Shown here one piece after another: positions 1 through 64,000 of a DNA stretch of 64,000 nucleotides. A program made the position numbers and the translations under genes. The notes below the pieces were generated by a model, which saw only the letters and a program-made list of their open reading frames with translations, ran no database searches and had not been told where the DNA came from. How positions within the stretch are numbered: the stretch's first letter is position 1; every line of letters begins with the position of its first letter. The stretch lies in the IMG/VR virus record IMGVR_UViG_3300033141_006329, positions 1-64,000 of that record. One strand, given 5' to 3'.

Positions 1-200
1 TAATTGGGGGTCATATCGTGCTTCATCTTCTTGATTAATATCACAATATCCGTCAGTAAATTTAGCATGTATTTTGTGTGTAGTTTCATCTGAAAACTTA
101 ATTCTAAAATCTAACATGGGAGTGAGCGATATATTATACGGATCTGTATTCAATTTGAAATATATTTCAGCGTCAATGTACTTTATCAAACTCTTTTCTC

Positions 201-548
201 CTAATTTATAAGCTGCGTTTTCGGAACCACTATCATTGAGATCTTTTTCTTTTCCCCCTTTTCCTTTCCTGATGCAGAATTACACTCACATTTCTCACCA
301 TCTTCATCGCACTTACAACCATACTGACACGCCTTTTCGAGTTTTTCTTTAACTTCTTTAGGTATTTCTATTCCCTTTTCTTCAACCATAGACGCACATT
401 CTCTCAGCGTTTCATTTGCATATGTGAGCATATCAATCATTTTATTATACGCTTCGTTGAACTTACCATCGTCCTTTAATTCTGTAAATTCCTTTAATTT
501 TTCATCGAGAATCTTTTTTCGGCTTTTCAAATCATCTATACTACTCAT
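201..548 (-). CDS. hypothetical protein with Cys cluster
   Basis: 115-aa ORF coupled to the upstream nuclease gene; CQYGCKC...CEC. Confidence 0.6.
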   Translation of the reverse strand: MSSIDDLKSRKKILDEKLKEFTELKDDGKFNEAYNKMIDMLTYANETLRECASMVEEKGIEIPKEVKEKLEKACQYGCKCDEDGEKCECNSASGKEKGEKKKISMIVVPKTQLIN

Positions 549-1557
549 TTATTAGTTCCTCCTTATTAATTAATTCCAAACCGACATTAATATATTCTTC
601 AATTTCTACTGATGGAATTCTCATCAATTCGAGATATTTCCTCATCTTTTCTTCTTCGTTCATACTACTATTTATACCACGAGTCTCGAATTCCTCCTCA
701 TATTCATCTACCACTTTTATATCTTTATCTTCGATCTCGGTTATTATTTCAGGTAGTTTATTCCTTATAGTTACAAAGTTCCCTTCATTCTTAAGTCTCG
801 TAGCCTCTTCTATAATAGTATCTTTATCTTCAATTTTATCTATTGTAAAATCAAAATATTTTCTATATCCTGTAGTCTCAATACTCTCTACTTCTAATGT
901 CTCATCATCCACTATAAGAAACCGTTTAATCTCACCGTGTTCAGCTCGTGTTAGAGGAATCAATGATCCCACATACCATAAATTATCCACAGTCTGAGGT
1001 TTATGATAATGACCACATAACACCAATTGCCATTTCTTTAAATCCCCAGAACTTATTGAGGATCGTAATGATCTTCCATTGGACAATTGTGCATCTGAAA
1101 CACCAAAATGAGACATCAAAATATTATTATCAGGTAGATCAGTTAAAACATCAACTAATCCTTTATGAACATAGGGTAGAAATGTGATATTACCATATGT
1201 AGTGGGCTTGTTTATTGTTATGACGTTCTTCGGTCCAGCTAATAAATCTATTGCTGTTCTTTCACCCGTTTTGGATGTCATATCATGATTACCATATATA
1301 ATATAAAATGTTATATCACTATACTTTTCCAAAATCTTTTTGAATATAGAAAATGCATCTACTGCCGCCATTTCTTTTGTATCATTAACATCGCCCAATA
1401 TTGCTACTTTCTCTATTTTATTTTTTCTACAATATTTGCACACATCCTCAAATGTATTGAGAACTTCGCTAAGTTTCAAGGGGATACCATTATCGTCATA
1501 CTCTCTATCTTCAAACATTCTTAAATGAATATCCCCAGTAACCCCCCATTTGCTCAT
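541..1557 (-). CDS. Mre11/SbcD (T4 gp47-like) metallophosphoesterase nuclease
   Basis: GDIH, LGDV, GNHD, MSH, GHYH, YVGS motifs. Confidence 0.85.
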   Translation of the reverse strand: MSKWGVTGDIHLRMFEDREYDDNGIPLKLSEVLNTFEDVCKYCRKNKIEKVAILGDVNDTKEMAAVDAFSIFKKILEKYSDITFYIIYGNHDMTSKTGERTAIDLLAGPKNVITINKPTTYGNITFLPYVHKGLVDVLTDLPDNNILMSHFGVSDAQLSNGRSLRSSISSGDLKKWQLVLCGHYHKPQTVDNLWYVGSLIPLTRAEHGEIKRFLIVDDETLEVESIETTGYRKYFDFTIDKIEDKDTIIEEATRLKNEGNFVTIRNKLPEIITEIEDKDIKVVDEYEEEFETRGINSSMNEEEKMRKYLELMRIPSVEIEEYINVGLELINKEELINE

Positions 1558-2114
1558 ATATTTGTTCCTCCATTCATGAATAAATCAAATGTAATATTAG
1601 GATAAAATTCACCATTTATCATTATTGTTCCATATTTCCCCATAGTACCAATTGGCGTATTTACTGTTTTTTTATCTTTTATTTCATAATAGTTGAAGAA
1701 AAATCCATTAAATGCTAAGGCTGTGTATAAATTATCAATATGTATATTAGGATGAAACCGGGTATTATTAGTTATATCGCTAAAACCAAAATCAATATGA
1801 TCCATATCATAGCCCCTAAGTTCAAAATATTTCAATATATCACTTCTAATTACACCATATAAAAATATCAAATCAGCATCGCTTCTATATGCTCGTCCAA
1901 CCAATTCCTCCGAAGCTTTTTTTATAATCTTATCTACAGGATCTTTATACAACTTTGTCAAATATATGATTATATCTGTCCATTTAAAATCAATAAATCT
2001 ATCCTCAACACTCACTTCCTTTTTAACCTCCATAACCTCCATATTATTATTGGCGCAATTGGATAACAATATATACCAAGCGCGCACAACAAAACTCTTT
2101 TCGGGTAGCCACAA
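1554..2114 (-). CDS. hypothetical protein (true start probably about 2010-2040)
   Basis: ORF track; the 5' part overlaps a better RBS-led ORF in another frame. Confidence 0.5.
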   Translation of the reverse strand: MWLPEKSFVVRAWYILLSNCANNNMEVMEVKKEVSVEDRFIDFKWTDIIIYLTKLYKDPVDKIIKKASEELVGRAYRSDADLIFLYGVIRSDILKYFELRGYDMDHIDFGFSDITNNTRFHPNIHIDNLYTALAFNGFFFNYYEIKDKKTVNTPIGTMGKYGTIMINGEFYPNITFDLFMNGGTNI

Positions 2115-2188
2115 CCCCTATCTGTAGCTATAAGCAATATTGATATACTCATAACATAAACAACGAACTCAGCTATAACCCATCCCAT
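2012..2188 (-). CDS. small membrane protein, 58 aa, not in ORF track
   Basis: AGGAG then ATG; MGWVIAEFVVYVMSISILLIATDRGCGYPKRVLLCALGIYCYPIAPIIIWRLWRLKRK. Confidence 0.6.
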   Translation of the reverse strand: MGWVIAEFVVYVMSISILLIATDRGCGYPKRVLLCALGIYCYPIAPIIIWRLWRLKRK

Positions 2189-2206
2189 ATGATTATCTCC
2201 TATATT

Positions 2207-3034
2207 TTAGAAAGGCGCACCATCTCCAATATCCTCCTCATCATCCTCATCATCCTCATCATCTTTGATCATTTCGCTTATACACCAGATTGATATTGGA
2301 ATGTCTTCACTTGTTGTTGTTAAATTAAGCAATAAGTTATCACCATCATTTCTGAAATAACCCTTTATGATAACATTATCATCAGTAAGCATAAATGGTA
2401 ATATAGGAAAAACACAATCACAATTGACTTCTGTTTCTAACTCAACTGTCATCAGTTTTCCTGTAGTAACTGACGAATTGTTATCTGTAGTTGTTACTAT
2501 AAAATCAGCCTTACCACCTCTAAACTCTACCTTTAATTTACTTGCTGCTAATCCTTTTTGAAATGCAGCTAATCTATCTATTAGGAATTTTTCCAATTCA
2601 TATTCAAATATAACATCATCATCTGCTAAAGACAATTTCGTCTGAAAATCATCCTCAGTCATATAAGGATTAGACATATATTTCTCGATCGGTTTAGTTA
2701 CTTCTATCTGACTGTGTTCATCTCTAAACTTATAGGATGCGCCATTATCAATCTCGATATTTCTTTTTTGTTTCTTGAATGGCTCTAACAATCCTACCTT
2801 AGTAGCTATCCCTGTAAGATGAATAGTTTCGTTGCCCAACACCGAGCTAACATCTATTGATATCAATGAATTTTTCCTATCTGAATGCTGACAAATTTTC
2901 CCATCGACTATAGATAAATCTGTACATAGTTTAGATATAGTATCAAATACTGATAACAACTTTGAAAAATCTTCACTATCAACTTCTATAACACTTCCCT
3001 CCTCAGAGGTTAATTTCTTTAAATCCTCACTCAT
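2207..3034 (-). CDS. possible DNA sliding clamp-like protein with acidic tail
   Basis: 275 aa, next to the gp47-like and ssb genes; ends DDEDDEDDEEDIGDGAPF; fold is a guess. Confidence 0.35.
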   Translation of the reverse strand: MSEDLKKLTSEEGSVIEVDSEDFSKLLSVFDTISKLCTDLSIVDGKICQHSDRKNSLISIDVSSVLGNETIHLTGIATKVGLLEPFKKQKRNIEIDNGASYKFRDEHSQIEVTKPIEKYMSNPYMTEDDFQTKLSLADDDVIFEYELEKFLIDRLAAFQKGLAASKLKVEFRGGKADFIVTTTDNNSSVTTGKLMTVELETEVNCDCVFPILPFMLTDDNVIIKGYFRNDGDNLLLNLTTTSEDIPISIWCISEMIKDDEDDEDDEEDIGDGAPF

Positions 3035-3051
3035 GAACCTTTTTCCTTTCT

Positions 3052-3267
3052 CTACTTCTTCAAATCTTTCAATTGTTCTTTTACTATTTCAATTTCTTCC
3101 TTTTCAATGAAGTCTGTTACTTCTTCATTCTCATCAAAACCAAAAACTTTACAGAATTTTTTAAATTGCTCCCACTTATTGTCATCCTTAACTTCTCTAT
3201 TGAAAACATCGGCAAAATCGTCCAATCTCATTGAATTGCCTTTAATTATTTTAACCTCTTTTTTCAT
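3052..3267 (-). CDS. hypothetical protein
   Basis: 71-aa ORF with RBS, in operon. Confidence 0.55.
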   Translation of the reverse strand: MKKEVKIIKGNSMRLDDFADVFNREVKDDNKWEQFKKFCKVFGFDENEEVTDFIEKEEIEIVKEQLKDLKK

Positions 3268-3278
3268 GATTCAGATTC

Positions 3279-3698
3279 CTAATTAAAATTTCTTGCTGGG
3301 GAAGTCATGGATCGATCCATTATTGGGGCCGCACCAAATGTATTGACGGGTCTGGTTTCTATATCATGATCCTCTACCCTCACTTTTCTGTCCAATAAAG
3401 ATATAGCATCTGCAATGATTTGTATATTCTTTATTTGAACATTATCTATCATTCGATCTTCTGGATCAAGTTTGCCAACTACTATAATGCGATCCCCTTT
3501 CTTAAATTTGCGAGCAACGGTTTCTGCCAATTGCCGGAAGCATACTATTTTTATCCAACATACTTTTTTGTTACCTTCCCTATCTTTCATCGGGGAATCA
3601 TATGCCATTCCCATTGTGGTTACAGGGTTCCCTTTAGCTGCATATCTCAATTCGGGATCTCTGCCCAAATTCCCAGCTAACGTTATTTGATTTATCAT
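3279..3698 (-). CDS. ssb: single-stranded DNA-binding protein, bacterial type
   Basis: NQITLAGNLGRDPELRY, IVCFRQLAE, KGDRIIVVGKL; no acidic C-terminal tip. Confidence 0.9.
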   Translation of the reverse strand: MINQITLAGNLGRDPELRYAAKGNPVTTMGMAYDSPMKDREGNKKVCWIKIVCFRQLAETVARKFKKGDRIIVVGKLDPEDRMIDNVQIKNIQIIADAISLLDRKVRVEDHDIETRPVNTFGAAPIMDRSMTSPARNFN

Positions 3699-3742
3699 CA
3701 GAATACTCCTTAATTATAAAATTATCTCTTTAACCTATATAC

Positions 3743-4126
3743 TTACATTTTGTTTCCCGATTTATTGTACATTATCTGAGAATTTTTAAGCCTTTCCTCC
3801 AGATTTGAAACTGCATAAATTTCCTCCCCCTGAATATTATGTTCCAAATCTAATACTCTTATGTGCGCTTCATCGTTATTTATACTAATTGATTCTTCTC
3901 CTGCTAATTGCTTGCTCGTTACTGTTATAGTAAGAGGCATTGGCGGCAATGATAATAGTTTTATATCTATCTCTTTGAGATCTGTTCCTTTATTTTCTAC
4001 TCTTGTAACTACAGCCCATGCCATACCATTCTGTGATAATAATAAAAACATTATATCCCCGATATCAACTTCTTTCTTTGATGGTAGTATTGTATTTAAT
4101 TTTGAAATAATTTCTGAAAATTCCAT
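3743..4126 (-). CDS. hypothetical protein
   Basis: 127-aa ORF with RBS. Confidence 0.55.
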   Translation of the reverse strand: MEFSEIISKLNTILPSKKEVDIGDIMFLLLSQNGMAWAVVTRVENKGTDLKEIDIKLLSLPPMPLTITVTSKQLAGEESISINNDEAHIRVLDLEHNIQGEEIYAVSNLEERLKNSQIMYNKSGNKM

Positions 4127-4138
4127 TTTAATTTCTCC

Positions 4139-5539
4139 TCATAATTTTATAGTTTCTATCTTCCATCCATGCTTTTTATAAATTTCTATTCGTTGTTCGG
4201 ATTTCCTTATAAACCAATTCACTTTAGTATTACTCTCAATCGAGTTGGTTTTAGGCCCCTCTGTATCGATCAAATCCATAACTATGGGAATTTTCTTCCC
4301 CTCCAATTGTCTCTGTATTCTTCCGACACTTTGTAGGACATTTGTTGATGGCGTTGAATGTATTAAACAATCCAAATCTTTTCTATTGTTTCCATCCCGT
4401 GCAGCAAGATACGTTGCAAATATCACCTTTCTTTTATGAAAGGCCGTATCCAAATCATCTGTATTCGAAACAGACAATCTCTCTTCTGAAGTTGTCCCGG
4501 GTATAAATATACCTATGTCTTCTTTGGGTACTAAAGATTTCTTTGCTAATTCTAACAATGTCAATTTTCTCTCTCCTAATATGAGAGTGATCCTTCCTTT
4601 ATCGTAGCATTTTTTAACTAATTTGGATACAGTATCAATATATTTTTGAGATTTGGTTGCTTGCTTGAGATATCTACTTCGACTATATCTTCCTCCCCAA
4701 CATATATATTTTTTATATCTCCCATAAATACCAAATGAAAAGTATATCAAATATATTATTGGTTTTAATATTTCCCCCTCCCCTGGTTCTAGATAAGTAG
4801 TTTCACCTGTATGATATTTGATAATATCATCATTACCATCATTTCTGCTAGGTGTAGCACTTAAACCAAATATCCTTTTACATCTCAAACTCAAAGATGA
4901 TTTAGAAAACTCTTCGGGGCCTATGCCTATATGTACTTCATCGACAAACGCCATTCCAATTCCTGAATTATGCAAGGCTGTCATAAATTCATTATTCTCA
5001 TGCTTTATTGCATATGGTATTATATGTTCTGTGCTGAGTATTATTTTCTTCTGAAAGACCTTTTCATAATTCTTGGTAGATAATTTTCCTATATCGTCCT
5101 CAGTTAAATTTGTAAATTTTAATATCTCACTTTTCCATTGCTCTAATAGTTTCACCTTATGAGCAAATATTATTGTGCGTTTTTTGATTGCTGATATAGC
5201 TGCTATAGCTGCTACAGTTTTTCCTGATCCTGGTTCCAAACATAGTAAGCCGTTGTTATTCTCAGATAATAATTTTATGGCTTTTATCTGTCTGTCGGTA
5301 TTAGGAATTATATTACATTCTATTTCTATATCAACACCTTCATCGGTAAGATCCTTTATTTTATCTGTTACTGGATAAAATCTAGGGATTAGAATATAGT
5401 CTCCCATATCCTCATAAAATCTCATCTTATCTACTTCACCGTTATACCCATACACTATCCTATTTAGATCTCTTTCTATAACCTCAAAATTAGGATGTGA
5501 TTTGGGTAACTCTATTCCTCCACTCCTCTTTAACCTCAT
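4139..5539 (-). CDS. superfamily 2 helicase (UvsW/XPB-like)
   Basis: PGSGKT, DEVH, SAT, QSVGRIQR. Confidence 0.85.
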   Translation of the reverse strand: MRLKRSGGIELPKSHPNFEVIERDLNRIVYGYNGEVDKMRFYEDMGDYILIPRFYPVTDKIKDLTDEGVDIEIECNIIPNTDRQIKAIKLLSENNNGLLCLEPGSGKTVAAIAAISAIKKRTIIFAHKVKLLEQWKSEILKFTNLTEDDIGKLSTKNYEKVFQKKIILSTEHIIPYAIKHENNEFMTALHNSGIGMAFVDEVHIGIGPEEFSKSSLSLRCKRIFGLSATPSRNDGNDDIIKYHTGETTYLEPGEGEILKPIIYLIYFSFGIYGRYKKYICWGGRYSRSRYLKQATKSQKYIDTVSKLVKKCYDKGRITLILGERKLTLLELAKKSLVPKEDIGIFIPGTTSEERLSVSNTDDLDTAFHKRKVIFATYLAARDGNNRKDLDCLIHSTPSTNVLQSVGRIQRQLEGKKIPIVMDLIDTEGPKTNSIESNTKVNWFIRKSEQRIEIYKKHGWKIETIKL

Positions 5540-5555
5540 TTATTTCTATTCCTCT

Positions 5556-6239
5556 CTACCTATTGCATAATTCCAACTCATATTCCTCTATCTCTTCTGG
5601 GCCAAATATACAACAACTACTTGGTGTCTCCCAAAAATCTATACGATGTAAACTACAATCGTCTGTAAAATCTAGGCACAATTTATCAAAAGCCCACTTT
5701 ATTATATTCTCAGAGGTAGGGTTATTTATTGTATCATTGAGTAAAGTGTGGTCCAATTTAGATATTATCTTATCCTTCACCAACTTTTTCAATACAACGA
5801 AATCAATAACCATTCCAGTCTCAGGATCTACTGGTCCCTTTATATATATTCTAATTTTTCCCCGGTGGCCATGGAGGGCACTGCAAGGACCAATATAGTC
5901 AGGGAGGAAATGTGCAAAATCAAATTCAAAATCCTTATATATTATCATTTCTGGCATTTTAATTTCTCCTTTATTTATCCTTCTTTGAAATTTATCTGTT
6001 AACAAATCACCGATCAAATTCCCCAGATCTTTTATCATATAATACACCCCATAGAAAAATGCGCCCCCAACAAGGCCCAGTTGCCATATCATATTAATAT
6101 CCATAACAAATGCAGATTCTTGGATTGTTCCATAATCTGATATAATTGCCACCATGAACCAAATATAAAATATCATAGCAGCTATTTTTCCTAAATTATT
6201 GAAAGTATTTTTTAAATCGTTCATATTTTTCCTCCTCAT
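5556..6239 (-). CDS. queD: 6-carboxytetrahydropterin synthase QueD, in frame with an N-terminal membrane segment
   Basis: FDFAH, CSALHGH, GMVIDF, LDHTLLN, NPTSENI, FWETP; internal RBS AAGGAG before MPEM at about 5957. Confidence 0.85.
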   Translation of the reverse strand: MRRKNMNDLKNTFNNLGKIAAMIFYIWFMVAIISDYGTIQESAFVMDINMIWQLGLVGGAFFYGVYYMIKDLGNLIGDLLTDKFQRRINKGEIKMPEMIIYKDFEFDFAHFLPDYIGPCSALHGHRGKIRIYIKGPVDPETGMVIDFVVLKKLVKDKIISKLDHTLLNDTINNPTSENIIKWAFDKLCLDFTDDCSLHRIDFWETPSSCCIFGPEEIEEYELELCNR

Positions 6240-6865
6240 AAAAATGTATTAGTTATTGAATTATCAGGCATATAGTAAATATTATAATCTCCTGCATCTA
6301 AGTAAAATAGTTGGGTATATTTATTTCTAATTTCCTCATACCGACCACTATCATCAAACCCCACTAACTGTTTTATTGTGAATTGACATTTATATTTATT
6401 TTGAAAATTCAAATATTCTTCAATCATTTCATCTGTTGTATTTGATGTAACCAGATGAGTTATTCTTACATTAGTTAGTTTTGTTAAATATTCCAAATAT
6501 TCAACATCGCCTGATAATATATCACTTGAAAACACGCATCTGTTAACGTGCTTTCTCCAAAAATTCTGATGGGTAAATTGTTCTCGCGTGTGTATATCTA
6601 CTTTCATTCCAAGGCTCTCTGTTATTTCAAAAAATCTTATCCACCACCCAACGTGTCTATCATATTTGTAAAGGCTATCACCTCCGCCAGACACAGATAC
6701 TTTTCCTTTGTCTCTGTGTTCAATTAAGAATTTTTCTAATTTCTTCCAATCCGTTTCTAATCTAATATTCTCCAGACGGTGACCCTTCCAAATACAATAC
6801 CAGCATTTGGCCCTACATCCGAAATTTGTAATTACTGAAATATTTGTGCTAATTGGCCGCAACAT
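6236..6865 (-). CDS. radical SAM protein (possibly QueE-like)
   Basis: CRAKCWYC (CX3CX2C), SGGGDSL; 209 aa; adjacent to queD. Confidence 0.7.
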   Translation of the reverse strand: MLRPISTNISVITNFGCRAKCWYCIWKGHRLENIRLETDWKKLEKFLIEHRDKGKVSVSGGGDSLYKYDRHVGWWIRFFEITESLGMKVDIHTREQFTHQNFWRKHVNRCVFSSDILSGDVEYLEYLTKLTNVRITHLVTSNTTDEMIEEYLNFQNKYKCQFTIKQLVGFDDSGRYEEIRNKYTQLFYLDAGDYNIYYMPDNSITNTFL

Positions 6866-7812
6866 AATCCTGCCTCCTCACATTTTGCTATTGCATCAAT
6901 AACTGTAGGAACTCCTATTTTGTTAAAGTCATTCCCTAATTTTTCCAAAACTTCATAGTTATTATAATTAGCATATGTCTCAAGATGGTTTGTTTCAGAT
7001 CTAATTGTACTATTTAAAGGAATTAATTTCACCCTAAATCTATCACCAGTCAATCCCATTCTTTTCAACTTATTCACATCTATCTCAATGCCCTCCATAA
7101 CAATAAAATTTAGAGTAACTGTTCTATTCGTAATTTCGAATTTATTAAGATAGTTAATTATCTCTTCTATACCCAATACATCTGCCCCACCAAATAACTC
7201 TTTTCTTTTCGATTCATTTGTGGAATTAACTGATATCTGAAAATGTAAAAACCCATCATAATTATTTTCCTTAACTTCCATCACTCTATCAATAATCTCA
7301 AATCCATCCACACCTTCTATTGTTTTTCTTGGCAATATACTATTAAAACAAGGTAACCATCTATAATGTCTACTCATCGAGCGAGAAATTACGGGAAGCC
7401 TCTTAACAATCGTTAATACATTATCTATATTGTGCGCAGGTTCTCCCATTCTAGCAAACCCTATTTTAACTTTATCCGAACGTTGAACATAAGGTGAAAG
7501 ATCTAAAATTAAACGAATCTGGTTTTCTATTTCTATGTCTGTTAAATTTCCTTTAAATTCTAAACTCGGCACATCACAAAACTGACATTTGTGTGGGCAC
7601 CCTTTTTGAGTAGAAACAGTTAATAACCATTTTTCACTATAAGGTTTCAAATGTTTCCATATAATATGAGGATCTAAAGAATTTCTAACTTCGTAATTTT
7701 CTTTGCCGCCAACTGAAACATCTCTCATTTCAGTACATTCAATGAGATATCCATCACAGTCTACTAAAAATATTCTTCCACTTGGAAGATGACATACATC
7801 TTTAATTCTCAT
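6832..7812 (-). CDS. RlmN/Cfr-like radical SAM enzyme
   Basis: VSTQKGCPHKCQFC, RMGEP, QISVNS, IPLN, CCGQL. Confidence 0.8.
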   Translation of the reverse strand: MRIKDVCHLPSGRIFLVDCDGYLIECTEMRDVSVGGKENYEVRNSLDPHIIWKHLKPYSEKWLLTVSTQKGCPHKCQFCDVPSLEFKGNLTDIEIENQIRLILDLSPYVQRSDKVKIGFARMGEPAHNIDNVLTIVKRLPVISRSMSRHYRWLPCFNSILPRKTIEGVDGFEIIDRVMEVKENNYDGFLHFQISVNSTNESKRKELFGGADVLGIEEIINYLNKFEITNRTVTLNFIVMEGIEIDVNKLKRMGLTGDRFRVKLIPLNSTIRSETNHLETYANYNNYEVLEKLGNDFNKIGVPTVIDAIAKCEEAGLCCGQLAQIFQ

Positions 7813-7814
7813 TT

Positions 7815-9170
7815 TTAATCCTCCTTTAAATTTGATTGTTCCAATAATTGTCCAATCTTCTGATATTTATCAATGCATAATTTTTCCGAATTATTCACTA
7901 CTTTCACAAACTTTTCTTTCTTATCTTTAAGCCCATCAATATCAAGAGACACTGAAATCAATTTTCTTATTTTATACTTACTCATAACTCTCTGAATACT
8001 AACTTTATCGCAATGTGATTTTTTTGATAGAACATTACATATTTCATCTGCCGAGGCTAAATTCTTCGTTGCGGATGATACGTGTGATCTAATCTTTTTT
8101 ATAGTTTTCAGGTCCTCTATCTCAACGTCCAGTACTTCTATAGATTTGTTTAAATAATTTTTAAAAGCATCCGAATAGCACGAATATGCCCTCAGTAACA
8201 TTTCATCAACAGATGATATTTTAACATTACCATCATCGACAACATACATATTGAAGGATATAGTATTCTTTAAAACTTCTGGTATTGCTTCACACATTCT
8301 TTCAAAAACCTTATCTTTATTTCTACTCTTCGCTACATCAAATGTCACAGTCGTACCAACATCGCCTGTGGAGTCATCATTATATCCTATATCGCCATTA
8401 GATAACAATCCCCAATCTTTATATTTATCTATCCTATTCAATAACGAAGTTTCAAATACCTGTCTTGGCGACCACCCTTTTATAATTACACATCTTTTAG
8501 CCTCATTTATAATATACTCCCCTTGTACTGAAATTTTGCCAGTTCCATCCATTAACAATTTCTCACAATCTTCATCCGATGACAGAACTTTACATCCTGT
8601 TACTTTTGGTCTTATTATTACTTTATCTCCAATACCCTTAAGATATAATAATCTAAGTATCAAATCAGATAATTCATAACAAGGGATATCTGTCTTAAAT
8701 CCAAATGCTATAGAGGACAATTCAGATAACGCCATAAGACAGAATGGTATCATGGTAGGTATTGCTACTGGTTCAGGATCAGACTCGTCTATTTCCCATT
8801 TGGCATAGTTAACATATTTAAAAGCTAATTCCTCTATAAACTTATTGGCTTTCATATAGGTATAACGAGGAGCAGCTGCACCCTCACTATCTATTCCTAT
8901 ATTAGATCCCCATTGTCCATCACCGTCTGCAAACTTATTTTGAACTGCCCAAACAGTTGTACCTATAGCTTCACTGTGAGGATGCCATCTGGCCATACAT
9001 TCGCCTAATATCTTCGCTGTCTTAACATATTTATTTTTCGCAATTGTATGAGCAGTAAGTAGTATTCTTCTTTGAACAGGAAGGAGTCCATCTATTATGG
9101 ATGGGAGCATCTTTCTGGTGTTTGAATATAAACCGTATTCCCTGTAATATTGCGGTATTAATTTTTCCAT
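7815..9170 (-). CDS. type IIA topoisomerase subunit A (short, no C-terminal pinwheel)
   Basis: DGLLPVQRRIL, KTAK, HPHS, AAPRYT catalytic Tyr. Confidence 0.9.
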   Translation of the reverse strand: MEKLIPQYYREYGLYSNTRKMLPSIIDGLLPVQRRILLTAHTIAKNKYVKTAKILGECMARWHPHSEAIGTTVWAVQNKFADGDGQWGSNIGIDSEGAAAPRYTYMKANKFIEELAFKYVNYAKWEIDESDPEPVAIPTMIPFCLMALSELSSIAFGFKTDIPCYELSDLILRLLYLKGIGDKVIIRPKVTGCKVLSSDEDCEKLLMDGTGKISVQGEYIINEAKRCVIIKGWSPRQVFETSLLNRIDKYKDWGLLSNGDIGYNDDSTGDVGTTVTFDVAKSRNKDKVFERMCEAIPEVLKNTISFNMYVVDDGNVKISSVDEMLLRAYSCYSDAFKNYLNKSIEVLDVEIEDLKTIKKIRSHVSSATKNLASADEICNVLSKKSHCDKVSIQRVMSKYKIRKLISVSLDIDGLKDKKEKFVKVVNNSEKLCIDKYQKIGQLLEQSNLKED

Positions 9171-9174
9171 AAAT

Positions 9175-9534
9175 CTACTCCAAATAAAGCCAAGTTCGCT
9201 GCTCTAGTATGATATTAGCAACAACCCGACCTACACTATTACCCAAATGATTTAACAATTTTTTAAGTTTCTTTTCGAGGCTATCAGAATCGACCCAAGT
9301 TATCCTATGTGTTTTAAAATAACAATCAACATCTTCTATAATTAACAAAAGACAATAACCCCCTTGTGTAGTTGTGCGATATAACCTAGCCACCTCCTCA
9401 CCGCCATATAAAACCATCTTCACAAATGTTTCTTTCTCGTCACAACTATTATCCGTTACAAATGCCAATTTTCCATTAGAATGTATAGTATTGTCTAAAT
9501 TATTCTCATATGAAAATCGTATATAATCTGTCAT
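9175..9534 (-). CDS. hypothetical protein
   Basis: 119-aa ORF with RBS. Confidence 0.55.
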   Translation of the reverse strand: MTDYIRFSYENNLDNTIHSNGKLAFVTDNSCDEKETFVKMVLYGGEEVARLYRTTTQGGYCLLLIIEDVDCYFKTHRITWVDSDSLEKKLKKLLNHLGNSVGRVVANIILEQRTWLYLE

Positions 9535-9543
9535 TTTTTCTCC

Positions 9544-9939
9544 TTACCATTGTGTTGGATTACTATATTTAATACTGTCCACCATCTGTTGTACCAATCC
9601 TCCAAACATACCAGTCAATATGTCTGGTGCTATTCTTTTTATAAGAGCTTCTACAGCATCGCTCGCCATTGTTTTTCCACTTGTTGTCCAATTTTCTTGC
9701 CATTCGGGTTTCTGCATTTCTGTTTGTAATATCTTTTTAACTTCTTCTCTGGCAAGTTCATTAACCAATCGCGGTAAATCATCTTTCAAAAACCTATTTA
9801 ATTCTACTGTTATTAACTCATTCCAGGACTCTTCTGGAATAAGACTGGCAAACTGCCCTTTAATTTTATCCTTTATAACATCTCTAAAATCTCTCACTAT
9901 ATCTACTTCGTTCATGTGACCTCCTTCTTTATTATACAT
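9544..9939 (-). CDS. hypothetical helical protein
   Basis: ORF track; GAAGGAGG before an internal ATG. Confidence 0.55.
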   Translation of the reverse strand: MYNKEGGHMNEVDIVRDFRDVIKDKIKGQFASLIPEESWNELITVELNRFLKDDLPRLVNELAREEVKKILQTEMQKPEWQENWTTSGKTMASDAVEALIKRIAPDILTGMFGGLVQQMVDSIKYSNPTQW

Positions 9940-10331
9940 ATATTTTCATCTATCTCGACTCTATTTTCAGATCCGAGTATCATTAATCTATAAACCCTAC
10001 TCTCATACGTGATAACACCACACAAACCATCCACCTGATATACATCATCATTTATTGGTTCATGGTAAGTATAACTAAACAAACTACCAACTGAAGATAC
10101 ACCCCTGGCAACATACAAACGATTATTAAATATAGCCCAAGTATAACCATGTCTAAAATCACATAGTTTCATTTTGGGATTTTCCACAATAATTTTTCTG
10201 TCTATCCCAAACTCTTTCAATATATCATAGTGTGGAAAAAAGTGTCTATCCAACATTTCTCCTAACATTGTTAATTCCCTTTCTAAAAAATAAGGGGCCC
10301 ACATAAGACCCCTTATTACAAATTTGTTCAC
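9912..10331 (-). CDS. hypothetical protein
   Basis: 139-aa ORF. Confidence 0.5.
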   Translation of the reverse strand: MNKFVIRGLMWAPYFLERELTMLGEMLDRHFFPHYDILKEFGIDRKIIVENPKMKLCDFRHGYTWAIFNNRLYVARGVSSVGSLFSYTYHEPINDDVYQVDGLCGVITYESRVYRLMILGSENRVEIDENICIIKKEVT

Positions 10332-10337
10332 ATATTA

Positions 10338-11324
10338 TTAAATATGATTCCAGGCTTTTCGTTTAACTATCCTGTGAACCTGTGTATACGACACAACAGG
10401 ATATTTTGCATGGATCTTGGATACCTTAATTCCTTCCAGATATAAACGTCGAATTCGTTTAACTTGTCGGGTCTTAAGCCGAGCATTAGGATTATGAATA
10501 CCATTCTGATCCTTATCTATGGTTCTTGTCGTAGCAATAGTTCTTGGTACATTTTTCCAAGTAACGCCAGTTGCAACCTTTCGTAAAGCACTGGCTGTGA
10601 GATTGGCATATTCCTCTTGGATATCTGTGTATCGGTATCCTCTGTTTCTTAATGTGGTTACGGTGATTACATCTTCCTCAGTAATTTTCGCCGATGTCAC
10701 ACGGTTAGAAGCATTTCTATATGATCCTACAATACAATCCTTCAAAGAATGTCGTCGGATGGCTTCAGGAATTCTGTGAAACATATCTGGAGAAACACGA
10801 TTGTTCATAAACGCTATCCATTCGGGGTATCCATCCAAATGTTTCCAGGTATTCCAATTTATAACATTATAGATAGTTTCTGGACAGACTTCATGTTCTT
10901 CCGCTACTTCCTTCCTATTGAAATTAACATCTGTTAAGTATCTCTTGCGAATATTCAATACTTTCTCATCTGTTAATATGGAACTTGGGTTTCTTTGGCC
11001 CATTAAAGACCTTCCCTTCTGTACCATATCAGTACTGTTTTTAAATGGGGTTGTTGCAAATAAATGTGCAGGATTAACACACAATGTATTATCACAGAAA
11101 TGAATAATAATATGACCTGTGGGTATGCTACCATGTATATAACGGTATATATAACGTGTAGCAGAGATAGATGTTTTTAATGATCTAACGTAGAAAACAC
11201 CATACTCAGTACCATCTTGCTTGGTTGTAGATCCTTTCCAAATCCACTCACCATTTGCTCGTTTGTCTACTTTGCTCATAAATCGTTCAAATTCTCTTTC
11301 ATCTGTATCAAAATCTTCGTACAT
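10338..11324 (-). mobile_element. free-standing HNH homing endonuclease with repeated C-terminal DNA-binding modules
   Basis: WIWKG, HFCDNTLCVNPAHL, NSTDMVQKGR; repeats NPSSILTDEKV, SAKITEEDV, NPNARLKTRQV. Confidence 0.85.
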
Positions 11325-11412
11325 AATTTCTCCTTAATATTTTTTAAAATTAAATAAAATTATAAATATATACTATCGCACGAACCACTAATTTAAGATT
11401 TATTTTGATTTT

Positions 11413-11565
11413 TCATCCCCTCTTTTTGAAGATTGTTGTTATAAAATATATTATAAACGCATCTGCAATAGCTGCCGGCATAAACATTATGAATACATCT
11501 CCAGGCAAACTCACTCCGTATTTCATTGCGGATGATAAAACTAAAGCTAAAGCTAAACTACACAT
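11413..11565 (-). CDS. small hydrophobic protein, 50 aa, not in track
   Basis: GGAGG RBS; MCSLALALVLSSAMKYGVSLPGDVFIMFMPAAIADAFIIYFITTIFKKRG. Confidence 0.55.
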   Translation of the reverse strand: MCSLALALVLSSAMKYGVSLPGDVFIMFMPAAIADAFIIYFITTIFKKRG

Positions 11566-11583
11566 TTTTTAGTCCTCCTATTT

Positions 11584-11706
11584 TTATCTGAGTGATATGG
11601 CACACTGTATCGATATTGCTGTGTCCAAAAACATGGCAAGCAACAACATCCAATAATAAATGCCAAGTCCATGTGTGTGCCCATAAACTAATGCCCAAGT
11701 TAACAT
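11584..11706 (-). CDS. small hydrophobic protein, 40 aa, not in track
   Basis: AGGAG RBS; MLTWALVYGHTHGLGIYYWMLLLAMFLDTAISIQCAISLR. Confidence 0.55.
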   Translation of the reverse strand: MLTWALVYGHTHGLGIYYWMLLLAMFLDTAISIQCAISLR

Positions 11707-11805
11707 AATAATACTCCTTTTAGAAAATATTAGTCAACACAATCACTATAATTGTCACAGGTACAACTATATGCGTTATCGAAAAACCTATCACTCCTAA
11801 CGTTT

Positions 11806-12069
11806 TTACCTATGAAATTTCTCATTTTTCAATCCTCCAATTTCTTTAAATTTAAAACATTTGGTACCTTCAGGTAACTCCAAATCAAAATAAGGACCGC
11901 GTGTAACAATAAATCTCTTCTTTGGATCAATTTCAGGAACAGTTATAATTGCATTAAGAGGCAATTGATGTTCATATTTAACTTTATCGGAATTATCTCC
12001 TCTGTTTACGAATATCTCACATCTACCATCGGATGTGTATATTCCTGTTTCTTCATTAAATTCGATCAT
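11806..12069 (-). CDS. hypothetical protein
   Basis: 87-aa ORF after topoisomerase B. Confidence 0.5.
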   Translation of the reverse strand: MIEFNEETGIYTSDGRCEIFVNRGDNSDKVKYEHQLPLNAIITVPEIDPKKRFIVTRGPYFDLELPEGTKCFKFKEIGGLKNEKFHR

Positions 12070-12073
12070 ATTT

Positions 12074-13885
12074 CTAATCCTCCAGCTCCCATTCTCCTAA
12101 TACCAGTTTTCTTCGTTCGCTGGCAGTTGACATGAGTTTAAATAATTGTTTATATTTATCTGACCAATTCACCTTTATCAATTTTCTTGTGGATTCATCT
12201 AATGTAAATACTTTCAGATCTTTAGGTGAAAATTCACCAAGTCCTTTAAATCTTTTAATAGACTCATTATTTGATCTGGCATCATCTACATCTTCTTTCG
12301 TCCATAATGGCACAAGTTTACCATTTCTTCTGGTTCCAAACAAAGGTGTTTTACATACATACAATTTACCTGCCTTAATTATAGCTGGTGTCAGTTTGGC
12401 AAATATAGCTATCAATAAAGATGTTATAAATGCTCCTGCAGGATCAGCATCAGCACTCAGTATTATTTTGGAGTATCTGAGTTTTGACACTTTGCAATCA
12501 GGTTCTATTCCCGTCCCTACTGCCTCTATTATTCCTCTCACTTCATTATTTTCGAGTGGATACTTCTTAGTCAGTACATTTGAAATGACACCCCTCAGGG
12601 GCAAAATAGCGTGTTTCTTAGGATTTCTAACATGGAGCAATCCTCCAACTGCTGACTCTCCCTCACCAATTAATAGTTCACCACTCGTACTTTTACAATC
12701 TCTAAGTTTTGTAAATTTAGATGATAGTCTCCTTGTCTTAGTAGTTTTACTTAATTTCTTTGATGATAAATCCTGTCTATACGATTGAAATCTTCCCAAT
12801 AATTCTATAAGCATCTCTTTATTTTTTTCCAGATATTTCTTTATATTATCTTCTAGAGGTTCCATTACAGAAAGATCGGATTTAGATTCCAGCCTAACTT
12901 TAACTTGAGCTTCAAATGATGTTTTGATTATTTTAAGATTTATATAACATCTCAGAAATGACAAACAATCATCTACATTAAAATCATACTTATACTTCTT
13001 ACCTAACTGTGCAAATACATTTTTCAGTGCATTGAATAAGTGATTAATATGAACCCCGGTATGAACTCTTGCTAAATTTACACAGCTAAAAACTTTATTG
13101 GAGACTGGTGATTCTGTATCCCAGGCCAGCATTACATGACAACTTTCTGGTCCTTTCTTAGTATCAAATTGCATCCAGCTCAATTCACTTTTTGTGATAT
13201 ATGATAATATAAGATCCTTTTCAGTACTCTTTCTTATTACCATATCCTCTCCATCAACTCTGAGGATTGCCTTTAGATTTCTAAAATTAGCACAAGCTAT
13301 CCTTATGCGTTCTTCAATTATTCCCAAATCTATATGTGTACTATTGAAAAATCTTTTGGATGGTTTCACAGAAATTTTAGTGGCGAATGGTTTTCCTTTA
13401 TTTAATTTTATAACTTCTTGCTTCCTTGTTATATCTGAAGCATCATTAAAGTTATAAAATCCATGCAAATCATTTTTATAAATTTCTATCTTCATCCAAT
13501 CGGACAATGCATTAACCACAACCATCCCACAACCATGTAGACCTACAGATATTTTGTAGGCGGAATTCTTTTTATCTTTTTTAAACTTACCAGATGAAAA
13601 TAATTTGGTGGCGGTCATTATGGGAGGATCTTGATCAGGAGGTAAATCTTGATTAAAAGGTAGACCTCTACCATAATCTAAAACACTAAATGTTCCTTCC
13701 TTAGTATCAATAAACACTCCTATAATATCACAATGTCCTGCTTGTACTTCATCTAATGCATTATCCAAAAGCTCTTCCAATAATCTTGTAGCATTCTCAG
13801 TTGAACCTATATACATTCCTGTAGAAGTTCTTATATGATCAATCTCTTCCATCACATATATATCATCTGTTGTGTATTCGCTCAT
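12074..13885 (-). CDS. type IIA topoisomerase subunit B
   Basis: HIRTSTGMYIG, ELLDNALDE, DYGRGLP, GLHGCG, EGESA, PLRG, DADPAG, RFKGLGE. Confidence 0.92.
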   Translation of the reverse strand: MSEYTTDDIYVMEEIDHIRTSTGMYIGSTENATRLLEELLDNALDEVQAGHCDIIGVFIDTKEGTFSVLDYGRGLPFNQDLPPDQDPPIMTATKLFSSGKFKKDKKNSAYKISVGLHGCGMVVVNALSDWMKIEIYKNDLHGFYNFNDASDITRKQEVIKLNKGKPFATKISVKPSKRFFNSTHIDLGIIEERIRIACANFRNLKAILRVDGEDMVIRKSTEKDLILSYITKSELSWMQFDTKKGPESCHVMLAWDTESPVSNKVFSCVNLARVHTGVHINHLFNALKNVFAQLGKKYKYDFNVDDCLSFLRCYINLKIIKTSFEAQVKVRLESKSDLSVMEPLEDNIKKYLEKNKEMLIELLGRFQSYRQDLSSKKLSKTTKTRRLSSKFTKLRDCKSTSGELLIGEGESAVGGLLHVRNPKKHAILPLRGVISNVLTKKYPLENNEVRGIIEAVGTGIEPDCKVSKLRYSKIILSADADPAGAFITSLLIAIFAKLTPAIIKAGKLYVCKTPLFGTRRNGKLVPLWTKEDVDDARSNNESIKRFKGLGEFSPKDLKVFTLDESTRKLIKVNWSDKYKQLFKLMSTASERRKLVLGEWELED

Positions 13886-13907
13886 ATTTTAAACCTTTTC
13901 TTTTTGT

Positions 13908-14198
13908 TCAATCCTCCTGTGGCGGGGCGGGATCATCTTTCACTTTTTTAACACATGAATCACGTATTGCTCTCTCTACATCATTAATTCTACTACACAC
14001 AGCATTAGCAGAATTTCCTAATGTTCCATTAATTTCATATAACTTATTAACAATCCGACACAACTCATCTCTAGAATTATTATGATTTATTACAAAAATC
14101 ATAAACGCAATCAATCCCATTAATGCTACCAGTGTGGAAAATATTATTAAGCTTATAAATTGTACTGTTGTAAATGTTAATATAATTGGTGCTTCCAT
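13908..14198 (-). CDS. single-pass membrane protein
   Basis: long N-terminal hydrophobic helix followed by a coiled coil. Confidence 0.6.
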   Translation of the reverse strand: MEAPIILTFTTVQFISLIIFSTLVALMGLIAFMIFVINHNNSRDELCRIVNKLYEINGTLGNSANAVCSRINDVERAIRDSCVKKVKDDPAPPQED

Positions 14199-14209
14199 TA
14201 TTTTTCTCC

Positions 14210-14590
14210 CTATATTTCTCTAATTTTCCTATTGTTTTTAAGCAGTATCTCTTTTACGATATTTACAAATTTCAATAAGTTAAAAGGTTTCTTTATAAAA
14301 GCTTCTGCACCTTCAGCCTTATCTACATTTGATGAACCAGACATTGCTATTACAGGTGTATTAAATTGAGTATCATTTATCCACTTTATTAATTGATCTC
14401 CTTGCATATCAGGTAATCTCAAATCCGTTATTACCAGATCAAACAAATTATAATCCATTTTGTCTTTGGCCTCTTCTGCCGATCCAACAATATCGACATC
14501 TGCATTTATAAATTTCAGCTTGATAACATCTGAGCAACACTTTGCAATACTCTCATTATCATCTACTATTAAAATTCTAATACGTTTCAT
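14210..14590 (-). CDS. stand-alone response-regulator receiver (CheY-like) protein
   Basis: ILIVDD, DLVITDLRLPDMQG, AMSG, IKKPF. Confidence 0.9.
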   Translation of the reverse strand: MKRIRILIVDDNESIAKCCSDVIKLKFINADVDIVGSAEEAKDKMDYNLFDLVITDLRLPDMQGDQLIKWINDTQFNTPVIAMSGSSNVDKAEGAEAFIKKPFNLLKFVNIVKEILLKNNRKIREI

Positions 14591-14729
14591 TACATCTCCT
14601 TTCTAATGTTATATTGATTTTTGAAATAGGACACCCTACAATGTACTGGTAAACACATAACTACGTCACTATGTGGATTATCAATCTTTATAGTTTATGA
14701 CGGGTTATGAGAGTAGAATGTCCTACTAC

Positions 14730-14746
14730 AACTATATATATTAAAT
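14730..14746 (+). promoter_or_regulatory. copy of motif AACTATAYATATTAAAT in opposite orientation
   Basis: 17-nt exact match to the minus-strand copy at 27003-27019. Confidence 0.4.
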
Positions 14747-14773
14747 GTTACTCTAACCGGAACGGTCCGTCTT

Positions 14774-15166
14774 TTAGTGGATTGACGGATTTCCCTTATT
14801 TTCCATTATTACAGGCTGCTGGCTTGGGGGTTGCGCTTCAAAATACTTATCAATGTCCTCACCCCAGATCATCTCCCCATCTTCTGTTAGACAAAAATCC
14901 TCATATATATCAACATCCTTCAACTCATTAATCTTGACTAATCCCTTTGTTAATAACGCAACTAAAGGTAAAGGTGTATCAATATTGAAATCGATCTGTA
15001 AAGTGCTATCCTCAGTCAGCCGTCCTATCATATAATAACTGCTATAATAATAACAATTATCGGTTTTGTCTAAATCTGCACTTCCTTTTGTCAACTCAAG
15101 TTCTTCAAGTATTTTGTCAATTTTTCTTAATATCTTTTTTCTTTTGTTCATGACTTTCCCCTCCAA
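14774..15166 (-). CDS. hypothetical protein
   Basis: 130-aa ORF. Confidence 0.55.
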   Translation of the reverse strand: MEGKVMNKRKKILRKIDKILEELELTKGSADLDKTDNCYYYSSYYMIGRLTEDSTLQIDFNIDTPLPLVALLTKGLVKINELKDVDIYEDFCLTEDGEMIWGEDIDKYFEAQPPSQQPVIMENKGNPSIH

Positions 15167-15176
15167 TTTTTAATAT

Positions 15177-15593
15177 TTACATCCCTAGCTGAATATAATC
15201 AAATGCCCCGTCTATCATAGTAAAAAACTCTGTAGAATGATATTTAATCCATACATCCTTCCTAAAATATTCTCTAGGATCAATCACGTAGACAGGAATA
15301 TTATGTTCATATGCAAACAGAATTTCCATAATAGTGCCAGCCGTGTATTTTACCATATAGACTACCATACAATCACACGTAAGAATTGCTTCTTTGTCTA
15401 TCTCTACTATTTTCTTTATTACATCGTCACTCAATTCTGTCTTTTTTTCTGCCCATTTAACAACATCAATGTCGTGTATCCTTGGTTCAATTTCTTTAAG
15501 TGGGTCAAGTATATCAAATTTATCCGTATAATGTTTATGGACATAGGTTCTATAATTAACCTCTTCTACTGCGCCTGCTATATATATTCTCAT
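15177..15593 (-). CDS. nucleoside 2-deoxyribosyltransferase / dNMP N-hydrolase-like protein
   Basis: IYIAG, DKEAILTCD, AGTIMEILFAYEHNIPV. Confidence 0.75.
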   Translation of the reverse strand: MRIYIAGAVEEVNYRTYVHKHYTDKFDILDPLKEIEPRIHDIDVVKWAEKKTELSDDVIKKIVEIDKEAILTCDCMVVYMVKYTAGTIMEILFAYEHNIPVYVIDPREYFRKDVWIKYHSTEFFTMIDGAFDYIQLGM

Positions 15594-15621
15594 TTTTCTC
15601 CTTTTTTAATTAATTCTTCAA

Positions 15622-16029
15622 TTAGTCACTATTACCGTAAAATTCAACGTCTTCCCAAAGGCCGAATAATCTCTTAGTCACTTTCTTCTTGGTCAGTTCT
15701 TTATTTTTATCAAAAAGTAAAAATGTATCACATGAAAGGTTTCCATGATGCCCTATACCCCAGTCACACAAAACAATTCTTATATTACCACAACTTGAAT
15801 CTCCACCAGCAAATTCTCTCTTCCGTCTTGGATGACGATTACTTAAAATATTATCTTTCAAAGATCCAGTATAAATATATGATTTATACTCACCCCAAAA
15901 ATATTTTCTAAAATCTAGGACTTTGTGATAATATAAATTATCTGGTATGTTAAAATGCCTTAATATATGAACATGTGGTTGAAAAAACTCATCTATTTCA
16001 TCATTTAATTTTTTATCTATATCTAACAT
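15622..16029 (-). CDS. hypothetical protein
   Basis: 135-aa ORF with RBS. Confidence 0.55.
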   Translation of the reverse strand: MLDIDKKLNDEIDEFFQPHVHILRHFNIPDNLYYHKVLDFRKYFWGEYKSYIYTGSLKDNILSNRHPRRKREFAGGDSSCGNIRIVLCDWGIGHHGNLSCDTFLLFDKNKELTKKKVTKRLFGLWEDVEFYGNSD

Positions 16030-16049
16030 TTTTCATCTCCTAAAATTAG

Positions 16050-16127
16050 ATTAGAGAGGAGACCACACTGGCAGGATATAGTCTCGTGTGTATGGCCGGT
16101 CACTATAAGTTTGGACGTCCCTCTAAT
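16050..16127. ncRNA. candidate structured intergenic RNA
   Basis: GC-rich; outer arms ATTAGAGAGGA/TCCCTCTAAT, inner GAGAC/GTCTC, CACAC/GTGTG. Confidence 0.3.
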
Positions 16128-16136
16128 TATTTTATT

Positions 16137-16649
16137 TTAAATTTTTTGAATTACCAATCCGGTTTGTGTCCATGATTTATACTTTTTTAAATCATCAGGC
16201 TTAGGATTTCCTCCAAATCCCCATTCGAGTCCTATAGGTTCTTTAATATGAAACCTATAATTACAATTGATTCTGCTTGATATATTTTCAAGAAGAGGAA
16301 TTGATTCAAGATATGTTTCATCTAACAAAATGTAAGATTCTTTAGAAAAATCCATAAATCGTTGTAAATCATCCACATTGCGTTCTCTTATCACATTCTT
16401 AATATCTTCCAAACAATTCTCAAATCGTTCACATAATTCATGTCCACATTTTTCTATAAAAGAATTAATATCACACTCTTCTATGGATCGTGTAGGAAAG
16501 ATTTCAGAACAATCGTTTTGTTCTGCACATTCTATCGCACTATTACCATCACATCCATCATTAATATCTTTATGAACATTTATTCCACGATTCTTAATAT
16601 AGTCATATATACTATCTCTTATATCATCTCTTCTTATATTTCCATTCAT
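16137..16649 (-). CDS. hypothetical protein
   Basis: 170-aa ORF, AAGGAG RBS. Confidence 0.55.
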   Translation of the reverse strand: MNGNIRRDDIRDSIYDYIKNRGINVHKDINDGCDGNSAIECAEQNDCSEIFPTRSIEECDINSFIEKCGHELCERFENCLEDIKNVIRERNVDDLQRFMDFSKESYILLDETYLESIPLLENISSRINCNYRFHIKEPIGLEWGFGGNPKPDDLKKYKSWTQTGLVIQKI

Positions 16650-16772
16650 AATAGATCTCCTTCTTTTAGTTGTTTTTCTGTTTTCGTTTAATTCCTTAAT
16701 TTAATGTTTTATCTTTCAAAATCCCTAACTACTATATCAATAATCGCAATCTTTCACAAATGGTTCATATCT

Positions 16773-17009
16773 TTATTCATATATCAGTAATGTTGGCTCT
16801 TGTGGTTCAACGGAATTCGTATCGCGACGACTTATTCTGCTCGGTAGATATGTTTTTTCGCCACCAACTCGTCTGAAATTACAATTACCTTTTCCACTAA
16901 ACGGGCAGAATTTACTATGGTGATCATTTGAGCAAGTATCTCGAACTTTAAAATAATCACAGATATGTGTAGATTGTTCTTCTTTTATTCTCATATTATA
17001 TTCTTTCAT
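16773..17009 (-). CDS. small Cys/His-rich protein
   Basis: HICDY...C...H..FCP...C. Confidence 0.5.
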   Translation of the reverse strand: MKEYNMRIKEEQSTHICDYFKVRDTCSNDHHSKFCPFSGKGNCNFRRVGGEKTYLPSRISRRDTNSVEPQEPTLLIYE

Positions 17010-17023
17010 TTTTTAAACCTTCC

Positions 17024-19534
17024 TTAACTTAATGGTTCACCTTTCAAAAACCCTAACTGATAAACTAATGGTCTTAATCTATTTTCAAATTCTATATATC
17101 TATTTCTAAATTCCTTAAACTCTTCAGGGAATAATTCTCCCCACAATTTTTTCAATTGATAATATCCACAATCAAAACAAAATAAATTACCCCCATAATT
17201 TTTACGATAAGGTAAAGATTTAACAAATAATCCTGTACCTCTATTTAATATATCATAAGCATCGGCACTCAATCGGTTTAATAACATTATCCCATCATCA
17301 TTTTTCTCAAAAAGTATTTTAGCAATATATCGTTCTTCGGATTTAATAATATCTCTATACATTTTTTCATAAGGATATTTTTCAAGAAGTTCTATAATAT
17401 AATATTTTGGGAGAAAGAAAAACTCATTCTTAACATCCCATCTTTTACCCTGGCATTTATAATTCCTCATAGAATATGTCTCACATCTATCATTGAAAAT
17501 GGAGTAAACTATTGAATCTGTATTCCATTGCTCGTATTCTTGAAGGGATTCGTTTGGTTTTGATAATTGGAATCGTTGAGTTATATATTCATTTTCTTTA
17601 TCCGATGATGCTATTATTTTTGCCGAGAATCCTGATAATATTCTCATAATATTTTCAGATGTTATAGATCTATTGGACCCGTTTTTATAATAAGGCACAG
17701 CGCATAATTTCGGAATGTCGAAATTTCTTCCTACCCCATTTCCTAACTTATACCCTATTCCTAAAAAATCTTTAGAGATTTTTTGATATTCCTTTTCTTT
17801 TAGAATCCCATTTGTAGTCATTCTAGGAAAATTCACCCTTCCATTTATAATTTCTGTTGATTTCATCCAGTCTCTATATGATATATTACAATCATCACAA
17901 TGCCAATAATCAAAAACCCGAATTGTATCAAATTGATCATAATCCAACTTTCTATCTTCAAATTCGAAAACATCTTTAACAACTTTTTTCTTTTTACAAC
18001 TTTTCCAAATTGTAAATCCAACACCCCAAGTATCTTCAGTACATGAAAACTGTCCAGCATTATAATGCATACCTTTTATATAATCAAAATGCAACAAAAA
18101 CCATGATCTAAATCCATCAAACCGATCACCAGTTAAAAATCCTAAAGGTGAAAAAAATGCTAAATATAAATTAGTTAACTTATATTGTTCTTTAAATCGC
18201 AATAATCTAAAAAGAAATTGCACATATAATTCATTTGTATCATCTTTATATTTTTCATCAACTCCGATGATATATGATTTAAGTTCTGTGTTTAGATGAT
18301 TTTTTGTCTTTTCTTTTTTCTTTCCTAAACAACCAATCGCTCTACCGCCAAATGGAGGATTCATATAAATAATAATTTTTTCATTGTTTTCAATGGCAGT
18401 GGCAACTTTATCAGGCAAATAATTGTGCAATCTATCCTGATCAAAAGCATGTAATAATATACCATCATTCAAAAAATCAAATTTGACAGCATCTTCAGCA
18501 CCATTAATATCTAACTCTTTAGCTTTATCAATATCAGCTTGGTGTAATGTCATTGGTTGTAAATTCTCTATATCACAATCTCTTGTAAGATTTCCTCTTC
18601 CCCATGCAGGATCTATAACCAAATAATCCTTTTTCCAATCTCCTTCTATATACTCACCCATAATCGAGTGCGTATCGTTTACCAAAAGTATTGGCGTAGG
18701 ATATTCACCACTTGCTCGTCTGTCGCAATCAGATAAAAGAATATTATAATTTGTCTCTATTTTTAATTTGTCATCTGGATGCATTTCCTTTATTTTATTT
18801 TTAAAAATAATACACTCTCGTTTATTAACAATCATATTTCCATAATCTGTCCATAATTTATTTTTAACCAATGCGACATTATCAGGATCATCAATCAAAC
18901 TCATGAATATATTAGCAAGTTTACTACTATCCAATTCCCCATCTTTCTGTTTTTTCCATATCTTAGTAACAAAATACTCAAATTCTTGAACTATATTATT
19001 TAAACAGATTTTCTTTTTAAAATTCACACCTTCTGCATTTGCTTCAATCATCAATTTAATATCTCTAAAGTCATCATTTTCCATATTTATTACATAAGAA
19101 TTTAAACTACTATCATTTACCATAGCTTTTATCAAATCTGGATTCTTGCTATATGCTGTTGACGCTGGTAGAGACCAATCCAAATCCCATTGCAAATATT
19201 TAACTAATTTAAAAACACTTACTACAAAACATTCATTCTTATCACCTACAAATATAACATTGGGTAATTCTTCACCATTAATTTCAAATTTCTTTAAATA
19301 ATAAATTACTTGACATAATACTTTACATCGTTCGTTAATATTCAAAAAATCCATATCCTTTTTAAATTCCATCAAACATTTTACTTTTTTATCATCACTA
19401 TATAACACACCGTCTGTATTATTAGGTGAATTTATATTAGATTTTTTAAATTTCTTCCTTAATGTCTCCCTATATAGATCTTGCACATCAATCTCGGTTT
19501 GGCATTCTTGCAAATTCTCGTATAATCTATTCAT
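17024..19534 (-). CDS. Type IIG-like restriction endonuclease / amino-methyltransferase fusion
   Basis: N-terminal TDGVL...MEFK (PD-(D/E)XK), GEYPTP, IDPAWGRGNL (motif I), MNPPF (motif IV). Confidence 0.8.
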   Translation of the reverse strand: MNRLYENLQECQTEIDVQDLYRETLRKKFKKSNINSPNNTDGVLYSDDKKVKCLMEFKKDMDFLNINERCKVLCQVIYYLKKFEINGEELPNVIFVGDKNECFVVSVFKLVKYLQWDLDWSLPASTAYSKNPDLIKAMVNDSSLNSYVINMENDDFRDIKLMIEANAEGVNFKKKICLNNIVQEFEYFVTKIWKKQKDGELDSSKLANIFMSLIDDPDNVALVKNKLWTDYGNMIVNKRECIIFKNKIKEMHPDDKLKIETNYNILLSDCDRRASGEYPTPILLVNDTHSIMGEYIEGDWKKDYLVIDPAWGRGNLTRDCDIENLQPMTLHQADIDKAKELDINGAEDAVKFDFLNDGILLHAFDQDRLHNYLPDKVATAIENNEKIIIYMNPPFGGRAIGCLGKKKEKTKNHLNTELKSYIIGVDEKYKDDTNELYVQFLFRLLRFKEQYKLTNLYLAFFSPLGFLTGDRFDGFRSWFLLHFDYIKGMHYNAGQFSCTEDTWGVGFTIWKSCKKKKVVKDVFEFEDRKLDYDQFDTIRVFDYWHCDDCNISYRDWMKSTEIINGRVNFPRMTTNGILKEKEYQKISKDFLGIGYKLGNGVGRNFDIPKLCAVPYYKNGSNRSITSENIMRILSGFSAKIIASSDKENEYITQRFQLSKPNESLQEYEQWNTDSIVYSIFNDRCETYSMRNYKCQGKRWDVKNEFFFLPKYYIIELLEKYPYEKMYRDIIKSEERYIAKILFEKNDDGIMLLNRLSADAYDILNRGTGLFVKSLPYRKNYGGNLFCFDCGYYQLKKLWGELFPEEFKEFRNRYIEFENRLRPLVYQLGFLKGEPLS

Positions 19535-19555
19535 CCTTAATTTTTCCTCTTCTCT

Positions 19556-19924
19556 CTAATTATTCCCACCCATAATCAATGCACCCAATACCTCATCAAT
19601 ATTCACCCTAATACGCATATAAGGATTTTCTGCTAAATAGTCTTCATGTTCCAAAAATTGATATAATAGATCCTCCAAACTATGTGCGACAATGAATTCT
19701 GAAATCAATTTTTTTAGAAATTTTCCAAATCTATATCCTGATTTTTCAAAGGAGCAATAGACATAGAGATTCCTGCGACTTTCATGTTTTATCTCCAATG
19801 TGCAAAGCAGTGTATAACATCTTATCTCTACTGTATATTCACCTATTTCCTTAGAATAGCTAAACATCACACCACACCACTCATATCTTTCTTCCGTCCA
19901 ATCTACGTCCATATTTTCCTCCAC
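19556..19924 (-). CDS. hypothetical protein
   Basis: 122-aa ORF. Confidence 0.5.
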   Translation of the reverse strand: MEENMDVDWTEERYEWCGVMFSYSKEIGEYTVEIRCYTLLCTLEIKHESRRNLYVYCSFEKSGYRFGKFLKKLISEFIVAHSLEDLLYQFLEHEDYLAENPYMRIRVNIDEVLGALIMGGNN

Positions 19925-20023
19925 TTATCTACAATTAATTCCGTTGCATATCATATACACAAAAAATCCATATACCGCCACTACAAAGAAAATCCAGAAA
20001 TATCTCTTGAGAAAATTAATCAT
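19925..20023 (-). CDS. small membrane peptide, 32 aa, not in track
   Basis: MINFLKRYFWIFFVVAVYGFFVYMICNGINCR fills the gap exactly. Confidence 0.5.
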   Translation of the reverse strand: MINFLKRYFWIFFVVAVYGFFVYMICNGINCR

Positions 20024-20027
20024 GTCC

Positions 20028-20627
20028 TTATTCACTATTCCGTTTCAAATAATATCGCCAATTAGATTTAATTTTGAGATTAGCATCATCAGGATTTGGC
20101 ATATCTTCTTTAATCCAATCATGATCACTAACACATATATTATAATTATAATTAAGTTGTAACTGAAGTTTAGGATCATTATCATCAGTTCTAGCATATA
20201 CAAAATCTCTCAAAACTATTTTGGAATCCTTTAAGATATCTTCCTTTAAAATTTCATTTTCTAATGGTTGTCCTTTAATACCACAAATCGCTGAGTTGAT
20301 ACTAGTCATTAATCTTGTTACAATTGTATTTCCACAGAATTTCCCTTCTGCTTCTAATTCATATTCTTGAGGATTCTCTGCATATTGTTTAGATATAATT
20401 CTCTCTGCACATCCTACAGAATGTCTCTTAACCCAATCATATTCATACTCAAGAGGCTCTTCTTCCAACTTTAATTTAATGTGTTCGAACCCTTGCTCCT
20501 TTAATTCAGTTACAATTCCCTCATTTACTCCCTTTAAAAATACTTTTTTCTCGTTTTCCATTTTCTTTAACCTTTCTTTTATTAAAAAGGAGTTTGTTGA
20601 TGACGATGTATTTCTAGAATCCATCAT
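20028..20627 (-). CDS. hypothetical protein (true start probably MENEKK at about 20561)
   Basis: ORF track; the 5' extension lies inside an inverted-repeat element. Confidence 0.55.
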   Translation of the reverse strand: MMDSRNTSSSTNSFLIKERLKKMENEKKVFLKGVNEGIVTELKEQGFEHIKLKLEEEPLEYEYDWVKRHSVGCAERIISKQYAENPQEYELEAEGKFCGNTIVTRLMTSINSAICGIKGQPLENEILKEDILKDSKIVLRDFVYARTDDNDPKLQLQLNYNYNICVSDHDWIKEDMPNPDDANLKIKSNWRYYLKRNSE

Positions 20628-20703
20628 TTTTCTGGGGCGATTTTAGTTCCTAATAGAGCACGTTGTGGTGCAGCGCCCTCTAAACCCGATCAACAAACTC
20701 CTT
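20587..20703. ncRNA. candidate structured RNA closed by a 15-bp perfect stem
   Basis: AAGGAGTTTGTTGAT at 20587-20601 and its reverse complement at 20689-20703; internal hairpins. Confidence 0.4.
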
Positions 20704-20709
20704 ATTCTT

Positions 20710-21333
20710 TCAAAAACTTAATTTGCTCCACAGTCTTTTAATCAAAATATCAGCATCCTTATAGAGATGCCCTGACACACTATTGCTTTGAGTATTCTTA
20801 TCGACATACTCCTTTGTAACTTCCTCACCTTCAAGAATTTCCTTCACCGCATTTGGATATAATATAGTTTCACCAGTCTCTCTGTTTGTAACTTTAATAT
20901 CTTTAGTATATCCTTCCTCTAATCTCTCATTTGACCTATAAGAATTTACAATAGCATCATCCTTGGCTCTTTCCTTAATAACCTCATCATTCTCATCCAG
21001 GCACATATTAAAATCTACTTTTATTCTATCATCAAATTCTCGTTTATGTTTGGCATAACTCATAAGGGTAAAACATCCCCACGCAGCATGTGACATGTGT
21101 GGTAACCCACTTTCAGGATCAATATCTTCACCCATATACCACGCCCAAGTATGTCTCATTATAGCACCAAATATACGAGACCATTTCATACCTTTTCGCC
21201 AGTTATTGTCCTCATATTTTGCTGCACCAAAAGTATAGATTTTAGCCAATTCTATTAGAGCCTCACCAGGAATTAAATCGAATCTAAGTTTACCCCCATC
21301 GTATTTAACCCCTTCTTTTAACTTATCTTTCAT
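20710..21333 (-). CDS. dATP/dGTP diphosphohydrolase-domain protein (DUF5664-like)
   Basis: GVKYDGGKLRFDLIP, GAAKYEDNNWRKG, AIMRH, DPESGLPHMSHAA. Confidence 0.85.
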   Translation of the reverse strand: MKDKLKEGVKYDGGKLRFDLIPGEALIELAKIYTFGAAKYEDNNWRKGMKWSRIFGAIMRHTWAWYMGEDIDPESGLPHMSHAAWGCFTLMSYAKHKREFDDRIKVDFNMCLDENDEVIKERAKDDAIVNSYRSNERLEEGYTKDIKVTNRETGETILYPNAVKEILEGEEVTKEYVDKNTQSNSVSGHLYKDADILIKRLWSKLSF

Positions 21334-21355
21334 ATTCTTCCTCTCAAAAACCCTA

Positions 21356-21610
21356 TCACATTACTGATCTATATTTTCCTCTCTCTTCTAAAGTCCAATC
21401 AGTCACTATTGTTTTAGCAATTAATTCAAATTCTTTGCCCTCAAAAATTCTGAATACTACATTGCTACATCCTTCACACATACAATTATCAAAGTCCTTC
21501 TTGAATTTTATGACTTCTTCCTGTGTATTGCACTTTTTCATATTATACATAGGCACTTCGCTCGCATCATAATGATCAGGGTTAGTATACCCATAATATA
21601 TAAAAAACAT
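21356..21610 (-). CDS. hypothetical protein
   Basis: 84-aa ORF with RBS. Confidence 0.5.
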   Translation of the reverse strand: MFFIYYGYTNPDHYDASEVPMYNMKKCNTQEEVIKFKKDFDNCMCEGCSNVVFRIFEGKEFELIAKTIVTDWTLEERGKYRSVM

Positions 21611-21627
21611 AATATTTTCCTCCTAAG

Positions 21628-22338
21628 CTACCAATTTATCGGAGCATCGAATGCATCACCACCAAACCCGGCATCACCACCTGCTCCTGAATCTGGGGTA
21701 TGTGTAGATTCCTCCGGTTTATTATAATTTGATTGCGCTCCTTTATTATAAGAAGACCCTTGTGATTTGTCATAACTACCACTATTATAAGAGGATTTTC
21801 TATCACCATCAGATTTATTGCGTTTGGCATATTCCACTCTTGAAATAGCCTCATATAAATCCTTATGATAATCTAAATTCTTAGCGCCATTCTCAATATA
21901 AAATCTAAACTGAAGCATCTCATTGTGGCGAAACGCATAAGTTATAGGTGAGCCGTCATTCTTTGGCGGTAAGATAGTCATAATAATAGAACCTGTAGCA
22001 TTTCCTTGTTGATCTTTAGATCTATCTATCAGTAGTCTTGAGGGTTGACTATCACGATAATGAGTAAGCGAAAAGATCCTTTTAAACTTTTCATTTTTCT
22101 CTTGTGTATTTACATATGATCCATCTAAAATGGCCTTCAAATTTTCCAGTACATTCAAGCACTCACCCGCTGACAAAGAAAAATATGCTGTGTTATCCCA
22201 ATCATAAACCTTCTGTCCTTTTACAGGACGTCCAGAAAAATTAGGATCTAATGTTTTTGCCATAGATACTTGTACGGTACCTTTTGCTACTGATACTCCA
22301 AGTGTAATCATTGCTAATCTTGGGTTATAAAATCTCAT
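21628..22338 (-). CDS. hypothetical protein with SSB-like disordered acidic tail
   Basis: S/N/G-rich linker ending GGDAFDAPINW. Confidence 0.5.
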   Translation of the reverse strand: MRFYNPRLAMITLGVSVAKGTVQVSMAKTLDPNFSGRPVKGQKVYDWDNTAYFSLSAGECLNVLENLKAILDGSYVNTQEKNEKFKRIFSLTHYRDSQPSRLLIDRSKDQQGNATGSIIMTILPPKNDGSPITYAFRHNEMLQFRFYIENGAKNLDYHKDLYEAISRVEYAKRNKSDGDRKSSYNSGSYDKSQGSSYNKGAQSNYNKPEESTHTPDSGAGGDAGFGGDAFDAPINW

Positions 22339-22369
22339 ATACTTTCTCCTCTAACCTTTTTAAATTTTA

Positions 22370-22669
22370 TTATACTTTAATTTTGATTTTAAGTGTTTTT
22401 ACTTCATTTGGAATACTTGCAACATCTATTTCTATTCCTTGTTCAAATGCCTCTGCATATTCTCTACTAGGGATCGTTACAAGAACTTTATAATCATCAT
22501 CTGAATTAGGAACCCATCCAGACGGTACACCTAATTTATCAAAATATTCCTCTACCTCTTCTGTTCGTGGGAGTCCTAACTTTTTGTGATTATTCACAAT
22601 GTCTGTCATTGTTTTTAATTTATCATCCTCAAAATCTAAAACTCCATTAACTTCTGTTGTTATTTTCAT
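22370..22669 (-). CDS. hypothetical protein
   Basis: 99-aa ORF. Confidence 0.55.
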   Translation of the reverse strand: MKITTEVNGVLDFEDDKLKTMTDIVNNHKKLGLPRTEEVEEYFDKLGVPSGWVPNSDDDYKVLVTIPSREYAEAFEQGIEIDVASIPNEVKTLKIKIKV

Positions 22670-22693
22670 TTTTTTTCCTTTTATTGTTATTAT

Positions 22694-23020
22694 CTACTTA
22701 ATATCTAATGCCTCTTTCATGAGGTCTTCTGAACTGAAATCTTTTAATGCTTCTTTGTCTCCCCTCTCTATTAAATCGTAAGCTTCCATAACTTTGTTAA
22801 TTCCTATAGCATCTACAATTTCTTCTGTACTATAATGATTTACTACATCGTCTACGGGAAAATATTCCGCAATTTCTTCATATCCCATAGTATCCAATAA
22901 ATGACTTACGCCGACCTCGTTTACTATATCTGCTTCGGACACACCTTCTAACTCCACTATTGTACTATATGTATCATTGGGTTTAATTTCTACGCTACTA
23001 CAATATAGTGTTATTCTCAT
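22694..23020 (-). CDS. acidic helical-repeat protein
   Basis: short repeated helices (HLLDTMG, DVVNHYS, EIVDAIG). Confidence 0.55.
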   Translation of the reverse strand: MRITLYCSSVEIKPNDTYSTIVELEGVSEADIVNEVGVSHLLDTMGYEEIAEYFPVDDVVNHYSTEEIVDAIGINKVMEAYDLIERGDKEALKDFSSEDLMKEALDIK

Positions 23021-23208
23021 TTATCAAATCTCTTACAAGAACTATGATCAACTGTTAATATGTGACCATAATGATCACACTCGGTATCTTTACATGTACC
23101 TACAGGTAGAATTGGGGTAATCTCATTATCAGCACATATGATCTTCAAAATATATCTTTCAAACTTCTTACATCTACCACAAATATCTTTATAATGTTTT
23201 ATGGACAT
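23017..23208 (-). CDS. small Cys/His (Zn-binding?) protein
   Basis: start reassigned to MSIKHYK just after the ligase stop; CGRC...CKDTECDH. Confidence 0.5.
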   Translation of the reverse strand: MSIKHYKDICGRCKKFERYILKIICADNEITPILPVGTCKDTECDHYGHILTVDHSSCKRFDK

Positions 23209-23209
23209 T

Positions 23210-24229
23210 TTAGTGTCGCTCCTTTTTATTTTTCCTAGCCAGATATTCAAAACTAAGACATTTGGCCATACGCTCAGGTCGATCTGCTGATACAAGAACG
23301 ATCCCTTCCCTTAAATGAGAATTAGTATATACCGATGACATACTTGATAATTCACGAACTTGTTCTACAGACTCAAATCTTAGTAGTTTAAAATCGACTA
23401 CTGATACCCCTGTCTTCTCGCATAATATATTAAGAGCTGAAGGATTCATATAATAACCATTCCTGCTTGCTGCAAATACTCGTATGTCTGGTTCTCTTCT
23501 ATCGTAATGAAGATCCTGTACACCTCTACCAAATATCTCAGCAAAATATTCTATATTATCCACAAGCTTATCGGCCATATGTTCTCTTACCATTTTCCAA
23601 TATATATTAGTATCTGATTCCTTAAGGACTGTCTTATGTGAACCAACATATAGGGTAGACTCCTCTGTTTCTGGATGTGGTAATCTTCCAAATCTAAGAT
23701 TTGTTCCATGTATTTTTTCAGAATAATATATCTTTTCACCCACTTCAAATGTATCAGGTTCATTTAATATATTAGGCATCTTATAGAAAGTATGAAAATG
23801 TGGAGATACGAGTGATAATGACAACCCATCTCCTTGCATATGGAGTGTGGGTTTATCTTCCCACTTCATAATATGCGGTACCCATTTCTCTATAATATCT
23901 GGTCTTACTATTAATCCTTCAGATCTATTACCTCTAAACTTCGCAACTCTAACTCTTCCTTTAGATAAATATTTTGTAATATCTAACTCTTCACTTAGGT
24001 CTGCTGGTAATACTGATTCTGCTGGTATGAACATAACTTTACTACCTTCTTCATGTAGACCTTTCTGTGATATTGCATTCCAACCTAACTCTTCAAACTC
24101 TATCTTATCCAACCTATCTGAATTTGCCGCTGGTGATATTTTCTTTATGGTTACCATCCTCACATAGGGGCTGGGGTCACAATGATCTATATCACGAGCG
24201 TATCTAACACCGTTCCTTTCAAACTCCAT
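23210..24229 (-). CDS. RNA ligase, DRB0094/Rnl5 family
   Basis: NSDRLD, FIPAESVLP, FRGNRSEGL, EKIHGTN (motif I Lys), AEIFG, REGIV. Confidence 0.85.
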   Translation of the reverse strand: MEFERNGVRYARDIDHCDPSPYVRMVTIKKISPAANSDRLDKIEFEELGWNAISQKGLHEEGSKVMFIPAESVLPADLSEELDITKYLSKGRVRVAKFRGNRSEGLIVRPDIIEKWVPHIMKWEDKPTLHMQGDGLSLSLVSPHFHTFYKMPNILNEPDTFEVGEKIYYSEKIHGTNLRFGRLPHPETEESTLYVGSHKTVLKESDTNIYWKMVREHMADKLVDNIEYFAEIFGRGVQDLHYDRREPDIRVFAASRNGYYMNPSALNILCEKTGVSVVDFKLLRFESVEQVRELSSMSSVYTNSHLREGIVLVSADRPERMAKCLSFEYLARKNKKERH

Positions 24230-24244
24230 ACTTTCTCTTCCTCC

Positions 24245-24448
24245 TTAATCTTTTAATATTTTTCCTACTTCTTCTTCCATTGAAACGTCAAAACGATTTT
24301 TAAGGATATTGCTATCTTCTTTGTTCCAAGTTATCTCGACGCCATTTATATCTTTTGTAACTACATGACTTACCTCTTCTCCTCCATCTTTCACTTTCTT
24401 TTTGTAAACAGTTCCATCATAATTTTCTTGTATATCTTCTGGTGTCAT
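24245..24448 (-). CDS. hypothetical protein
   Basis: 67-aa ORF with GGAGG. Confidence 0.55.
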   Translation of the reverse strand: MTPEDIQENYDGTVYKKKVKDGGEEVSHVVTKDINGVEITWNKEDSNILKNRFDVSMEEEVGKILKD

Positions 24449-24750
24449 TTTTTATTCCTCCTTAATTTTGCTAGTTCTTTCTCTTGCTTAATCAACAGCA
24501 TTACCATCTTTGGGACCATCCAAATCAATCCACCCGAAAGTTCATCCAGGAACGTATCGTAATCGTATTTGTCTCCCGGCCACTCATATTCGACATCGAT
24601 ACCTTCACCTTTATCAATGATAAGTAGTATTAATTTATCTCCCACTTCTCGTAATTTGAATCCTGAATTTAGCTCATCACTATAATAATCTGATTCTAAG
24701 GGTTTGATCTTACAAATATGAGATACTTTCTTCAATATTTTATCTAACAT
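24445..24750 (-). CDS. hypothetical protein (resembles 25346-25663)
   Basis: shared EYxWPG motif. Confidence 0.5.
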   Translation of the reverse strand: MLDKILKKVSHICKIKPLESDYYSDELNSGFKLREVGDKLILLIIDKGEGIDVEYEWPGDKYDYDTFLDELSGGLIWMVPKMVMLLIKQEKELAKLRRNKK

Positions 24751-24751
24751 A

Positions 24752-25143
24752 CTATATCCTTTCTAAAATAGCCTTAACAGTATTCCCATCCGTCAGTCCA
24801 CCAAAATGTTTTAATATAGGACCTATAGCTTTCAGTCTACTCTTATATTTTGAGAAGTCTATATTCTCTCGTATCCATTTTTCCACTTCTTCCTTAGAAA
24901 TTGGTGTAGGCAAATATCTTTGTAATATCTCTAAATAATCTGATGTAGCCATTTCTGCAAAAGTTAGAACTTCGATTTCTAACTTCTCAAGTCTTTTCAA
25001 TATCTTGATAACCTCTGGATCTGTTAGAATTTTCTTAGGGTGTCTTTGAATTTCCCAAGAATGACCGTTAGGGAAGAATATTCTATCTTCTCCCTTTTCA
25101 TTGCCTCTCGCAAATCCTTCGTAATTTGTTCTTGTAGTGTCAT
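24752..25143 (-). pseudogene. GatB/YqeY-domain protein interrupted by a -1 frameshift at about 25054
   Basis: RBS GGGAGG + MTLQEQITKDLREAMK...SSLTVILG in one frame; EIQRHPKKILTDPEVIKIL...YLP...WIRENIDFS...GPILKHFG in the -1 frame. Confidence 0.75.
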
Positions 25144-25349
25144 TTGTCCTCCCTTTCACATGGCCACTCACCTTGAATTTGACCGCACTCTAAACACCAT
25201 TCGAATTCGATATAATCACCACCACCAATTCCTATATCATCAGGAACATATCCATCAAAATCTACACCTTCAATATATCCATTATTACAATCTGAAGTCT
25301 TTCCTGTTATACTAGCTAATTTTTTACTACCACAATTTTGACAACTCAT
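25140..25349 (-). CDS. small Zn-ribbon protein
   Basis: CQNC...CLECG. Confidence 0.6.
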   Translation of the reverse strand: MSCQNCGSKKLASITGKTSDCNNGYIEGVDFDGYVPDDIGIGGGDYIEFEWCLECGQIQGEWPCEREDK

Positions 25350-25663
25350 AAGCAGTCCTGACTCTTATTCATAAGCTGTAATATAATCCTATGAATACTA
25401 TCAAATTTATTTTCCTTCAAAGCTTCAACAAAAATATTGAAGTCATTTTCATTACCTGGCCAAACATATTCTTCTGTAGATCCGCCCTTACATTCTTCAT
25501 CAACTCGGAGACAAGGAATCCCGCTATGTTCGACTAGACTATAAGTTAGGCCCAATGTATCGTCATAATACGTTGCCAATGGTTTATTTAATAATTCAGT
25601 TCTTTCTGTTTTTCTTAAGGGTATGGTTTCCCTTTCAATATCATTCAAAATTTCTTTTAACAT
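25346..25663 (-). CDS. hypothetical protein
   Basis: 105-aa ORF; EYVWPG. Confidence 0.5.
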   Translation of the reverse strand: MLKEILNDIERETIPLRKTERTELLNKPLATYYDDTLGLTYSLVEHSGIPCLRVDEECKGGSTEEYVWPGNENDFNIFVEALKENKFDSIHRIILQLMNKSQDCL

Positions 25664-25666
25664 TTT

Positions 25667-26599
25667 TTATCCCCTTTGTTTTGAATTGTTTGATCTGGGT
25701 CTTCTTGGAACCTTCGACCGTTCTTTTACCTCCTTCTTCTTAGAATACTGATTTGTCTCTATGTTAATCCATCTCTTATATGCGCCACCACACTTCTTCA
25801 TTATAGTATCAGCATCTTCAGCATCGAGTTGTTCTTTCCATCTACATACATGCGCTCGCTTTTTGGATATATGTCTAATGTATTTAGTTAATGTTTTTGG
25901 TGTATAACTCAGCCCTGTAAAATTCAATATTCTTCTAATATACAGCGTTGGATTATTTACTATCCTCTCGATGCTATAAATCATATAATTAGATCTCGGT
26001 ACATCAACATAACTATTCCAAGCTTTAATCATATTATCATTATAATAGTTAATGAATCCCTTTAAATTATTTGGACCCCACGTCTGACAAAGCATAGAAC
26101 AATAAACATCTCTAGGATCTCTTATAATGTGCATATACCTAATATTAGGAAAGGTGCGATATAAAAAATCAGCCATTATATTTGTATGTGGAGTTTTTTC
26201 CAAAAGAACATTTCCTCTAAAATTTCCCATACCATACTCATACATACATCTTACAAAAATACTAGCGCAATCCTCAGATATTTCAGGTGACACGAAACAT
26301 GTATCGAATATCCTCTTAACCTTCTTTTCAATAAAAAGATTTCTAGTATTATATCCTTGATGTCTTAAGGATTCTATCATCCTCGATCTAAGGGTGCATA
26401 ATATCTTTTTCTCGAATATATCTTTTCCGACATAATCATTTATAGCATCATACACCCCTCCGCCATCTATGAGAAATCTAGATTCACCAAAATATATAAT
26501 ATCCGGATGCTCAGATAATAACTTTCCCAATACAGATGTTCCTGACCTACCTGTTCCCCCTATAAAGATAGGGCTATTGTATTTAGTCTTATTATTCAA
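25667..26599 (-). CDS. PAPS-dependent sulfotransferase
   Basis: IFIGGTGRSGTS (5'-PSB loop), EKTPH, IIRDPRDVYCS (3'-PB). Confidence 0.85.
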   Translation of the reverse strand: MNNKTKYNSPIFIGGTGRSGTSVLGKLLSEHPDIIYFGESRFLIDGGGVYDAINDYVGKDIFEKKILCTLRSRMIESLRHQGYNTRNLFIEKKVKRIFDTCFVSPEISEDCASIFVRCMYEYGMGNFRGNVLLEKTPHTNIMADFLYRTFPNIRYMHIIRDPRDVYCSMLCQTWGPNNLKGFINYYNDNMIKAWNSYVDVPRSNYMIYSIERIVNNPTLYIRRILNFTGLSYTPKTLTKYIRHISKKRAHVCRWKEQLDAEDADTIMKKCGGAYKRWINIETNQYSKKKEVKERSKVPRRPRSNNSKQRG

Positions 26600-26603
26600 A
26601 AAC

Positions 26604-26900
26604 TTAGACTACAAATGAAGTGGCAATGGGACTACCCTCATATGTCGGTTGAGTATCATCCTTATCGAGTATCTCTATCGATCCTCTATTGAAATCCAAT
26701 ACTGAACTTCGAAGTTTTACTAATCCTATAGCGTTCATACTCACTCTCATTTTTGTGAATATATTAGGATCTGATTCCGCTCGTAGTGGAATTAGTATTT
26801 TTAAACCCCTATCCAATTCAATTTCAAATTCATTATTGCCAGGACTATAACCCATTAAATAACCTACTACTTCTGTTTTGCCATATTTAATTTTAACCAT
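26604..26900 (-). CDS. hypothetical protein
   Basis: 98-aa ORF with GAGGGG RBS. Confidence 0.55.
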   Translation of the reverse strand: MVKIKYGKTEVVGYLMGYSPGNNEFEIELDRGLKILIPLRAESDPNIFTKMRVSMNAIGLVKLRSSVLDFNRGSIEILDKDDTQPTYEGSPIATSFVV

Positions 26901-26996
26901 CTTAATACCCCTCTCAAAAAACTTGTTAATAAAAATTTCGGATTATCCGAATTGTCTCATAACTGCTGTTTGTATTTTAAACAACAATTTCTTGCA

Positions 26997-27019
26997 TTCA
27001 TAATTTAATATATATAGTT
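26997..27019 (-). promoter_or_regulatory. candidate phage promoter motif AACTATATATATTAAATTATGAA
   Basis: 22/23 identical to 44147-44169; both intergenic and upstream of genes. Confidence 0.55.
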
Positions 27020-27030
27020 GAACCGCACTT

Positions 27031-27555
27031 TTAGTCCTTGTATTCCTTTTTCGATTCCTTCACAACAGTAGATAAAAATGCTTTAAAGCTTTCATTGTCA
27101 ATATACATCATGGCCTTCTTCATAAGGAAAGGCACAATTGAAACAACTTCAGCATCATTAAATACACCCTCTAATGTTCTTCTGTTTGAATTCTCATCAA
27201 TATCACCATTGTCTATCAGTGTCATCATTAGACTTTTTATAAATATCAATAATTTTATAGTCTCTGATCTAATATCAAATACTTCAAACCCCTCTGATAG
27301 ATAAGGTTTAAGACTATTTAACGAATATGTTTTTATTATACTTCTAAGAAGCAAAGCCCAAAACTCATCATTACTATCTTTTATTTCTTTTAATAAAAAT
27401 TTAAGTTCATATTTCGATATTCTTTTATTCAACGATCCTAATACTTGTGATTGATTATATTGAAATAAACTTCTCTCATTTACTTCCGAAGCAGACTCGT
27501 CTGCATCTATTTCATCTGAAAGCTGGCCTAATATATAACTATCCTCTAATCCCAT
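27031..27555 (-). CDS. hypothetical protein
   Basis: 174-aa ORF after the beta gene. Confidence 0.6.
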   Translation of the reverse strand: MGLEDSYILGQLSDEIDADESASEVNERSLFQYNQSQVLGSLNKRISKYELKFLLKEIKDSNDEFWALLLRSIIKTYSLNSLKPYLSEGFEVFDIRSETIKLLIFIKSLMMTLIDNGDIDENSNRRTLEGVFNDAEVVSIVPFLMKKAMMYIDNESFKAFLSTVVKESKKEYKD

Positions 27556-27564
27556 CTATATCTC

Positions 27565-30500
27565 CTATTCAGACTCCAAATGACATGCAATTATCATATT
27601 GTCTAACAACTCTTTTTCTGGATTTATCTTACCTTGCCTAAATTCTGTTTTACCTTGTTGTATTATTTCTGAAATCATTTCATTTTTGGAAGCATGATCC
27701 GAAGATAATGAACCAAACATTTCATCTATTATAATAGGACAATCCCAAGCTAATAATCCATACAAATCCGACTCTCCAAATTTCTGACCACCGCCCCTTT
27801 TCTTTCCTGCTGTTGGTGCTAATGTCTTGGATACATAAGGCCCTACTCCCCTTGATGCCAGTTTCTTAGCTGATAATTGTTCCAACTTCTGTATAAGAAT
27901 AAATCCTATTGTAACGGGATCCGTCGTCATATTAAATTCCGGTAATTTCAGTTTATAACTAGGTTTCAATCCCAATATAGCAAGTGCCTCCAATATATTT
28001 GTTCTACTTGGGCCTTTGAACGGTGGAACTATAATAGACATATACCCCTTTTTCACTACTTGATTTTTCAAATCATTGAAACCTTTATCAGACATCGATT
28101 TTAATTTAGATATAACATTCTTACTATATTCTTTATTATCAGTACCGTCAAGTAATTCTAAAACTGTTCGAAGTAGAGATATAAATCTAGCTTTAGGTAA
28201 ATCTTTAATTCTACTAGCTAACTCTTTAGCTATCAACCCAACATGTGCTTCAGCCGTCTGACCCGTATTCATCCTATTTACAACCCCCAATGGGTTTAAA
28301 ATAATATCAACCTTTTCTCCCCAGGGTGTTATTGGCATGTTTTCATCTTTCTCTATTATAGAAACAACTCCTTTATTCCCATGTCTATTATTCATCTTAT
28401 CGCCTTTTTCCATTTTCAGATGTTGCTCCATAGTGAACTTTATCATTATACCATCAAATCTCTCATTTTTTTCTTTGAATGATCCTAAAGGATATTTACC
28501 ATTTATCTTAGTAAAATGTCCTCTAAATTCTTCATATACCGATTGTAATTTCTCAGGTATATCTTTAACATTTGCATATACTTCTATATTAGAAACTATT
28601 CCTCCTTCAGTTCTAAGATGTTTATATGCCTCAACATCATATGCTGCTTTTGAATGAGTTATGAGTATACCACCCTTATCTATTGTATCTCCAACATTGA
28701 CTATAGATAAAACATCATCATCTGGTTCTAAATATACTTTTTCTTCTTCTACGTGTACTGATATATATTTCTTGGCAGCACTTTCGGATATAACAATCCC
28801 GTCTTCAAAATTGTAACCTTTCCAGGCCATAAACGCGCATAATAAATTAACACCATTTGCTATACATCCTTCAGATATATTCGCACCTTCAGCCAATATT
28901 TGATCTCTCTTGACTGTTTGTCCTATCGCTACAGTGGGTTTAAATTTGCTTAAACCATTCTTACCTGATCCTGATTTGAGAACTACAGAACGAGTATCTA
29001 TGGGTACTTCTTTGCCTGTATCCTTATCTTTAACTATTATCATATCTGGTTTAATCGAAATAATAACGCCATTCACAGGACTCTTTTTTATAAAATTCTC
29101 ACTAAGTAAGTTCGTAAGTAAGGATTCATATCCAGTTTGAACTGCTGGTGGTTCTGCCCCCTCCGTTGGTATTACTTGTCTCGATTGGCCTGTACCCATC
29201 ATTACTCTACACCCATCATCACTTTCAACAAACGGAACCATTGCGGGACCCACACTCAATATTTCTGATGGTTTTACCAAGCTGGGATCTTTCATTGCAA
29301 ATGTGCCTCTAGCATTAGATATAGTTGCCCCCACAGTTAGATGCTGTTGTATTCCAACCATAGGACTATCTGGTGTTTCTAGTGGATCTATATTACCATA
29401 ATATGTATAATGTATATTTAATGCCTTGTGTGGAACTGCTGCTTTATCTGGTATACCTCCTATACCAACTGGCGTGATCCTCGTCATCATAGATAGTTCT
29501 TCCATAGGATTTGAGGTTTCAAGTAATTGACAATTTGGAGAATTTGTTACCTCAGAAAAAACCTTTGTCGGTGATAATGATAATCTAGCTGTTTCATCCC
29601 CTCCTAATTTTTTAGATAAATATTCATTATATGCCGATAATACTTGTTTCTGTATCTGGTTTGTAAACACTTCGGATGTTCTAACCCTTTGTTTATCCAT
29701 AGAGTTTCTATCATCTACTGTGCCTTTGACTACTTCTTCGCATATATATTTTATTACTGTAGGTAGTGTTGTTGGATCACCTTTGGATAATAATACTTCT
29801 CTAGCTACGGGCGTGAGTATAAACTTCCATGATTGGTCTATCCTATATATACAATTCCTTGTTCCTATTTCTTTTATTAATACCCTTTCCCAAAAACCTT
29901 TTTCTTCTATTTCAAAATGGTTTACAGGAAATGATACTACAGATCGTTTAAAAGATGAAATAACTTCTTCTCCTACTATTGAGCTGGTAGTAAATGTTAT
30001 AAATCTATCGTCTAACAATTTTATAGAATCGGGTTTCTTTTCTATACCTATTTCATATTTAATTTTGAATAGTTCCATAGTTTCTTTGAATCCATAATTA
30101 TATCCCAGAAACATCATTATAGGTAATTTGTAACCTGACATATATGCCATCAGATAAGGAGACTTTGTTTGTTGACTATAGATAGTTAGTTTGGCATATG
30201 ACGTTTCTAATCTTCCATGATATGGTTTATAGAAAAATATGGGATGAGTTATTAATTGATTTACCAAAACTTTGGGTTGACCATTTATAACAAATGTACC
30301 ATTCTCTGTTAGGTGTGGTATATCCAATTCTACCGTGTGTACTTCTCCTTCAGGGCCAGATAATTGTATTGTATATCTATCTTTCAATGTCTTCTTTAAT
30401 TCACCCGCAGGACTCTTTATGGGATTTATTTTAACACTTTTAACTTTGAGTGGTAAGTTTTCAGTTTCAAGAGGTTTAAATACATTTGTCAAATCTTTCA

Positions 30501-31617
30501 CGAGTAGTTCGGAAAAATCCTTTTTTCTTTTCTCCATTATATGGGTAGGAACTTGATTATCCACTAATTCTGCTGGTCTGGATATTCTAACTATCTCATT
30601 TCTAGATGTGCTTTTAACTTTGGGTCTGGTTAGAATGGTTTCCGAATATTGTTTCACCATCTTATCTGCTACTTTTTTCTTCTCCTCCTTAGTTTTACCC
30701 TTCATTCTTTTTGCTACAGTTACTGCTTTATCGGGATCACCTGTTACATGATAAACTATTGCAGATGTTACAACTTCATCTGTATCCAATTCATCTATAT
30801 TGACATTTCTATATTCGGGTACTGAATCCATCATATTTTTTATTATTGACTTTACTGCTACTTGAGTTTTTTCGGACCCATATTTCAGTGTATCTGTATT
30901 ATTAACAACTAATTTGGATACTACATCAGTCTCGGCATTCTCAACATCTTTGGGATCTGAACTTTCTAACATAGATAACATCGATCTAATTCTGGCAACA
31001 TTTACTGGTTTATCTTTATCATACAACAAAACAAATCTACCCCCAGAATGATCATAAAAGAATAATAATAATTTATCAAATGGTATATCAGTCCCCTCCT
31101 TCAACATGTTATATATTGGATATATTTTTCTACGTCTTAAACTTTTCATTATAGGTGCATCGAGATTAACTGAATAAACCAATACCCTCTGAAATAGATC
31201 TTCAGGCACACTTCCTACTGCCTCTATAATCTTACTTATAATCATAGCACCTCTACCTGTATTAAACCTCGTCAGTTTAAATTTCTTGGTACTATAATTT
31301 ATCAAATTACTCAAATCCAAATAAAAATTCTTACCTATAACATTTTTATAATCGCCTATAAATCCTTTTACTGGGCGCAATTTATGTTCTATTAATAATT
31401 TCTTATATTGGGGAGTCAGAAGAGTTCGAGGTTTCTTTGTAATTGGAACAAACACATGTCTAACTTGTGTCACCTTTATTCTCATGGCTGTAAATGCTTC
31501 TAAGAATTTATGATTTTCTGTAAGCATAGTAAGACTTATATTTTTTCCATCTATTCCAGCAGGAGGAATAATTAGACTATCTACGGGTCTATATGGTTTG
31601 ATATTTTTAAATTGCAT
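27565..31617 (-). CDS. rpoB: multisubunit RNA polymerase beta subunit with about 350-aa N-terminal extension
   Basis: DPLETPDS, DDGCRVMMG, GYNFED, GDKMNNRHGNKG, DIILNPLGVVNRMN, GGQKFGE. Confidence 0.95.
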   Translation of the reverse strand: MQFKNIKPYRPVDSLIIPPAGIDGKNISLTMLTENHKFLEAFTAMRIKVTQVRHVFVPITKKPRTLLTPQYKKLLIEHKLRPVKGFIGDYKNVIGKNFYLDLSNLINYSTKKFKLTRFNTGRGAMIISKIIEAVGSVPEDLFQRVLVYSVNLDAPIMKSLRRRKIYPIYNMLKEGTDIPFDKLLLFFYDHSGGRFVLLYDKDKPVNVARIRSMLSMLESSDPKDVENAETDVVSKLVVNNTDTLKYGSEKTQVAVKSIIKNMMDSVPEYRNVNIDELDTDEVVTSAIVYHVTGDPDKAVTVAKRMKGKTKEEKKKVADKMVKQYSETILTRPKVKSTSRNEIVRISRPAELVDNQVPTHIMEKRKKDFSELLVKDLTNVFKPLETENLPLKVKSVKINPIKSPAGELKKTLKDRYTIQLSGPEGEVHTVELDIPHLTENGTFVINGQPKVLVNQLITHPIFFYKPYHGRLETSYAKLTIYSQQTKSPYLMAYMSGYKLPIMMFLGYNYGFKETMELFKIKYEIGIEKKPDSIKLLDDRFITFTTSSIVGEEVISSFKRSVVSFPVNHFEIEEKGFWERVLIKEIGTRNCIYRIDQSWKFILTPVAREVLLSKGDPTTLPTVIKYICEEVVKGTVDDRNSMDKQRVRTSEVFTNQIQKQVLSAYNEYLSKKLGGDETARLSLSPTKVFSEVTNSPNCQLLETSNPMEELSMMTRITPVGIGGIPDKAAVPHKALNIHYTYYGNIDPLETPDSPMVGIQQHLTVGATISNARGTFAMKDPSLVKPSEILSVGPAMVPFVESDDGCRVMMGTGQSRQVIPTEGAEPPAVQTGYESLLTNLLSENFIKKSPVNGVIISIKPDMIIVKDKDTGKEVPIDTRSVVLKSGSGKNGLSKFKPTVAIGQTVKRDQILAEGANISEGCIANGVNLLCAFMAWKGYNFEDGIVISESAAKKYISVHVEEEKVYLEPDDDVLSIVNVGDTIDKGGILITHSKAAYDVEAYKHLRTEGGIVSNIEVYANVKDIPEKLQSVYEEFRGHFTKINGKYPLGSFKEKNERFDGIMIKFTMEQHLKMEKGDKMNNRHGNKGVVSIIEKDENMPITPWGEKVDIILNPLGVVNRMNTGQTAEAHVGLIAKELASRIKDLPKARFISLLRTVLELLDGTDNKEYSKNVISKLKSMSDKGFNDLKNQVVKKGYMSIIVPPFKGPSRTNILEALAILGLKPSYKLKLPEFNMTTDPVTIGFILIQKLEQLSAKKLASRGVGPYVSKTLAPTAGKKRGGGQKFGESDLYGLLAWDCPIIIDEMFGSLSSDHASKNEMISEIIQQGKTEFRQGKINPEKELLDNMIIACHLESE

Positions 31618-34600
31618 TATTTTTGCCTCTCCTCCGTTAGAGGTATTCCCATTAACACTTTCTCTATGGGGCTTTCTGGTGCCCTATCACTTATCATACC
31701 ATATTGAATTGCTTTCCCGAAGTTTTCGAACGAAAATCCCAATGGCCATGATATTATACTAGGTAATGTTTTTATAGAGTACATTTCTGGATTAAATGGT
31801 TCTATTAATCTGGCGGGTTGTTGTGGATCTTTTTTTGCTCTCAATATATTAGATATAATCACCTCCAAATGAGATGAATCCCATCCCCCAGTAGCAGCCA
31901 ATGCTTTATAAAACTTATTATATATTGTCGATACATCTTGCCAGGGATATTTTCCACCAACCAGTTTATCTAATTCTCTTGCAAGTTCTGTAAAGTTTTC
32001 TTGTGTCGGTTCCGCATATAATATCTTATCACCTTTAGTATACATATATGATATATAGGAATCGTCTTCCTCTACTTCTTCTGGGGTATAGATTTTAATA
32101 GGCTTTTCTATAGCTACAGGTATCTCTAAATCACCAAACGTAAGTGTAAAGTGACCTACCTTCATATCCAGATATTCTTTTTCTTTAACAATTGGAGAAT
32201 GTTCATATATAGATTTATTTATCCTAAGCATAACAAATTCAGAATTGCTAAATAGATCATCATCTTCTTGTTTAAAAGATTCTCTGATTTTAGGTTCAAT
32301 ATAATCATCTACTTTAGTCATAAGCTCTTTTATTATATCTAGTTTATTCAATATTAAAACTCCACCAAGATGAAATGAATTGTGGTTCTGCACTGCCCCT
32401 AACATAAATTCATTGGTCTCTGTTTTTATATCATATACAGGATCAATCCAAGTATATATCTCTTTTGCTACCATTATTGGATCGAATCCCTTTATAGGAT
32501 TATCATTCTTTTTAAATGACATAGGTTTAAATTCAAGGTCTTCTGTTACCTTTTCGCAAGGTATCATTTCTTTCTGTGCTGGTATGCAAATCTTTACAAC
32601 AAATTCTACCAATCCTCTCGCATCTCTATCCTTACAATGGAAACGATTACTGAGAGCAGAAATTGTAGTATGATATCCTAATTTTAAAGATATCATTTTA
32701 AACTGTTGTGTTAGATTATAACTTCGTATATATGTGCTAAACCTAGTGCAACCATGTTCGGGCATCGCACCTATAGTATCCAGATACCCTGCCAAAAAAC
32801 TTTTCAACCAATCTTTATTATAACTTAAAAAATCAGGTGCCAATCTCACATCCCCTACACCAATACCCAAAACTATACCTTCAACAATATCTTTATTATA
32901 AGTAAACACTACGTATGTTGCAGATTCTACTGTTGATCTTTTTTCAATTTCCTTGAGTTTAAAATCTAAGCGTTCGCTTTCTCTTATTAATCTATCTATT
33001 TGGTCTTCATTTTCTATACGTATATCAATTGTGTCTGGAGATTTTTTCCCTACACTACCTCTAGCACAATATGCCCCTATAACATAACCTGCTGTCTTGG
33101 GTCTAATTCTATCTTTATTTATAATGAATGGTTCATTGTCTATCCATATGGCATCACCCTTGACTACATCCCCTGCAAGTTTTTCCACCACCTCATTATC
33201 TTCGGCTATTAAATATTTGGTATGCCATGATGTATATGTCTCTTTACCGACTAATCTAAATTCTGAATTCTTGTGCCATTTACATATTGGATTTTTCTTA
33301 ATCCATAAGGGATGATCAGCTTGACATACTAAAATGTGTCCTGTGTTAGTTCCAATGACAATCATTTTATCTTTGGGTGGATGTTTTTGCATTACAGATG
33401 TTTTAACCATTCCATCTTTTCCCTGGATACTACTCACAAATTCTTTTGTTTCTAGATCGCCTTCTATCACTGGTTCTACATCTATATTATCCCAAAGGTC
33501 ATCCATAGTAATCCATCTGTCATTATGGTATACTAAACCTTTAGATGACTTCATTATTTTCTCACTGAGCGAGGCTACTTGTTGTACTGCAACCATTCCC
33601 ACATTTTCTGTTTTTAACTGGGCTAACAATTTACCATAACATGTTCTACAAATTTTCTTACTTTTGCAAAATATAGGACTCCTTAGATTAATAACTCTGC
33701 CTATCATATCTTTAGTTAGTGGTTTCAACACACCTTTCTCGTCGTGAACAAATCTACCTGTCATCCTTTTGAATAGATCCTCTGTAAGTTTAAGTTGTAG
33801 TGTCTGTCTCGTACCACAATTGCCATTATTTACATCTGCTTGAACATTACCAACAACATATATCATCTTTCTATAGCCATATCCACCTGCCCCTGTATTT
33901 AAGGATCTATCTATAGTTCCTTTCCTTGATCCAGCGGCAGCTTCAAAATATTCTTTCGGTGTATATCCTTCATTTATAGACTTGGTTATGGGCGGCAAAA
34001 CATTTCCCATAGGATCTTGAACTAGTCCTTTACATACCATCATTTGTCTTATTTGATTCATTCCTTTAGATCCACCAGATGCCACAATATAATATAAATC
34101 TGAATTCGTATCTTTAAAATGTTTCAATAATGCTACTTCTATTTTATCAAGTATGTCTGATTGTTCTGAAACAATTTTAGTGGCACTTAATTCATCCTTC
34201 ATTTTTATTAAGTGTGGCGGGATTTTGAGTTGTTCCAAATTCAAAGTTTTTGGATATATTGTATTATATTTAAATCCTAATCTCATCAGTCTATCTGTTG
34301 TATTTGCAAAATCTACATCGCTCTTTTCTATGATCTCTTTTAATATATTTGTAATTGTTTTCTTACTTACATCAGCATCTACGAAAGGATACCACTGCGG
34401 CAAAACATTATTAAATATTATTCTGCCTGCTGTTGTTTTTATTTTCTTTCCCTTGTAGGTCATTTCAACTTTATGAGCTATATGTAATTTTTCTGCATCA
34501 GCTATAGAAGAGATGGATTTAACTTTAGGATCTTTTTGGGTGGCAGCAGTAAGTGTGAATATTCCTACGATTACATCTTTAGTTAATTCGAATATGGGAT

Positions 34601-36461
34601 CATTAATAGAATCCTTACTATGTACTGTTATCATTTTATCCTTAACTTCTTGTTGGGCTTCTTCGGACATTGGAGCGTAGAGAGCCATTGTATCATATAA
34701 AAATATACCCGTGTCTGTGGTAAATGTTTTATAATCCTCAACTGTAAAATCGTAACCAATTGTCTTATTCGGATCATGTTGTATATTCAGACAAGTTGCG
34801 GGTATAATTTCTATTTCCTTAGCATTTTGTTTGTGTAACAAATTTTTAAATGATTCTGATATATTGGATTCTTCTATAATGTGAGAAGGGATTGTGATCG
34901 ATTTTTGAGTATAATTTTTATTCCTGATACAATATCTAACATCATTCGTAACATCATCTGTATTAGTAAAATCTGGATGTTTTAATAACTTCTTGGGACA
35001 CCAAACAATCCTCCCTCTTTTTAAGGGAGGGGTAGATTTTACAATCTCAATATATTCTCTTAATTTTCTTTTTTTCTCAGGGTGGTTTAAAAGAGTTTGT
35101 AGACGTATGAGAAATTCAGAATATTCTTTTCGTATTGGAATGTATAAAACATAATAATGACGATATTCAGCTGGATCTATTATAGGTATTTTCTGTCCAT
35201 CTATCCCTAATGTATAGTTTTTAATATCTACTGAAATCGAACTCTCTATACCTAAACGATAATAAAGAACATATCGAACATCTTCAATGAGTTTTTTAGA
35301 TTTGGATGTAGCGGAAACTCCTCTGGGTCTAACCATACCATCTGTATCAATATATCCTGCAAATAATCCCATCACAAAATCGTCTGTGGAATTTAAAACC
35401 CAATCGGGAAGATGCTTATCAGAACAGGTATTTCCAAATTGATTTATATTAAATGGTACTTTTCTATTATATCCCCATCTTGTTGCCGGTTTATAACCAT
35501 TTCCATTTTTATCCTTTAAATTATAGGGATGATCATATTCTCGTAATTGATTTCTAAGTGGGGGTACTCCTATAAAATCTTCCAATAGCTCTTGAGCTAT
35601 ATTTGTCCACCCATTTCCAATGTCAGTATTTGAAGAATGTAATAATGAGATCCTTTGAGAAATATCACCATCACCTAATAATGCACCTATATAATAACCA
35701 AACTTTTCTTCGGTTATATTATTTTGGATTTCTTCATTTAATATAAATGATCTAGCATCTTTTGATGTCTTGGGTCTGCTCATAGATCTAATTAAATAAT
35801 ATCTTTTAGGGTCTTCAATAATTTCTTCGGGCGTGACTTTTCTGATTTCATCCTGATTATAATCAATAGCAACGACAGAATGATTATTAGATATCCATAA
35901 TTCCTTAACATCGCCTATAAGAGTATTTTTCTTCCTCCTATTGACAGAAAACATTTTGATATTTTCATGAATCGACCAATGGCTTATTTTTTTATATTCA
36001 ATTTTTCCATCATTGTTAATAGCTTGACAAAAAATTTCATCTAAAACGCTATAATTTTTAACAACTCTACCACCATTCTTACGTTTTTCATATTCTAATT
36101 CACATCTAAATTGTTTGCAAAAATCTGAAATATGAATTCGCATTGGAATATAATTTTCATTTTCACGTCTGTAAAGTCTTAAAAAACAATAACTTGAGTC
36201 ACCATCGAAATCAAATCCGTACTTTACCGATGCTGCGGGATGTACTTCCATTGTACTTCCTTCCACAATTTTAACATAAGCCCCTTGAGATCTAGCACTA
36301 TGAACATTAGGATCTCGTTTGTATATTACAACTTTCCCAGCATCCTCTATCTCTCGTTTAGCAACATCAAAAATTACATCATGTATAGCTTTGGGAACTT
36401 TATACCCCCGACTTATCATTTTTAAAATAAGTCTTATCTCTTCTGTTGTAGCTTGCTCCAC
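31617..36461 (-). CDS. rpoC: RNA polymerase beta' central/C-terminal part containing two inteins (about 722 aa spliced)
   Basis: KRDPNVH, DFDGD, GSRKG..D...T...GY bridge helix, IMK/SFH trigger loop. Confidence 0.93.
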   Translation of the reverse strand: MEQATTEEIRLILKMISRGYKVPKAIHDVIFDVAKREIEDAGKVVIYKRDPNVHSARSQGAYVKIVEGSTMEVHPAASVKYGFDFDGDSSYCFLRLYRRENENYIPMRIHISDFCKQFRCELEYEKRKNGGRVVKNYSVLDEIFCQAINNDGKIEYKKISHWSIHENIKMFSVNRRKKNTLIGDVKELWISNNHSVVAIDYNQDEIRKVTPEEIIEDPKRYYLIRSMSRPKTSKDARSFILNEEIQNNITEEKFGYYIGALLGDGDISQRISLLHSSNTDIGNGWTNIAQELLEDFIGVPPLRNQLREYDHPYNLKDKNGNGYKPATRWGYNRKVPFNINQFGNTCSDKHLPDWVLNSTDDFVMGLFAGYIDTDGMVRPRGVSATSKSKKLIEDVRYVLYYRLGIESSISVDIKNYTLGIDGQKIPIIDPAEYRHYYVLYIPIRKEYSEFLIRLQTLLNHPEKKRKLREYIEIVKSTPPLKRGRIVWCPKKLLKHPDFTNTDDVTNDVRYCIRNKNYTQKSITIPSHIIEESNISESFKNLLHKQNAKEIEIIPATCLNIQHDPNKTIGYDFTVEDYKTFTTDTGIFLYDTMALYAPMSEEAQQEVKDKMITVHSKDSINDPIFELTKDVIVGIFTLTAATQKDPKVKSISSIADAEKLHIAHKVEMTYKGKKIKTTAGRIIFNNVLPQWYPFVDADVSKKTITNILKEIIEKSDVDFANTTDRLMRLGFKYNTIYPKTLNLEQLKIPPHLIKMKDELSATKIVSEQSDILDKIEVALLKHFKDTNSDLYYIVASGGSKGMNQIRQMMVCKGLVQDPMGNVLPPITKSINEGYTPKEYFEAAAGSRKGTIDRSLNTGAGGYGYRKMIYVVGNVQADVNNGNCGTRQTLQLKLTEDLFKRMTGRFVHDEKGVLKPLTKDMIGRVINLRSPIFCKSKKICRTCYGKLLAQLKTENVGMVAVQQVASLSEKIMKSSKGLVYHNDRWITMDDLWDNIDVEPVIEGDLETKEFVSSIQGKDGMVKTSVMQKHPPKDKMIVIGTNTGHILVCQADHPLWIKKNPICKWHKNSEFRLVGKETYTSWHTKYLIAEDNEVVEKLAGDVVKGDAIWIDNEPFIINKDRIRPKTAGYVIGAYCARGSVGKKSPDTIDIRIENEDQIDRLIRESERLDFKLKEIEKRSTVESATYVVFTYNKDIVEGIVLGIGVGDVRLAPDFLSYNKDWLKSFLAGYLDTIGAMPEHGCTRFSTYIRSYNLTQQFKMISLKLGYHTTISALSNRFHCKDRDARGLVEFVVKICIPAQKEMIPCEKVTEDLEFKPMSFKKNDNPIKGFDPIMVAKEIYTWIDPVYDIKTETNEFMLGAVQNHNSFHLGGVLILNKLDIIKELMTKVDDYIEPKIRESFKQEDDDLFSNSEFVMLRINKSIYEHSPIVKEKEYLDMKVGHFTLTFGDLEIPVAIEKPIKIYTPEEVEEDDSYISYMYTKGDKILYAEPTQENFTELARELDKLVGGKYPWQDVSTIYNKFYKALAATGGWDSSHLEVIISNILRAKKDPQQPARLIEPFNPEMYSIKTLPSIISWPLGFSFENFGKAIQYGMISDRAPESPIEKVLMGIPLTEERQK
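32379..33548 (-). mobile_element. intein 2 (390 aa) in the trigger loop, degenerate LAGLIDADG motifs
   Basis: IMK|SSKG...ADHPLW...VYDIKT...QNHN|SFHLGG; VIGAYCARG and LAGYLDTIG. Confidence 0.9.
34692..36197 (-). mobile_element. intein 1 (502 aa) with LAGLIDADG endonuclease, atypical C-terminus
   Basis: DFDGD|SSYC...SNNH...IGALLGDG...FAGYIDTDG...YDFTV...GIFLYD|TMALY. Confidence 0.85.
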
Positions 36462-37045
36462 TATAATTTCCTCATAATTTTCTTTTTCTGAAGCTCCAAT
36501 TTTTGAATAGCCTTTAGTATCTTAAATTTACACAAATCAGGATTATCTGATTCATCACAATTCTTCAATTGATCTATTAATATTGCTTTATAATCATCTA
36601 AGGATTTAATTCTACATACTATCCTATCTTCACCTTTCAAATTTTTACACGGTCCATACAATTTTGTATTATAATAATCAAAAGCTTTTTTGACAATAAA
36701 AATACCAAGAATTGCAGCAGGTATACCTATAGCTAATTTTTTAGCTAAGGGGATATTACTCTTCAATTTATCAATACCTTTAGTTATATCATCACTAATG
36801 TTTCTCGCATTTTTAGATGCAGTAGAAATATCTTTAGATGTGCCTGATATTTTCTTAAATATATCTTTGAATCCCTCCGTATAATATAATAAGAATTTCT
36901 TATATTCGTATAATCTATCAGACATATTGGAATCAGATATCATTACTTGCTCCAAAATATCTTCCAATAGCTCATCGTTAGAAGAATTTATATCTTTAAT
37001 TATATCCTTTATTTTACTCGTGTAATATTCTTCGCTCAAATGCAT
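36461..37045 (-). CDS. membrane-anchored helical protein with Cys pairs
   Basis: one hydrophobic helix; C...C and C...PDLC; stop overlaps the GTG start of beta'. Confidence 0.6.
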   Translation of the reverse strand: MHLSEEYYTSKIKDIIKDINSSNDELLEDILEQVMISDSNMSDRLYEYKKFLLYYTEGFKDIFKKISGTSKDISTASKNARNISDDITKGIDKLKSNIPLAKKLAIGIPAAILGIFIVKKAFDYYNTKLYGPCKNLKGEDRIVCRIKSLDDYKAILIDQLKNCDESDNPDLCKFKILKAIQKLELQKKKIMRKL

Positions 37046-37057
37046 AGCGTTTCTCCT

Positions 37058-37990
37058 CTACATTAATAGATCTGGGTCTAATTCTTTCCCTAAAACTTCT
37101 TTAACAGCTATATGAAATTCTTCGGGTATATTTTTTGATTGGGGTGAATTAACCAAACCGTATATTATAATAGGTTCAAATATACTACATGCCACCTTGA
37201 ATGGTAATCCAACTGTTCCTAAATTTAATTCTGGATTAGGTGTAATTACTGCCCTCGCTGAGAAATCCACACGTTTGCCCAATAATAAATTTCTAACTAT
37301 TCCATGTTTTTTAGATACCGATACTCTAATTAATTCATACAATTCCTTAATCAAGTTTTGCATCTTATAACTCAATATATCGAATATCGGCCCAGACACA
37401 CCTTTCAACTGATTAGATTGTATAATTATTTTTCTATAGAGAGCATTCAATTCACCTATTTCTGGTTTCTCTCCAGGGCTTTCAGGGATTGATATCTCTC
37501 GATACCTGGGAGGAATAACTATAAGTTTAGACATAAAGAACAGATCTTTTTTTATATTGCTATATATCATCTTTATAAGTTTATTCCTATCGCCACCCTT
37601 TTCATCTTCTCTAAATTTTATTTTTTGAATATTATCAATAAAAGAAGAAAACCCATCCAACTCCCCTTCAGGATCTTCAACCAATAATCCATCATCACCT
37701 ATAGAATATATTTTCTCGCTTGATATTAATGGTTGTATCTTTCTTTCTATCCTTTTATTTAAAATATCAAATAGTGATGGATGTATGACATTACAATTCA
37801 ATTCTATCCAGGAATAACTCTTTGCTCTATCAGGGGAAGCATCTAATCCAAATGTATCCTCTGACATCAATCCTTGTGGATGATATGCATAATTTCTGCC
37901 CATAAATATCTGGGGTGTAGATATAGGACCAATGCTATTATTTTTCCTTATAAAATCATCAGGACTAAGGATCTTAATCATCCAACCCAC
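37058..37990 (-). CDS. rpoC: RNA polymerase beta' N-terminal part
   Basis: GLMSEDTFG, WIELN, VIPPRYR, LLLGKRVDFSARAVITP, GLP. Confidence 0.92.
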   Translation of the reverse strand: MGWMIKILSPDDFIRKNNSIGPISTPQIFMGRNYAYHPQGLMSEDTFGLDASPDRAKSYSWIELNCNVIHPSLFDILNKRIERKIQPLISSEKIYSIGDDGLLVEDPEGELDGFSSFIDNIQKIKFREDEKGGDRNKLIKMIYSNIKKDLFFMSKLIVIPPRYREISIPESPGEKPEIGELNALYRKIIIQSNQLKGVSGPIFDILSYKMQNLIKELYELIRVSVSKKHGIVRNLLLGKRVDFSARAVITPNPELNLGTVGLPFKVACSIFEPIIIYGLVNSPQSKNIPEEFHIAVKEVLGKELDPDLLM

Positions 37991-38378
37991 CCAGATTAGA
38001 TAGACTACCCAAGTCTCTAGTTTTCTTCAATATCTTTTCCAAATTACCATTCACTTTGTATGATCTAGGAAATATCAAAGCTTTACGCTCCAAAGCCTTC
38101 ATATAGAATTCTATTTTATTTACAAATCCCTTATATTTTTTATCCTTTGTCTTATTGTATAGTCTCTTAGCACTAGACAAACTGCGTTTCAACACCGAAA
38201 TAGATACACCACCATATTGATTTTTAACTGCGAATACTGGGGTTCCATTTTTACCAACTGAAAGAAATGATTTGGAATCTGATTTGTATAACTTTTTCCT
38301 GTTGTTTCTACTTTTGAAAAACTCTGCGTCAGGTATAAATCCTGCTTCATGTACTATGTCTCGTATATAATCTATCAT
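37974..38378 (-). CDS. basic hypothetical protein
   Basis: 134-aa ORF after a GGACAAACTA motif. Confidence 0.55.
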   Translation of the reverse strand: MIDYIRDIVHEAGFIPDAEFFKSRNNRKKLYKSDSKSFLSVGKNGTPVFAVKNQYGGVSISVLKRSLSSAKRLYNKTKDKKYKGFVNKIEFYMKALERKALIFPRSYKVNGNLEKILKKTRDLGSLSNLGGLDD

Positions 38379-38401
38379 GGAATCTCCTCACTATAGTTTT
38401 A

Positions 38402-38411
38402 TAGTTTGTCC
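38402..38411 (-). promoter_or_regulatory. repeated motif GGACAAAYTA (candidate late promoter)
   Basis: one of six minus-strand copies found by eye. Confidence 0.55.
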
Positions 38412-39449
38412 TCATCCGTGAGTATTAATATCATCATCTTCTTCAATTAGGGACATAATTTGACATGTGTGTGTACAACCGCCTTTACATAATGACTCTT
38501 TATCTGCTTCTATAGCCTCTTCTATATTTGCTTTTTCTACCCCATCTGATCCATGCTTATCCAATAAATCTATAGCTTTAAACTCTGGTGTATATCTGCC
38601 CCTTATCCGCCCACAACACCGCATGGTCCCGTCACATTCAATCGTGACATTATGCAGATTATCTTTACCTAATTTGCAATCTAAATTAGCAGGTAGTATG
38701 TTATATATCTTCATCAGCAAAGTATCCTTCATATGTATTTTATAATCACTGTCTCTCAATCTTTCAAATATAGCCTTAACTTCAGAATTCTTTGGAACTA
38801 ATAATTCGGGGTTGGTTACAGATGAGAAATCATAATAATTATTCTTTGCAATATCCAATACTGTTATATCTGAATATATTTCATTGGCCGACAATTTTTC
38901 TACTGTTTCTTCTAAATATTTTATATTATCCTTATCCACAGTAATTTCTGCTACAGGGTCATCTACTAAACCATCATATATCAATCTAACCAACATATTA
39001 AATCCGGCATTAGATTTATACATCTCATCATCATCTATACTATCATGCAACCAAAAACCTGGATCTACAGATGCAGTGAATCCTTTTATTCTACCCACCT
39101 TATCAAACATATCTCCTATGAGTGGTCTTATTGTGTCACTACAATTTGATATTATTGTATAATTTGCATCTATGTTTTTAAGATGTTTTAAAACAGTTGG
39201 TAATTCTTTATACAGGAAAGGTTCTCCCCCAAATAATATAAAGAATATATCTTTATTATGCTTGACCATTCTATCTATCATGTCTATCCAAAACTCTGGA
39301 GATTGCTCATTCTGGAAATAATATTTACCATTTGGATATTCTTTTGGTTGAAGAATATAATCTATATCTCCGCTAAATCTACAATAATCACAATGCAGGT
39401 TACACCGTCTAGTTAATACCAATGTTGCTATTTTAATTTTGTTTTCCAT
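38412..39449 (-). CDS. radical SAM protein with C-terminal Cys-rich (SPASM/twitch-like) region
   Basis: CNLHCDYC, GGEP, CDG..RCC, CKGGCTHTC. Confidence 0.85.
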   Translation of the reverse strand: MENKIKIATLVLTRRCNLHCDYCRFSGDIDYILQPKEYPNGKYYFQNEQSPEFWIDMIDRMVKHNKDIFFILFGGEPFLYKELPTVLKHLKNIDANYTIISNCSDTIRPLIGDMFDKVGRIKGFTASVDPGFWLHDSIDDDEMYKSNAGFNMLVRLIYDGLVDDPVAEITVDKDNIKYLEETVEKLSANEIYSDITVLDIAKNNYYDFSSVTNPELLVPKNSEVKAIFERLRDSDYKIHMKDTLLMKIYNILPANLDCKLGKDNLHNVTIECDGTMRCCGRIRGRYTPEFKAIDLLDKHGSDGVEKANIEEAIEADKESLCKGGCTHTCQIMSLIEEDDDINTHG

Positions 39450-39819
39450 TTCGCCCCTTCTTTTTTAAACATTCATTAGCTATTTTTGAACTAATCGAGA
39501 GTTCTACTAATCTGAGCGATGCCAAATCCGATATGAATTCTTTCGCAAATGTAGTGCTATAATTTTCATAACAAACCGCGAGCGTCGCCAAAGTCAAGTC
39601 ATGAGAAAATCTCTCACCTGATTTGAACTCAGAGAAAAGCTTATGAACATATTCTCCGACCAGTTCATCTGTGACTATCCCCTGTTCAATATCTTTCCTA
39701 ATATTTTTACATTCTTGAGTACTCAAAATTACTTCCCGCATTGCTTTTGGTGGCAATTCTGGACCCAAAGAAAATAGATAATTCTCTGAACTGATTTTAT
39801 CTAAAGAATTTATTTGCAT
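39433..39819 (-). CDS. hypothetical protein
   Basis: 128-aa ORF. Confidence 0.5.
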   Translation of the reverse strand: MQINSLDKISSENYLFSLGPELPPKAMREVILSTQECKNIRKDIEQGIVTDELVGEYVHKLFSEFKSGERFSHDLTLATLAVCYENYSTTFAKEFISDLASLRLVELSISSKIANECLKKKGRNGKQN

Positions 39820-39840
39820 TTTTTGCCCCTTCTTTTTTAA

Positions 39841-40182
39841 TTATTTAGTCACGGGTGACTGTTCCCAATCTTTACCTTCTAACTTTCTCCATACTACAAA
39901 TTTTTTAATATTCATCAATATCATGTTCATATACTGATACTGATTTCTATCCTCTTTGGGAATATAAGAAAAAAATAAATCTGATCCAAAGTCTGTGGCT
40001 AAGGCTAATGATCTGGTCATGTAGCCTTCGAGCGTTTCTTGCTCCTTATAAAATGATATATATCGAACCTTATTATTTTTTAATACGATCATAGATATAG
40101 GATCGGTTGATAAATTATTATCCTCTATATATTTAGAAAATTCTTGTAAATGTCTCTTCTGTAAATTTGTTACTGTTATCAT
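39841..40182 (-). CDS. hypothetical protein
   Basis: 113-aa ORF. Confidence 0.5.
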   Translation of the reverse strand: MITVTNLQKRHLQEFSKYIEDNNLSTDPISMIVLKNNKVRYISFYKEQETLEGYMTRSLALATDFGSDLFFSYIPKEDRNQYQYMNMILMNIKKFVVWRKLEGKDWEQSPVTK

Positions 40183-40183
40183 A

Positions 40184-40564
40184 TCATACCTCGAAATTTT
40201 CTTCCCATCCTTCCATTATGTTATCAAGATCTTTTTGTTTGATAAACATTCTGAATTTTCTGGATTCATGATGAGCGACAGTTATTCTACCATCGCCCAC
40301 CTCTTTTTCATTTCTATTAACGACTATGGATATATCAGGATTAAAATCTTTTCTAAGTCCATGTGCTCTATCCATAAACTCTTCAAGACTTTCTTTGCTT
40401 CCAGGATATATACATATTGGATTTTCTGGATCTCCTTTTTTCATAAATAACACTAATGTATTATTCTTGGGAACTTTATCCTCTTTTAATAAATTGAGAC
40501 ATATCTCAAAATGTTTGTCGATTTCACCCATAGCCTTTCGATTCATAATTATTGCTCCTTCCAA
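40184..40564 (-). CDS. hypothetical protein
   Basis: 126-aa ORF. Confidence 0.5.
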   Translation of the reverse strand: MEGAIIMNRKAMGEIDKHFEICLNLLKEDKVPKNNTLVLFMKKGDPENPICIYPGSKESLEEFMDRAHGLRKDFNPDISIVVNRNEKEVGDGRITVAHHESRKFRMFIKQKDLDNIMEGWEENFEV

Positions 40565-40866
40565 TCCTTATTAAACTCATGCCCTCTTAAATGATTAAGT
40601 GTTCTATAAGAGTTTGTCCTGTAATGATAAAGGATTATTTTCAAATCATATTCAGGATCTATTTTAGGAGAACATGTGAGGATTAGATTGGGATCAATTA
40701 ATTCGATTATATTTCTACATCTGTTTTTAAATGTATCTGTATCTTCATGTGGATAAGGGGCAGTTATCAATGTACCATGCTCATTAGAACATCTGAATAT
40801 AACTGTAGGCTCAACATAGCTTTTTGATTTCACATATCTTAGGAACTCTTGTAATAATTCTTCCAT
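40549..40866 (-). CDS. hypothetical protein
   Basis: 105-aa ORF. Confidence 0.5.
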   Translation of the reverse strand: MEELLQEFLRYVKSKSYVEPTVIFRCSNEHGTLITAPYPHEDTDTFKNRCRNIIELIDPNLILTCSPKIDPEYDLKIILYHYRTNSYRTLNHLRGHEFNKDWKEQ

Positions 40867-40881
40867 ACTTCTCCTCTCTAA

Positions 40882-41223
40882 CTATTCCGTCCTACTTCGT
40901 TCGGCCTTTTTCAGAATCTTACACATATACTTTTCTTTTCTTTTCACTGAAGATTGATCCAAATCTATCTCAATCATATATTTAAAACAACCTTGAAAAT
41001 CCGAAATAGACCTTCTGAAAATTTTATCAAGGTCTTCTGGTGTAATTCGCACTCCCTCATCTGTTCGTTCCTTCACTACACTCCAAAGACATTTATCCTG
41101 TGCCAATACTCTTATTAAATATTCATCCGCTTTGTTTTTACAAAGTATAGAAATCAAATTTCCCAAAATATTCCAACAACATACAATTGCACATATACCA
41201 ATTCCAAATTTAAAAATCATCAT
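40882..41223 (-). CDS. membrane-anchored hypothetical protein
   Basis: N-terminal hydrophobic helix. Confidence 0.5.
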   Translation of the reverse strand: MMIFKFGIGICAIVCCWNILGNLISILCKNKADEYLIRVLAQDKCLWSVVKERTDEGVRITPEDLDKIFRRSISDFQGCFKYMIEIDLDQSSVKRKEKYMCKILKKAERSRTE

Positions 41224-41247
41224 TTTTTATCTCCTTCTTTTTAGATT

Positions 41248-41475
41248 TTATTTATACCATGAGCCGGGATAAATTTCCTTTGGTTGTATCTCGATTTTTT
41301 TATTTTTTCCTTTTTTAACTATCCCAGATACAATCTCTCGATTTTGTTTCACTTCTTTTACTGCCCAAGTTAAAAGGAGTAGTGCTTCATGAGTAACTTC
41401 AGCAGCATTTTTTAATCCTAATGTTTTTTTGAGATCTCCCATAAAGGAATCATTAACTTTGAATCTTATTTCCAT
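41248..41475 (-). CDS. ribbon-helix-helix-like DNA-binding protein
   Basis: strand EIRFKV, then two short helices. Confidence 0.45.
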   Translation of the reverse strand: MEIRFKVNDSFMGDLKKTLGLKNAAEVTHEALLLLTWAVKEVKQNREIVSGIVKKGKNKKIEIQPKEIYPGSWYK

Positions 41476-41493
41476 GTGATTGAATCCCCTTTC

Positions 41494-41760
41494 TTAATTT
41501 AAATCTACCACTATTGTTTTGTCTTCATCATCAGTTGGTTCTGGAATTTGAATCTCTTTGCTTAAGTATTCCTGAAAAAGATGTTTTTTGACTTTTTCTA
41601 AGTCATTCAAAGATTCTTCTACCGTTTCGCCATCTCCTAAGAATGCATATTTTCCTAACATAGGAATTCGTGCTTGAAATCCACCGCCCTCTTCTTCTTT
41701 AATTTTTATTATCTCTATTGGATAAAATAGATTCATATAATAGTTTAAATTTTTATTCAC
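41494..41760 (-). CDS. hicB: HicB-family antitoxin (no adjacent hicA)
   Basis: YYMNLFYPIEI, EEGGGFQARIP, GDGETVEESL, IPEP. Confidence 0.85.
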   Translation of the reverse strand: MNKNLNYYMNLFYPIEIIKIKEEEGGGFQARIPMLGKYAFLGDGETVEESLNDLEKVKKHLFQEYLSKEIQIPEPTDDEDKTIVVDLN

Positions 41761-41762
41761 AA

Positions 41763-42026
41763 TTAATCTCCTTCTTCAATCATTATTGTCAATATGTCTC
41801 TTTTTAATTTTATATAGGAGAATTCTTTAAATACCCTCCTCATATGACTGAAACCATATTTTTCTACAGCATCCAAAATAATTATTTTCAAGTCTTCTCT
41901 ACGCAATGGATTTTTAGAAAATTTAATTACTATTTCTCCCCTATCCATAGAAATATAAACATTACTATCAAAAATGTGTGTACGAAATTGTTCTTTTTCA
42001 TCTCTATAATATGTATCCATTATCAT
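41763..42026 (-). CDS. hypothetical protein
   Basis: 87-aa ORF. Confidence 0.5.
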   Translation of the reverse strand: MIMDTYYRDEKEQFRTHIFDSNVYISMDRGEIVIKFSKNPLRREDLKIIILDAVEKYGFSHMRRVFKEFSYIKLKRDILTIMIEEGD

Positions 42027-42056
42027 GAATCAACTCCTTCTCAAATATCTAAGTGA

Positions 42057-42473
42057 AAAAAGATAAGGCATATCTTTAAAAATTAGATTTAACTAACTAT
42101 TTTATCTATTGTTTTTCCTTCATCATTACATAAATAACATGTACAAGATTCCAAAAACATAAAAACTTCTTTATCATATTTAGTTCTAGTAATTAATTTT
42201 AAATATCTATCCGGTAGTTCCTTACTATCAGGTGTTAAATTTATAAAACTATCCGTTTTAATATCTTGAATTATTTTTTCCCATACATTTGAATCTTCAG
42301 TATTCAAGTTTCTTTCTATATAACTATAATGAATTTTTTCTAACTCACTATAGATCCACCATTCTCCGTTAAAATCTTTTATTTTTAATATCATTTCTTA
42401 CTTCCTTTCTTTCTATAAATATGTCTATTTGTCTCTTTCCTGGAATTTATTCCGTTATATGCCTTATCTTTTT
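42057..42473. repeat. 17-bp perfect inverted repeat pair enclosing one gene
   Basis: AAAAAGATAAGGCATAT at 42057-42073; ATATGCCTTATCTTTTT at 42457-42473. Confidence 0.75.
42089..42394 (-). CDS. hypothetical protein
   Basis: 101-aa ORF between the inverted repeats. Confidence 0.55.
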   Translation of the reverse strand: MILKIKDFNGEWWIYSELEKIHYSYIERNLNTEDSNVWEKIIQDIKTDSFINLTPDSKELPDRYLKLITRTKYDKEVFMFLESCTCYLCNDEGKTIDKIVS

Positions 42474-42597
42474 CATATTTTGAATTTTTTCTTGTTTTCG
42501 ATCATATCCCTTCTTCCCTTTCTTAGAAGTCATTGGTCCACCTTTTTGAGGAAGAGGTTTTCGAATTGACTCAAATACTGATTTTTCTTTTTTCTTT

Positions 42598-44043
42598 TTA
42601 GAAGTACGCATCCGCCAATTCCTTCATTTTTTCAAATTTTTTCTCATACCCATTAGAATATAAATCTGTAAAGAAATTTATTACATCCTGCTCTAAATCA
42701 TAATATGTAATTTTATTCAATTGCTTGCCATTCACCACAGATACCAAGCTCTTCTTACTAGCAGATAAAACACCACATATACTATTCATTATTTCCCATT
42801 TTAATGTCTTCACTGCAAATCCAAATACTGGAGTTGCATTATTTATAATAAACTGAATATTTCTTATTTTGTATGCGCTCCTAGTAGAAGAAAACTTTAG
42901 CTCGTTTGGATAGGAAATTAAAAACTCGTGGATGATTGGATAGTCTTTACTTAATATACCTTTAGAAATATAATGTAAAAATACTCCAATGAGAAGTACA
43001 TGTTTGGGAGGACATGTCAACAAATATTTATAGGGAACTTCCAACACTTTGCTTGCTATGGGTAATATCAATAATTTCATTGGTGGTGTAAGCATATCTA
43101 CAATATCTATCCTATCTCTGGCATCATCAAATTGTGCACCATCTTTGACATACTCATTCTCCAATAGGGACATACCGGCCTTAGCTGCTTTTCCTACGAT
43201 GTCATTACAACAATATACATAGAATGACTCTTTGGATATAGAGCTACCATATATGTCCTCTGATCCGCCAAATACTTCACCATATAATATCCTATTTTTG
43301 TATACATTTTTCATAAGCCACCGTATACTATCATCCACTAACGACACTACATATGGGACAGGATTTCTTTGAGGTGATAAGGTGCTTATCATATTGGTCA
43401 TAACAAAATTAAATACATTCATTATATAGGATTCTGGTGTCTCTGATATGGCCATCTTTATGAGATCCCACATATATTTATCGGTTATACTTGATCTGTA
43501 TATTCTGGATCTAATTAGTTGAAATATCTTTGTGGGTGTACCATTATCAATACATGGTCTCAATATCTTTTCAAATATCTGTCGATGGATATTATCGGTA
43601 GGTTTTAATTTTAGATCATATTGAAACATGGAATATAATTTTAGACATGTGGCGGCTACAGCTATGGATTTGGTATCAGATTCATCAAATATTATAGATG
43701 TCTTTGTAGCTTTTTTTGTATTTGTAAAAGAAGAAAAATCAATATCAAGTGTGTCAATATATCTCTCAGACACTTCTGCAAATTCATGTATCCTCTCTAA
43801 CAATAGTTCGGAATTGTAACTATCTGTTACATAATCCTCTATGAATGAAGAAAACCAATCAGAGAAATCTGGCAACTTATCACACATATCCTCTATCATT
43901 GTTGCAACCATTCCATACTTATTAGTGATTGATGCTGGCTTAAAATCCAATCTTAATAATATCTTCTCAAAATTACCTTCGCTATCAACCTTTGTTATCG
44001 TCCAAGATCTCTTTTTACCTTCTACGTTTTTAACTATAAGCAT
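42598..44043 (-). CDS. large helical hypothetical protein (possible RNAP specificity subunit)
   Basis: 481 aa with its own upstream motif; function speculative. Confidence 0.3.
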   Translation of the reverse strand: MLIVKNVEGKKRSWTITKVDSEGNFEKILLRLDFKPASITNKYGMVATMIEDMCDKLPDFSDWFSSFIEDYVTDSYNSELLLERIHEFAEVSERYIDTLDIDFSSFTNTKKATKTSIIFDESDTKSIAVAATCLKLYSMFQYDLKLKPTDNIHRQIFEKILRPCIDNGTPTKIFQLIRSRIYRSSITDKYMWDLIKMAISETPESYIMNVFNFVMTNMISTLSPQRNPVPYVVSLVDDSIRWLMKNVYKNRILYGEVFGGSEDIYGSSISKESFYVYCCNDIVGKAAKAGMSLLENEYVKDGAQFDDARDRIDIVDMLTPPMKLLILPIASKVLEVPYKYLLTCPPKHVLLIGVFLHYISKGILSKDYPIIHEFLISYPNELKFSSTRSAYKIRNIQFIINNATPVFGFAVKTLKWEIMNSICGVLSASKKSLVSVVNGKQLNKITYYDLEQDVINFFTDLYSNGYEKKFEKMKELADAYF

Positions 44044-44146
44044 ATTTTCCCCTCGTTTAGTTTGAGTTTTTAACTCTGGTTTTGGTTAAATATTTTATTT
44101 TTATGATTTTTAAATTTTTTAAAAAAATAAGTAATAATATTATCTG

Positions 44147-44169
44147 TTCATAATTTAATATGTATAGTT
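44147..44169 (-). promoter_or_regulatory. candidate phage promoter motif AACTATACATATTAAATTATGAA
   Basis: near-identical to 26997-27019. Confidence 0.55.
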
Positions 44170-44173
44170 CCAG

Positions 44174-44413
44174 CTACCTTAGGGCTTTCCTCGCATGTTG
44201 CATTCCGCGTCTGCCATATTTCCTTTTAATAGCATTTTTGGCATCCAAATATAATTTTCTATATTTTGTATATTTCGCGTATAGAGGATCTCTTCTTCTC
44301 TTAGCCATATTGATAGCAGACTTTCCAGCTACTTGTCGCATTTTCTTTTTTCTTGTTACTCTTATAGTACTAGTTCCAGCTTCATCTAAAAAATCTTGTA
44401 TAGGTGTACCCAT
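44174..44413 (-). CDS. small very basic protein (likely DNA-binding or virion)
   Basis: K/R-rich, KRRRDPLYAKY. Confidence 0.55.
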   Translation of the reverse strand: MGTPIQDFLDEAGTSTIRVTRKKKMRQVAGKSAINMAKRRRDPLYAKYTKYRKLYLDAKNAIKRKYGRRGMQHARKALR

Positions 44414-44414
44414 G

Positions 44415-44945
44415 TTATTTTCTCCTCGTTAAAGCTCTTCTCCGGATTACACTTCGAAGATTCATTTTTAGTTTTTCCATGTCAACGAATTCTCCTGGGC
44501 AAGTTACACTATCATCCGTCGATAAAGCAGAATGTAAAAATATATCAGATTCACTTAATAGAAACAATCTCATTACAGGAGCCAATAGTCTATATCCTAA
44601 TACCTTATATAGTCTAGTCATTGGTATATCTTTATTATAATTTCCCATTAGTGCGATGTGTATAGCTCTCCAATATTTCTCCTCGATATCCTCATATACA
44701 CACAATGTCATTAAAGGTTGAGACACCACTATCTGAAAATCACCTTCAACTCTATCCACTATAAAATGGAATCCTGTCTCTGCTCTATTAATTCTATAAC
44801 TTTGATTGTGAAATTTCTGTGTTTGAAAATTGGCTTTATCTATAGATAGTTCTGGTTTATCTACTTTACAGGCCGTGTGATGTAAAACTATAGCGGGTGG
44901 CCAACTCTCGGCTAATTTAACATTTGTCATTCGTAATGGTATCAT
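44415..44945 (-). CDS. N-acetylmuramoyl-L-alanine amidase (Amidase_2/PGRP-like)
   Basis: IVLHHTA, GFHFIV, LMGNY, LHS, TCPG (His/His/Cys Zn ligands). Confidence 0.8.
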   Translation of the reverse strand: MIPLRMTNVKLAESWPPAIVLHHTACKVDKPELSIDKANFQTQKFHNQSYRINRAETGFHFIVDRVEGDFQIVVSQPLMTLCVYEDIEEKYWRAIHIALMGNYNKDIPMTRLYKVLGYRLLAPVMRLFLLSESDIFLHSALSTDDSVTCPGEFVDMEKLKMNLRSVIRRRALTRRK

Positions 44946-44954
44946 TTCATCTCC

Positions 44955-46418
44955 TTATAACAGCTGACCTATTATGTCTTCAGCAGTATATTCTTTCATA
45001 GCATTGGTCATAGCTTCTTTTATGACCTTAGCCAAATGTTTTCGTATAAACGATTTTTGTGTATCATTACAAGCATTCAAACCAAAGGTGGTATATTTAA
45101 AACAATCTCCACATATAGGTGTTCCTACGGCTATCTCAGCTTCACTAGATTTCAATAAAGATATTTTAACTCCGAATTCATCCCCTGATCCATCATCGGG
45201 ACCAACGAAGGTAAAAGTATCTTCATCAACTACAGTTATTTCATGATCCACAGTGATATAGTTGTCATTCGTACTATCCGAAATTGATATAATTTGCCCG
45301 CTAGACATACCATGATTATAATGTTTTACAGTCACAGGATCACCTGCTGTTATTTTGAAACTTTCTCTAAACCCTATTATTACATTTACCAAAACTTCAT
45401 ATACAGCATAGCAATTAACTTTTGGATCGGGTATTTCTGTCAAACTACATGCTGCTATTTCAACAATAACATCTAAATCACCTTTCTTAGTTGTTACACC
45501 TGTAGGTTCTTCTAGTTCATTCCATGTTTCTAAAAATTCATCTTCATATTCTAGTTCTGGATCTATTTCATCGTAATCTAAGGATGTTGATACAAATGAA
45601 GGATCATTTAAATGTGTTAATACTTCTGTTTCAGGGAAGGGTTTAGGATCACCTTTTGCCACTGCAACTACATTTGCATGAGCTTCTTTGAATGCATCTT
45701 GAACTTTGGTTACTGCTGCCATTGATTTGCTCATTCCAAACTTTTTTTCAGTTGTTAGTCCCGCATTATCAAAAACTTTTTCAACATCAAGATTGCCTTC
45801 AGTTGTAGTGCGAGTATCGTTAAATGCTTTGGTTAGATTATTTTTCTTTGTGGCAACATCATCAACTATTTCTTGTATGGGATTATCTGCTTCATCTAAT
45901 GCACATATAGCCTCAATACATTTTAATATATCCTGTAAATCCTTTGATTTTTCTGGAAATTTGAAATCCAATAGTTTCTGAATGTAATCATTCATTTTAC
46001 TTGCCATACCTATCTCTGGTAGATCCAAATCTTCCTGCATATCCGTTAAAAACTTTTTGCCTTTATCTATATATTCATTGTACATCGTTGCGCTTTTCAT
46101 TAGATCATATACTTTTTTATATCTGGGATGATCCTCTAAATATGAACAAGCAGAAATAAAATCCATTATAGCTTTTATAGAATCCATATCAGATAAATCT
46201 GGTACACCATCACCCAGTGCGCCCAACATATTATTTAGACCACCGAGTAGATCGTCTAAAGGATTTGTTAGCGCATCCAGTAGAGAATCTTCTATACCTT
46301 GTATATCAGACTGCAATGCTTTTAAGAATCCATCTACAGATGCTTTTAGTTTTTTATATTCAGCTTCTAAAGCACCGCATATCATAAATCTTACAGGTTC
46401 TGGTAAAAATGATGGCAT
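44955..46418 (-). CDS. probable tail/baseplate structural protein
   Basis: in the baseplate cluster; beta-rich module HGMSSGQIISIS...ITVVDEDTFT typical of phage tail proteins. Confidence 0.5.
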   Translation of the reverse strand: MPSFLPEPVRFMICGALEAEYKKLKASVDGFLKALQSDIQGIEDSLLDALTNPLDDLLGGLNNMLGALGDGVPDLSDMDSIKAIMDFISACSYLEDHPRYKKVYDLMKSATMYNEYIDKGKKFLTDMQEDLDLPEIGMASKMNDYIQKLLDFKFPEKSKDLQDILKCIEAICALDEADNPIQEIVDDVATKKNNLTKAFNDTRTTTEGNLDVEKVFDNAGLTTEKKFGMSKSMAAVTKVQDAFKEAHANVVAVAKGDPKPFPETEVLTHLNDPSFVSTSLDYDEIDPELEYEDEFLETWNELEEPTGVTTKKGDLDVIVEIAACSLTEIPDPKVNCYAVYEVLVNVIIGFRESFKITAGDPVTVKHYNHGMSSGQIISISDSTNDNYITVDHEITVVDEDTFTFVGPDDGSGDEFGVKISLLKSSEAEIAVGTPICGDCFKYTTFGLNACNDTQKSFIRKHLAKVIKEAMTNAMKEYTAEDIIGQLL

Positions 46419-47614
46419 TATGTATCTCTATCCCCCTCTGGATCTATTGGTGTAGGAGGCGTCATTGGTGTGGCTGGTGTAGGAGCTGCTGGTGCTGCTG
46501 GAGTTGGGACTGCGGGCGGAGGTGGGGATGTTTGATCCATTCTTCGTGCACCCATAGTTATAATATCAGCAGCAGCATTCAAACCATAAGCTGCACCCAC
46601 ATCAATATTAAAATCAGTCCCAGTTTTAATATCTAACTTGGCTCCAACATCTATACCCAATTTTGCACCCACTTTTTCACTTTTATCGGCTCCAATATTC
46701 TGATCTAGTTTTCCTCCCACATCAACTCCTTTATTTCCTGATATTGCCTCACTAAGATTTCCACCAACTAACTCATCTTGGTTGCCTGTTACATTATTTA
46801 AAACATTACCGCTAACTGTAGTGTGTATATCTGTATCGGTTTGAACATAATAAGATCCCCCTATCTTAGAATGTCTTTCCTCTATTACTTCCTCGTATAC
46901 ATTTCCAGTTACTTTATAATGAACATCTCCAGCTACTTGTATGTGCAAATTGGCATCTGTTTTTATGGTTATATCTTCTGCAAAATATGCTTGTAATTTC
47001 TGTTCATCAATATCTATATGTAGAAAGTCACCTTTATGTGTTCTTATTAATACCTTCTCTTTTCCTGTACGTTCGTCAAACAATATAGTAGTTTGATTAT
47101 CATCGATAGTGTACGGATCGGTACTATCCCCATTTTCATCTGTAGCTGGACCAGATTGATATTTTCCAGATATTTCAATTCTCTGTATATCAGGAGAATC
47201 TGCAACAACTATACTTCTTCCCTGATGTGTTTTTATTATTGTGTATACTGTGTGTGGTTCATCTGGAAGAACACCCTCTTGATTTAATCTGTGTTCTGGT
47301 GGCAATTTAGAATTTTTAATATTTAAAGCCGCAAAATAAAAAGGTTTTGATGGATCACCTGCTTCAAAAAATACCCAGATCCAATCACCAGGTCTAGGCA
47401 CCATTATAGTACCCCAACCATAAGAACCTTTCTCTGTATTATTTCTTCCGCCTACTGGATTATTTCCAGGTAATGCTATTAAGCCTGTAGTCTCAGGTGC
47501 ATCTGGGTCCAAATCTGTATGAAGATCAGGTACCCAAATTCTAATGGCCCCGTAATCATTATTGTCAATATTTGCTTCCAAGCACTTGGCTCTATAAAAA
47601 CCGTTGAGACCCAA
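46418..47614 (-). CDS. baseplate central spike (T4 gp5/VgrG-like OB fold plus beta-helix)
   Basis: GAIRIWVPDL, VPRPGDWIWVFFEAGDPSKPFY, VGG/IGG repeats. Confidence 0.85.
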   Translation of the reverse strand: MGLNGFYRAKCLEANIDNNDYGAIRIWVPDLHTDLDPDAPETTGLIALPGNNPVGGRNNTEKGSYGWGTIMVPRPGDWIWVFFEAGDPSKPFYFAALNIKNSKLPPEHRLNQEGVLPDEPHTVYTIIKTHQGRSIVVADSPDIQRIEISGKYQSGPATDENGDSTDPYTIDDNQTTILFDERTGKEKVLIRTHKGDFLHIDIDEQKLQAYFAEDITIKTDANLHIQVAGDVHYKVTGNVYEEVIEERHSKIGGSYYVQTDTDIHTTVSGNVLNNVTGNQDELVGGNLSEAISGNKGVDVGGKLDQNIGADKSEKVGAKLGIDVGAKLDIKTGTDFNIDVGAAYGLNAAADIITMGARRMDQTSPPPPAVPTPAAPAAPTPATPMTPPTPIDPEGDRDT

Positions 47615-47626
47615 TATTATCTCCTT

Positions 47627-48502
47627 TTATATTATTCTAGATAACATACGTGTACTAATATCCACCAACTTACCATAAAGATTAGGATTTATTTTAACCC
47701 ATGTTGGAGGAAACTGCGAATTTGGTATACCACATGCCATAAGGGTAGCAAAAAATCTACTGGTATCTTCAAACATTGGGAGAGAAGCAATACCACCCAT
47801 GTTAATTATTGTGGTTGAAAATTTATTCTCACTCATAGGTATTATATTATTATTATTTATCGATTTTAAAAATTCACTAGTAGATTTGAAATCGTAGTTC
47901 AGATCTAAATCATCCTTATCAGTATACGTTATAGACGCTATCTTCTTTTTGGTAGACTCATTTTGAGGTAATCCCATCATAGCAACACTAACATATAAAT
48001 ATATAAGATATTGTAACTTAGGTATCAGATATCCATATGATCCTATAAGTCCAGATTTCTTTCCAAACAATTTCATAAATATAGAAAATATCATACCTGA
48101 AATATTTGCTTCTGTACCTGCTTTAAATGGCTTCTTGTTTACAAAATTCTTTAATGCTATAGTATATAAGAATAATGAAAACATATCCGATGGCATATAA
48201 TCTGTAATCATTTTTACGGGAAATACACTCAGATTCACAACACCCTGTCCTCTATTTGTAACAAAACCTGGGAGAGGATACGAATCCATTTTAACTAATA
48301 CCAAAGAATTTAACTCCTTAGATACTATATTGCTGGCTGGGTGTCTCTTAGCTTTACTAAATGAATTTACCATCATTCTTAAATGATCGTATTCATCTTT
48401 CTCCAGTTCATATGCTTTCAGTGTACTACTCGCAAGCGGTGCTACATTATACACATCTCCAGAAGTTTTATATACTAACTCAAACTTATCTTTTACAATC
48501 AT
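47627..48502 (-). CDS. hypothetical protein
   Basis: 291-aa ORF in the structural cluster. Confidence 0.6.
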   Translation of the reverse strand: MIVKDKFELVYKTSGDVYNVAPLASSTLKAYELEKDEYDHLRMMVNSFSKAKRHPASNIVSKELNSLVLVKMDSYPLPGFVTNRGQGVVNLSVFPVKMITDYMPSDMFSLFLYTIALKNFVNKKPFKAGTEANISGMIFSIFMKLFGKKSGLIGSYGYLIPKLQYLIYLYVSVAMMGLPQNESTKKKIASITYTDKDDLDLNYDFKSTSEFLKSINNNNIIPMSENKFSTTIINMGGIASLPMFEDTSRFFATLMACGIPNSQFPPTWVKINPNLYGKLVDISTRMLSRII

Positions 48503-49029
48503 TAATACACGCTCCCGTTGATTACGTATGTCCCATCGACAGTAACATTAGACAATCTCTCTTTAGCTTTTATTATATTTTTCTCCCTATCATCTAGTGG
48601 AAATATTTTATAATATCGTGCCTCTGAATATGTTACTGTTTCAACTATAGATACGGGCTCATCTGTAACTCTATCTTTAACAACTTGTAATATAGAGGAA
48701 AACGGTGGTATTAATACTTCATCCATATTTCTAAAATCTTCAGTGCTCGCAACTCTGTTAACAAATAATATCATTGGCCAAAATATTGTGTTGTTATAAT
48801 AATCGTAACTACAATAATCAGGTCTCTGGTGCCATCTTGGTATAAATTTCACTTTCTCTGCGTTGGACAACAATAAGAAAAAATTCTTCTCAAATGAAAA
48901 TATTTCACTAGATGGAAATATAACTGTTATATCACCATCGTCTGTGATGTCTAAATATCTGGAACGAAAGTTGTCAATATCTACAGCTAATTCGGCATTC
49001 CTTTTAGCTTCTCCTCTGATACTTTCCAT
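48502..49029 (-). CDS. baseplate wedge protein, gp53/LysM-like
   Basis: RPDYCSYDYY...FWPMILFVN. Confidence 0.6.
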   Translation of the reverse strand: MESIRGEAKRNAELAVDIDNFRSRYLDITDDGDITVIFPSSEIFSFEKNFFLLLSNAEKVKFIPRWHQRPDYCSYDYYNNTIFWPMILFVNRVASTEDFRNMDEVLIPPFSSILQVVKDRVTDEPVSIVETVTYSEARYYKIFPLDDREKNIIKAKERLSNVTVDGTYVINGSVY

Positions 49030-49697
49030 TATTCAAGCTCCCCTTTTATATCTTGCGGTATATAATGATCACTAGTCCAATAACCTTCAAATCCACAATT
49101 ATCATTACCTATCGATAATTTACTATTAATAACCTCTAACTCAGAATCTTCTAAATAACCACAATAATTATCTATAAAATATTTATAATCACCGTGTACT
49201 AACTGCATGGGTAATTGCAAAAATCCATTATGCGTTTTTTCATGCAAGGATTTTATTAAGCTAATAAATCCTATCCTATTCTGGAAATGTAATTCTAAAA
49301 CCTTAACAGCAATATCAGCAGAGCAGAATGGTTCATTTTTCTCAATACTCTCTACTATCACACCTTTTACTATAGTATATAGTGTAACGGGGTGGTGATG
49401 TATATCACAACGACATTCATTATGTGCCTCTTTAGTAACATCACACGATACTACTCCTAACACATCTCTAATATAATTGGTCCATAATCTATACTCTGGA
49501 CTCTTTCTTATTATTAATTCGCATGATTTTATAAACCGCTTCATTTCCTTCTCATCATCGAACCCATTTTGTCTCAAGGATAAAGTGTGAGTATCTGCAT
49601 CTGAACCTAACTCAAATTTATCAACATCTGCCGATATACCAATGGTTCTATCTTTTATCAGTTCAGAAAGATCATCACTATACTCAAGACTATCCAT
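49029..49697 (-). CDS. HNH-like hypothetical protein
   Basis: SPEYRLW, C...CDIHHH, LHEKTHNG. Confidence 0.45.
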   Translation of the reverse strand: MDSLEYSDDLSELIKDRTIGISADVDKFELGSDADTHTLSLRQNGFDDEKEMKRFIKSCELIIRKSPEYRLWTNYIRDVLGVVSCDVTKEAHNECRCDIHHHPVTLYTIVKGVIVESIEKNEPFCSADIAVKVLELHFQNRIGFISLIKSLHEKTHNGFLQLPMQLVHGDYKYFIDNYCGYLEDSELEVINSKLSIGNDNCGFEGYWTSDHYIPQDIKGELE

Positions 49698-50751
49698 TAA
49701 TTATCTCTAATATTCTTGCATGTAACTCATCTATCGTATCATCCATTTCAACACTATCTCTTAATGCTTTTCCAACAGTAGAAATATGCAATGGTCTACT
49801 CCATCTGGATACTTCAGAATAATCCAGTACATTAGATAAATTCAATAATTGTTTAAGATAACTAAAACCTATCTCATAACATGCATTAATCTTCATCATA
49901 CAAAAATGGACTGATTCATTGGGCTCATTTACAACTATCATATCGCCCCATCCTCTTTTAACCAATTCTTTATAATCAGAAAGAGAGGATCTCAAATCAC
50001 CTTCTTTAAAATCATACGTAGACAACATAGTTAAAACAGACCACACCGAAGATTTTCCTGTTGACATCATATTCTTTACAAATCTAGGATCAGCTAATTC
50101 TTCACCAGTTGGAGCCAAAAGAATATCTGTAGGATCTTGCTTAAGAGATGATGTTGATAGTATTTTCCTTTTAATCAATCCCATCTTAGATAAAAAACTT
50201 CTTTTGACAAATTTTTTATTTCTAAGATCTTTCATCATGCTTATAATATCACCAACACCTTTTACAGTATATGGTACACATTTTACACCTATTCTTATAA
50301 CTCTCGTACCAGTACCACCTAGTATAGTGGCCTTTATACTAATAGGTATCTCCAATATTGTAGGTTCTAATCCTATAGTAGTAAAAAATTGAATTCCTTT
50401 GGGTATCTCGATTTTTTCTGGTTCAGTGAATGTTGATCTAGCAGTAGGGTCTTCATCTGGTTTAGTAACCATACCTGTTGCTATTTTATATAAATCTCCA
50501 GCAGCTTGTCTTTTCTCTTTTGTAGTAATTGGCACAGATGGTTTTGGACCAGCCTCCGATACAATATTCATAGATTCGGATCTAGCTGTTTTAAATAGTC
50601 CGCTATATTTTTTTAAAACCGCTGCTCTAAAAGTGGCACTGTTTATTAAAAGGATATTTCTTTCTACCATCTTAGCCAGAGCAGGAACCAATCGTGGGTT
50701 AACATTTGGGCTAACCATAGTAGGAACAACAAACAATGCTTCCATATTCAA
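49690..50751 (-). CDS. hypothetical, probable virion protein
   Basis: 353-aa ORF in the late cluster. Confidence 0.55.
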   Translation of the reverse strand: MNMEALFVVPTMVSPNVNPRLVPALAKMVERNILLINSATFRAAVLKKYSGLFKTARSESMNIVSEAGPKPSVPITTKEKRQAAGDLYKIATGMVTKPDEDPTARSTFTEPEKIEIPKGIQFFTTIGLEPTILEIPISIKATILGGTGTRVIRIGVKCVPYTVKGVGDIISMMKDLRNKKFVKRSFLSKMGLIKRKILSTSSLKQDPTDILLAPTGEELADPRFVKNMMSTGKSSVWSVLTMLSTYDFKEGDLRSSLSDYKELVKRGWGDMIVVNEPNESVHFCMMKINACYEIGFSYLKQLLNLSNVLDYSEVSRWSRPLHISTVGKALRDSVEMDDTIDELHARILEIING

Positions 50752-50941
50752 ACTCCTTATCTAGAGCCAGGGTATATCTGACCCTGGTTCTTTAATATCT
50801 ATTTTCTTATTAGTTTTATTTTTAACCTCAGATCTTTTAACCGTTGGTAGTTTCCTAACTTTTTTAGATGAATTTTGTTTACTTATCATATCATCAATAA
50901 GTTGTAAGTTTACTACTTTAGGTTTCTTTTCAAACACAATT

Positions 50942-51460
50942 CTATTGTAATGCCATGTCTATTAGGGAGTCTCTTAATGATTTGGAAGCATCTATTAATA
51001 CTTTACCTTTCCAGTCGTCTAATTGCTTTTTGTTCTCTTTGCTCAATACAGATTCAAACATCATAGAATCCAATGCTACAGCATTTCGTCTCTTCATTAC
51101 AACATATCTAGCAACCAAATCCTCTTCTAAATCCTCAACATTGCCCATCTCTTTTATTTCTTCTTTGACCATCTTTAATACAGAAGCTTTTTCTAAAAGA
51201 TCTTTAGCTCTTGCTTTAGCTTTTTTTGCAGATTCATTTGCAGATACGGCCATCTCAGCAACATTTTTAAATTTTATATCTGAAGAAAAATTAACCTTCT
51301 TATAAATTTCAAATAGATTGCTAAGGAATGCACCTTTTGCTGTAAGGAATTTATTTAAATCTTCTTGTTCCTCAATAGCTTCTCTGGCAGGTTTTCCGAA
51401 TAATACAGCATCAATACCAAACCAGTGTTTTAATACCTCTGTTTTTACATTCTTGTCCAT
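50942..51460 (-). CDS. helical hypothetical, probable virion protein
   Basis: preceded by the GGACAAACTA motif and AAGGAG. Confidence 0.55.
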   Translation of the reverse strand: MDKNVKTEVLKHWFGIDAVLFGKPAREAIEEQEDLNKFLTAKGAFLSNLFEIYKKVNFSSDIKFKNVAEMAVSANESAKKAKARAKDLLEKASVLKMVKEEIKEMGNVEDLEEDLVARYVVMKRRNAVALDSMMFESVLSKENKKQLDDWKGKVLIDASKSLRDSLIDMALQ

Positions 51461-51537
51461 CTAATAACTCCTTTTTCTATAGTTAAACATATGTGGATTT
51501 TCGAGTAAATATCCACTAAAACATTCGTCTATCTTTG

Positions 51538-51547
51538 TAGTTTGTCC
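51538..51547 (-). promoter_or_regulatory. GGACAAAYTA motif
   Basis: about 80 nt upstream of the 51460 start. Confidence 0.55.
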
Positions 51548-51549
51548 TG

Positions 51550-52842
51550 TTAGATTTCAGTGGGATCATCCATATCAAAATCTGCATTGTACTTATCTAA
51601 ATATTCTGTCTTTAATACATCTTGAACTTCCTCTAAAAAGGCTTTTTTTAATTCTGGGGATTTTCTACAGATTCTTGGAAGTGTAACTTGTTGGAATTTT
51701 GGGCCTGGACAAGATGTCAATTTATACCATCCTTTACTATGATGAACTATTCTTTTTGCATCCTTCAATAATTCATAGTTTGTATACGTATTATTAAATC
51801 CTCGTTCAAAATTAAAAACTAGATTTATGGGGATATTGGGTGAAAATAATTTATTCTTAATTGCCTTGCATAATACTTTAGATCCATGAAATCCGTACTC
51901 ACCACCTATGTCACCAATTGCCCTAAGATATAATAATTGTATACTATTAAATAATATAGATCTACCTCCAGGAATATCATCATTTGGTAGATATCGAAGG
52001 GTGGCTGGTTTTTTATTGAATATAGAAATATCTATTTTAGATCTCAATTGGTTTATAGCCAATAAAGTTATATTGTATTTCACCAATTTTGGAACATATC
52101 GGGGCAACATATATGATAATATTCTAGCCTTTAATCCCATAAGTTTATTAAGATCCTCTTCATTTTCTGCTTTCTTAGGGTTTGTATTTGCTATACTATC
52201 CCATACTATAACAGATGGTATGTCTACAATTTTCTGATCTTCTTTAAATTTACACATTCCTTCTATCATCTGAAATACAGATTCTACAAAGATTCGCGGT
52301 GTTGGTCTTAAATCTTCTACGCCTAATTGTCTCAAGCGTCTTTCAGTAGTTATATCTTCAGAATCCATATATGCACAAGTAAATTTTTTCCCCCATCTTT
52401 TCTGACCAGATGCTAAAATATTACCGGCCAATGCACTCTTACCAGATCCTGGCATGCCTACAACCATTACTAAACCAGAACCTATACCACCGCCTAATAT
52501 AGTATCTAATAAATCAATACCTGTTGGTATAATTGATCTGGGTTTTGTTTCTACTTCTATATCATAACTATCTTTAAGATGTGTTTCAAATAATTTAGAT
52601 AAATCTTCAACAGATTCACTTTCCTCGGCTGTTAATTCTTTAGACTTATCTAATGTTTCTTCTTCAAGTACTACTTTCTTCTCTATCTCCTTCTTTGTTT
52701 GTTTAATCGCAGGAGTTAGTTTCTCCTTTGTTGTCTGTTTTGTTTCCTGTTTTGCTCTCGCTACCATCTTTTTTTGCCCCTTCTTTTTTTGATTTTTCTC
52801 TGAGTACCATCTCCATAGCCTTAGCATATGCGCGTATGGCAT
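51550..52842 (-). CDS. recA: RecA/UvsX-family recombinase (likely start MVARAK at 52767)
   Basis: PTGIDLLDTILGGG, GMPGSGKS, VWDSIA, INQLR, PGG. Confidence 0.9.
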   Translation of the reverse strand: MPYAHMLRLWRWYSEKNQKKKGQKKMVARAKQETKQTTKEKLTPAIKQTKKEIEKKVVLEEETLDKSKELTAEESESVEDLSKLFETHLKDSYDIEVETKPRSIIPTGIDLLDTILGGGIGSGLVMVVGMPGSGKSALAGNILASGQKRWGKKFTCAYMDSEDITTERRLRQLGVEDLRPTPRIFVESVFQMIEGMCKFKEDQKIVDIPSVIVWDSIANTNPKKAENEEDLNKLMGLKARILSYMLPRYVPKLVKYNITLLAINQLRSKIDISIFNKKPATLRYLPNDDIPGGRSILFNSIQLLYLRAIGDIGGEYGFHGSKVLCKAIKNKLFSPNIPINLVFNFERGFNNTYTNYELLKDAKRIVHHSKGWYKLTSCPGPKFQQVTLPRICRKSPELKKAFLEEVQDVLKTEYLDKYNADFDMDDPTEI

Positions 52843-53137
52843 CTGGTTGGTCAGAACTTTCTTCTTCTGTAGTTTTTCTTCTCATATCTGTTTCCAATTT
52901 TATAGATGAGTCTATCTGTCCTCTAACAGCAAGCTCACTCTTTATAATCTCTGTAACAGTTTTCATACGTTCTGCTATAAGAAACTTTTTTCTATAGTCA
53001 GTTGTTTTTGGCAATATAGCATCTAGATTACCCCGAAAATCTGTTATATCACCTAACATATCATGTAAACTACTTCTATTTTCTTTAAGCTCTTTTAATA
53101 GTTTCTGTATCTCATCAGCAGTGCTAATATCACTCAT
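52703..53137 (-). CDS. coiled-coil protein
   Basis: heptad-rich 144 aa, downstream of the actin-like gene. Confidence 0.6.
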   Translation of the reverse strand: MSDISTADEIQKLLKELKENRSSLHDMLGDITDFRGNLDAILPKTTDYRKKFLIAERMKTVTEIIKSELAVRGQIDSSIKLETDMRRKTTEEESSDQPDAIRAYAKAMEMVLREKSKKEGAKKDGSESKTGNKTDNKGETNSCD

Positions 53138-53139
53138 TC

Positions 53140-53238
53140 TTAACCCTGTAGTATCTTTAAGTTTGGATTACTGGTCAATATATCTGGCACATTTTCGAGT
53201 ACCTCTATCGGCTGTGATGACTTATTTTGGTCCTTCAT
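53140..53238 (-). CDS. possible 32-aa peptide
   Basis: GAAGGA RBS; MKDQNKSSQPIEVLENVPDILTSNPNLKILQG bridges the actin stop to the next ATG. Confidence 0.35.
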   Translation of the reverse strand: MKDQNKSSQPIEVLENVPDILTSNPNLKILQG

Positions 53239-54319
53239 TTTTTGATCCTTCTTTTTTTTCTTCTGGTTTTTGTCCATCTTTTTTCTCCTTTTTTGATTGT
53301 TGTGATGTTGCATATAATAAACAACCTTCTGCAACTGCTGTTAACGGATCCTCTGCTTGTCTTATTTCAGATATAGCATATGGAAAATTTTTAGTATTAT
53401 CAAATATGGATTTAAACATATCTAAAAATCCTTTAGGCTTACTAGTGCCACCACTGACTATTATAGGAATCTTTTCATCTATACTTAGACCTTCGGCATT
53501 CTGATTAAACTTTGCTATTATAACTTTCAATACATATTCTATGAGTGATTTATAATAAAAACTCACAGCCCCTCGAATTCTTCTTTCCCTTTTATCTGCA
53601 CACATAGGATTCATAAGATCGAAATCAGGTTTTTCTTTTATAGCCGTAACTCTATTTGGTATTATATTCAGAGATAAAGCTGCATTAGCATCAATCCAAT
53701 CCCCGGCTCTACTTACTGCAAATGTTAGTGTTGGTATACCTTTATATGAACATGCTATATTAGTTAGTCCTGCACCAAAACTACAGGCTATGCCACTATA
53801 TTTTTCTTTCTTACATTGAGAATAAATAATAGCCATTGCTTCATTCAATGGTTTAGATTTATAACCTAAAGTTGAAAAAATTGAATTGAATACTCGCTCA
53901 TGATATAATACTGGGGGTATCTCTAAATCGATGGCTGCTTCGGGTATCGAATATACACAATAACCATCATCCACTTTTCCGCCTATTAATCTTTCCATCA
54001 TCAATGTCAATACATCTAGGGCATCTATTTCTTCTGGTGATATGACCCCCTGCGCCATAGGTCTTTTAACCTTATAATTAAACATATTGGCAAACCTATA
54101 GGCATCTTCCCCTATTATATATAATGATTTAGAATCATTCATTCCGTCATCATATTCCACATAATCTATTCCTGTATCAGTTAAATCAGATAGATTAGAA
54201 AAATCATCTGTTACTGGTACAAACATATTTCTCATCGAAGAAATTTTAGCCTTTCCTCCCTGTATTTGCTTGGCGCACACGCAGAACATGGTCCCTATAT
54301 CACATCCTATGATTTGCAT
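53222..54319 (-). CDS. actin-fold ATPase, volactin/MreB-like
   Basis: DIGTMF (phosphate 1), NEAMAIIYS (connect 1), SFGAGLT (phosphate 2), SGGTS (adenosine), DPLTAVAEG (connect 2). Confidence 0.88.
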   Translation of the reverse strand: MQIIGCDIGTMFCVCAKQIQGGKAKISSMRNMFVPVTDDFSNLSDLTDTGIDYVEYDDGMNDSKSLYIIGEDAYRFANMFNYKVKRPMAQGVISPEEIDALDVLTLMMERLIGGKVDDGYCVYSIPEAAIDLEIPPVLYHERVFNSIFSTLGYKSKPLNEAMAIIYSQCKKEKYSGIACSFGAGLTNIACSYKGIPTLTFAVSRAGDWIDANAALSLNIIPNRVTAIKEKPDFDLMNPMCADKRERRIRGAVSFYYKSLIEYVLKVIIAKFNQNAEGLSIDEKIPIIVSGGTSKPKGFLDMFKSIFDNTKNFPYAISEIRQAEDPLTAVAEGCLLYATSQQSKKEKKDGQKPEEKKEGSKNEGPK

Positions 54320-54660
54320 TACCTATCCTCCTTATCAAAATCAAGAAAATCTACTAGATCGGATTCTAAATCCAATTCTTTAACCGTCGATTTATCTTCT
54401 TTCATATTTGTTTTAAACTCAGAAACATTTATTTCTGGAATAAATATATCACTGTTATCTGTAATTTTTAGTTTGTCCGTCTGAGTGTGTGGGTTTTCAG
54501 ATATTACATTATTTAAGGATATATTAGAAACTGCATCCAATACTCTATCTATTTTTAATTCTAATGTATCTATTCTATCCTCTAATCTAGCTAAATTATT
54601 ATCATACTCTTTAACTTTTTTCTGGAATTTCTCATTTGCTTCTTGTGCCTTCATGCTCAT
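54319..54660 (-). CDS. coiled-coil protein translationally coupled to the actin-like gene
   Basis: LARLEDRIDTLELKIDRVL; stop/start overlap at 54319. Confidence 0.65.
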   Translation of the reverse strand: MSMKAQEANEKFQKKVKEYDNNLARLEDRIDTLELKIDRVLDAVSNISLNNVISENPHTQTDKLKITDNSDIFIPEINVSEFKTNMKEDKSTVKELDLESDLVDFLDFDKEDR

Positions 54661-55247
54661 AGCATATACTCCTCTTGAAGTGTGGTACCTGAATACATAA
54701 ATGGTTCTATTAAGTTACACCAATTGTACGGAGAATGAGGCACTATTTCAAAATTTAATTTATAGATACAACTATTCTTAAATTTAGACGTTACAACATT
54801 ACCACAATTCCCACAAAAATTAAGATCCGTATTCCTTTTTAGTAGTATATGAAATTCATTAAGACTTAGAAACTGATCTGACCACATTTCAATATTATCT
54901 GCTCTGTAATAAATATTCTCATCAAATCTACCATTCATATAAACCCAAGAATAATCATCAACAAATAAGTTTCTAATAGCGCATCCTCTTAGTCCATGTT
55001 GTATTATATTCGGAGCGTGTACTACATTTTTAATAGGATTTTTTAAATTATCTATATGCAATTCAAATATATTATTAATGTTTATAAAATTATTATAAAT
55101 ATGTCGTTTATCAGATCCTGGTAAAGGAGATGATACAATCAACCATGTTCCGAATGGATCTTTCTTATAACTCTCTAGAAAATGTTTATAACAAATTGTA
55201 GTTTTACCTGACTGTCTCGGTGCAATATTTAATGTTCTCATCCGCAT
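54657..55247 (-). CDS. short P-loop protein
   Basis: APRQSGKT and LFVDD, terminase/helicase-like fragment. Confidence 0.45.
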   Translation of the reverse strand: MRMRTLNIAPRQSGKTTICYKHFLESYKKDPFGTWLIVSSPLPGSDKRHIYNNFININNIFELHIDNLKNPIKNVVHAPNIIQHGLRGCAIRNLFVDDYSWVYMNGRFDENIYYRADNIEMWSDQFLSLNEFHILLKRNTDLNFCGNCGNVVTSKFKNSCIYKLNFEIVPHSPYNWCNLIEPFMYSGTTLQEEYML

Positions 55248-57943
55248 GCTCCCGAATTTGCACCACAGTTATTACAATTAAAACAAGATCCTACTCTCTG
55301 CATAAGTTCTCCACATACGTCACATATTGGGGTAGAGTCATCAGAAGATGCTTTGTTTGTCTCTATCTTACTTTCTTGTTTCTCTTCCTTTATCTCTTTT
55401 ATTAATCCTAATGATAATTTATCATTTTCTGATAAAAATTTATTACCCAGATATCTTGCTAAATAGTCCACTATAGAAGTTGCAAATCTTATATCTTCAT
55501 TTCTCGTTATACCAGCTGGTTCAAATCTAGAATACATTAGTTTGGATACTATATCTCTAAGTGGTACTCCATATTGTAAACACGTACTAACCATTATAGC
55601 AAGTGAATCTAATAATCCTGATAGTGTACTGCCTTGTTTAGAAACAGTAAGAAATATTTCTCCTATTTTTCCTGTAGGGTATTTGCCTATTGTTAAATAA
55701 CCCTCAACTGCTCCTATAGAAAATTTATGAATAAATGCATCTCTTTCTTCGGGTAGCTTTGATCTGAACGGTTCACATTCTTCACATTTCTTACATTCGT
55801 TTCTAATATTCTGTTTAACATCTTTTTCATTTCTTAATGGTTGATATACCTTTGAACCATCTCTGTAGACAGTTACTCCTTTTAAACCTCTTCGCCACGC
55901 TTCTAGATATAATTTATATATATCATCTACAGTTACATAAGAAGGAAGATTAATTGTTTTTGATATTGCGCCGGATAAAAATGGTTGTACTGATTCCAAC
56001 ATTTTTATATGACCCATATAATCTATACACCGCTTACCATTGTTTGGAATACTTGCAGTATCAAATATAGAAATATGATTTTTATTCAAAACATTACTAT
56101 TTTCTAAATGTCCTTCAGAACATAGTTCTTCTATAATTCTTCCTGTATCATATTCCGAATATTGTAAATTCTCCAAAGCTTCTCTTACTGAATTGTTTAC
56201 AGTTTTTATTATTGCTCCTTTATTACCCGATAATGTCTTATATTTAATAAGAGAATAATCTGGCTCTACTCCGAATGTATCACAATCCATCATAAAAGAC
56301 GTTGTTCCTGTAGGGGCTAATAGTGTTGCCTGAGAATTTCTAAACCCTCTATTATCATCTATCTTACTTTTAATATCATCCCAAATCTTAATAACATCTT
56401 TACTTAACTGATTTATAATATTTTTTTTGTCAGATATTATAGTAGATGTATTATCTATTAATTTTTTTTGATTATCATAATGCTGATTCAATACTTTATA
56501 AAAAGGTTTTTTATTTTCTTCAAATTTTTCAAATGACCCCTGCTTATCTGCTAATATATTACTCGTATCATATGCAATTCCCGTTAATAAAGCTGTTATC
56601 AAACCTGCAATATTTCTACCATCATCACTATCATAAGATAATCCTAACCACATTAACAATGCTCCGAGATTAGAATATCCCAATCCTAATGGTCTAAACA
56701 TATGTGAATTCTTAGTTATTTTTCTTGATGGGTATGAAGAGTTATCTACTATTATATCCTGAGCAGTTATAATTGTCCGAACTATATCCTTAAATCTTTT
56801 TGTATCGAATATTATATCTCCTTTATTATTTTTATAAAAACACTTTCGTAGATTTATAGATGCGAGATTACATGAAAGGTTTCCTGGCGCTGCTAGAAAT
56901 TCGCTACAAGGATTACTTGTCTTTATTTCTCCGCTATTAGCACATGTATTCCATCTATTTATATTTCCCGAAAATTGAACTCCAGGATCGGCAGTTTTCC
57001 AAGCAATCTCAGATATTTCTTTTAGTAAATTTCTTGCCTTAAATTTCTCACATCTTTCACCTGTAAGAACATATTTAGTCCACCATTCACCATCCTTCTC
57101 AACTTGTTCCATAAACTCATCAGATAATCTAACCGATATATTTGTATTTTGAAAAAAGACCTCATCCGACATCTCGTACCCATCACTATTAACAAATCCT
57201 GATTCTTTCAACATATGTAATTTGAGTTCTTCATTTTCCTTACAATGTATAAATTTTTGAATATCAGGATAAATATCGTCAATGCAAACCAACTTGGCAG
57301 ATCTTCTTAACGTTCCACCGGATCGAATTATTCCAGCCGATGTGTCAGCTGCTTTTAAAAAGGATACAGCTCCACTCGCAAATCCCCCGCCTCTAACTCT
57401 CTCTTTAGAACTCCTCAATGAAGATAAGTTTGAACCACTTCCACTTCCTCCTTTAAATATAGCTGCCTCAAGCTTAATATTATCATAAATACTTTCCATA
57501 TTATCTTCCACATCTAAGAGGAAACAAGCTGAACATTGGGGTTTATCTACAATACCAACATTGAAATATATAGGTGAATTAAATGTAAAATACTGATTTA
57601 TTTGATAGTATTTAAGCTTATATTTAAAATCTTCATACTCATCATCAACAAAATATCCATCCTTTTTACCCCAGTCAGATATTGTGTTTGCTACCCTATC
57701 AATCATTTGTCTTATTGAATTTTCTTTTACCTTAGCATTATTGCATAAATATTTACTACTGACTATCTTAACAGCAGCATCACTAAATGTATCTGGAAAT
57801 TCGACCTCTTCATCAAAAATTATATTACCATCCTTATCTTCTATCTTAGCTTGTCTTTTAACAAATTTTATTTCCTTGTATGGATCTTTTTTATCGTTTG
57901 TAGAACGCATTGTATCCTTTTGTTTTTCTTCGGGCTTTCCCAT
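55238..57943 (-). CDS. nrdJ: class II (B12-dependent) ribonucleotide reductase with TSCPD/Zn-ribbon tail
   Basis: NSPIYFN, SACF, RRSAK, NPCSE, APTGT, KGVTVYRDG, CDVC...CNNC. Confidence 0.92.
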   Translation of the reverse strand: MGKPEEKQKDTMRSTNDKKDPYKEIKFVKRQAKIEDKDGNIIFDEEVEFPDTFSDAAVKIVSSKYLCNNAKVKENSIRQMIDRVANTISDWGKKDGYFVDDEYEDFKYKLKYYQINQYFTFNSPIYFNVGIVDKPQCSACFLLDVEDNMESIYDNIKLEAAIFKGGSGSGSNLSSLRSSKERVRGGGFASGAVSFLKAADTSAGIIRSGGTLRRSAKLVCIDDIYPDIQKFIHCKENEELKLHMLKESGFVNSDGYEMSDEVFFQNTNISVRLSDEFMEQVEKDGEWWTKYVLTGERCEKFKARNLLKEISEIAWKTADPGVQFSGNINRWNTCANSGEIKTSNPCSEFLAAPGNLSCNLASINLRKCFYKNNKGDIIFDTKRFKDIVRTIITAQDIIVDNSSYPSRKITKNSHMFRPLGLGYSNLGALLMWLGLSYDSDDGRNIAGLITALLTGIAYDTSNILADKQGSFEKFEENKKPFYKVLNQHYDNQKKLIDNTSTIISDKKNIINQLSKDVIKIWDDIKSKIDDNRGFRNSQATLLAPTGTTSFMMDCDTFGVEPDYSLIKYKTLSGNKGAIIKTVNNSVREALENLQYSEYDTGRIIEELCSEGHLENSNVLNKNHISIFDTASIPNNGKRCIDYMGHIKMLESVQPFLSGAISKTINLPSYVTVDDIYKLYLEAWRRGLKGVTVYRDGSKVYQPLRNEKDVKQNIRNECKKCEECEPFRSKLPEERDAFIHKFSIGAVEGYLTIGKYPTGKIGEIFLTVSKQGSTLSGLLDSLAIMVSTCLQYGVPLRDIVSKLMYSRFEPAGITRNEDIRFATSIVDYLARYLGNKFLSENDKLSLGLIKEIKEEKQESKIETNKASSDDSTPICDVCGELMQRVGSCFNCNNCGANSGACG

Positions 57944-57964
57944 TAACTACTCTCCTTTTCTAAC

Positions 57965-58375
57965 TTAATCTTGATCTTTTGATTTTACCAATAACCAACT
58001 GTTTTCTTTGCTATTAGTCCCTTTAAATTTTATTAATGCATAATTTCCATGCATTGGTGATCCTGTAACTTTAAATTTTATAACTTTATTATGATGCCAA
58101 CCTAAAATCTCTGCACTTCCTTTCTGCTCTATTTTAACATTCCCTGCACCATACGATCCTCCAGGTATATCTCCTTGGAATCTAAGCCATGATTTATCAT
58201 GGTCTTGTGTTTTTATAGCCAAAACTTTGTCCCCAATCTTCTTAGGTAAATTTGCTTTGGGTATTGCCCAGGAAGCTAATTTATTTCCATATGGGAGTTG
58301 TAGTCTTAGGTCATAATGTTTACCTGCTCTTTTAGCCTGATGTAATTGTAATATAAATGGTACTGATTTAGACAT
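57965..58375 (-). CDS. stand-alone LigD 3'-phosphoesterase (PE) domain
   Basis: QLHQAKRAGKHYDLRL, SWAIPK, LAIKTQDH, IPGGSYGAG. Confidence 0.88.
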   Translation of the reverse strand: MSKSVPFILQLHQAKRAGKHYDLRLQLPYGNKLASWAIPKANLPKKIGDKVLAIKTQDHDKSWLRFQGDIPGGSYGAGNVKIEQKGSAEILGWHHNKVIKFKVTGSPMHGNYALIKFKGTNSKENSWLLVKSKDQD

Positions 58376-58943
58376 GTGTGTCAGACTCCTCTCCTAAATG
58401 TCTATCTAACATTTTCTCGATTGACTCTGTTTCTATTTTTAAAATATCTTCTAATTTCCAAACGAACAAAGTATTATCTAAAACATTCACTTTCATATCA
58501 TAATTCAATCCAAAATAATCATGAAATAAACCATATACATAAGCTGTTGATATAAAAAGTGCAGGCTTATAATTTTCCTTTGCTATTAGGACTGGTTCTT
58601 TATATACGCTATCTGCTTGTACTACTGCCTCATTCCAAAAACTTAATATACCAGTCTTCTTCCCTGTAATTAATCCCCACAAATTTATATTCTTATAAAA
58701 TTTTATTTCTATAGAAAAGAATCTCCTAAATTTATCTGAGATACCTCGACACGTAGAAGAAATATCTCCATCTTGTCCTTCTGTTCTGATATTCTTTTTT
58801 ACTCGTGTAGTATGCCTAGAACCTGATCCATGAGTCCTCCAAAATAGATCATCTCTTTCACCTTTAGACAGCCAGATAGATAATTGCTTTGCTATATTTC
58901 TTTCGTACTCAGCTCCTTTGCTATGACCATTGATCTTACTCAT
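58368..58943 (-). CDS. Holliday-junction resolvase-like PD-(D/E)XK nuclease
   Basis: KGAEYERNIA, RTHGSG, GDI, SIEIK. Confidence 0.75.
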   Translation of the reverse strand: MSKINGHSKGAEYERNIAKQLSIWLSKGERDDLFWRTHGSGSRHTTRVKKNIRTEGQDGDISSTCRGISDKFRRFFSIEIKFYKNINLWGLITGKKTGILSFWNEAVVQADSVYKEPVLIAKENYKPALFISTAYVYGLFHDYFGLNYDMKVNVLDNTLFVWKLEDILKIETESIEKMLDRHLGEESDTHV

Positions 58944-58961
58944 GTTGTCCCTCCGTTGACG

Positions 58962-58978
58962 TTTTTAATTTGTCCAGT
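58962..58978 (-). promoter_or_regulatory. ACTGGACAAATTAAAAA motif
   Basis: 17-nt exact match to 61309-61325. Confidence 0.6.
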
Positions 58979-58992
58979 TTATATACTGGATT

Positions 58993-59370
58993 TTAACGAT
59001 GAAATCTATCGAATTCGCTCTTTAATTCCTCATATTTATTATTCAAGTGATCATATTGCATTCTCAAATCTTTATTCTCTCTATCCAGATAATTACATCT
59101 TTCTTCAAAATCACACTTGCTATCAACAACTTGTATATCAAGTCTCTTGGCATAATGCTTACTATTATGTATACCAAAATAATCTGTTAATCTCCAAAAC
59201 AGATCGACCAACGAATCAGACATTGCCTCAAAATCATCATCATCACTATAACAATCTTCTTTATCCTGAAATACTTCCCCTCCCCATTCAGTTGTCTCTT
59301 CTTCTTGTGTTGAAGTATTCCTTAATATAAACCCATTGTCAACTCTTTCTATTTCACAAGCCCACTTCAT
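58993..59370 (-). CDS. hypothetical protein with C-terminal coiled coil
   Basis: 125-aa ORF. Confidence 0.55.
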   Translation of the reverse strand: MKWACEIERVDNGFILRNTSTQEEETTEWGGEVFQDKEDCYSDDDDFEAMSDSLVDLFWRLTDYFGIHNSKHYAKRLDIQVVDSKCDFEERCNYLDRENKDLRMQYDHLNNKYEELKSEFDRFHR

Positions 59371-59381
59371 TTTTACCCCTC

Positions 59382-60101
59382 CTAGCCTATATCTATTACT
59401 ATTGGTGGAAGTGAATTTTCTTCCAATTTTTCCATCACTTCTCGTCTTAATTCCTGTCCTTCACTCTTAAGAGTGTCTCCTTCTAATGGTATTTCACCAA
59501 ATGGTGTTGTTAATCTACCGCCGCCATAATGTGTTCTTATACCACCTATCCATAACATTATATCTGCCAAACATAAATCCATAAACAATCTTTTCATAAC
59601 AGGTGGAATCTTCCTTAAATCATGAGGTTGTTCTCTTTCATAATTCACAACAAAATTATCACGAGATCCTTCAGGCAATACTCTAACTATATTAGGATGG
59701 AAAAATCTATATGTTTTATTCCATTGCGAAAAAGGTTTAAATAATTTAGATTTAAATACCTCTAATGACCAACATCTCAATGAATCGAATGAAAATGCCC
59801 CCATTATTGGATGTCCTGTAAGTAAATCATCGCCTAAATTAAAATAGCATTCCTTTATACCATATATAGTACAACCTTCTTCATCAAAAAATCTATAATG
59901 ATAAGTCTTTCCGGGTACTAAATAATTTGCATTGTTTGTTATTACTGATGTATATTCTTCATCTGGAAAATAATTACTAAACTCTGGTATAGTAACATTT
60001 TTTATCCACTCCCTTATTTCGGCATCACCTTTCTCTATGAAGGTACTTGGTAGCGATAATCTACCCTTTATATATACTAATACGTTGTTCCAATTTAACA
60101 T
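59382..60101 (-). CDS. neck/head-completion protein (T4 gp13-like)
   Basis: YIKGRL...IE, GGIRTHY, PFGEIPLEGDTLKSEG..LR. Confidence 0.6.
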   Translation of the reverse strand: MLNWNNVLVYIKGRLSLPSTFIEKGDAEIREWIKNVTIPEFSNYFPDEEYTSVITNNANYLVPGKTYHYRFFDEEGCTIYGIKECYFNLGDDLLTGHPIMGAFSFDSLRCWSLEVFKSKLFKPFSQWNKTYRFFHPNIVRVLPEGSRDNFVVNYEREQPHDLRKIPPVMKRLFMDLCLADIMLWIGGIRTHYGGGRLTTPFGEIPLEGDTLKSEGQELRREVMEKLEENSLPPIVIDIG

Positions 60102-60102
60102 T

Positions 60103-61275
60103 TTAATCTCCTATAAATATATCTTCTACAGCCCTCCGACTGAGATTGAAATCTTCTATGTTGTCCAATGCCGCAACAAAACTTTTCAATGAAGGAACTT
60201 GTTGAATTCCATCTTTATCTAATAGTTTGTCCATATATTTTATAATCTCCCTCTTACTTAAGGTATCCCCTTTTTCTAACCATCTACATAGAATTTCAAA
60301 TGATATTAATTTATAAGCTCTAGTAACTAGATCATTATTATCTATAGCCTTTTTCCATGTTTTATTTAATAGACCATCGTAATTCTCTTCCAAAAATTTA
60401 CCTCCTGCCATTATCCTATCCCAAACAGATTCTGGCGTCCCTATAATTTTATCTGATGTCTCTTTTTGACATATTGTTTTTGCTGCTGTTTTTCGACCAA
60501 CTCCATGTAATCCTGGCACATCATCGCCAGCATCCCCACATAGTGCCATTATAGAAACTACATGGTTAGGATCTAGAGATGACATATTTCCTTTTATCTG
60601 TGTCTTAATGTTACTATCCTGAAATCTTACAAATGCTGATAACATAGTACTATCTCTAAGAACAACATAATCGCCTTTAGATTTGTATATCTGAACTATA
60701 TTGGGTTTCGTTACACATTGATATAAATCTTTATCGTTAGAAAATACAATATGCAACGTGTCATCATCATCAAACTTTCTATTTATTAAATAATATGGTA
60801 AAAAATCTGACTCCAAAAATTTCAGACATAAAAAATATATATTTGGTAATTTGTTACATATCTTCTCACAAATGATAAAGTTCCTATCTCTTATATATTT
60901 TATTTTATCCCCACAAATTTCGGAAGTAGTACTCGTAATTTTTCTAGATTTTTTATAATTTTTATCTATCGTAGTATGATATGTAGACTCTCCAATATCT
61001 GAACATATATAAATATTTGCTTCTAATCCTCTCTTGAATGCATATCTCTTCCAGTATGAACATATATTAATAACTGATTGGAATATTGAACTGTCTACTT
61101 TTCCCATCATATTGCTATTGTGGATCATTTCTTTGACAACATCTTCTATAAATAATGCTCTCATAACATTCTTCAAATCGATGTATACATGTAATTTTTT
61201 AGGTTCTAACTCTTTAATAATATTATCTACTTCTGGTGTTGAAAATGCACTTATTAAACATACCGGATCTGGCAT
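60103..61275 (-). CDS. 5'-3' exonuclease / flap endonuclease (T4 RNase H-like)
   Basis: YIDLKN, YKKSR, ESD, SNDKDLYQ, GDAGDDVPGLHGVGRKTA. Confidence 0.85.
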   Translation of the reverse strand: MPDPVCLISAFSTPEVDNIIKELEPKKLHVYIDLKNVMRALFIEDVVKEMIHNSNMMGKVDSSIFQSVINICSYWKRYAFKRGLEANIYICSDIGESTYHTTIDKNYKKSRKITSTTSEICGDKIKYIRDRNFIICEKICNKLPNIYFLCLKFLESDFLPYYLINRKFDDDDTLHIVFSNDKDLYQCVTKPNIVQIYKSKGDYVVLRDSTMLSAFVRFQDSNIKTQIKGNMSSLDPNHVVSIMALCGDAGDDVPGLHGVGRKTAAKTICQKETSDKIIGTPESVWDRIMAGGKFLEENYDGLLNKTWKKAIDNNDLVTRAYKLISFEILCRWLEKGDTLSKREIIKYMDKLLDKDGIQQVPSLKSFVAALDNIEDFNLSRRAVEDIFIGD

Positions 61276-61308
61276 TTATTTCCCCTTTTTTTAAACTTGT
61301 TTCTATTC

Positions 61309-61325
61309 TTTTTAATTTGTCCAGT
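61309..61325 (-). promoter_or_regulatory. ACTGGACAAATTAAAAA motif
   Basis: just downstream of a terminator, upstream of the nuclease gene. Confidence 0.6.
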
Positions 61326-61348
61326 AGCACGTGTGGATTTTTGATTTT

Positions 61349-61381
61349 AAAAAGTGCGGGAAGCTTGGCGTCTTCCCACAC
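61349..61381 (-). terminator. intrinsic terminator
   Basis: GTGTGGGAAG/CTTCCCGCAC 10-bp stem, 8-nt loop, then TTTTT. Confidence 0.75.
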
Positions 61382-61412
61382 GTATTATTCTTGGCAACAT
61401 ATATTCAAAGAT

Positions 61413-61586
61413 TTACTTCAATCGCTTTTCTTTGAATTTCTCTAAATATTTATTAATACTTTTCTCGGACTTCGGGACATAAGACTTTGCTATATCTACA
61501 AGTACGCTAGAATCCTCACGGGGTTCTTCTCCAACTGGACATCAGCCTCCGTATCCCTTCTTATATTTAATATTCGTAATCCCCAT
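61413..61586 (-). CDS. 57-aa ORF with in-frame UGA at codon 15 (candidate selenoprotein)
   Basis: AGGAGA RBS; MGITNIKYKKGYGG[TGA]CPVGEEPREDSSVLVDIAKSYVPKSEKSINKYLEKFKEKRLK; hairpin 3' of the TGA. Confidence 0.55.
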
Positions 61587-61596
61587 ATACTATCTC

Positions 61597-61800
61597 CTAT
61601 GTCAAAACACCGCCATCAATCGTGTCAACATGAACCTCTACATCACCGGTACCTGCATCAGTTCCGGTCGAGTAAATAGTCACATTGTTCCCTGCTACTA
61701 CCTTAGTTATAACAGCATCTCCAGATGTGGTTGTGTTTAGATCAACTCTTTTCACATCACCATCTTTTAGTTGATTGCTTCTAACTTGTGTTCTTGGCAC
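61597..61800 (-). CDS. small tail-fibre-associated protein
   Basis: 67 aa, beta-rich, ends IDGG like the fibre. Confidence 0.6.
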   Translation of the reverse strand: MPRTQVRSNQLKDGDVKRVDLNTTTSGDAVITKVVAGNNVTIYSTGTDAGTGDVEVHVDTIDGGVLT

Positions 61801-61836
61801 TCTTATCTACCTCCCTTTCTCAGACTCTCATTTCTT

Positions 61837-63999
61837 TTATAAAGTTCCACCATCTATTTCAGTTATAGTAACATCACCGGATGATACTGTGAAATTTGCA
61901 GTGTTGAATGTTGCTATACCTTTATTACTATCACTTGCATCTTCACCTGCTATAGTGATATCCGCACCTGCTCCAGATGTATTAATGCCTTCTCCACCTT
62001 TGATTCCAAAACCATGAGTCGAAGGTGTAGCGGCAGAACCATCAGAATCAACAGTCTTAACAACCGTATCCTCTAAACTAACTGCACCTGAAGAAACATC
62101 AAAGTCAGCCGTTGCAAACGAAGCAACGCCCTTCTGTGAATCTGTAGCATCCTTAGCTGTAATTGTAACTGTAGTACCAGTGGCTGATGTATCAATACCT
62201 TGTGCATCAGTACCTGCTATAGTTGCTTGATGTGATGAAAATGTAGCGGTTCCACTATCGCTAGCAATTGATTTGGCTACACTATTATCAAGACTAATAA
62301 TACCAGTAGTATCATCAAAATCCTGAGATACAAATGTAGCAACACCCTTTGTAGAACCATCGGCTGCTGCATTATCGCCGGCAATACTAATATTATTATC
62401 AGAAACTGTAGTTGTAATACCAGTTCCACCCGCAACAACAAGCGTTTCACCAAGAGAAACAGTATCATCATCACCGCTATCGCAATCTATTGTTATAACA
62501 CTATTTGCAAGATTATCATTGGTAACACCACTAGATTTTATTCTAATGCCATCAGATCCATTAAACTCCAATCCATCAGCCGCATCTAATTTAACTTGTA
62601 AATCATTACCATTTAAAGTAAGACCAGCATCTGCATCATAGTCGGCTTTAAATACATCACCGTCTCTCTGAACACCGTGACTACCAGATAAATCATCTAT
62701 AGTATCTGTAGCAGCAATTGTTATCGTATCTGTATTAGGATCTGTTGTAATCACAATGTCATTACCTGCTGCAAATGTAAGTGTATCGGTTTCACCATCT
62801 GCAACTACATTACTTTGTCCAGACACGGCAACGGTTTTAAATACATCTTTAGTAGCCTGAGTATCATAAATTTCCTCAAGGGCACCTTCCACTGTCGTAG
62901 CAGTAAATTTAGCACTTGAATCTAATATTGGTATATCTTCAGCATTAACTTGATTTGCTCCTTCTCCCCAGTCGATTAAAGTATCATCAATACCATTTGC
63001 AACTAAAGAAACATTACCTGTAGTAACGGAGAAATGATTAGAATCAAACTTAGCAATACCTTTATTGCTATCACTTGCATCTTCACCTGCTATAGTAATA
63101 TCTGCACCAGCACCTGATGTGTCAATACCTTCTCCACCCTTAACACCAAAACCATGAGTTGAAGGTGTCGCAGCAGATCCGTCAGAAGCAACAGTTTTAA
63201 CAACCGTATCTTCTAAAGTTACTGCACCGGCTGCAACATCAAAATCACCACTATCAAATTGAGCTATACCCTTAACAGCAGTACTTGCATCAGAAGCTGT
63301 AATCGTAATTTTACCCGAAGAAGTTGTAGTTGCTATACCAGTTCCACCCTCTATATCAAGAGTTTCACCCAAACTTATATCATCTGTCCCTGCATCATCA
63401 GAAGTAACTGTGATGTGATCATTTGCCAATTCAGCATTAGCAACACCATCATCTTTTATAGTTACTACACCACCAGCAACACCAAAGTTATCACCGCTAA
63501 AACTAGCAATACCTTTATTAGATGTTGAAGCAGCTTCTCCCGAAACTGTGAGTGTATTTGCTTCATCGTCATAAGATATGTCTACACCATCACCTTCAAC
63601 CAATAATGATGATACTCTATCATCACATAACTCATCACTAAAGAATTTCTTAGTTCCTTCAGTTATGTCATCGGTTGTAGCATCGGCAGATATAACACCA
63701 GCAGTAACTTTAACAACACCAGTTCCTGATCCAATTGTAGCACCTGCAAATGTAGGACTCGATCCAGTAGCAATTGTTTGATCTAATCCATCCAGATTTC
63801 CAAATTCAGTAGTAGTAAGAGCATTTGCACCTATTGTAAATCCCGTAGCGGTCAAAACCTGTCCAGCATTCCAAGCTCCACTCAATCCTCTTGTACCATC
63901 TGCTCGTAAATATTGAGCATGATCATCATCAGCTAGTCCTTGTAATGAACCATGATCCTGCGTAGATCCAATATTAACCCAAGCTGTACCATTAAACTG
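61837..63999 (-). CDS. tail fibre protein, 5'-partial (frame open to the window end)
   Basis: G/T/D-rich modular repeats, about six KG(I/V)AxF units; [17 protein letters not shown] upstream of the called start. Confidence 0.8.
61910..63245. repeat. imperfect direct repeat of about 195 bp inside the fibre gene (about 61910-62105 and 63050-63245)
   Basis: [52 protein letters not shown] twice, 1140 nt apart. Confidence 0.85.
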
Positions 64000-64000
64000 A

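What the first reader, a model, noticed from the sequence alone, without database searches (positions are those of the whole stretch)
5556..7812. queD + radical SAM + RlmN/Cfr-like enzyme lacking the resolving cysteine
Seen: three overlapping or adjacent genes. The RlmN-like protein keeps CX3CX2C and the methyl-accepting C-terminal Cys (CCGQL), but has LTVSTQKGC where E. coli RlmN has LCVSSQVGC (C118), and ARMGEP for MGMGEP. Known: C118 resolves the covalent enzyme-RNA adduct; QueD plus QueE make the 7-deazaguanine precursor CDG used in phage DNA modification. Inference: a non-canonical base-modification pathway, such as methylation of a deazapurine or another substrate, or cross-linking. FolE, QueC and DpdA are not in this window.
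Basis: partly seen in the sequence, partly recalled or inferred. Interest (0 to 1): 0.65.

Follow-up and report, generated by a model that had tools for sequence, protein, structure and literature searches.

The report
Phage radical-SAM gene pair beside QueD
A giant phage carries a conserved pair of radical-SAM enzymes, one of them a stripped-down cousin of the RNA methylase RlmN that lacks the cysteine normally needed to release its product; the neighbouring QueD gene is an unrelated passenger, not part of the same pathway.

Summary
The three genes exist as described, on the minus strand: an RlmN/Cfr-like radical-SAM protein (7812-6832), a 209-aa radical-SAM protein (6865-6236) and a QueD ORF (6239-5556). 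The missing resolving cysteine is confirmed. T65 aligns with RlmN C118 and Cfr C105, and C318 aligns with the methyl-carrier Cys.

The proposed pathway is not supported.
- The small radical-SAM protein matches no QueE model.
- A clear QueE lies about 110 kb away in the same 223-kb phage record.
- In 63 related viral loci the two radical-SAM genes are adjacent in about 59. QueD is within 10 kb in none.
- Five large genomes that carry the pair have no QueD at all.
- No FolE or DpdA was found in the record.

The conserved unit is therefore a two-gene radical-SAM module, seen almost only on phage or phage-like contigs and uncharacterised. The RlmN-like member lacks RlmN's N-terminal RNA-binding domain. 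It keeps two extra conserved cysteines (C155, C317) that could replace C118. Its substrate is unknown.

In a sister clade (crAss-like, Moorella and Vibrio phages) the methyl-carrier Cys sits on a separate peptide of about 40 aa. I class the module as a new variant of class A radical-SAM methylases, of moderate to high interest.

The parts
6832..7812 (-). P0003, 326 aa. An RlmN/Cfr-fold radical-SAM protein without the N-terminal helical domain. Cluster cysteines C72/C76/C79 (codons 7599-7576). T65 (7620-7618) stands at the RlmN C118 position. C155 (7350-7348) lies on core strand beta3. C317-C318 (6864-6859) form the vicinal pair in LCCGQL, with C318 at the methyl-carrier position.
6236..6865 (-). 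P0002, 209 aa. A compact radical-SAM core (C17/C21/C24, SGGGD, conserved C-terminal GDYNIYYMPDN) and the conserved partner of P0003. It is not QueE.
6832..6885 (-). Dual-coding junction. The P0002 Shine-Dalgarno GAGGAGG lies in the P0003 codons for E312-E313. The P0002 ATG (6865-6863) is built from the last base of the L316 codon and the first two bases of the C317 codon. This suggests translational coupling.
   Evidence: the N-terminal MLR(T/P)xS(P/T)NIS of P0002 is conserved in its homologs
5556..5957 (-). QueD (6-carboxytetrahydropterin synthase) domain, P0001 residues 95-227. It has its own internal start (ATG 5957) preceded by AAAGGAGA. It is adjacent to the radical-SAM pair only in this genome and is not part of the conserved module.
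5958..6239 (-). In-frame N-terminal extension of the QueD ORF, about 94 aa, with two hydrophobic stretches that look like membrane helices. The likely start is the second ATG (6224), after GAGGAGG. No relative of this extension was found.
   Evidence: sequence reading; the membrane helices are inferred
7815..9170 (-). Context only: topoisomerase II A-subunit gene, which ends 3 nt before the P0003 start. Same strand, probably the same transcript.
4139..5539 (-). Context only: SF2 DNA helicase gene downstream of QueD. SSB and SbcD follow further downstream.

Best explanation
Shown. The window is the first 64 kb of a 223-kb jumbo-phage record. Two overlapping genes inside a DNA-replication operon form a conserved two-gene radical-SAM module, seen almost only on phage or phage-like contigs. 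QueD is a separate auxiliary gene that happens to sit downstream in this one genome. It pairs functionally with the record's real QueE, about 110 kb away, in making 7-deazaguanine precursors from host-derived substrate.

Shown. P0003 is an offshoot of the class A radical-SAM methylases (RlmN/Cfr). It has the same fold, the same CX3CX2C cluster and the same C-terminal CGQL loop cysteine that in RlmN carries the methyl group. It has no N-terminal RNA-recognition domain and no cysteine at the resolving position.

Inferred. P0003 methylates its own C318 from SAM. It then uses a 5'-deoxyadenosyl radical to turn that methyl into a methylene radical, which adds to an sp2 carbon of a purine in a nucleic acid or a nucleotide. 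The covalent intermediate is released by another group, most plausibly C317 (vicinal to C318) or C155 on strand beta3. Both are conserved down to 42% identity. P0002, a minimal radical-SAM enzyme that is nearly always adjacent, carries out a coupled radical step on the same substrate, before or after the methyl transfer. The substrate and the product are not known.
For: Module conservation.
- P0003 has more than 470 and P0002 more than 210 metagenomic homologs at 60-77% identity.
- Of 63 viral loci with a P0003 relative, 57 have a P0002 relative next to it. The gene order is reversed in the more distant groups.
- L040 has its P0002 relatives just outside the fetched stretch. L025 has a different CX3CX2C ORF overlapping its P0003 relative.
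- All-against-all clustering of neighbouring ORFs finds no third conserved gene.

Independence from QueD. P0002 is not QueE. The true QueE (SIQGEG, CX3CX2C, SGGEP) hits all five QueE models.

RlmN/Cfr kinship of P0003. Model residues 1-324 align to RlmN 80-362 at Z 25.

Cysteine pattern. C317 persists in the far group, where the genes do not overlap, so dual coding alone does not explain it.

Role of C118 and C105 in RlmN and Cfr: review PMC9692996.
Against: No experiment bears on this, and no characterised close relative exists.
- The complex prediction for P0003 with P0002 gave no answer.
- One 93%-complete genome (L028) has a P0003 relative but no P0002, so the partner is not obligatory.
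The C-terminal loop 309-318 is modelled at pLDDT below 50.
- A sister subfamily has no second conserved Cys at all. So Cys-based resolution may not be how this clade works.
- Gene neighbourhoods are heterogeneous: NAD salvage, RNA repair, DNA methylases and replication genes. They do not identify the substrate.
Confidence: 0.55

Rival explanations
1. QueD, P0002 acting as QueE, and P0003 form one pathway that makes and C-methylates a 7-deazapurine, for phage DNA modification.
For: The three genes are contiguous and overlapping in this genome. QueD is genuine. The record also has a QueE and a weak QueC-like protein, so deazaguanine precursors are probably made during infection.
Against: QueD is absent near the pair in 63 of 63 related loci, and absent from 5 of 5 large genomes with the pair. 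P0002 hits no QueE model and lacks the QGEG motif. A separate true QueE exists. No FolE, TGT/DpdA, DpdA3 or DpdA4 was found. DpdA is the signature of deazaguanine DNA modification (PMC10516641).
Confidence: 0.06
2. Ordinary RNA methylation. P0003 is a phage RlmN or Cfr that makes m2A or m8A on host 23S rRNA A2503 or tRNA A37, using another cysteine as the resolving residue. P0002 would have an unrelated or accessory role.
For: RlmN and Cfr are the closest families by sequence and by fold. Some lineages carry RNA-repair genes nearby: RNA ligase in three, RtcB, a CCA-adding enzyme and PTH2. Two distant phage homologs, in Salmonella phage Arash and Aeromonas phage Ahp1, keep the C118-type Cys and may be true RNA methylases.
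Against: The N-terminal helical domain that RlmN and Cfr use for RNA recognition is absent. Scores lie far below the equivalog cut-offs, 56.9 against 290 bits. The tight linkage to a second radical-SAM enzyme is unexplained. The record has no tRNA genes.
Confidence: 0.17
3. Programmed covalent cross-linking. Without a resolving residue, the Cys-CH2 radical adduct is the end product. The enzyme's C-terminal tail, or in the sister clade a separate 40-aa peptide, becomes methylene-bridged to a purine in RNA, DNA or a nucleotide. P0002 or a protease then processes the adduct.
For: Mutating C118 in RlmN gives a stable protein-RNA cross-link (PMC9692996; PDB 5HR6 and 5HR7). The canonical Cys is absent across the whole clade. 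In crAss-like (79 of 80 loci), Moorella and Vibrio phages the AACGQL segment is a separate small ORF. It is duplicated in tandem in Vibrio phage D479, and those cores keep no other conserved Cys. An SprT-like protease gene directly follows the P0003 relative in the 42%-identity group.
Against: This would be a single-turnover enzyme, which is costly. The window's subfamily does have spare conserved cysteines (C155, C317). A split gene may simply reassemble into a normal enzyme. SprT-like genes are common in phages. There is no direct evidence for any adduct.
Confidence: 0.12
4. Small-molecule target. The pair modifies an adenine nucleotide such as NAD+ or ADP-ribose, or a nucleotide signal, as a counter-defence measure.
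For: NAD-related genes recur next to the pair in separate lineages: NAMPT, NAD synthase, SIR2, NadR-like AAA_28, NADAR and Nudix. Two P0002 homologs carry an inserted NMNAT-like domain, GRFQPxHKGH...ISGTKIR. P0003 lacks an RNA-binding domain. P0002's nearest folds include the nucleotide-acting viperin and MoaA.
Against: Such auxiliary genes cluster in variable regions of large phages anyway, and I made no enrichment statistic. The fold similarity of P0002 is generic. No class A methylase is known to act on a free nucleotide.
Confidence: 0.1

Closest known systems
RlmN (dual-specificity 23S rRNA A2503 / tRNA A37 C2-methyltransferase), class A radical-SAM methylase
   Same: Same radical-SAM core with accessory beta-strands (VIA-align Z 25, 268 residues, rmsd 2.9). 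Same CX3CX2C motif, a 'MGEP' SAM motif, and a C-terminal CGQL loop cysteine aligned with C355.
   Different: T65 replaces C118. There is no N-terminal helical RNA-binding domain (RlmN residues 1-79 have no counterpart). A 25-residue insert spans positions 31-60. Extra conserved cysteines stand at C155 and C317. The score is 56.9 bits against a 290-bit cut-off. It is paired with a second radical-SAM gene. It is seen almost only on phage or phage-like contigs.
Cfr (23S rRNA A2503 C8-methyltransferase)
   Same: The alignment covers residues 52-322, including the terminal 'CGQL'. The fold matches at Z 18.
   Different: The Cfr C105 equivalent and the N-terminal domain are both absent. The score is 47 bits against a 468-bit cut-off. 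Nothing here indicates a role in antibiotic resistance.
QueE (7-carboxy-7-deazaguanine synthase)
   Same: P0002 is of similar size (about 210 aa), is a minimal radical-SAM barrel, and lies next to QueD in this genome.
   Different: P0002 hits none of the five QueE NCBIfam models and has no QGEG motif. Structurally QueE ranks below SuiB, viperin, PqqE and MoaA. P0002's relatives never sit beside QueD. The genome has its own QueE elsewhere.
Phage 7-deazaguanine DNA-modification systems (FolE-QueD-QueE-QueC plus DpdA; Hutinet et al. 2023, PMC10516641)
   Same: QueD and QueE are present in the record, and a weak QueC-like PP-loop protein is also present.
   Different: The genes are scattered rather than clustered. 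FolE and every DpdA type searched are missing. The QueC-like gene sits in a heptose-type sugar cluster. The radical-SAM pair is unrelated to this system.
Split RlmN-like genes of crAss-like Kehishuvirus, Moorella phage MTATph1 and Vibrio phage D479 (unannotated; phrog_24834)
   Same: Same phage clade of RlmN-like proteins (24-32% identity). They also lack the C118-type Cys.
   Different: The C-terminal helix-strand-AACGQL segment is a separate ORF of 39-44 aa. There is no vicinal CC, no partner radical-SAM gene nearby, and G at the C118 position.

Membership tests
Class A radical-SAM methylases (RlmN/Cfr) | Radical-SAM core with a CX3CX2C [4Fe-4S] motif | tested here: met
   C72, C76 and C79 are invariant in 30 homologs. 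PF04055 scores 32 bits against a 29.5-bit cut-off.
Class A radical-SAM methylases (RlmN/Cfr) | RlmN/Cfr-specific fold (core plus accessory strands plus C-terminal loop) | tested here: met
   6FZ6, RlmN and Cfr are the top matches at Z 25.7, 25.3 and 18.2. The next radical-SAM fold scores 14.5.
Class A radical-SAM methylases (RlmN/Cfr) | Methyl-carrier cysteine in the C-terminal loop (RlmN C355, Cfr C338) | tested here: met
   C318 in LCCGQL aligns with the Cfr AACGQL cysteine. It is invariant. Whether it is actually methylated could not be tested.
Class A radical-SAM methylases (RlmN/Cfr) | Second, resolving cysteine seven residues before the cluster motif (RlmN C118, Cfr C105) | tested here: not met
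   T65 aligns with C118 and C105. The position is an invariant T in the close group, A in the 42% group, and G or T in other phage relatives.
Class A radical-SAM methylases (RlmN/Cfr) | N-terminal helical domain for RNA recognition | tested here: not met
   Model residues 1-324 map to RlmN 80-362, and nothing corresponds to RlmN 1-79.
Class A radical-SAM methylases (RlmN/Cfr) | Score above the curated family cut-off | tested here: not met
   TIGR00048 scores 56.9 against 290 bits. The Cfr models score 43-47 against 468-550 bits.
Class A radical-SAM methylases (RlmN/Cfr) | C-methylation of adenine C2 or C8 in RNA | not testable with these tools
   This needs anaerobic enzymology or nucleoside mass spectrometry.
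QueE (for P0002) | Match to QueE profile models and the N-terminal QGEG substrate motif | tested here: not met
   No QueE model matches at E below 0.1, and the sequence lacks QGEG. The control in the same genome, P0245, hits all five models and has SIQGEG.
QueE (for P0002) | Genomic association with QueD and QueC in relatives | tested here: not met
   0 of 63 loci and 0 of 5 genomes.
QueE (for P0002) | QueE-specific fold features | tested here: inconclusive
   QueE chains score Z 11.5, 10.3 and 8.9. That is within the generic radical-SAM range and below SuiB at 14.2 and viperin at 13.9.
QueD (for P0001 residues 95-227) | PTPS/QueD profile above cut-off and the Cx3HGH motif | tested here: met
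   PF01242 scores 110.8 against 22.4 bits. TIGR03367 scores 89.6 against 89.25 bits. The CSALHGH motif is present.
Phage 7-deazaguanine DNA modification system | DpdA-family DNA transglycosylase (the signature protein) | tested here: not met
   PF01702, PF20314 (DpdA4) and phiST DpdA3 all found nothing in the 223-kb record. Caveats: the record is estimated 71% complete, and the DpdA3 search used a single sequence.
Phage 7-deazaguanine DNA modification system | FolE, QueD, QueE and QueC precursor genes | tested here: inconclusive
   QueD and QueE are present. FolE is absent. The QueC-like protein is weak (28.7 bits) and sits in a sugar-pathway cluster.

The most novel reading that the evidence does not exclude
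This phage clade of RlmN-like proteins has given up the resolving cysteine on purpose. The enzymes would act as radical 'staplers' that leave a Cys-CH2-purine thioether between a protein tail, or a dedicated 40-aa peptide in crAss-like, Moorella and Vibrio phages, and a base in RNA, DNA or a nucleotide. In the window's subfamily the second radical-SAM enzyme P0002 would process that adduct. This would be a new type of enzymatic peptide-nucleobase conjugation used during phage infection.
Probability: 0.12. Interest if true: 0.9.

Novelty: new variant of a known kind. Interest (0 to 1): 0.58.

Why it matters
Class A radical-SAM methylases are defined by two catalytic cysteines, and only RlmN and Cfr have been studied. 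This work finds a large clade seen almost only on phage or phage-like contigs, with hundreds of metagenomic members and cultured crAss-like, Bacteroides, Moorella and Vibrio phages among its wider relatives. The clade keeps the methyl-carrier Cys and drops the resolving Cys and the RNA-binding domain. It is either welded to a second radical-SAM gene or has its carrier Cys on a separate mini-peptide.

Working out what it modifies would extend the known chemistry of this enzyme class. It could also reveal a new nucleic-acid or nucleotide modification used in phage-host conflict in anaerobic habitats.

The result also corrects a tempting mis-annotation. A small radical-SAM gene next to QueD is not necessarily QueE.

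Tried and rejected
- Megablast of the region against GenBank phages found no match.
- The complex prediction for P0003 with P0002 gave no answer (score 0.00). It counts neither for nor against binding.
- A profile of P0002 against PDB sequences found no hit.
- The protein-atlas and atlas fold searches for P0002 returned only unnamed viral clusters and generic Fer4_12 or MoaA-like radical-SAM clusters.
- I looked for a third conserved gene around the pair. The only extra cluster was an antisense artefact ORF inside the P0003 gene.
- Peptide-pattern scans with the QueD N-terminal extension found no relatives of the extension. The QueD matches, at 26-43% identity, start at residues 77-103.
- Searches of the record for FolE, TGT/DpdA, DpdA4 and DpdA3 found nothing. 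The record also has no tRNA genes.
- The genome-contig scan returned mostly mis-binned phage contigs in MAGs of unrelated phyla, so it gave no host inference. One hit is in a cultured isolate, 'Bacterium 1xD42-87'.
- Literature searches on phage RlmN-like or radical-SAM pairs found no description of this module.
- pI and net charge of the two families are uninformative.
- Neighbourhood Pfam tallies were made by scanning sets of unrelated neighbour ORFs as pseudo-alignments. They gave themes (NAD, RNA repair, DNA methylases) but no consistent partner, and I computed no enrichment statistic.
- I did not use the sequencing-run or read-laying tools or the large representative-protein search.
Full report
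**What is there.** The window is the first 64 kb of a 223,370-bp IMG/VR virus record. The record is classed as 'provirus' with CheckV completeness 71%. GC is about 32% and nearly all genes are on the minus strand. Positions 5556-7812 hold three minus-strand ORFs:
- P0003, 7812-6832, 326 aa
- P0002, 6865-6236, 209 aa
- P0001, 6239-5556, 227 aa

They lie between a topoisomerase II A-subunit gene (9170-7815) and an SF2 helicase, SSB and SbcD. This is a replication operon. P0003 starts 3 nt after the topoisomerase stop, behind AAAGGAGG. The P0002 start codon and its GAGGAGG Shine-Dalgarno lie inside the last codons of P0003. The P0001 ORF overlaps the P0002 stop.

**Check of the observation.**
- P0003 has C72-x3-C76-x2-C79, FARMGEP and a C-terminal LCCGQL.
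- Its best family hits are RlmN (TIGR00048, E 1.6e-15, 56.9 bits) and several Cfr models, all far below the curated cut-offs of 290-550 bits.
- A profile of 30 homologs aligned to PDB sequences places 'LLTVSTQKGC' on RlmN 'TLCVSSQVGC' and Cfr 'FCISSQCGC'. So T65 stands where C118 and C105 stand.
- The same profile places 'CCGQL' on Cfr 'AACGQL'. So C318 stands at the methyl-carrier position.
- The AlphaFold model (pLDDT 88.4) finds RlmN, the Sphaerobacter RlmN-like protein 6FZ6 and Cfr first.
- With VIA-align, model residues 1-324 superpose on RlmN 80-362 at Z 25 (268 residues, rmsd 2.9). The best unrelated radical-SAM enzyme reaches Z 14.5.
- P0003 therefore has the class A methylase fold minus the N-terminal helical domain that RlmN and Cfr use on RNA.
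- The review PMC9692996 states that class A enzymes 'use two conserved cysteine residues' and that C118 and C105 are indispensable for resolving the protein-RNA cross-link.

**QueD is real; 'QueE' is not.** P0001 residues 100-213 match PTPS/QueD (PF01242, 110.8 bits; TIGR03367, 89.6 bits, just over its cut-off) and carry CSALHGH.

P0002 has CX3CX2C and SGGGD but matches none of the five QueE models. Its only hits are marginal ones to EpmB and NrdG2 over the cluster region, and it lacks the QGEG motif. Its model (pLDDT 87) is a bare radical-SAM barrel. It resembles the SuiB core, viperin, PqqE and MoaA (Z 12.6-14.2) more than QueE (Z 8.9-11.5).

The same record holds two further radical-SAM ORFs, four in all. 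One of them, at G000 117845-118639, is a clear QueE. It has SIQGEG, CX3CX2C and SGGEP, and it hits all five QueE models at E 2.6e-16 to 9e-8. A weak QueC-like PP-loop protein lies at about 109.5 kb. It is embedded among a GT9 glycosyltransferase, a methyltransferase and an HldE-like kinase/nucleotidyltransferase, so its role is doubtful.

FolE, TGT/DpdA, DpdA4 (PF20314) and DpdA3 (phiST CGPG_00065) were not found. According to PMC10516641, DpdA is the signature of deazaguanine DNA modification. The record is incomplete, so this absence is not final.

**Synteny test.** P0003 has more than 470 and P0002 more than 210 metagenomic homologs at 60-77% identity.
- A scan of IMG/VR gave 63 loci with a P0003 relative, spanning 71% down to 40% identity.
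- In 57 of them a P0002 relative is adjacent. It overlaps downstream in the closest group and lies upstream in the more distant groups.
- QueD is within 10 kb in none.
- L040 has P0002 relatives just outside the fetched stretch. L025 has a different CX3CX2C ORF overlapping the end of its P0003 relative.
- One 93%-complete genome (L028) has P0003 without P0002.
- The closest relatives, at 77% identity, also lack QueD.
- Five large genomes with the pair have no PTPS/QueD at all, and four of them are at least 90% complete.
- Clustering all neighbouring ORFs shows that only the two radical-SAM genes are shared. A third cluster is an antisense artefact.

The conserved unit is the pair.

**Cysteines.** Besides the cluster and C318, the 30 close homologs keep C155 (WLPCFNS, on core strand beta3), C311 and C317.
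- The 42%-identity group keeps C155 and the vicinal CC but not C311.
- C311 and the following EE coincide with the P0002 ribosome-binding site. Their conservation may therefore be a dual-coding effect.
- C317 also overlaps the P0002 ATG. But it persists where the genes do not overlap, so it is likely functional.
- C317 and C155 are thus candidates for a relocated resolving residue. I could not measure distances, and the loop 309-318 is modelled with low confidence.

**Wider family, found in passing.** GenBank phages hold 13 distant homologs at 24-32% identity.
- Salmonella phage Arash and Aeromonas phage Ahp1 keep the C118-type Cys (VMCVSTQAGC).
- Bacteroides phage Versailles has T at that position.
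- Moorella phage MTATph1, the crAss-like Kehishuvirus tikkala and Vibrio phage D479 have G there.
- In those last three phages the core ORF stops about 40 residues early. A separate small ORF with its own start encodes the missing helix-strand-AACGQL segment. In the Vibrio phage that segment is duplicated in tandem.
- In 79 of 80 crAss-like metagenomic loci the same 39-44-aa ORF follows the core.
- These split proteins have no other conserved Cys and no second radical-SAM gene nearby.

Loss of the resolving Cys is therefore a trait of a whole phage clade, with two different elaborations: CC plus a partner radical-SAM gene, or the carrier Cys on a mini-peptide.

**Context clues.** Neighbourhoods differ between lineages.
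- NAD metabolism recurs: NAMPT, NAD synthase, SIR2, NadR-like AAA_28, NADAR, Nudix, and an NMNAT-like domain inserted into two P0002 homologs.
- RNA repair recurs: RNA ligase three times, RtcB, a CCA-adding enzyme and PTH2.
- DNA methylases appear four times.
- Band 7/SPFH appears in three distant lineages.
- An SprT-like protease gene lies directly downstream in the 42% group.

I did not compute enrichment. These are leads only. The record has no tRNA genes. The genome-contig hits are mostly phage contigs binned into unrelated MAGs.

**Most likely mechanism.**
- Shown: P0003 belongs structurally to the class A methylases and keeps the carrier Cys. P0002 is an intact minimal radical-SAM enzyme. 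The two are translationally coupled and co-inherited.
- Inferred: C318 is methylated by SAM and activated by a 5'-deoxyadenosyl radical. It then adds to an sp2 carbon of a purine. Release uses C317 or C155. P0002 performs a coupled radical step on the same substrate.
- Unknown: whether the target is RNA, DNA or a nucleotide.

QueD, with the distant QueE, more likely supplies CDG or preQ0-type precursors independently.

**Rivals.** The rivals are ordinary rRNA/tRNA methylation using another Cys, deliberate cross-linking, and a small-molecule (NAD-type) target.

**Novelty and verdict.** No paper in the searchable library describes this module, and PHROGs lists both families as of unknown function. 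It fails two defining features of class A methylases, so I do not file it as RlmN or Cfr. It is a new variant of that kind. Interest is moderate to high for radical-SAM enzymology and phage biology.

Noticed in passing
L101 2836-3758 (Kehishuvirus tikkala); L002 4851-5813 (Moorella phage MTATph1); L003 4830-5910 (Vibrio phage D479); L103-L182: In these phages the RlmN-like gene is split. The core ends about 40 residues early, and a separate 39-44-aa ORF encodes the helix-strand-AACGQL segment with the methyl-carrier Cys. The module is duplicated in tandem in Vibrio phage D479. The small ORF is present in 79 of 80 crAss-like loci.
   Followed up: partly
window 5958-6239 (-): The QueD ORF carries an in-frame N-terminal extension of about 94 aa with two hydrophobic, helix-like stretches. 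There is a strong internal Shine-Dalgarno and an ATG (5957) just before the QueD domain, so two products are possible. No relative of the extension was found.
   Followed up: partly
G000 115049-120035 (L183 11050-16035), outside the window: The record's true QueE gene (264 aa) sits between an 842-aa UDG-PolB fusion, whose polymerase domain stops midway through the Pfam model, and a 461-aa ORF without a Pfam hit. The family B polymerase may be split, with QueE inserted between the pieces.
   Followed up: no
G000 107373-112261 (L183 3374-8262), outside the window: A cluster of a GT9 heptosyltransferase-like gene, a class I SAM methyltransferase, a weak QueC-like PP-loop protein, a 179-aa ORF and an HldE-like PfkB kinase/cytidylyltransferase. 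It looks like a sugar-nucleotide pathway rather than preQ0 synthesis.
   Followed up: no
window 37058-39449 (-): A third radical-SAM protein (345 aa; weak hits to SPASM-type peptide maturases, viperin and MoaA) lies next to a 310-aa ORF that matches a segment of RNA polymerase beta'. That is the pattern of jumbo phages with split multisubunit RNA polymerases.
   Followed up: no
P0188 and P0212 (metagenomic homologs of P0002): An NMNAT-type nucleotidyltransferase domain (GRFQPxHKGH ... ISGTKIR) is inserted after residue 12. It is flanked by a duplicated NISVI, as if a gene cassette had landed in frame in the overlap between the two radical-SAM genes.
   Followed up: partly
L050 8059-11589 and related loci L030-L071: In the 42%-identity group the order is SIR2, P0002-like, a 142-aa ORF, P0003-like, then an SprT-like protease. 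Band 7, a reverse transcriptase and TnpB lie nearby.
   Followed up: partly
whole record G000: No tRNA gene is found in 223 kb of a jumbo-phage record. The protein database lists P0003 on a 306-kb contig, so about 80 kb of sequence lies outside the IMG/VR 'provirus' record.
   Followed up: no
window 10338-11324 (-): A 328-aa HNH homing-endonuclease-like gene lies among the replication genes upstream of the topoisomerase subunit.
   Followed up: no

What the first reader, a model, noticed from the sequence alone, without database searches (positions are those of the whole stretch)
34692..36197. Intein inserted right after the catalytic DFDGD and ending in Tyr-Asp instead of His-Asn
Seen: DFDGD|SSYC...GIFLYD|TMALY (codons TAT GAT ACA). 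Removing 502 aa restores DFDGD-TMALYAP, matching canonical DFDGD-QMAVH. Block B (SNNH), block F (YDFTV) and two intact-looking LAGLIDADG motifs are present. Known: inteins normally end in Asn, rarely Gln or Asp, usually after His. Inference: non-standard splicing chemistry at a site where splicing is essential, possibly a conditional switch on RNAP activity.
Basis: partly seen in the sequence, partly recalled or inferred. Interest (0 to 1): 0.7.

Follow-up and report, generated by a model that had tools for sequence, protein, structure and literature searches.

The report
Asp-ending intein in phage RNA polymerase
A large phage's RNA polymerase gene is interrupted, right after its catalytic DFDGD motif, by a self-splicing intein ending in Tyr-Asp instead of His-Asn; this odd ending is real and is shared by a large, apparently undescribed family of inteins at this one site.

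Summary
On the minus strand, window 34692..36197 encodes a 502-aa in-frame insert in the C-terminal piece of a split phage RNA polymerase beta' (gene 31617..36461). It begins with Ser (TCA), ends Tyr-Asp (TAT GAT) and is followed by Thr. Intein-free relatives read DFDGD-T/A/Q-MA(I/V/L)(Y/F), so the junctions are exact.

The insert has intein blocks B and F, two intact LAGLIDADG motifs, and a confident model (pLDDT 87) whose best PDB match is PI-PfuI.

The Asp is not an error:
- An independent marine-sediment assembly of a ~95% relative has the same TAT GAT ACA.
- Five relatives use both GAT and GAC.
- About 89 distinct proteins carrying this intein all end in [Y/F/W/Q]-Asp followed by Thr/Ser/Cys.
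- The family includes mini-inteins and naturally split versions.
- Presence is patchy on the host-protein tree (at least 10 changes).

Most likely it is an active Ser1/Thr+1 class 1 intein that resolves the branched intermediate by Asp cyclisation. That chemistry is rare but already documented. Nothing supports a conditional switch.

I rate it a new variant of a known kind, of moderate interest.

The parts
31617..36461 (-). Gene for the C-terminal piece of a split phage multisubunit RNA polymerase beta' (1614 aa precursor, GTG start). It carries two inteins; the mature protein would be about 722 aa.
   Evidence: ORF list and translation. Pfam Rpb1 domains 2, 3, 4 and 5. Intein-free homologues of 719-731 aa.
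36198..36461 (-). N-extein, aa 1-88, ending in the catalytic DFDGD (36198..36212). Asp88 is the -1 residue.
   Evidence: PF00623 match over aa 33-93.
34692..36197 (-). Intein 1, 502 aa (aa 89-590): Ser1 ... Tyr589-Asp590.
   Evidence: AF2 model with pLDDT 87 and pTM 0.85. Foldseek top PDB match is PI-PfuI 1dq3 at E 4e-16, followed by the TliVMA intein and PI-SceI.
36195..36197 (-). Ser1 codon (TCA), the predicted nucleophile of step 1.
   Evidence: Residue 1 is Ser, Thr or Cys in all family members that have an N-flank (S 34, T 11, C 7). Residue 4 (Cys here) is not conserved.
35967..35969 (-). His165, invariant in the family. It is a candidate equivalent of the 'NX' His of Ser1 inteins.
   Evidence: Invariant in A1, A2 and A3 and in nearly all hmmalign rows. 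The equivalence to the NX His of PMC10189870 is not shown: His165 is preceded by Ile, not Lys/Arg.
35880..35891 (-). Block B S191-N-N-H194, the Ser variant of TxxH.
   Evidence: S191 and H194 are invariant in 15 of 15 aligned relatives and in nearly all of the top representative hits.
34842..35783 (-). LAGLIDADG homing-endonuclease insert, roughly aa 227-540. It is absent from the mini-intein relatives. Motifs lie at 35667..35696 and 35337..35366.
   Evidence: Pfam PF14528 at E 6.8e-13. D264/G265 and D374/G375 are invariant in the 13 full-length relatives. Mini-inteins P0038 and P0053 lack this part. Fold matches to I-DmoI and PI-PfuI.
34722..34757 (-). Block F GYDFTVEDYKTF. Asp571 (F:4) is invariant. 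The position that carries His in the common 'HNF' motif is Lys578 here and varies in the family.
   Evidence: The alignment to the HNF consensus was made by eye from my own knowledge.
34692..34709 (-). Block G GIFLYD. Tyr589-Asp590 (TAT GAT, 34692..34697) replace the usual His-Asn.
   Evidence: Asp is invariant and the penultimate residue is Y/F/W/Q in about 89 proteins.
34689..34691 (-). Thr591 (ACA), the +1 nucleophile and first residue of the C-extein.
   Evidence: +1 is T 76, S 10, C 3 in Asp-ending members. The same position in 64 intein-free alleles of the clade is T 30, Q 20, A 9, V 2, M 2, E 1.
32379..33548 (-). Intein 2, 390 aa (aa 972-1361). It has the standard ends EKIMK|S...HN|SFHLGG and is not part of the finding.
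   Evidence: Absent from P0005, P0007 and P0009, which read EKIMKSFH(L/T)GG.
27565..31617 (-). RNA polymerase beta subunit gene (1350 aa), immediately downstream.
   Evidence: Pfam Rpb2 domains 6 and 3. It is the only Rpb2-type gene found in the 223-kb record.
37058..37990 (-). N-terminal piece of beta' (310 aa), upstream.
   Evidence: PF00623 match. The same gene order is seen in the relatives L004, L010 and L011.

Best explanation
This is an active, homing-endonuclease-bearing class 1 intein in the only detectable beta' gene of a large uncultured phage. It is inserted between the last Asp of the Mg-binding DFDGD loop and the following Thr.

Inferred mechanism:
1. Ser89 makes an N-O acyl shift at the Asp88-Ser89 bond, helped by block B Ser191/His194, Asp571 and possibly His165.
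2. Thr591 takes over the N-extein by transesterification.
3. The terminal Asp590 cyclises onto its own backbone carbonyl, giving a cyclic anhydride instead of the succinimide made by Asn. This frees the intein.
4. An O-N shift leaves the native DFDGD-TMALY loop.

The Tyr-Asp end is the inherited, selected hallmark of a whole allelic intein lineage that lives at this one site in phage-type multisubunit RNA polymerases. Members come as full-length, mini and naturally split forms. It is not a lesion or a peculiarity of this phage.

Shown here: the anatomy, the junctions, the fold, the conservation and the patchy distribution. Inferred: that splicing happens, and that step 3 goes through Asp cyclisation.
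For: Junctions: intein-free alleles read DFDGD-x-MA, and the empty-site DNA of the closest relative matches exactly.

Fold: AF2 pLDDT 87 and pTM 0.85. Top PDB matches are intein/homing endonucleases: PI-PfuI at E 4e-16, then the TliVMA intein and PI-SceI. A profile search also hits PI-PfuI and PI-PkoII.

Catalytic set: residue 1 is S/T/C, block B S..H, F:4 Asp, terminal Asp and +1 T/S/C are conserved in 15 aligned relatives at 34-63% identity and across the top 150 of 5135 representative hits. In that set 89 proteins end in xD: QD 35, YD 32, WD 14, FD 6.

Selection at the amino-acid level: the terminal Asp is encoded by GAT four times and GAC twice, and Ser1 by TCA or AGC/AGT, in six loci.

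The +1 nucleophile is required only when the intein is present: 89 of 89 T/S/C with the intein against 30 of 64 without it. This argues for true ligation.

Mobility: intein presence needs at least 10 changes on a 51-row extein tree, and intein-free and intein-bearing alleles are sisters. Both LAGLIDADG acidic residues are invariant.

Split relatives: in L004 the two halves are separate genes with two unrelated genes between them. The halves are predicted to dock with ipSAE 0.71 against a best control of 0.00; that mark was reached by 51 of 78 solved complexes and 2 of 108 mismatched pairs. A split form makes sense only if the Asp-ending chemistry works.

Literature: Asp, Gln or Glu at the C-terminus use the same pathway with cyclisation of that residue (PMC4031507).
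Against: No experiment or proteomic data show the spliced junction. Both His residues that usually assist step 3 are absent: the penultimate G:6 His and the block F 'HNF' His. Efficient Asp cyclisation therefore has no identified helper. The -1 residue is Asp, which in another intein promoted off-pathway N-terminal cleavage (Minteer et al. 2017, seen only as a title in the reference list of PMC7708050). The candidate NX His does not have the Lys/Arg neighbour described for Ser1 inteins.
Confidence: 0.8

Rival explanations
1. Sequencing or assembly error: the true last codon is AAT (Asn) and the intein is canonical at that position.
For: Only one assembly of the source sample is on record (JGI 3300033141), and raw reads of that sample were not available.
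Against: A contig from an independent marine-sediment run of a ~95% relative is identical at 34689..34697. Asp is invariant in all roughly 89 family members, encoded by both GAT and GAC. The penultimate residue is also non-canonical throughout the family.
Confidence: 0.01
2. Decayed, non-splicing intein: the insert is tolerated or the gene is dead, and the Tyr-Asp end reflects loss of function.
For: His-Asn is replaced and the block F His is missing. The record is only about 71% complete, so a second RNA polymerase set could exist elsewhere.
Against: The reading frame stays open over 1614 codons. All other catalytic positions and the endonuclease acidic residues are invariant down to about 30% identity. 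The +1 nucleophile is strictly kept only in intein-bearing alleles. The same ending is kept in mini and split forms. The insertion sits in the Mg-binding loop, where a 502-aa insert should abolish catalysis (established RNAP structure knowledge; inference).
Confidence: 0.06
3. Self-cleaving module without ligation: the element cuts itself out and leaves two beta' fragments. One ends in DFDGD and one starts at TMALY, and they assemble non-covalently, as other phage beta' pieces do.
For: Beta' is already split into separate genes in this clade. Asp at -1 and at the C-terminus could each cyclise and cleave. Some distant Rpb1-like gene calls start exactly after DFDGD.
Against: Cleavage alone would not need a +1 Thr/Ser/Cys, yet it is present in 89 of 89 members. 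Residue 1 is always a nucleophile. Intein-free alleles keep the loop continuous.
Confidence: 0.05
4. Conditional switch: the Asp end makes branch resolution depend on pH, Mg2+ or temperature, so RNA polymerase maturation is timed during infection.
For: Asp cyclisation is expected to depend on the protonation state (general chemistry). The junction sits beside an acidic metal-binding loop. The Asp ending is found only at this site among the hits examined. Cys-free Ser1 inteins can be pH sensitive: the PolB16 intein was reported at pH 6.0, and its H68A mutant behaved differently at pH 6 and pH 7 (PMC10189870).
Against: No conserved sensor feature was found. The trait is shared by very diverse hosts, including fused beta-beta' proteins, which fits simple inheritance. 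No data exist on rates.
Confidence: 0.1

Closest known systems
Inteins with a C-terminal Asp or Gln (Chy RIR1, CIV RNR; Amitai, Dassa & Pietrokovski 2004, as cited in review PMC4031507)
   Same: A class 1 pathway in which step 3 uses cyclisation of a residue other than Asn. The review states that Asp-, Gln- and Glu-ending inteins use the same mechanism.
   Different: The host protein and insertion site differ. Here the Asp is invariant across a whole allelic family and is always paired with Tyr/Phe/Trp/Gln instead of His. The name of the Asp example comes from my memory plus the cited title.
PolD DP2 ('Pol II') intein of Pyrococcus/Thermococcus
   Same: It sits inside the homologous acidic catalytic loop of a two-barrel polymerase (N|CDGD, equivalent to the DFDGD loop). 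Its C-terminal residue is also atypical: Gln in the Pab and Mma Pol II inteins, with slow splicing.
   Different: The insertion point is four residues earlier in the loop. The +1 residue is Cys (N962|C963). The host is an archaeal DNA polymerase. The terminus is Gln, not Asp.
PI-PfuI, TliVMA intein and PI-SceI (solved intein/LAGLIDADG endonucleases)
   Same: They share the two-domain architecture, a HINT splicing domain plus a LAGLIDADG endonuclease. They are the best structural matches (E 4e-16 to 1e-11) and give weak profile matches.
   Different: Sequence identity is only 10-15%. These inteins end in the canonical way, which I state from my own knowledge.
Cysteine-free Ser1/Thr+1 inteins with the NX histidine (PolB16 OarG, Aes123 PolB1, Psp Pol-1)
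   Same: Ser at residue 1 and Thr/Ser at +1, giving oxyester intermediates. An invariant His lies upstream of block B. Natural split members exist in both groups. Aes123 PolB1 (9hth) appears among the fold hits.
   Different: PolB16 and Aes123 PolB1 have a terminal Asn (N183A and N159A mutants). The His here is preceded by Ile, not Lys/Arg, so its equivalence to NX is unproven.
Archaeal RNA polymerase A'' intein (NCBIfam NF011491 / PRK14898)
   Same: It is the only NCBIfam hit of intein 1 (E 8.5e-11, intein residues 55-321). It is another intein in the largest RNAP subunit.
   Different: The subunit region and site differ, and the similarity covers only part of the intein. It is not allelic.

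Membership tests
Class 1 intein (HINT splicing domain) | An in-frame insert in a conserved host protein whose removal restores the host motif | tested here: met
   DFDGD|502 aa|TMALY compared with the intein-free DFDGD-x-MA alleles and the empty-site DNA.
Class 1 intein (HINT splicing domain) | Nucleophile (Cys/Ser/Thr) at intein residue 1 | tested here: met
   Ser89 here. In the family: S 34, T 11, C 7.
Class 1 intein (HINT splicing domain) | Block B T-x-x-H | tested here: met
   S191-N-N-H194, with Ser in place of Thr. Both residues are invariant.
Class 1 intein (HINT splicing domain) | Block F with Asp at F:4 | tested here: met
   Asp571 in GYDFTVE is invariant.
Class 1 intein (HINT splicing domain) | Block G ending in His-Asn | tested here: not met
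   Tyr589-Asp590 here and [Y/F/W/Q]-Asp family-wide. This departure is a documented variant (PMC4031507), so it does not exclude membership.
Class 1 intein (HINT splicing domain) | Cys/Ser/Thr at +1 | tested here: met
   Thr591 here. In the family: T 76, S 10, C 3.
Class 1 intein (HINT splicing domain) | HINT fold | tested here: met
   AF2 pLDDT 87. Foldseek top hits are solved inteins.
Class 1 intein (HINT splicing domain) | Actual protein splicing, shown by a ligated extein product | not testable with these tools
   Needs expression or mass spectrometry.
LAGLIDADG homing endonuclease | Two LAGLIDADG motifs, each with an acidic residue at the penultimate position | tested here: met
   YYIGALLGDG (D264) and LFAGYIDTDG (D374), invariant in 13 of 13 full-length relatives. 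PF14528 at E 6.8e-13.
LAGLIDADG homing endonuclease | Cleavage of the intein-free allele (homing) | not testable with these tools
   Only indirect support: patchy distribution with at least 10 changes on the extein tree.
Asp-terminated inteins (Amitai 2004 type) | C-terminal Asp directly before a +1 nucleophile | tested here: met
   GAT ACA here. The Asp is invariant in the family.
Asp-terminated inteins (Amitai 2004 type) | Common descent with the known Asp-ending intein | not tested
Class 3 intein | Cys at F:4 (the WCT triplet) with a non-nucleophilic residue 1 | tested here: not met
   F:4 is Asp571 and residue 1 is Ser. Criterion taken from PMC4031507.
Class 2 intein | Ala at residue 1, with direct attack by +1 Cys | tested here: not met
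   Residue 1 is Ser and +1 is Thr.
Ser1 inteins with the NX motif (PMC10189870) | A conserved His upstream of block B, preceded by Lys/Arg and close to Ser1 | tested here: inconclusive
   His165 is invariant but preceded by Ile. A profile search of the PDB with the N-terminal half found nothing to align to.

The most novel reading that the evidence does not exclude
The [Tyr/Phe/Trp/Gln]-Asp ending marks a mechanistically distinct, site-bound intein lineage. In it, branch resolution runs through an Asp anhydride without either of the usual assisting histidines. It may exploit, or be gated by, the acidic Mg-binding DFDGD loop next to it, or by pH, so that phage RNA polymerase maturation is condition-dependent. 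The lineage would also supply natural cysteine-free split inteins with a new C-terminal chemistry.
Probability: 0.15. Interest if true: 0.75.

Novelty: new variant of a known kind. Interest (0 to 1): 0.5.

Why it matters
Inteins ending in Asp were known from very few examples. Here, roughly 89 distinct natural sequences at one insertion site all keep Asp, never His-Asn, and also lack the block F His. That is a ready-made comparative data set for learning how step 3 of protein splicing can be catalysed without the textbook residues.

The family uses only Ser/Thr nucleophiles in most members and includes naturally split forms. This is the kind of intein sought for protein ligation under oxidising conditions.

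For phage biology, it shows that the catalytic loop of phage multisubunit RNA polymerases is a recurrent home for a mobile intein. Genome annotators should expect beta' genes to be enlarged or split there.

The single intein in this window is an ordinary member of that family.

Tried and rejected
- Megablast of the gene and tblastn of the intein against 50,697 deposited phage genomes found no match for the intein. Only distant extein matches to jumbo-phage beta' appeared.
- A scan of IMG/VR viral contigs with the intein found nothing.
- Raw reads of the source sample were not available. Only Logan contigs of a related phage could be laid.
- A PDB profile search with the N-terminal splicing half gave no hit, so the NX-His equivalence could not be settled.
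- Model coordinates are not exposed to scripts, so no active-site distances were measured.
- Literature searches (intein with jumbo phage; DFDGD; rpoC; multisubunit RNA polymerase; C-terminal Asp) found no description of an intein at this RNAP site. They found only gyrA, TerL and PolB inteins in phages, and RPB2-type inteins in eukaryotes and viruses.
- Alternative junction registers were considered and rejected. An intein starting at Cys92 would leave three extra residues after DFDGD, and Cys92 is not conserved. The register DFDG|D...Y|DTMALY restores the same sequence but has no nucleophiles.
- A regex tally of C-termini was noisy for non-family inteins. The hmmalign table is the cleaner source.
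Full report
WHAT IS THERE

The finding's coordinates are right, but the feature is on the minus strand. Window 31617..36461 (-) is one 1614-codon ORF with a GTG start. Pfam recognises RNA polymerase Rpb1 domains 2, 3, 4 and 5 in it, plus a LAGLIDADG_3 domain and a weak intein-splicing match.

It is the C-terminal piece of a split beta' subunit. A 310-aa N-terminal beta' piece lies upstream at 37058..37990 (-). The 1350-aa beta subunit follows at 27565..31617 (-). The window is the first 64 kb of a 223-kb IMG/VR phage record. That record was cut from a 306-kb JGI metagenome contig. The window's GC content is 32.7%. No second Rpb1- or Rpb2-type gene is detectable in the record.

DFDGD is aa 84-88. 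The insert is aa 89-590, or 34692..36197, 502 codons. It starts with TCA (Ser) and ends TAT GAT (Tyr-Asp), and the next codon is ACA (Thr).

THE JUNCTIONS

A search with the extein part found many homologues without the insert. They read DFDGD-[T/Q/A/V/M/E]-M-A-[I/V/L]-[Y/F].

The closest one, P0025, has 68% extein identity. It reads FDHDGD|TMAIYAP, and its DNA is GAT GGG GAT|ACT ATG GCC. The window has GAT GGT GAC|[intein]|ACA ATG GCT.

Two other registers were considered. Starting the intein at Cys92 would leave three extra residues in the catalytic loop, and that Cys is not conserved. The register DFDG|D...Y|D restores the same protein but has no nucleophile at either junction.

IT IS AN INTEIN

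- Block B is S191-N-N-H194.
- Block F is GYDFTVE, with Asp571.
- Block G is GIFLYD.
- Two LAGLIDADG motifs carry their acidic residues, D264 and D374.

An AlphaFold2 model built on 15 relatives has mean pLDDT 87 and pTM 0.85. Its best PDB matches are intein/homing endonucleases: PI-PfuI (E 4e-16), the TliVMA intein and PI-SceI. The central domain matches I-DmoI. A profile search also finds PI-PfuI and PI-PkoII.

IS THE ASP REAL?

However, an independent marine-sediment run holds a contig about 95% identical over this stretch. It differs at seven positions between 34600 and 34800, and none of them falls in 34689..34697.

Comparative evidence is more telling:
- Twelve homologous beta' proteins carry the same intein at the same site (29-62% identity). 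All end in Tyr/Phe-Asp followed by Thr/Ser.
- In six loci with DNA, the terminal Asp is GAT four times and GAC twice. Ser1 is TCA or AGC/AGT. The amino acids, not the codons, are being conserved.

A LARGE FAMILY

A profile of the intein was searched against 1.84 billion cluster representatives. It gave 5135 hits at E<=1e-3, 782 at E<=1e-10 and 62 at E<=1e-30. I aligned the best 150, plus earlier hits, back to the profile and made a separate tally.
- 89 proteins end in x-Asp: Gln-Asp 35, Tyr-Asp 32, Trp-Asp 14, Phe-Asp 6.
- The +1 residue is Thr 76, Ser 10, Cys 3.
- Residue 1, where the N-flank is present, is Ser 34, Thr 11, Cys 7.

Wherever the flanks could be read, the site is the same: D[F/Y/H/V]DG[D/N] before the intein and the T-M-x-x-x-V/A-P beta' motif after it.

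Hosts range from split beta' pieces like this one to 2500-3700-aa proteins. Two of these that I scanned with Pfam (2526 and 3387 aa) are fused beta-beta' proteins. Other inteins in those same proteins end His-Asn or Ser-Asn. So the Asp ending belongs to this allele, not to the host.

The family also contains mini-inteins without the endonuclease: P0038 (203 aa, ends Gln-Asp) and P0053 (221 aa, ends Tyr-Asp).

NATURALLY SPLIT FORMS

In locus L004 one gene encodes the N-extein plus 137 aa of intein, then a stop. A sulfotransferase gene and a methyltransferase gene follow. The next gene begins with about 53 aa of intein ending Gln-Asp, directly followed by the C-extein.

At least 20 cluster representatives look like such N-halves and 6 like C-halves. 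The two halves of L004 are predicted to dock. The ipSAE score is 0.71 against a best control of 0.00. That mark was reached by 51 of 78 solved complexes and 2 of 108 mismatched pairs. Solved split inteins exist, so the pass may partly reflect memory of those.

MOBILITY AND SELECTION

I built an extein tree of 51 homologues with the intein columns removed (quick IQ-TREE; SH-aLRT support only). Presence or absence of the intein needs at least 10 changes. Intein-free and intein-bearing alleles are well-supported sisters, for example P0030 with P0003/P0006/P0007, P0027 with P0009, and P0041 with P0013. Together with the invariant endonuclease residues, this fits a homing element that is repeatedly gained and lost.

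In 64 intein-free alleles of the clade, the residue after DFDGD is Thr in only 30; the rest are Gln 20, Ala 9 and others. With the intein present it is always Thr, Ser or Cys. That is what true splicing requires and what mere self-cleavage would not.

HOW IT MOST LIKELY WORKS

It follows the class 1 pathway with oxyester intermediates (Ser1, Thr+1). Step 3 is carried out by cyclisation of the terminal Asp instead of Asn.

The review by Mills, Johnson and Perler states that inteins with C-terminal Asp, Gln or Glu use the same mechanism apart from which residue cyclises. It adds that some such inteins are slow and others prefer the unusual residue. It also says inteins without the penultimate His exist (PMC4031507).

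The unusual point is that neither the penultimate His nor the block F 'HNF' His is present anywhere in the family. The block F position is Lys578 here and variable elsewhere. No helper for Asp cyclisation can be named yet.

An invariant His165 upstream of block B may correspond to the NX His described for Ser1 inteins (PMC10189870). It lacks the preceding Lys/Arg, and I could not test its position.

The -1 residue is necessarily Asp. In the PolD intein, a flanking Asp led to off-pathway N-cleavage (Minteer et al. 2017, known to me only from the title cited in PMC7708050). The loss of the histidines might limit that side reaction. This last idea is speculation.

COMPARISON WITH WHAT IS KNOWN

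- The chemistry is that of the rare Asp- and Gln-ending inteins.
- The architecture is that of PI-PfuI and PI-SceI.
- The nucleophiles are those of the cysteine-free Ser1 inteins.
- The nearest positional analogue is the PolD DP2 intein. It sits in the homologous acidic loop (N|CDGD) of a two-barrel polymerase and often ends in Gln.

None of the papers I could search describes an intein at the DFDGD site of an RNA polymerase, or a family defined by an Asp terminus. Subscription literature and InBase were not searchable.

VERDICT

The chemistry is a known variant, and the conditional-switch idea has no evidence.

The window's intein is an ordinary member of a large, apparently undescribed, Asp-ending allelic family. 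I rate it a new variant of a known kind, with interest about 0.5.

Noticed in passing
window 32379..33548 (-): The same gene holds a second intein of 390 aa (aa 972-1361) with standard ends, EKIMK|S...HN|SFHLGG. Its two LAGLIDADG-like motifs, YVIGAYCARG and FLAGYLDTIG, have Arg and Ile where the acidic residues should be, so its endonuclease is probably dead. It is absent from relatives P0005, P0007 and P0009.
   Followed up: partly
L004:2945-7067: A related phage carries a naturally split version of the same DFDGD intein. One gene encodes the N-extein plus IntN (P0278). Sulfotransferase and methyltransferase genes follow. Then comes IntC plus the C-extein (P0047), ending Gln-Asp|Thr. The halves are predicted to dock: ipSAE 0.71 against a best control of 0.00, a mark reached by 51 of 78 solved complexes and 2 of 108 mismatched pairs. 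These are candidate cysteine-free split inteins.
   Followed up: yes
proteins P0191, P0206, P0240, P0261, P0268, P0269, P0276 (no window coordinates): A sister subfamily occupies the same DFDGD site in 2500-3700-aa proteins (not Pfam-scanned; similar-sized family members are fused beta-beta'). It begins with Gln, Ala or Asp, so it has no residue-1 nucleophile. It has Asp/Arg in place of the block B Ser/His, and it ends Ser-Asn|Thr-Met. How, or whether, it splices is unexplained.
   Followed up: no
proteins P0003-P0006, P0038 and others; window 36195..36197 for comparison: Thr occupies intein residue 1 in 11 family members and Cys in 7. Ser1 is encoded by both TCA and AGC/AGT. Thr and Cys are the single-step intermediates between the two Ser codon families. 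All three nucleophiles therefore seem to be tolerated at position 1.
   Followed up: partly
window 36461..37045 (-): A 194-aa ORF with no Pfam hit lies between the beta' N-piece and the intein-bearing piece. The closest intein-free relative (L011) has no gene there. Other relatives have unrelated ORFs of 96 or 289 aa at that position. It may be another mobile insertion.
   Followed up: no
proteins P0015, P0017-P0021 (no window coordinates): Rpb1-like proteins with eukaryote-type domains (1945-2507 aa) found through endonuclease similarity have gene calls that begin exactly at (E)MN(L/I)H, the residues right after DFDGD. This suggests a gene break, intron or split element at the same loop in those genomes.
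   Followed up: no
protein P0041 (no window coordinates): One relative has a different intein inserted two residues downstream of the intein-2 site (EKIMKSFH|C...). The trigger-loop region FH(L/T)GG is therefore a second hot spot with at least two insertion points.
   Followed up: no
whole window / G000: IMG/VR labels the 223-kb record a 'provirus', but it was cut from a 306-kb metagenome contig. The window itself looks like a large lytic-type phage: type II topoisomerase subunits, UvsX-like recombinase, ribonucleotide reductase, baseplate hub and its own RNA polymerase. No tRNA genes are present in the window.
   Followed up: partly

What the first reader, a model, noticed from the sequence alone, without database searches (positions are those of the whole stretch)
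52703..54660. Phage actin of the volactin type in a tight operon with coiled-coil partners: candidate actin-based cytomotive system
Seen: all five actin-fold motifs in the 365-aa ORF; a 113-aa coiled-coil gene overlaps its start; a possible 32-aa peptide and a 144-aa coiled-coil gene follow, then recA. A GGACAAACTA motif (54469-54478) lies 150 nt upstream of the actin start. Known: characterised jumbo phages position their replication compartment with tubulin (PhuZ), and ParM/Alp actins work with adaptors. Inference: GTM, RN.F, G.DA..FAN.F, RPM..G..S, LYH, NE.MA.IYS, SFGAG.TN and R.GDWID match my recollection of haloarchaeal volactin (HVO_2015) better than MreB or ParM. This may be an undescribed actin plus adaptor filament for genome or capsid positioning, or for host-shape manipulation.
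Basis: partly seen in the sequence, partly recalled or inferred. Interest (0 to 1): 0.85.

Follow-up and report, generated by a model that had tools for sequence, protein, structure and literature searches.

The report
Jumbo-phage volactin actin with conserved adaptor
A 223-kb uncultured jumbo phage carries a real member of the volactin family of filament-forming actins, paired with a newly recognised adaptor gene also found next to bacterial volactins, so this is probably an unstudied actin-based positioning system of large phages.

Summary
The 365-aa ORF (53222-54319, minus strand) matches Pfam Volactin end to end (E 1.2e-61, 209 bits). It gives a confident actin-fold model (pLDDT 90.8) whose nearest solved structures are filament formers (MreB, MamK, BeeR, actin), not Hsp70 or sugar kinases.

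The window equals bases 1-64000 of a 223-kb IMG/VR phage contig. Relatives occur on at least 383 IMG/VR contigs, many of 200-530 kb, but in only 2 of 50,697 GenBank phage records. I found no paper on phage volactins.

- **Upstream 113-aa gene:** this is the general partner. It has an N-terminal coiled coil and a C-terminal module, an F-I-P-x motif plus a terminal helix. That module is homologous (hhalign 92%, E 7e-7) to the tail of membrane- or zinc-finger-anchored proteins encoded just upstream of bacterial volactins.
- **Downstream genes:** a 45-aa small gene and the 144-aa helical hairpin are conserved only in the window's subclade. There they always sit between the volactin and a UvsX/RecA gene.

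Most likely the volactin forms an ATP-driven filament that the adaptor couples to cargo, probably replicating or recombining phage DNA. Polymerisation, binding and cargo are all untested. I found no centromere-like repeats and no tubulin in the window.

The parts
53222..54319 (-). Volactin-family actin-fold ATPase (365 aa) with a Lys/Glu-rich disordered C-terminal tail from about residue 340
   Evidence: Pfam PF25216 at E 1.2e-61, profile positions 3-321 of 321. AF2 model pLDDT 90.8, pTM 0.89. Foldseek top hits MreB, MamK, BeeR and actin. 1691 homologues. Tree placement. Motifs.
54319..54660 (-). Volactin-associated adaptor (113 aa): N-terminal coiled coil (about residues 1-50), a linker, and a conserved C-terminal module
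   Evidence: Found directly upstream of the actin in every locus of the window's subclade checked, and detected in 23 of 85 phage and metagenome loci. It is also found upstream of bacterial volactins. hhalign of the phage set against the bacterial set gives 91.9% probability, E 6.9e-7. There are only weak coiled-coil Pfam hits.
54322..54444 (-). C-terminal module of the adaptor: F73-I74-P75-E76 motif followed by an acidic stretch and a terminal amphipathic helix. This is the proposed volactin-binding part.
   Evidence: I74 and P75 are the only invariant columns in 17 phage adaptors. The region aligned by hhalign to the bacterial proteins covers residues 61-112.
53140..53277 (-). Small protein gene (45 aa from the ATG after AAGGAG; a 32-aa version starting at 53238 is possible). 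It overlaps the actin 3' end in another frame and has a conserved C-terminal tail.
   Evidence: HMM hit E 3.4e-08 to the window ORF. Equivalents are seen in L001, L002, L004, L087, L093, L169, L170 and L172; several carry CxxC...CxxC.
52703..53137 (-). 144-aa helical-hairpin protein with a basic disordered tail, of unknown family, always located between the volactin and UvsX/RecA genes
   Evidence: Alignment A3. AF2 helices 3-41 and 48-121, pLDDT 74. No Pfam, PDB or Foldseek match of note. 291 cluster representatives. 4 of 4 distant members sampled lie just after a volactin gene.
51550..52767 (-). UvsX/RecA-like recombinase. The start at about 52767 is inferred; the ORF is open to 52842. It is the last gene of the conserved block.
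   Evidence: Pfam RecA E 3.3e-17 and phrog_97 UvsX-like E 1.5e-45. It is adjacent in all loci that carry the 144-aa gene except L169.
54657..55247 (-). 196-aa P-loop-like protein (reads PRQSGKTT near the N-terminus), translationally coupled to the adaptor gene. Membership of the module is uncertain.
   Evidence: ORF and 4-nt overlap. No Pfam or PHROG hit. Not conserved in position in L001 or L004.
54469..54497 (-). Bipartite motif AAAACCCA-N11-GGACAAACTA inside the adaptor gene, 150 nt before the actin ATG. It is a candidate internal promoter.
   Evidence: Enrichment and strand bias. Intergenic copies lie 23-78 nt before other gene starts.

Best explanation
The 365-aa gene encodes a true volactin-family actin of a 223-kb jumbo phage. 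It is expressed from a translationally coupled block of replication-type genes: class II ribonucleotide reductase, a 196-aa P-loop protein, the adaptor, the volactin, a small tail-motif protein, a helical hairpin and UvsX/RecA.

Proposed mechanism:
1. The volactin binds ATP and polymerises into dynamic filaments, as its haloarchaeal relative does in vivo.
2. The 113-aa protein is a bivalent adaptor. Its C-terminal F-I-P-x motif plus terminal helix docks on the filament, and its N-terminal coiled coil dimerises and holds the cargo.
3. In bacterial relatives the same C-terminal module hangs on transmembrane helices or zinc fingers. The module is therefore the constant, filament-binding part, and the N-terminus is the exchangeable cargo or anchor part.
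4. In this phage lineage the cargo is most likely replicating or recombining phage DNA, or its protein machinery. This would work like AlpA/AlpC of prophage CGP3 or ParR/ParM, and would be an actin-based counterpart of the PhuZ tubulin spindle.

Shown here: family membership, fold, conservation of the nucleotide-site motifs, synteny, and homology of the adaptor module across phages and bacteria.

Inferred: polymerisation, adaptor-filament binding, and the identity of the cargo.
For: - Family and fold: Pfam Volactin E 1.2e-61 over the full length. AF2 pLDDT 90.8 with all four actin subdomains. The nearest solved folds are filament formers MreB, MamK, BeeR and actin, at TM 0.58-0.65. The ESM Atlas nearest clusters are all Volactin, and 70-100% of their members are viral.
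- Active site: the motifs are invariant in 75 relatives and shared with haloarchaeal volactins.
- Behaviour of a family member: HVO_2015 forms dynamic filaments tip-anchored at the membrane, and its binding factors are unknown (PMC10869688).
- Adaptor: it lies upstream of the actin in phage clade A and in Magnetococcales, Desulfosarcina, Neomarinimicrobiota and KSB1 loci. hhalign gives 91.9%, E 6.9e-7 over the C-terminal module. The N-termini differ: coiled coil, a roughly 55-aa globular domain, 2 TM helices, or a zinc finger.
- Block conservation: the five-gene block persists down to 46% actin identity despite homing-endonuclease and ClpP-like insertions.
- Link between volactin and DNA elsewhere: HU-domain/volactin fusions occur in Acidobacteriota.
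- Precedent: a phage-encoded actin plus a co-transcribed adaptor is needed for efficient viral DNA replication (PMC4446434).
- Prevalence: at least 383 IMG/VR contigs, many of 200-530 kb. Intein-interrupted viral volactins suggest the gene matters to the phage.
Against: - There is no experimental evidence of polymerisation for any phage or bacterial volactin.
- No co-fold or interaction test was possible.
- None of the three window partners has a recognisable DNA-binding domain.
- No centromere-like repeat array lies within 50.5-58.5 kb.
- The small and 144-aa genes are always contiguous with UvsX/RecA, and insertions fall between them and the actin. They may therefore belong to the recombinase rather than the filament.
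- In the sister phage clade (L088) the adaptor-volactin pair sits among NUDIX and glycosyltransferase genes without RecA. The DNA-cargo idea thus rests on one subclade's gene order.
- Phosphate-2 starts with Ser rather than the usual Asp. This is family-wide; its effect on ATPase activity is unknown.
Confidence: 0.6

Rival explanations
1. Only the upstream gene partners the actin. The small protein and the 144-aa hairpin are accessory factors of the UvsX/RecA recombinase (a mediator in the manner of UvsY, or a loader). They lie next to the volactin only because gene order is conserved in this lineage.
For: The small, 144-aa and RecA genes are contiguous and overlapping in every locus. Foreign insertions (85-aa and 35-aa genes, a ClpP-like gene, a GIY-YIG endonuclease) fall between the actin and the small gene. 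Neither gene is found in the sister phage clade or in bacterial volactin loci, which keep the adaptor.
Against: There is no sequence or fold similarity to UvsY or any recombination mediator. In L169 the 144-aa homologue follows the volactin but is not followed by RecA within the contig. In L174 it abuts the volactin directly. All 4 distant family members sampled sit after a volactin gene.
Confidence: 0.3
2. The system is a type II (ParMRC-like) partition system that keeps the phage genome as a low-copy plasmid during pseudolysogeny or a carrier state.
For: It has an actin-fold ATPase plus small adjacent adaptor genes. The small protein has a zinc ribbon in relatives. Haloarchaeal volactin paralogues lie on megaplasmids.
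Against: No repeat array or centromere-like site lies near the operon. No ribbon-helix-helix or HTH domain was detected. The genes are embedded in a lytic-type replication block with RNR, topoisomerase II, helicase and multisubunit RNA polymerase. No integrase or plasmid replication genes were seen among the ORFs scanned. Not every ORF was scanned.
Confidence: 0.12
3. The phage volactin manipulates the host. It co-polymerises with, or displaces, a host volactin or MreB-type cytoskeleton to change cell shape, block division or enlarge the cell for a large virion.
For: The volactin of Haloferax acts in cell-shape transitions. The phage clade is sister to bacterial volactins (Magnetococcales, Desulfosarcina, Neomarinimicrobiota) in a starred 38-row clade, which is compatible with capture from a host.
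Against: The phage adaptors have lost the membrane anchor that the bacterial ones carry. The host is unknown. The family is absent from most bacterial phyla, so most potential hosts would have no volactin to target.
Confidence: 0.12
4. The protein is a non-polymerising actin-fold ATPase, for example a chaperone-like or EutJ/FtsA-like factor.
For: The Asp-to-Ser change at the start of phosphate-2. EutJ and FtsA appear further down the fold-search list. The only PDB sequence hit of the family profile is FtsA, at E 0.0037.
Against: The Ser is shared with haloarchaeal volactin homologues, and the family's founding member, HVO_2015, forms dynamic filaments. The best fold matches are filament formers. 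There is no substrate-binding domain of Hsp70 type.
Confidence: 0.05

Closest known systems
Volactin (VolA, HVO_2015) of Haloferax volcanii; Pfam PF25216
   Same: Same Pfam family over the full length. About 34-35% identity to haloarchaeal homologues. Identical motif signature, including S-F-G-A-G-x-T-N and R-x-G-D-W-I-D.
   Different: - It is encoded by a jumbo phage and belongs to a separate clade, sister to bacterial rather than archaeal volactins.
- It has a roughly 6-residue insertion in subdomain IB and a Lys/Glu-rich tail.
- Its partner is a soluble coiled-coil adaptor, whereas haloarchaeal loci have a conserved 4-TM protein upstream. Homology of that protein to the adaptor is not significant.
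- A function in cell shape is not expected for a phage.
AlpC/AlpA of Corynebacterium glutamicum prophage CGP3
   Same: A phage-encoded actin-like protein co-transcribed with a small adaptor. It is expressed early and needed for efficient viral DNA replication (PMC4446434). This is the closest functional model.
   Different: It belongs to a different actin family: no hit to the window protein in the phage collection apart from two huge uncultured phages. AlpA is a sequence-specific DNA binder, and no DNA-binding domain is detectable here. CGP3 is a temperate prophage, not a jumbo phage.
ParMRC, AlfAB and Alp7AR type II plasmid partition systems
   Same: An actin-fold cytomotive filament plus a small adaptor. 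In ParR, a short C-terminal peptide binds the filament.
   Different: No centromere repeats and no ribbon-helix-helix adaptor. The gene order has the adaptor first. The genomic setting is phage replication genes.
PhuZ/TubZ tubulin spindles of nucleus-forming jumbo phages (Chimalliviridae)
   Same: A cytoskeletal polymer encoded by a jumbo phage. The window also carries phiKZ-type multisubunit RNA polymerase genes.
   Different: Actin fold rather than tubulin fold. No tubulin and no detectable chimallin relative among the window ORFs scanned. The rest of the genome could not be read.
MreB and MamK
   Same: The nearest solved structures (TM 0.58-0.65), and both are membrane- or organelle-linked through partner proteins.
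   Different: Only 16-18% identity. No MreB_Mbl Pfam hit for the window protein. Different partners.

Membership tests
Volactin family (Pfam PF25216) | Score above the curated Pfam gathering threshold (35 bits) with full-length coverage | tested here: met
   209.4 bits, E 1.2e-61, profile positions 3-321 of 321. It is the only family reported at E up to 0.1.
Volactin family (Pfam PF25216) | Shared motif signature with haloarchaeal members (DxGT, RRPM..G..S, LYH, NE.MA.IYS, SFGAG.TN, R.GDWID, GGTS, DP...VA.G) | tested here: met
   Alignment with Halorubrum, Halobellus and Archaeoglobaceae homologues and with E. coli MreB.
Volactin family (Pfam PF25216) | Groups with volactins rather than with MreB, Hsp70 or sugar kinases | tested here: met
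   Tree of 148 rows with a single MreB outgroup. Fold search lists actin-type filament formers first. Atlas nearest clusters are all Volactin. ParM, Hsp70 and sugar kinases were not put in the tree.
Volactin family (Pfam PF25216) | Dynamic filament formation in vivo | not testable with these tools
   Known only for HVO_2015 (PMC10869688).
Actin-fold ATPase superfamily | Five conserved motifs (phosphate 1, connect 1, phosphate 2, adenosine, connect 2) and the four-subdomain fold | tested here: met
   Phosphate-2 begins with Ser instead of Asp across the whole family.
ParMRC-type partition system | Centromere made of repeated adaptor-binding sites next to the operon | tested here: not met
   No repeat array in 50500-58500. 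The only repeats are low-complexity coding repeats.
ParMRC-type partition system | DNA-binding adaptor (ribbon-helix-helix or HTH) | tested here: not met
   No such domain in the 113-aa, 45-aa or 144-aa proteins. A zinc ribbon is present in relatives' small protein only.
Nucleus-forming jumbo phages (PhuZ plus chimallin) | Tubulin PhuZ and shell protein chimallin encoded in the genome | tested here: inconclusive
   None among the window ORFs scanned with Pfam and PHROGs. About 159 kb of the contig lies outside the window and was not readable.
UvsY-type recombination mediator (considered for the 144-aa protein) | Sequence or fold similarity to UvsY | tested here: not met
   No Pfam hit, no PDB sequence hit, and Foldseek returns only generic helical hairpins at E of 0.06 or worse.

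The most novel reading that the evidence does not exclude
Many large phages run an actin-based intracellular positioning machine built on volactin, the actin counterpart of the PhuZ tubulin spindle. Its adaptor carries a short universal volactin-binding module (F-I-P-x motif plus terminal helix). Bacteria use the same module to tether volactin filaments to membranes or DNA. If so, this phage operon also points to the 'unknown volactin-binding factors' of cellular volactins.
Probability: 0.35. Interest if true: 0.85.

Novelty: new variant of a known kind. Interest (0 to 1): 0.68.

Why it matters
Phage-encoded cytoskeletons are so far known mainly from tubulins (PhuZ, TubZ) and a few ParM- or Alp-type actins.

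This locus shows a third, widespread and unstudied case. A volactin-type actin occurs on hundreds of uncultured phage contigs, many of them jumbo or huge, and is almost absent from the GenBank phage collection searched (2 of 50,697 records).

The conserved adaptor gives a concrete, testable handle, a short peptide module. It can be used to ask how volactin filaments are coupled to cargo. This applies to phages and to bacteria. It may extend to archaea, where adaptor homology was not shown and volactin's binding partners are still unknown.

It also makes one question testable: can large phages organise replication with actin instead of tubulin?

Tried and rejected
- **Read-through or frameshift.** I considered a fusion of the actin tail to the overlapping small ORF at the A-run near 53258. 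I rejected it because relatives encode the small protein as a separate gene, non-overlapping in L004.
- **UvsY-like identity for the 144-aa protein.** No support.
- **Centromere-like repeats.** None found.
- **Homology between the haloarchaeal upstream 4-TM protein and the phage/bacterial adaptor.** The best hhalign alignment picks the expected segment, but at 0.4-1.3% probability. I treat it as not shown.
- **Near-identical DNA in GenBank phages.** None.
- **PHROGs for the actin and its partners.** No family for the actin or the 144-aa protein, and one weak hemolysin hit for the adaptor, E 0.0012.
- **ESM Atlas for the 113-aa and 144-aa proteins.** Only sub-threshold leads.
- **BFVD fold search.** No close viral structure.
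- **PhuZ or chimallin in the whole genome.** Not attempted, because only the first 64 kb of the 223-kb contig are available and single-protein scans find close relatives only.
- **Co-folding of the actin with its partners.** Not possible with the tools.
- **Position of the GGACAAACTA motif.** Not conserved across relatives except L093.
Full report
**What is there**

All genes in the window lie on the minus strand. GC content is about 32% and GC skew is steadily negative. The region of the finding holds these ORFs in transcription order:
- a class II ribonucleotide reductase, 55238-57943 (Pfam)
- a 196-aa protein with a P-loop-like N-terminus, 54657-55247
- a 113-aa protein, 54319-54660
- the 365-aa actin-like ORF, 53222-54319
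- a small ORF in another frame that overlaps the actin's 3' end, 53140-53334
- a 144-aa ORF, 52703-53137
- a RecA/UvsX-like ORF, 51550-52842

Neighbouring genes overlap by 1 to 10 nt or more, so the genes are packed like one translationally coupled operon.

**Source**

An IMG/VR contig of 223,370 bp (IMGVR_UViG_3300033141_006329) carries the identical actin gene at the same coordinates as the window. The window therefore equals bases 1-64000 of that contig.

The window also encodes:
- phiKZ-type multisubunit RNA polymerase pieces, topoisomerase II, a helicase, SbcD, an RNA ligase and a T4 gp5-like baseplate hub
- QueD-like and radical-SAM genes, a MazZ-like dATP/dGTP diphosphohydrolase and a sulfotransferase

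It is a jumbo tailed phage. No tRNA genes and no near-identical GenBank phage were found.

**The actin**

- Family: Pfam reports one family only, Volactin PF25216, at E 1.2e-61 and 209 bits (threshold 35). The match covers profile positions 3-321 of 321. PHROGs has nothing.
- Model: an AF2 model built on 75 homologues is confident, with pLDDT 90.8 and pTM 0.89.
- Fold: the nearest solved structures are MreB, MamK, BeeR and eukaryotic actin at TM 0.58-0.65 and 14-18% identity. EutJ and FtsA rank lower, and no Hsp70 appears in the 50 matches listed. No volactin structure is in the PDB. The family profile finds only FtsA, weakly.
- Motifs: the nucleotide-binding motifs are invariant in the family. 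Aligned with haloarchaeal, Archaeoglobus, planctomycete and Magnetococcales homologues and with E. coli MreB, the phage protein shares the motifs that set the family apart. One of these is Ser in place of the canonical Asp at the start of phosphate-2, so that change is a family trait and not decay.
- Known behaviour: the founding member, HVO_2015, forms dynamic filaments that bridge the cytoplasm and touch the membrane with their tips. Its binding factors are unknown (PMC10869688).

**Distribution**

- 1691 homologues at E of 0.001 or better in the 5.8-billion-protein set. The best 120 are 47-99% identical, all carry PF25216, and many lie on contigs of 160-335 kb.
- At least 383 IMG/VR contigs encode a relative, many of 200-530 kb.
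- In GenBank phages only two uncultured huge phages match, LR745208 and LR756511.
- Among plasmids, only five haloarchaeal megaplasmids match.
- In GTDB genomes at least 556 stretches match. They include Magnetococcales (43-45% identity), Desulfosarcina, Omnitrophota, Planctomycetota, Nitrospirota, Halobacteria (33-36%), Archaeoglobaceae and Thermoplasmatota.

A quick maximum-likelihood tree with E. coli MreB as outgroup gives two main groups. One is an archaeal clade (99*). Its sister (97*) holds two clades:
- viral clade A plus Magnetococcales, Desulfosarcina and Neomarinimicrobiota (99*, 38 rows), which contains the window
- a large viral clade B of about 40% identity, mostly high-GC contigs (99*, 53 rows)

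The root sits on a very long outgroup branch, so I use only the unrooted groupings. ESM Atlas clusters named 'Volactin domain-containing protein' are 70-100% viral. Automated annotation has therefore already seen the family in viruses. Four literature searches found no paper that treats phage volactins.

**The partners**

*Upstream gene.* In every relative of the window's subclade, a 113-135-aa protein sits directly upstream of the actin. This covers L001, L002/3, L004/5, L087, L093, L170, L172 and L174, with actin identity from 72% down to 46%. Each has an N-terminal coiled coil and, near the C-terminus, F/Y-I-P-D/E/N/S followed by acidic residues and a short terminal helix.

In the sister phage clade the same C-terminal module follows a conserved globular N-terminal domain of about 55 aa and a coiled coil.

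A gene just upstream of the actin in bacterial loci ends in the same module, with different N-termini:
- two transmembrane helices in Magnetococcales
- a cysteine-rich zinc-finger-like segment in Desulfosarcina and the Neomarinimicrobiota MAG

Profile-profile comparison of 17 phage proteins with 10 bacterial ones gives 91.9% probability and E 6.9e-7 over 54 columns, exactly the C-terminal module. In the phage alignment I74 and P75 are the only invariant columns.

I read this as a modular adaptor: a constant filament-binding tail and an exchangeable anchor or cargo domain. A simple upstream-motif scan found it in 23 of 85 phage and metagenome loci. In clade B a related protein may lie further upstream, as in L162, but I did not establish this.

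*Downstream genes.* The small protein and the 144-aa protein occur only in the window's subclade.
- The 144-aa family has 291 representatives at 50% clustering. All four distant members I looked up lie just after a volactin gene.
- Its model is an antiparallel helical hairpin (helices 3-41 and 48-121, pLDDT 74) with a disordered basic tail. It has no informative fold, sequence or family match.
- The small protein has a variable N-terminus, a zinc ribbon in L002, L004, L169 and L170. It ends in a conserved K-hydrophobic-hydrophobic-x-(G/E).

The order small, hairpin, UvsX/RecA is contiguous in all loci but L169. Foreign genes have inserted only between the actin and the small gene. The data cannot say whether these two proteins serve the filament, the recombinase, or link the two. 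The sister phage clade keeps the adaptor and volactin without RecA nearby. The adaptor-volactin pair is therefore the core.

**Mechanism**

Best supported: an ATP-driven volactin filament is coupled through the adaptor's C-terminal module to a cargo held by the coiled-coil N-terminus. The arguments that the cargo is phage DNA or its replication and recombination machinery are indirect:
- the invariant neighbourhood of UvsX/RecA and replication genes in this subclade
- the CGP3 AlpA/AlpC precedent (PMC4446434)
- HU-domain/volactin fusions in Acidobacteriota

Against a ParMRC-type partition system, there are no centromere-like repeats and no recognisable DNA-binding adaptor. Host-shape manipulation and a non-polymerising ATPase remain possible but less likely.

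**The motif**

GGACAAAyTA is strongly strand-specific and enriched. Four of the 11 copies precede genes in intergenic DNA. Three copies, including the one at 54469-54497, have AAAAyCCA about 11 nt upstream. It is a reasonable candidate phage promoter. If so, the copy inside the adaptor gene could give the actin its own transcript. The position is shared only with L093, where it also encodes D-K-L-K, so this remains open.

**Verdict**

The system is a new variant of known kinds (phage-encoded actins with adaptors; the volactin family). It has one new element: a conserved volactin-associated adaptor module shared by phages and bacteria. Function is inferred, not shown.

Noticed in passing
window 27565-37990 (minus strand): Three large ORFs (1350, 1614 and 310 aa) match PHROGs of phiKZ-type multisubunit RNA polymerase beta and beta' pieces. 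The phage therefore probably transcribes with its own polymerase.
   Followed up: partly
window 5556-7812, 20710-21333, 38412-39449; L002:1498-2682: Possible DNA-base modification genes: QueD/PTPS-like, three radical-SAM proteins (one QueE-like) and a MazZ-like dATP/dGTP diphosphohydrolase. The relative L002 carries an adenylosuccinate-synthetase-family gene, possibly of PurZ type.
   Followed up: no
window 38402-38411, 51538-51547, 58966-58994, 61313-61341 and others: GGACAAAyTA occurs only on the coding strand (GGACAAA 13 versus 0). Some copies have AAAAyCCA about 11 nt upstream and lie 23-78 nt before gene starts. This is a candidate phage promoter consensus.
   Followed up: partly
L175:1917-2825, L176:1791-2690 and about 30 haloarchaeal loci (alignment A6): Haloarchaeal volactin genes are preceded on the same strand by a conserved protein of about 300 aa. 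It has four transmembrane helices and an acidic cytoplasmic tail containing V-D-D-A-V-x-G-L-R-x-L-Q-G-G. It is a candidate membrane anchor for the tip-anchored filaments seen in Haloferax. Homology to the phage and bacterial adaptor is not significant.
   Followed up: partly
L027:1-2301, L084:3661-6777: In a Nitrospirota MAG and an unclassified bacterial MAG, the volactin gene lies between proteins that I read as GvpF/L-like gas-vesicle proteins. A winged-helix-like protein sits upstream. None of these was scanned against a family library.
   Followed up: no
P0114; ESM Atlas clusters: Some viral volactins are interrupted by an intein with a LAGLIDADG endonuclease (562-710 aa). An Acidobacteriota cluster fuses volactin to an HU-type DNA-binding domain.
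   Followed up: no
L093:4998-5894, L087:5096-5833, L001:7044-7405: Foreign genes have inserted between the volactin and the small gene in relatives, without breaking the block: a GIY-YIG-like endonuclease, a ClpP-like protein and small ORFs. The GIY-YIG and ClpP labels are my reading of the sequences, not family-scan results.
   Followed up: no
L112:1-8984 and about 50 clade-B viral loci: In the high-GC viral clade B the volactin sits with a different gene set: a ZapB-like coiled-coil protein, a Dps/ferritin-like DNA-binding protein, homing endonucleases, a conserved protein of about 400-430 aa just downstream and a zinc-ribbon protein.
   Followed up: partly
window 52703-53334: The actin C-terminus, the small protein N-terminus, the 144-aa C-terminus and the RecA N-terminus are all Lys/Glu-rich low-complexity tails. 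The direct repeats D1-D3 in this stretch are their coding imprint.
   Followed up: no
window 25667-26599; L004:1166-1912: A sulfotransferase-family gene is present in the window and also in the distant relative L004. This is unusual for a phage.
   Followed up: no

Follow-up and report, generated by a model that had tools for sequence, protein, structure and literature searches.

The window analysed here is a stretch of 64,000 nucleotides (bases 1-64000 of the 223-kb viral contig IMGVR_UViG_3300033141_006329) with a GC content of about 32%, in which all long ORFs lie on the minus strand. It encodes multi-subunit RNA polymerase subunits (one carrying a LAGLIDADG intein), a class II ribonucleotide reductase, topoisomerase subunits, a RecA-like protein, two radical-SAM proteins, a baseplate gp5-like protein and a tail-fibre-like gene, and belongs to a jumbo phage. 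Its only recognisable relatives among GenBank phages are very distant: the flap endonuclease (FEN) discussed below is only 23-26% identical to proteins of Staphylococcus and Listeria jumbo phages, and a megablast of the region against GenBank phages returned nothing. Near the end of the window, between the tail-fibre-like gene and the FEN gene, lies a small uncalled ORF interrupted by an in-frame TGA. The features of this locus are as follows:

61837 to beyond the window end (minus strand), tail-fibre-like gene that runs off the window (1051 aa in the locus L008, DUF2793)
61597..61800 (minus strand), upstream 67-aa gene, also present before the micro-ORF in the locus L004
61593..61598 (minus strand), ribosome-binding site AGGAGA, 6 nt before the ATG and overlapping the TAG stop of the 67-aa gene
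61413..61586 (minus strand), micro-ORF of 58 codons including the in-frame TGA and the final TAA (61415-61413), giving a 57-residue basic peptide if read through
61545..61586 (minus strand), N-terminal 14 codons, from the ATG at 61586-61584, with the motif MGIxNxKxK and ending Gly-Tyr-Gly-Gly
61542..61544 (minus strand), in-frame TGA, the proposed selenocysteine codon
61539..61541 (minus strand), TGT (Cys) codon directly after the TGA
61509..61527 (minus strand), SECIS-like hairpin after a 14-nt spacer: 5' arm 61527-61521, loop CGUGA 61520-61516, 3' arm 61515-61509
61416..61538 (minus strand), 41 sense codons after the Cys, including a Lys-rich C-terminal segment predicted to be helical
61349..61381 (minus strand), intrinsic-terminator-like hairpin (61381-61354; 10 bp, 6 GC) followed by TTTTT, 32 nt after the TAA
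60103..61275 (minus strand), downstream gene for a 390-aa 5'-3' exonuclease/flap endonuclease (PF01367/PF02739 annotations on homologues)

The first-pass annotation, which had described this ORF, its TGA and its hairpin from the sequence alone, is correct at every coordinate. It is also correct in treating TGA as a normal stop elsewhere: TGA ends ORFs 20710..21333 and 21356..21610, and 14 of 74 long ORFs overall, including well-defined genes such as the 901-aa ribonucleotide reductase, while genes of up to 1614 codons contain no in-frame TGA.

Taken alone, the hairpin of the window is unimpressive. It scores -3.3 kcal/mol, it is not part of the local minimum-energy fold, which prefers another helix, and the 81-nt stretch folds no better than shuffles (z = +0.88), so that on the window alone the finding would have been a coin toss. 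However, only 2 of 2443 TGA triplets in the window have such a hairpin with a GU loop at these spacings, and among 12 cases on the coding strand of a start followed by TGA and at least 30 open codons, only this one has the hairpin. No Rfam family reached its gathering score in the window, and only chance-level hits appeared in 61330-61620.

We then asked whether the TGA could be an error, working from assembled contigs. A public run labelled as a marine sediment metagenome holds a 10.2-kb contig (L002), assembled at about 11x word depth, from a strain that differs from the window at about 4% of positions. It keeps the TGA, has no indel in the ORF and has an identical terminator-like hairpin. 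All three substitutions before the TGA are synonymous third-position changes; after it, there are two synonymous changes and three conservative hydrophobic replacements (V>A, L>I, V>L).

As the FEN protein has a family of relatives at 45-50% identity on long phage-like contigs, we examined the surroundings of these genes. Five further lineages, from independent assemblies, have an unannotated gap just upstream of FEN that holds the same micro-ORF: L003:3273-3449 (same sequence in L004), L005:3264-3416 (same sequence in L006 and L050), L007:3261-3416, L060:2246-2392 (the twin locus L061 shows the same called genes) and L081:2319-2480. Besides the strain L002, the TGA is found in assemblies from at least eight other samples. 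Each copy begins MGIxNxKxK, except L060, which has a shorter, divergent N-terminus; the UGA follows 2-5 residues later, then Cys (four lineages) or Gly-Cys (L060 and L081), then 38-45 sense codons ending in a Lys-rich segment with a shared S-K-x-I-I/N-K-Y-I/L-K-K-like motif. This Cys is the only invariant column in the alignment of the post-UGA pieces. Standard gene callers, which stop at the UGA, miss this gene entirely, and none of the loci fetched had it annotated.

Peptide identity between lineages is only 18-31%, yet every ORF length is a multiple of three and frame 0 is open in all of them. L005 against L007 shows substitutions by codon position of 13/13/23, that is, a third-position excess. 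There is no conserved in-frame start after the UGA (only L007 has a GTG, which lies inside the hairpin loop), and the +1 ATG inside TGATG opens only 1-8 non-conserved codons, so that neither independent initiation nor translational coupling through this ATG was retained. We therefore take the region after the UGA to be translated as a continuation of the region before it. Bypassing of the T4 gene-60 type was likewise rejected, as frame 0 and the Cys after the UGA are conserved. The gene is not found everywhere FEN is: more distant FEN relatives lack it, including a contig binned into a Candidatus Peribacteraceae MAG and the 15 further IMG/VR contigs recovered with a FEN profile. FEN as a single query found only the phage's own contig in IMG/VR and nothing in JGI contigs, and the FEN profile found nothing in GTDB genomes.

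In every member, a 7-8 bp hairpin begins 14 nt after the UGA, or 17 nt (one codon more) in L003 and L060. The 5' arms, loops and 3' arms are:

window: AGAACCC, CGUGA, GGAUUCU
L003: UGUAACU, CGUGG, GGUUACA
L005: GAUAUCU, AGUGU, AGAUAUC
L007: AGUUCCC, AGUGU, GGGUACU
L060: GGAAUCU, AGUUU, AGAGGCC
L081: AGAAUCU, GGUUC, AGAUUCU

The stems differ in sequence but stay paired. On the alignment of seven sequences, 87.8% of cells form standard pairs, against 16-51% when the 3' partner is slid by 1-3 columns; five of seven pairs show changes on both sides, and none of 500 shuffles reaches the observed pairing or covariation score. The register was chosen by eye, although it is fixed by the reading frame relative to the UGA. 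RNAalifold predicts the same helix plus a closing pair around a G-U-(G/U) triloop, and single-sequence minimum-energy folding recovers it in five lineages. The loop G and U are invariant and sit at positions 2 and 3 of a codon whose first base varies (AGT, CGT or GGT, giving Ser, Arg or Gly), the reverse of a protein-level constraint; the constraint is therefore on the RNA, not the protein. No T run follows the hairpin, and we rejected its reading as a terminator.

We compared this family with the bacterial SECIS consensus (PMC13188914), which requires an apical loop of 3-9 nt, an upper stem of 4-16 bp, a G in the first two loop positions, mostly as N1-G-[G|U]-N-N2 with N1 and N2 pairing, 16-37 nt between the UGA and the loop, and a minimum free energy of -7.5 kcal/mol or lower. 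All members have a 7-8 bp stem, a 5-nt loop (or a 3-nt loop plus closing pair) with the invariant GU, and 21-25 nt between UGA and loop; N1 and N2 can pair in 5 of 6 lineages. Stability is the weak point: hairpin-only energies are -3.3 (window), -2.2 (L002), -7.0 (L003), -7.3 (L005), -6.4 (L007), -5.2 (L060) and -8.2 kcal/mol (L081), so that only L081 passes the threshold. This threshold was set on mostly GC-richer genomes and on longer elements.

No homologue with Cys at the UGA position was found, either by similarity of the 42-residue post-UGA piece to known phages (tblastn), by searches, including a profile search, of 5.8 billion proteins, by phmmer against 1.84 billion representatives or by pattern scans of IMG/VR, bearing in mind that a query of 40-50 residues has little statistical power and that UGA-containing copies are invisible to protein databases. 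DNA-pattern scans for the N-terminal motif plus TGATGT, TGAGGNTGY or TGBTGY returned the phage's own contig, one known member and chance matches. The profile search did find one full-length protein, P0057 (51 aa, from a 959-bp JGI contig), about 86% identical to the L007 peptide, with W where the others have the UGA. Such a W could come from gene calling of a short AT-rich contig under a TGA=Trp table, but a real TGG remains possible. A PHROGs scan and a protein-atlas look-up of the peptide and of P0057 gave nothing usable. No tRNA and no SelA-, SelB- or SelD-like domain were seen in the 74 kb of the 223-kb contig that could be read.

The reading we favour, which we consider more likely than not though far from certain, is that the micro-ORF encodes a phage micro-selenoprotein of 50-57 residues. 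It would be transcribed at the end of the tail-fibre gene block and translated from its own Shine-Dalgarno sequence; as the ribosome reaches the UGA (codon 15 in the window), the hairpin would sit at the mRNA entry site, its N-G-U-N-N loop would be bound by the host's SelB.GTP.Sec-tRNA(Sec), selenocysteine would be inserted and translation would continue for 42 codons. That SelB reads the hairpin, that Sec is the residue inserted and that the host has the Sec trait are inferences. The first-pass annotation had proposed such a Sec-Cys redox microprotein using host SelB and tRNA-Sec, and this is supported: among the tests it named as able to refute it, all those that could be run came out in its favour. 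In contrast, its mention of sulfate reducers has no support here, and the conserved neighbour is the downstream FEN gene rather than the tail-fibre genes with which it had linked the peptide. In the window, L005 and L007, a hairpin or terminator separates the micro-ORF from FEN; in L081, FEN follows after about 20 nt, and in L060 the stop overlaps the FEN ATG.

The product would combine the N-terminal motif, whose alternating conservation (I3, N5, K7, K9) suggests a strand docking onto a partner, a vicinal Sec-Cys (or Sec-Gly-Cys) pair able to form a selenenylsulfide, and a Lys-rich C-terminal part, predicted to be helical in a low-confidence model of P0057 (pLDDT 63, helix at residues 20-49). 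We infer, without having shown it, a redox or covalent thiol-reactive accessory function, exerted on a partner onto which the N-terminal strand and the basic helix dock.

Other explanations have to be weighed against this one. Programmed read-through without selenocysteine, by a standard tRNA such as tRNA-Trp or by a phage suppressor tRNA, with the hairpin stimulating read-through or pausing the ribosome, would yield an 11-14-residue peptide along with the 50-57-residue form. The W of P0057, the absence of Cys-homologues and of detected Sec machinery, and the weakness of the hairpins speak for it, yet the loop pattern and the UGA-to-loop spacing match the SelB-type consensus specifically, no tRNA was found in the 74 kb read, and the base after the UGA is U or G, probably the stronger termination contexts (Poole et al. 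1995). Structure-stimulated, SelB-independent read-through does not appear to be known in bacteria and would be a new recoding mechanism there; we hold this alternative as unlikely but not excluded. The phage Qbeta A1 protein also arises by decoding a UGA stop, but its read-through is likely a low-level near-cognate Trp insertion that needs no downstream hairpin and extends a complete coat protein, whereas here the pre-UGA part is only 7-14 residues and a SECIS-like hairpin co-varies.

It is also improbable that the UGA is a true stop, with the short MGIxNxKxK peptide as sole product and a conserved RNA element downstream, controlling for example mRNA stability or FEN translation. The N-terminal motif is indeed the best conserved part, gene callers stop there, and FEN follows at once or overlaps in L060 and L081; however, frame 0 stays open for 38-45 codons in six AT-rich lineages despite indels that are all multiples of three, substitutions after the UGA are of the coding type, and a C-terminal motif and an invariant Cys are conserved. 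An alternative genetic code (tables 4 or 25, or late-gene recoding by a suppressor tRNA) could be suggested by P0057 and by the distant FEN relative in the Peribacteraceae MAG, a candidate-phyla-radiation lineage, but we regard it as very unlikely: stop-codon-recoded phages have many recoded stops spread over their late genes, whereas here TGA is an ordinary stop, a single coding-strand TGA in 64 kb has this arrangement, a position-specific UGA with a co-varying hairpin is not what a code change predicts, and the Peribacteraceae-binned contig lacks the micro-ORF. No tRNA was found in the window or in any fetched locus, two thirds of the genome remaining unseen. As for a sequencing or assembly error or a pseudogene, nothing supports it beyond the bare presence of a stop, and it is refuted by the occurrence of the same TGA in independent assemblies from about ten samples and in lineages with 20-30% peptide identity.

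The mechanism proposed is the known bacterial one, as in selenoprotein genes of the E. coli fdhF type, where an in-frame UGA is followed inside the coding region by a hairpin with G then U in a small apical loop. What differs here is the phage origin, an orphan family of about 50 residues with the UGA at codon 8-15, the U-C or U-G-C motif near the N-terminus, and a minimal, weak hairpin (-2 to -8 kcal/mol). We found no description of a phage-encoded selenoprotein in the literature searched. A review of viral recoding (PMC8310308) names only two poxvirus selenoproteins, the glutathione peroxidases of molluscum contagiosum and fowlpox viruses, which also depend on the host's selenocysteine machinery and, in fowlpox, have the SECIS in the coding region; those, however, are genes of known function captured from the host by eukaryotic viruses, with eukaryotic SECIS elements. 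A 2026 review of prokaryotic selenoproteomes (PMC13188914) mentions no phage or virus, and some huge phages have been reported to carry predicted tRNA-Sec genes, with only speculation about selenoproteins (PMC10747093).

A conserved phage micro-gene with a UGA and a co-varying SECIS would fill that gap. If the favoured reading is true, these jumbo phages encode a selenoprotein family without cellular homologue, which would be the first known in viruses of prokaryotes, in which a minimal 19-nt SECIS hijacks the host's SelB and tRNA(Sec) to place a Sec-Cys warhead near the N-terminus of a 50-residue basic peptide. It would provide an unusually small natural SECIS and selenopeptide for engineering, it would show that phages exploit the 21st amino acid, and the gene would mark the hosts as selenocysteine users, giving a sequence marker for their prediction.

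The only full-length database protein of the family is P0057, from a 959-bp JGI contig, a relative of the micro-ORF at L007:3261-3416; it is recorded with W at the UGA position, either because the gene was called under a TGA=Trp table or because the codon is really TGG. Small ORFs upstream of FEN in two further relatives, at L059:3-128 (the end of the 236-kb contig Ga0248672_100001) and L082:2295-2468, end with a similar K-S-I-D-K-Y / S-F-L-D-K-Y motif; one is cut by the contig end, while the other has no UGA or Cys. They may be diverged or Sec-less relatives of the C-terminal part.

Besides the micro-ORF, we noted the following features in the window:
27565-37990 (-), multi-subunit RNA polymerase genes
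51550-53137 (-), a RecA-like ORF and the preceding 144-aa ORF
53222-54319 (-), a 365-aa protein matching Volactin
55238-57943 (-), class II ribonucleotide reductase (901 aa)
58969-58978 (-) and 61316-61325 (-), two exact copies of a short motif
61837-64000 (-), a tail-fibre-like gene that runs off the window

The RNA polymerase genes comprise a beta-like ORF of 1350 aa, a beta'-like ORF of 1614 aa that carries a LAGLIDADG/intein insertion, and a separate 310-aa ORF matching Rpb1 domain 2. The ribonucleotide reductase of the window shows no intein hit, whereas relatives of 1204-1365 aa (compared at L005, L006, L081 and the place of protein P0005) carry Intein_splicing, LAGLIDADG or HNH insertions. 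The 365-aa protein matches Pfam Volactin (PF25216) at E = 1e-61 and is an actin-family protein in a jumbo phage. The RecA-like ORF (51550..52842) overlaps the preceding 144-aa ORF (52703..53137) by 140 nt, which could reflect a mis-set start or a recoding site. The tail-fibre-like gene (also L008:1277-4432) is 1051 aa in the contig and carries DUF2793; in the related strain, two of its internal segments (62081-62331 and 62376-63095) are skipped or replaced, suggesting repeat-mediated fibre variation.

The exact motif ACTGGACAAA lies 26-41 nt upstream of two gene starts in the window, namely those of FEN and of the PDDEXK-like gene; it also lies upstream of FEN in L002-L004 (about position 3455 in L003) and of another gene in L082 (about position 2090). 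It could be a phage promoter element, although window-wide counts with one mismatch are not above chance (8 against 4.5). In the L005 and L007 lineages, a conserved hairpin, GGGAGAGA...TCTCTCCC, followed by AAYAATATTCTTAC, lies between the micro-ORF and FEN (L005:3440-3480, L007:3440-3480); it differs from the terminator of the window. In the L060 lineage, the final TGA of the micro-ORF overlaps the FEN ATG (TGATG, L060:2387-2391); FEN translation may, therefore, be coupled in this lineage to read-through of the internal UGA.
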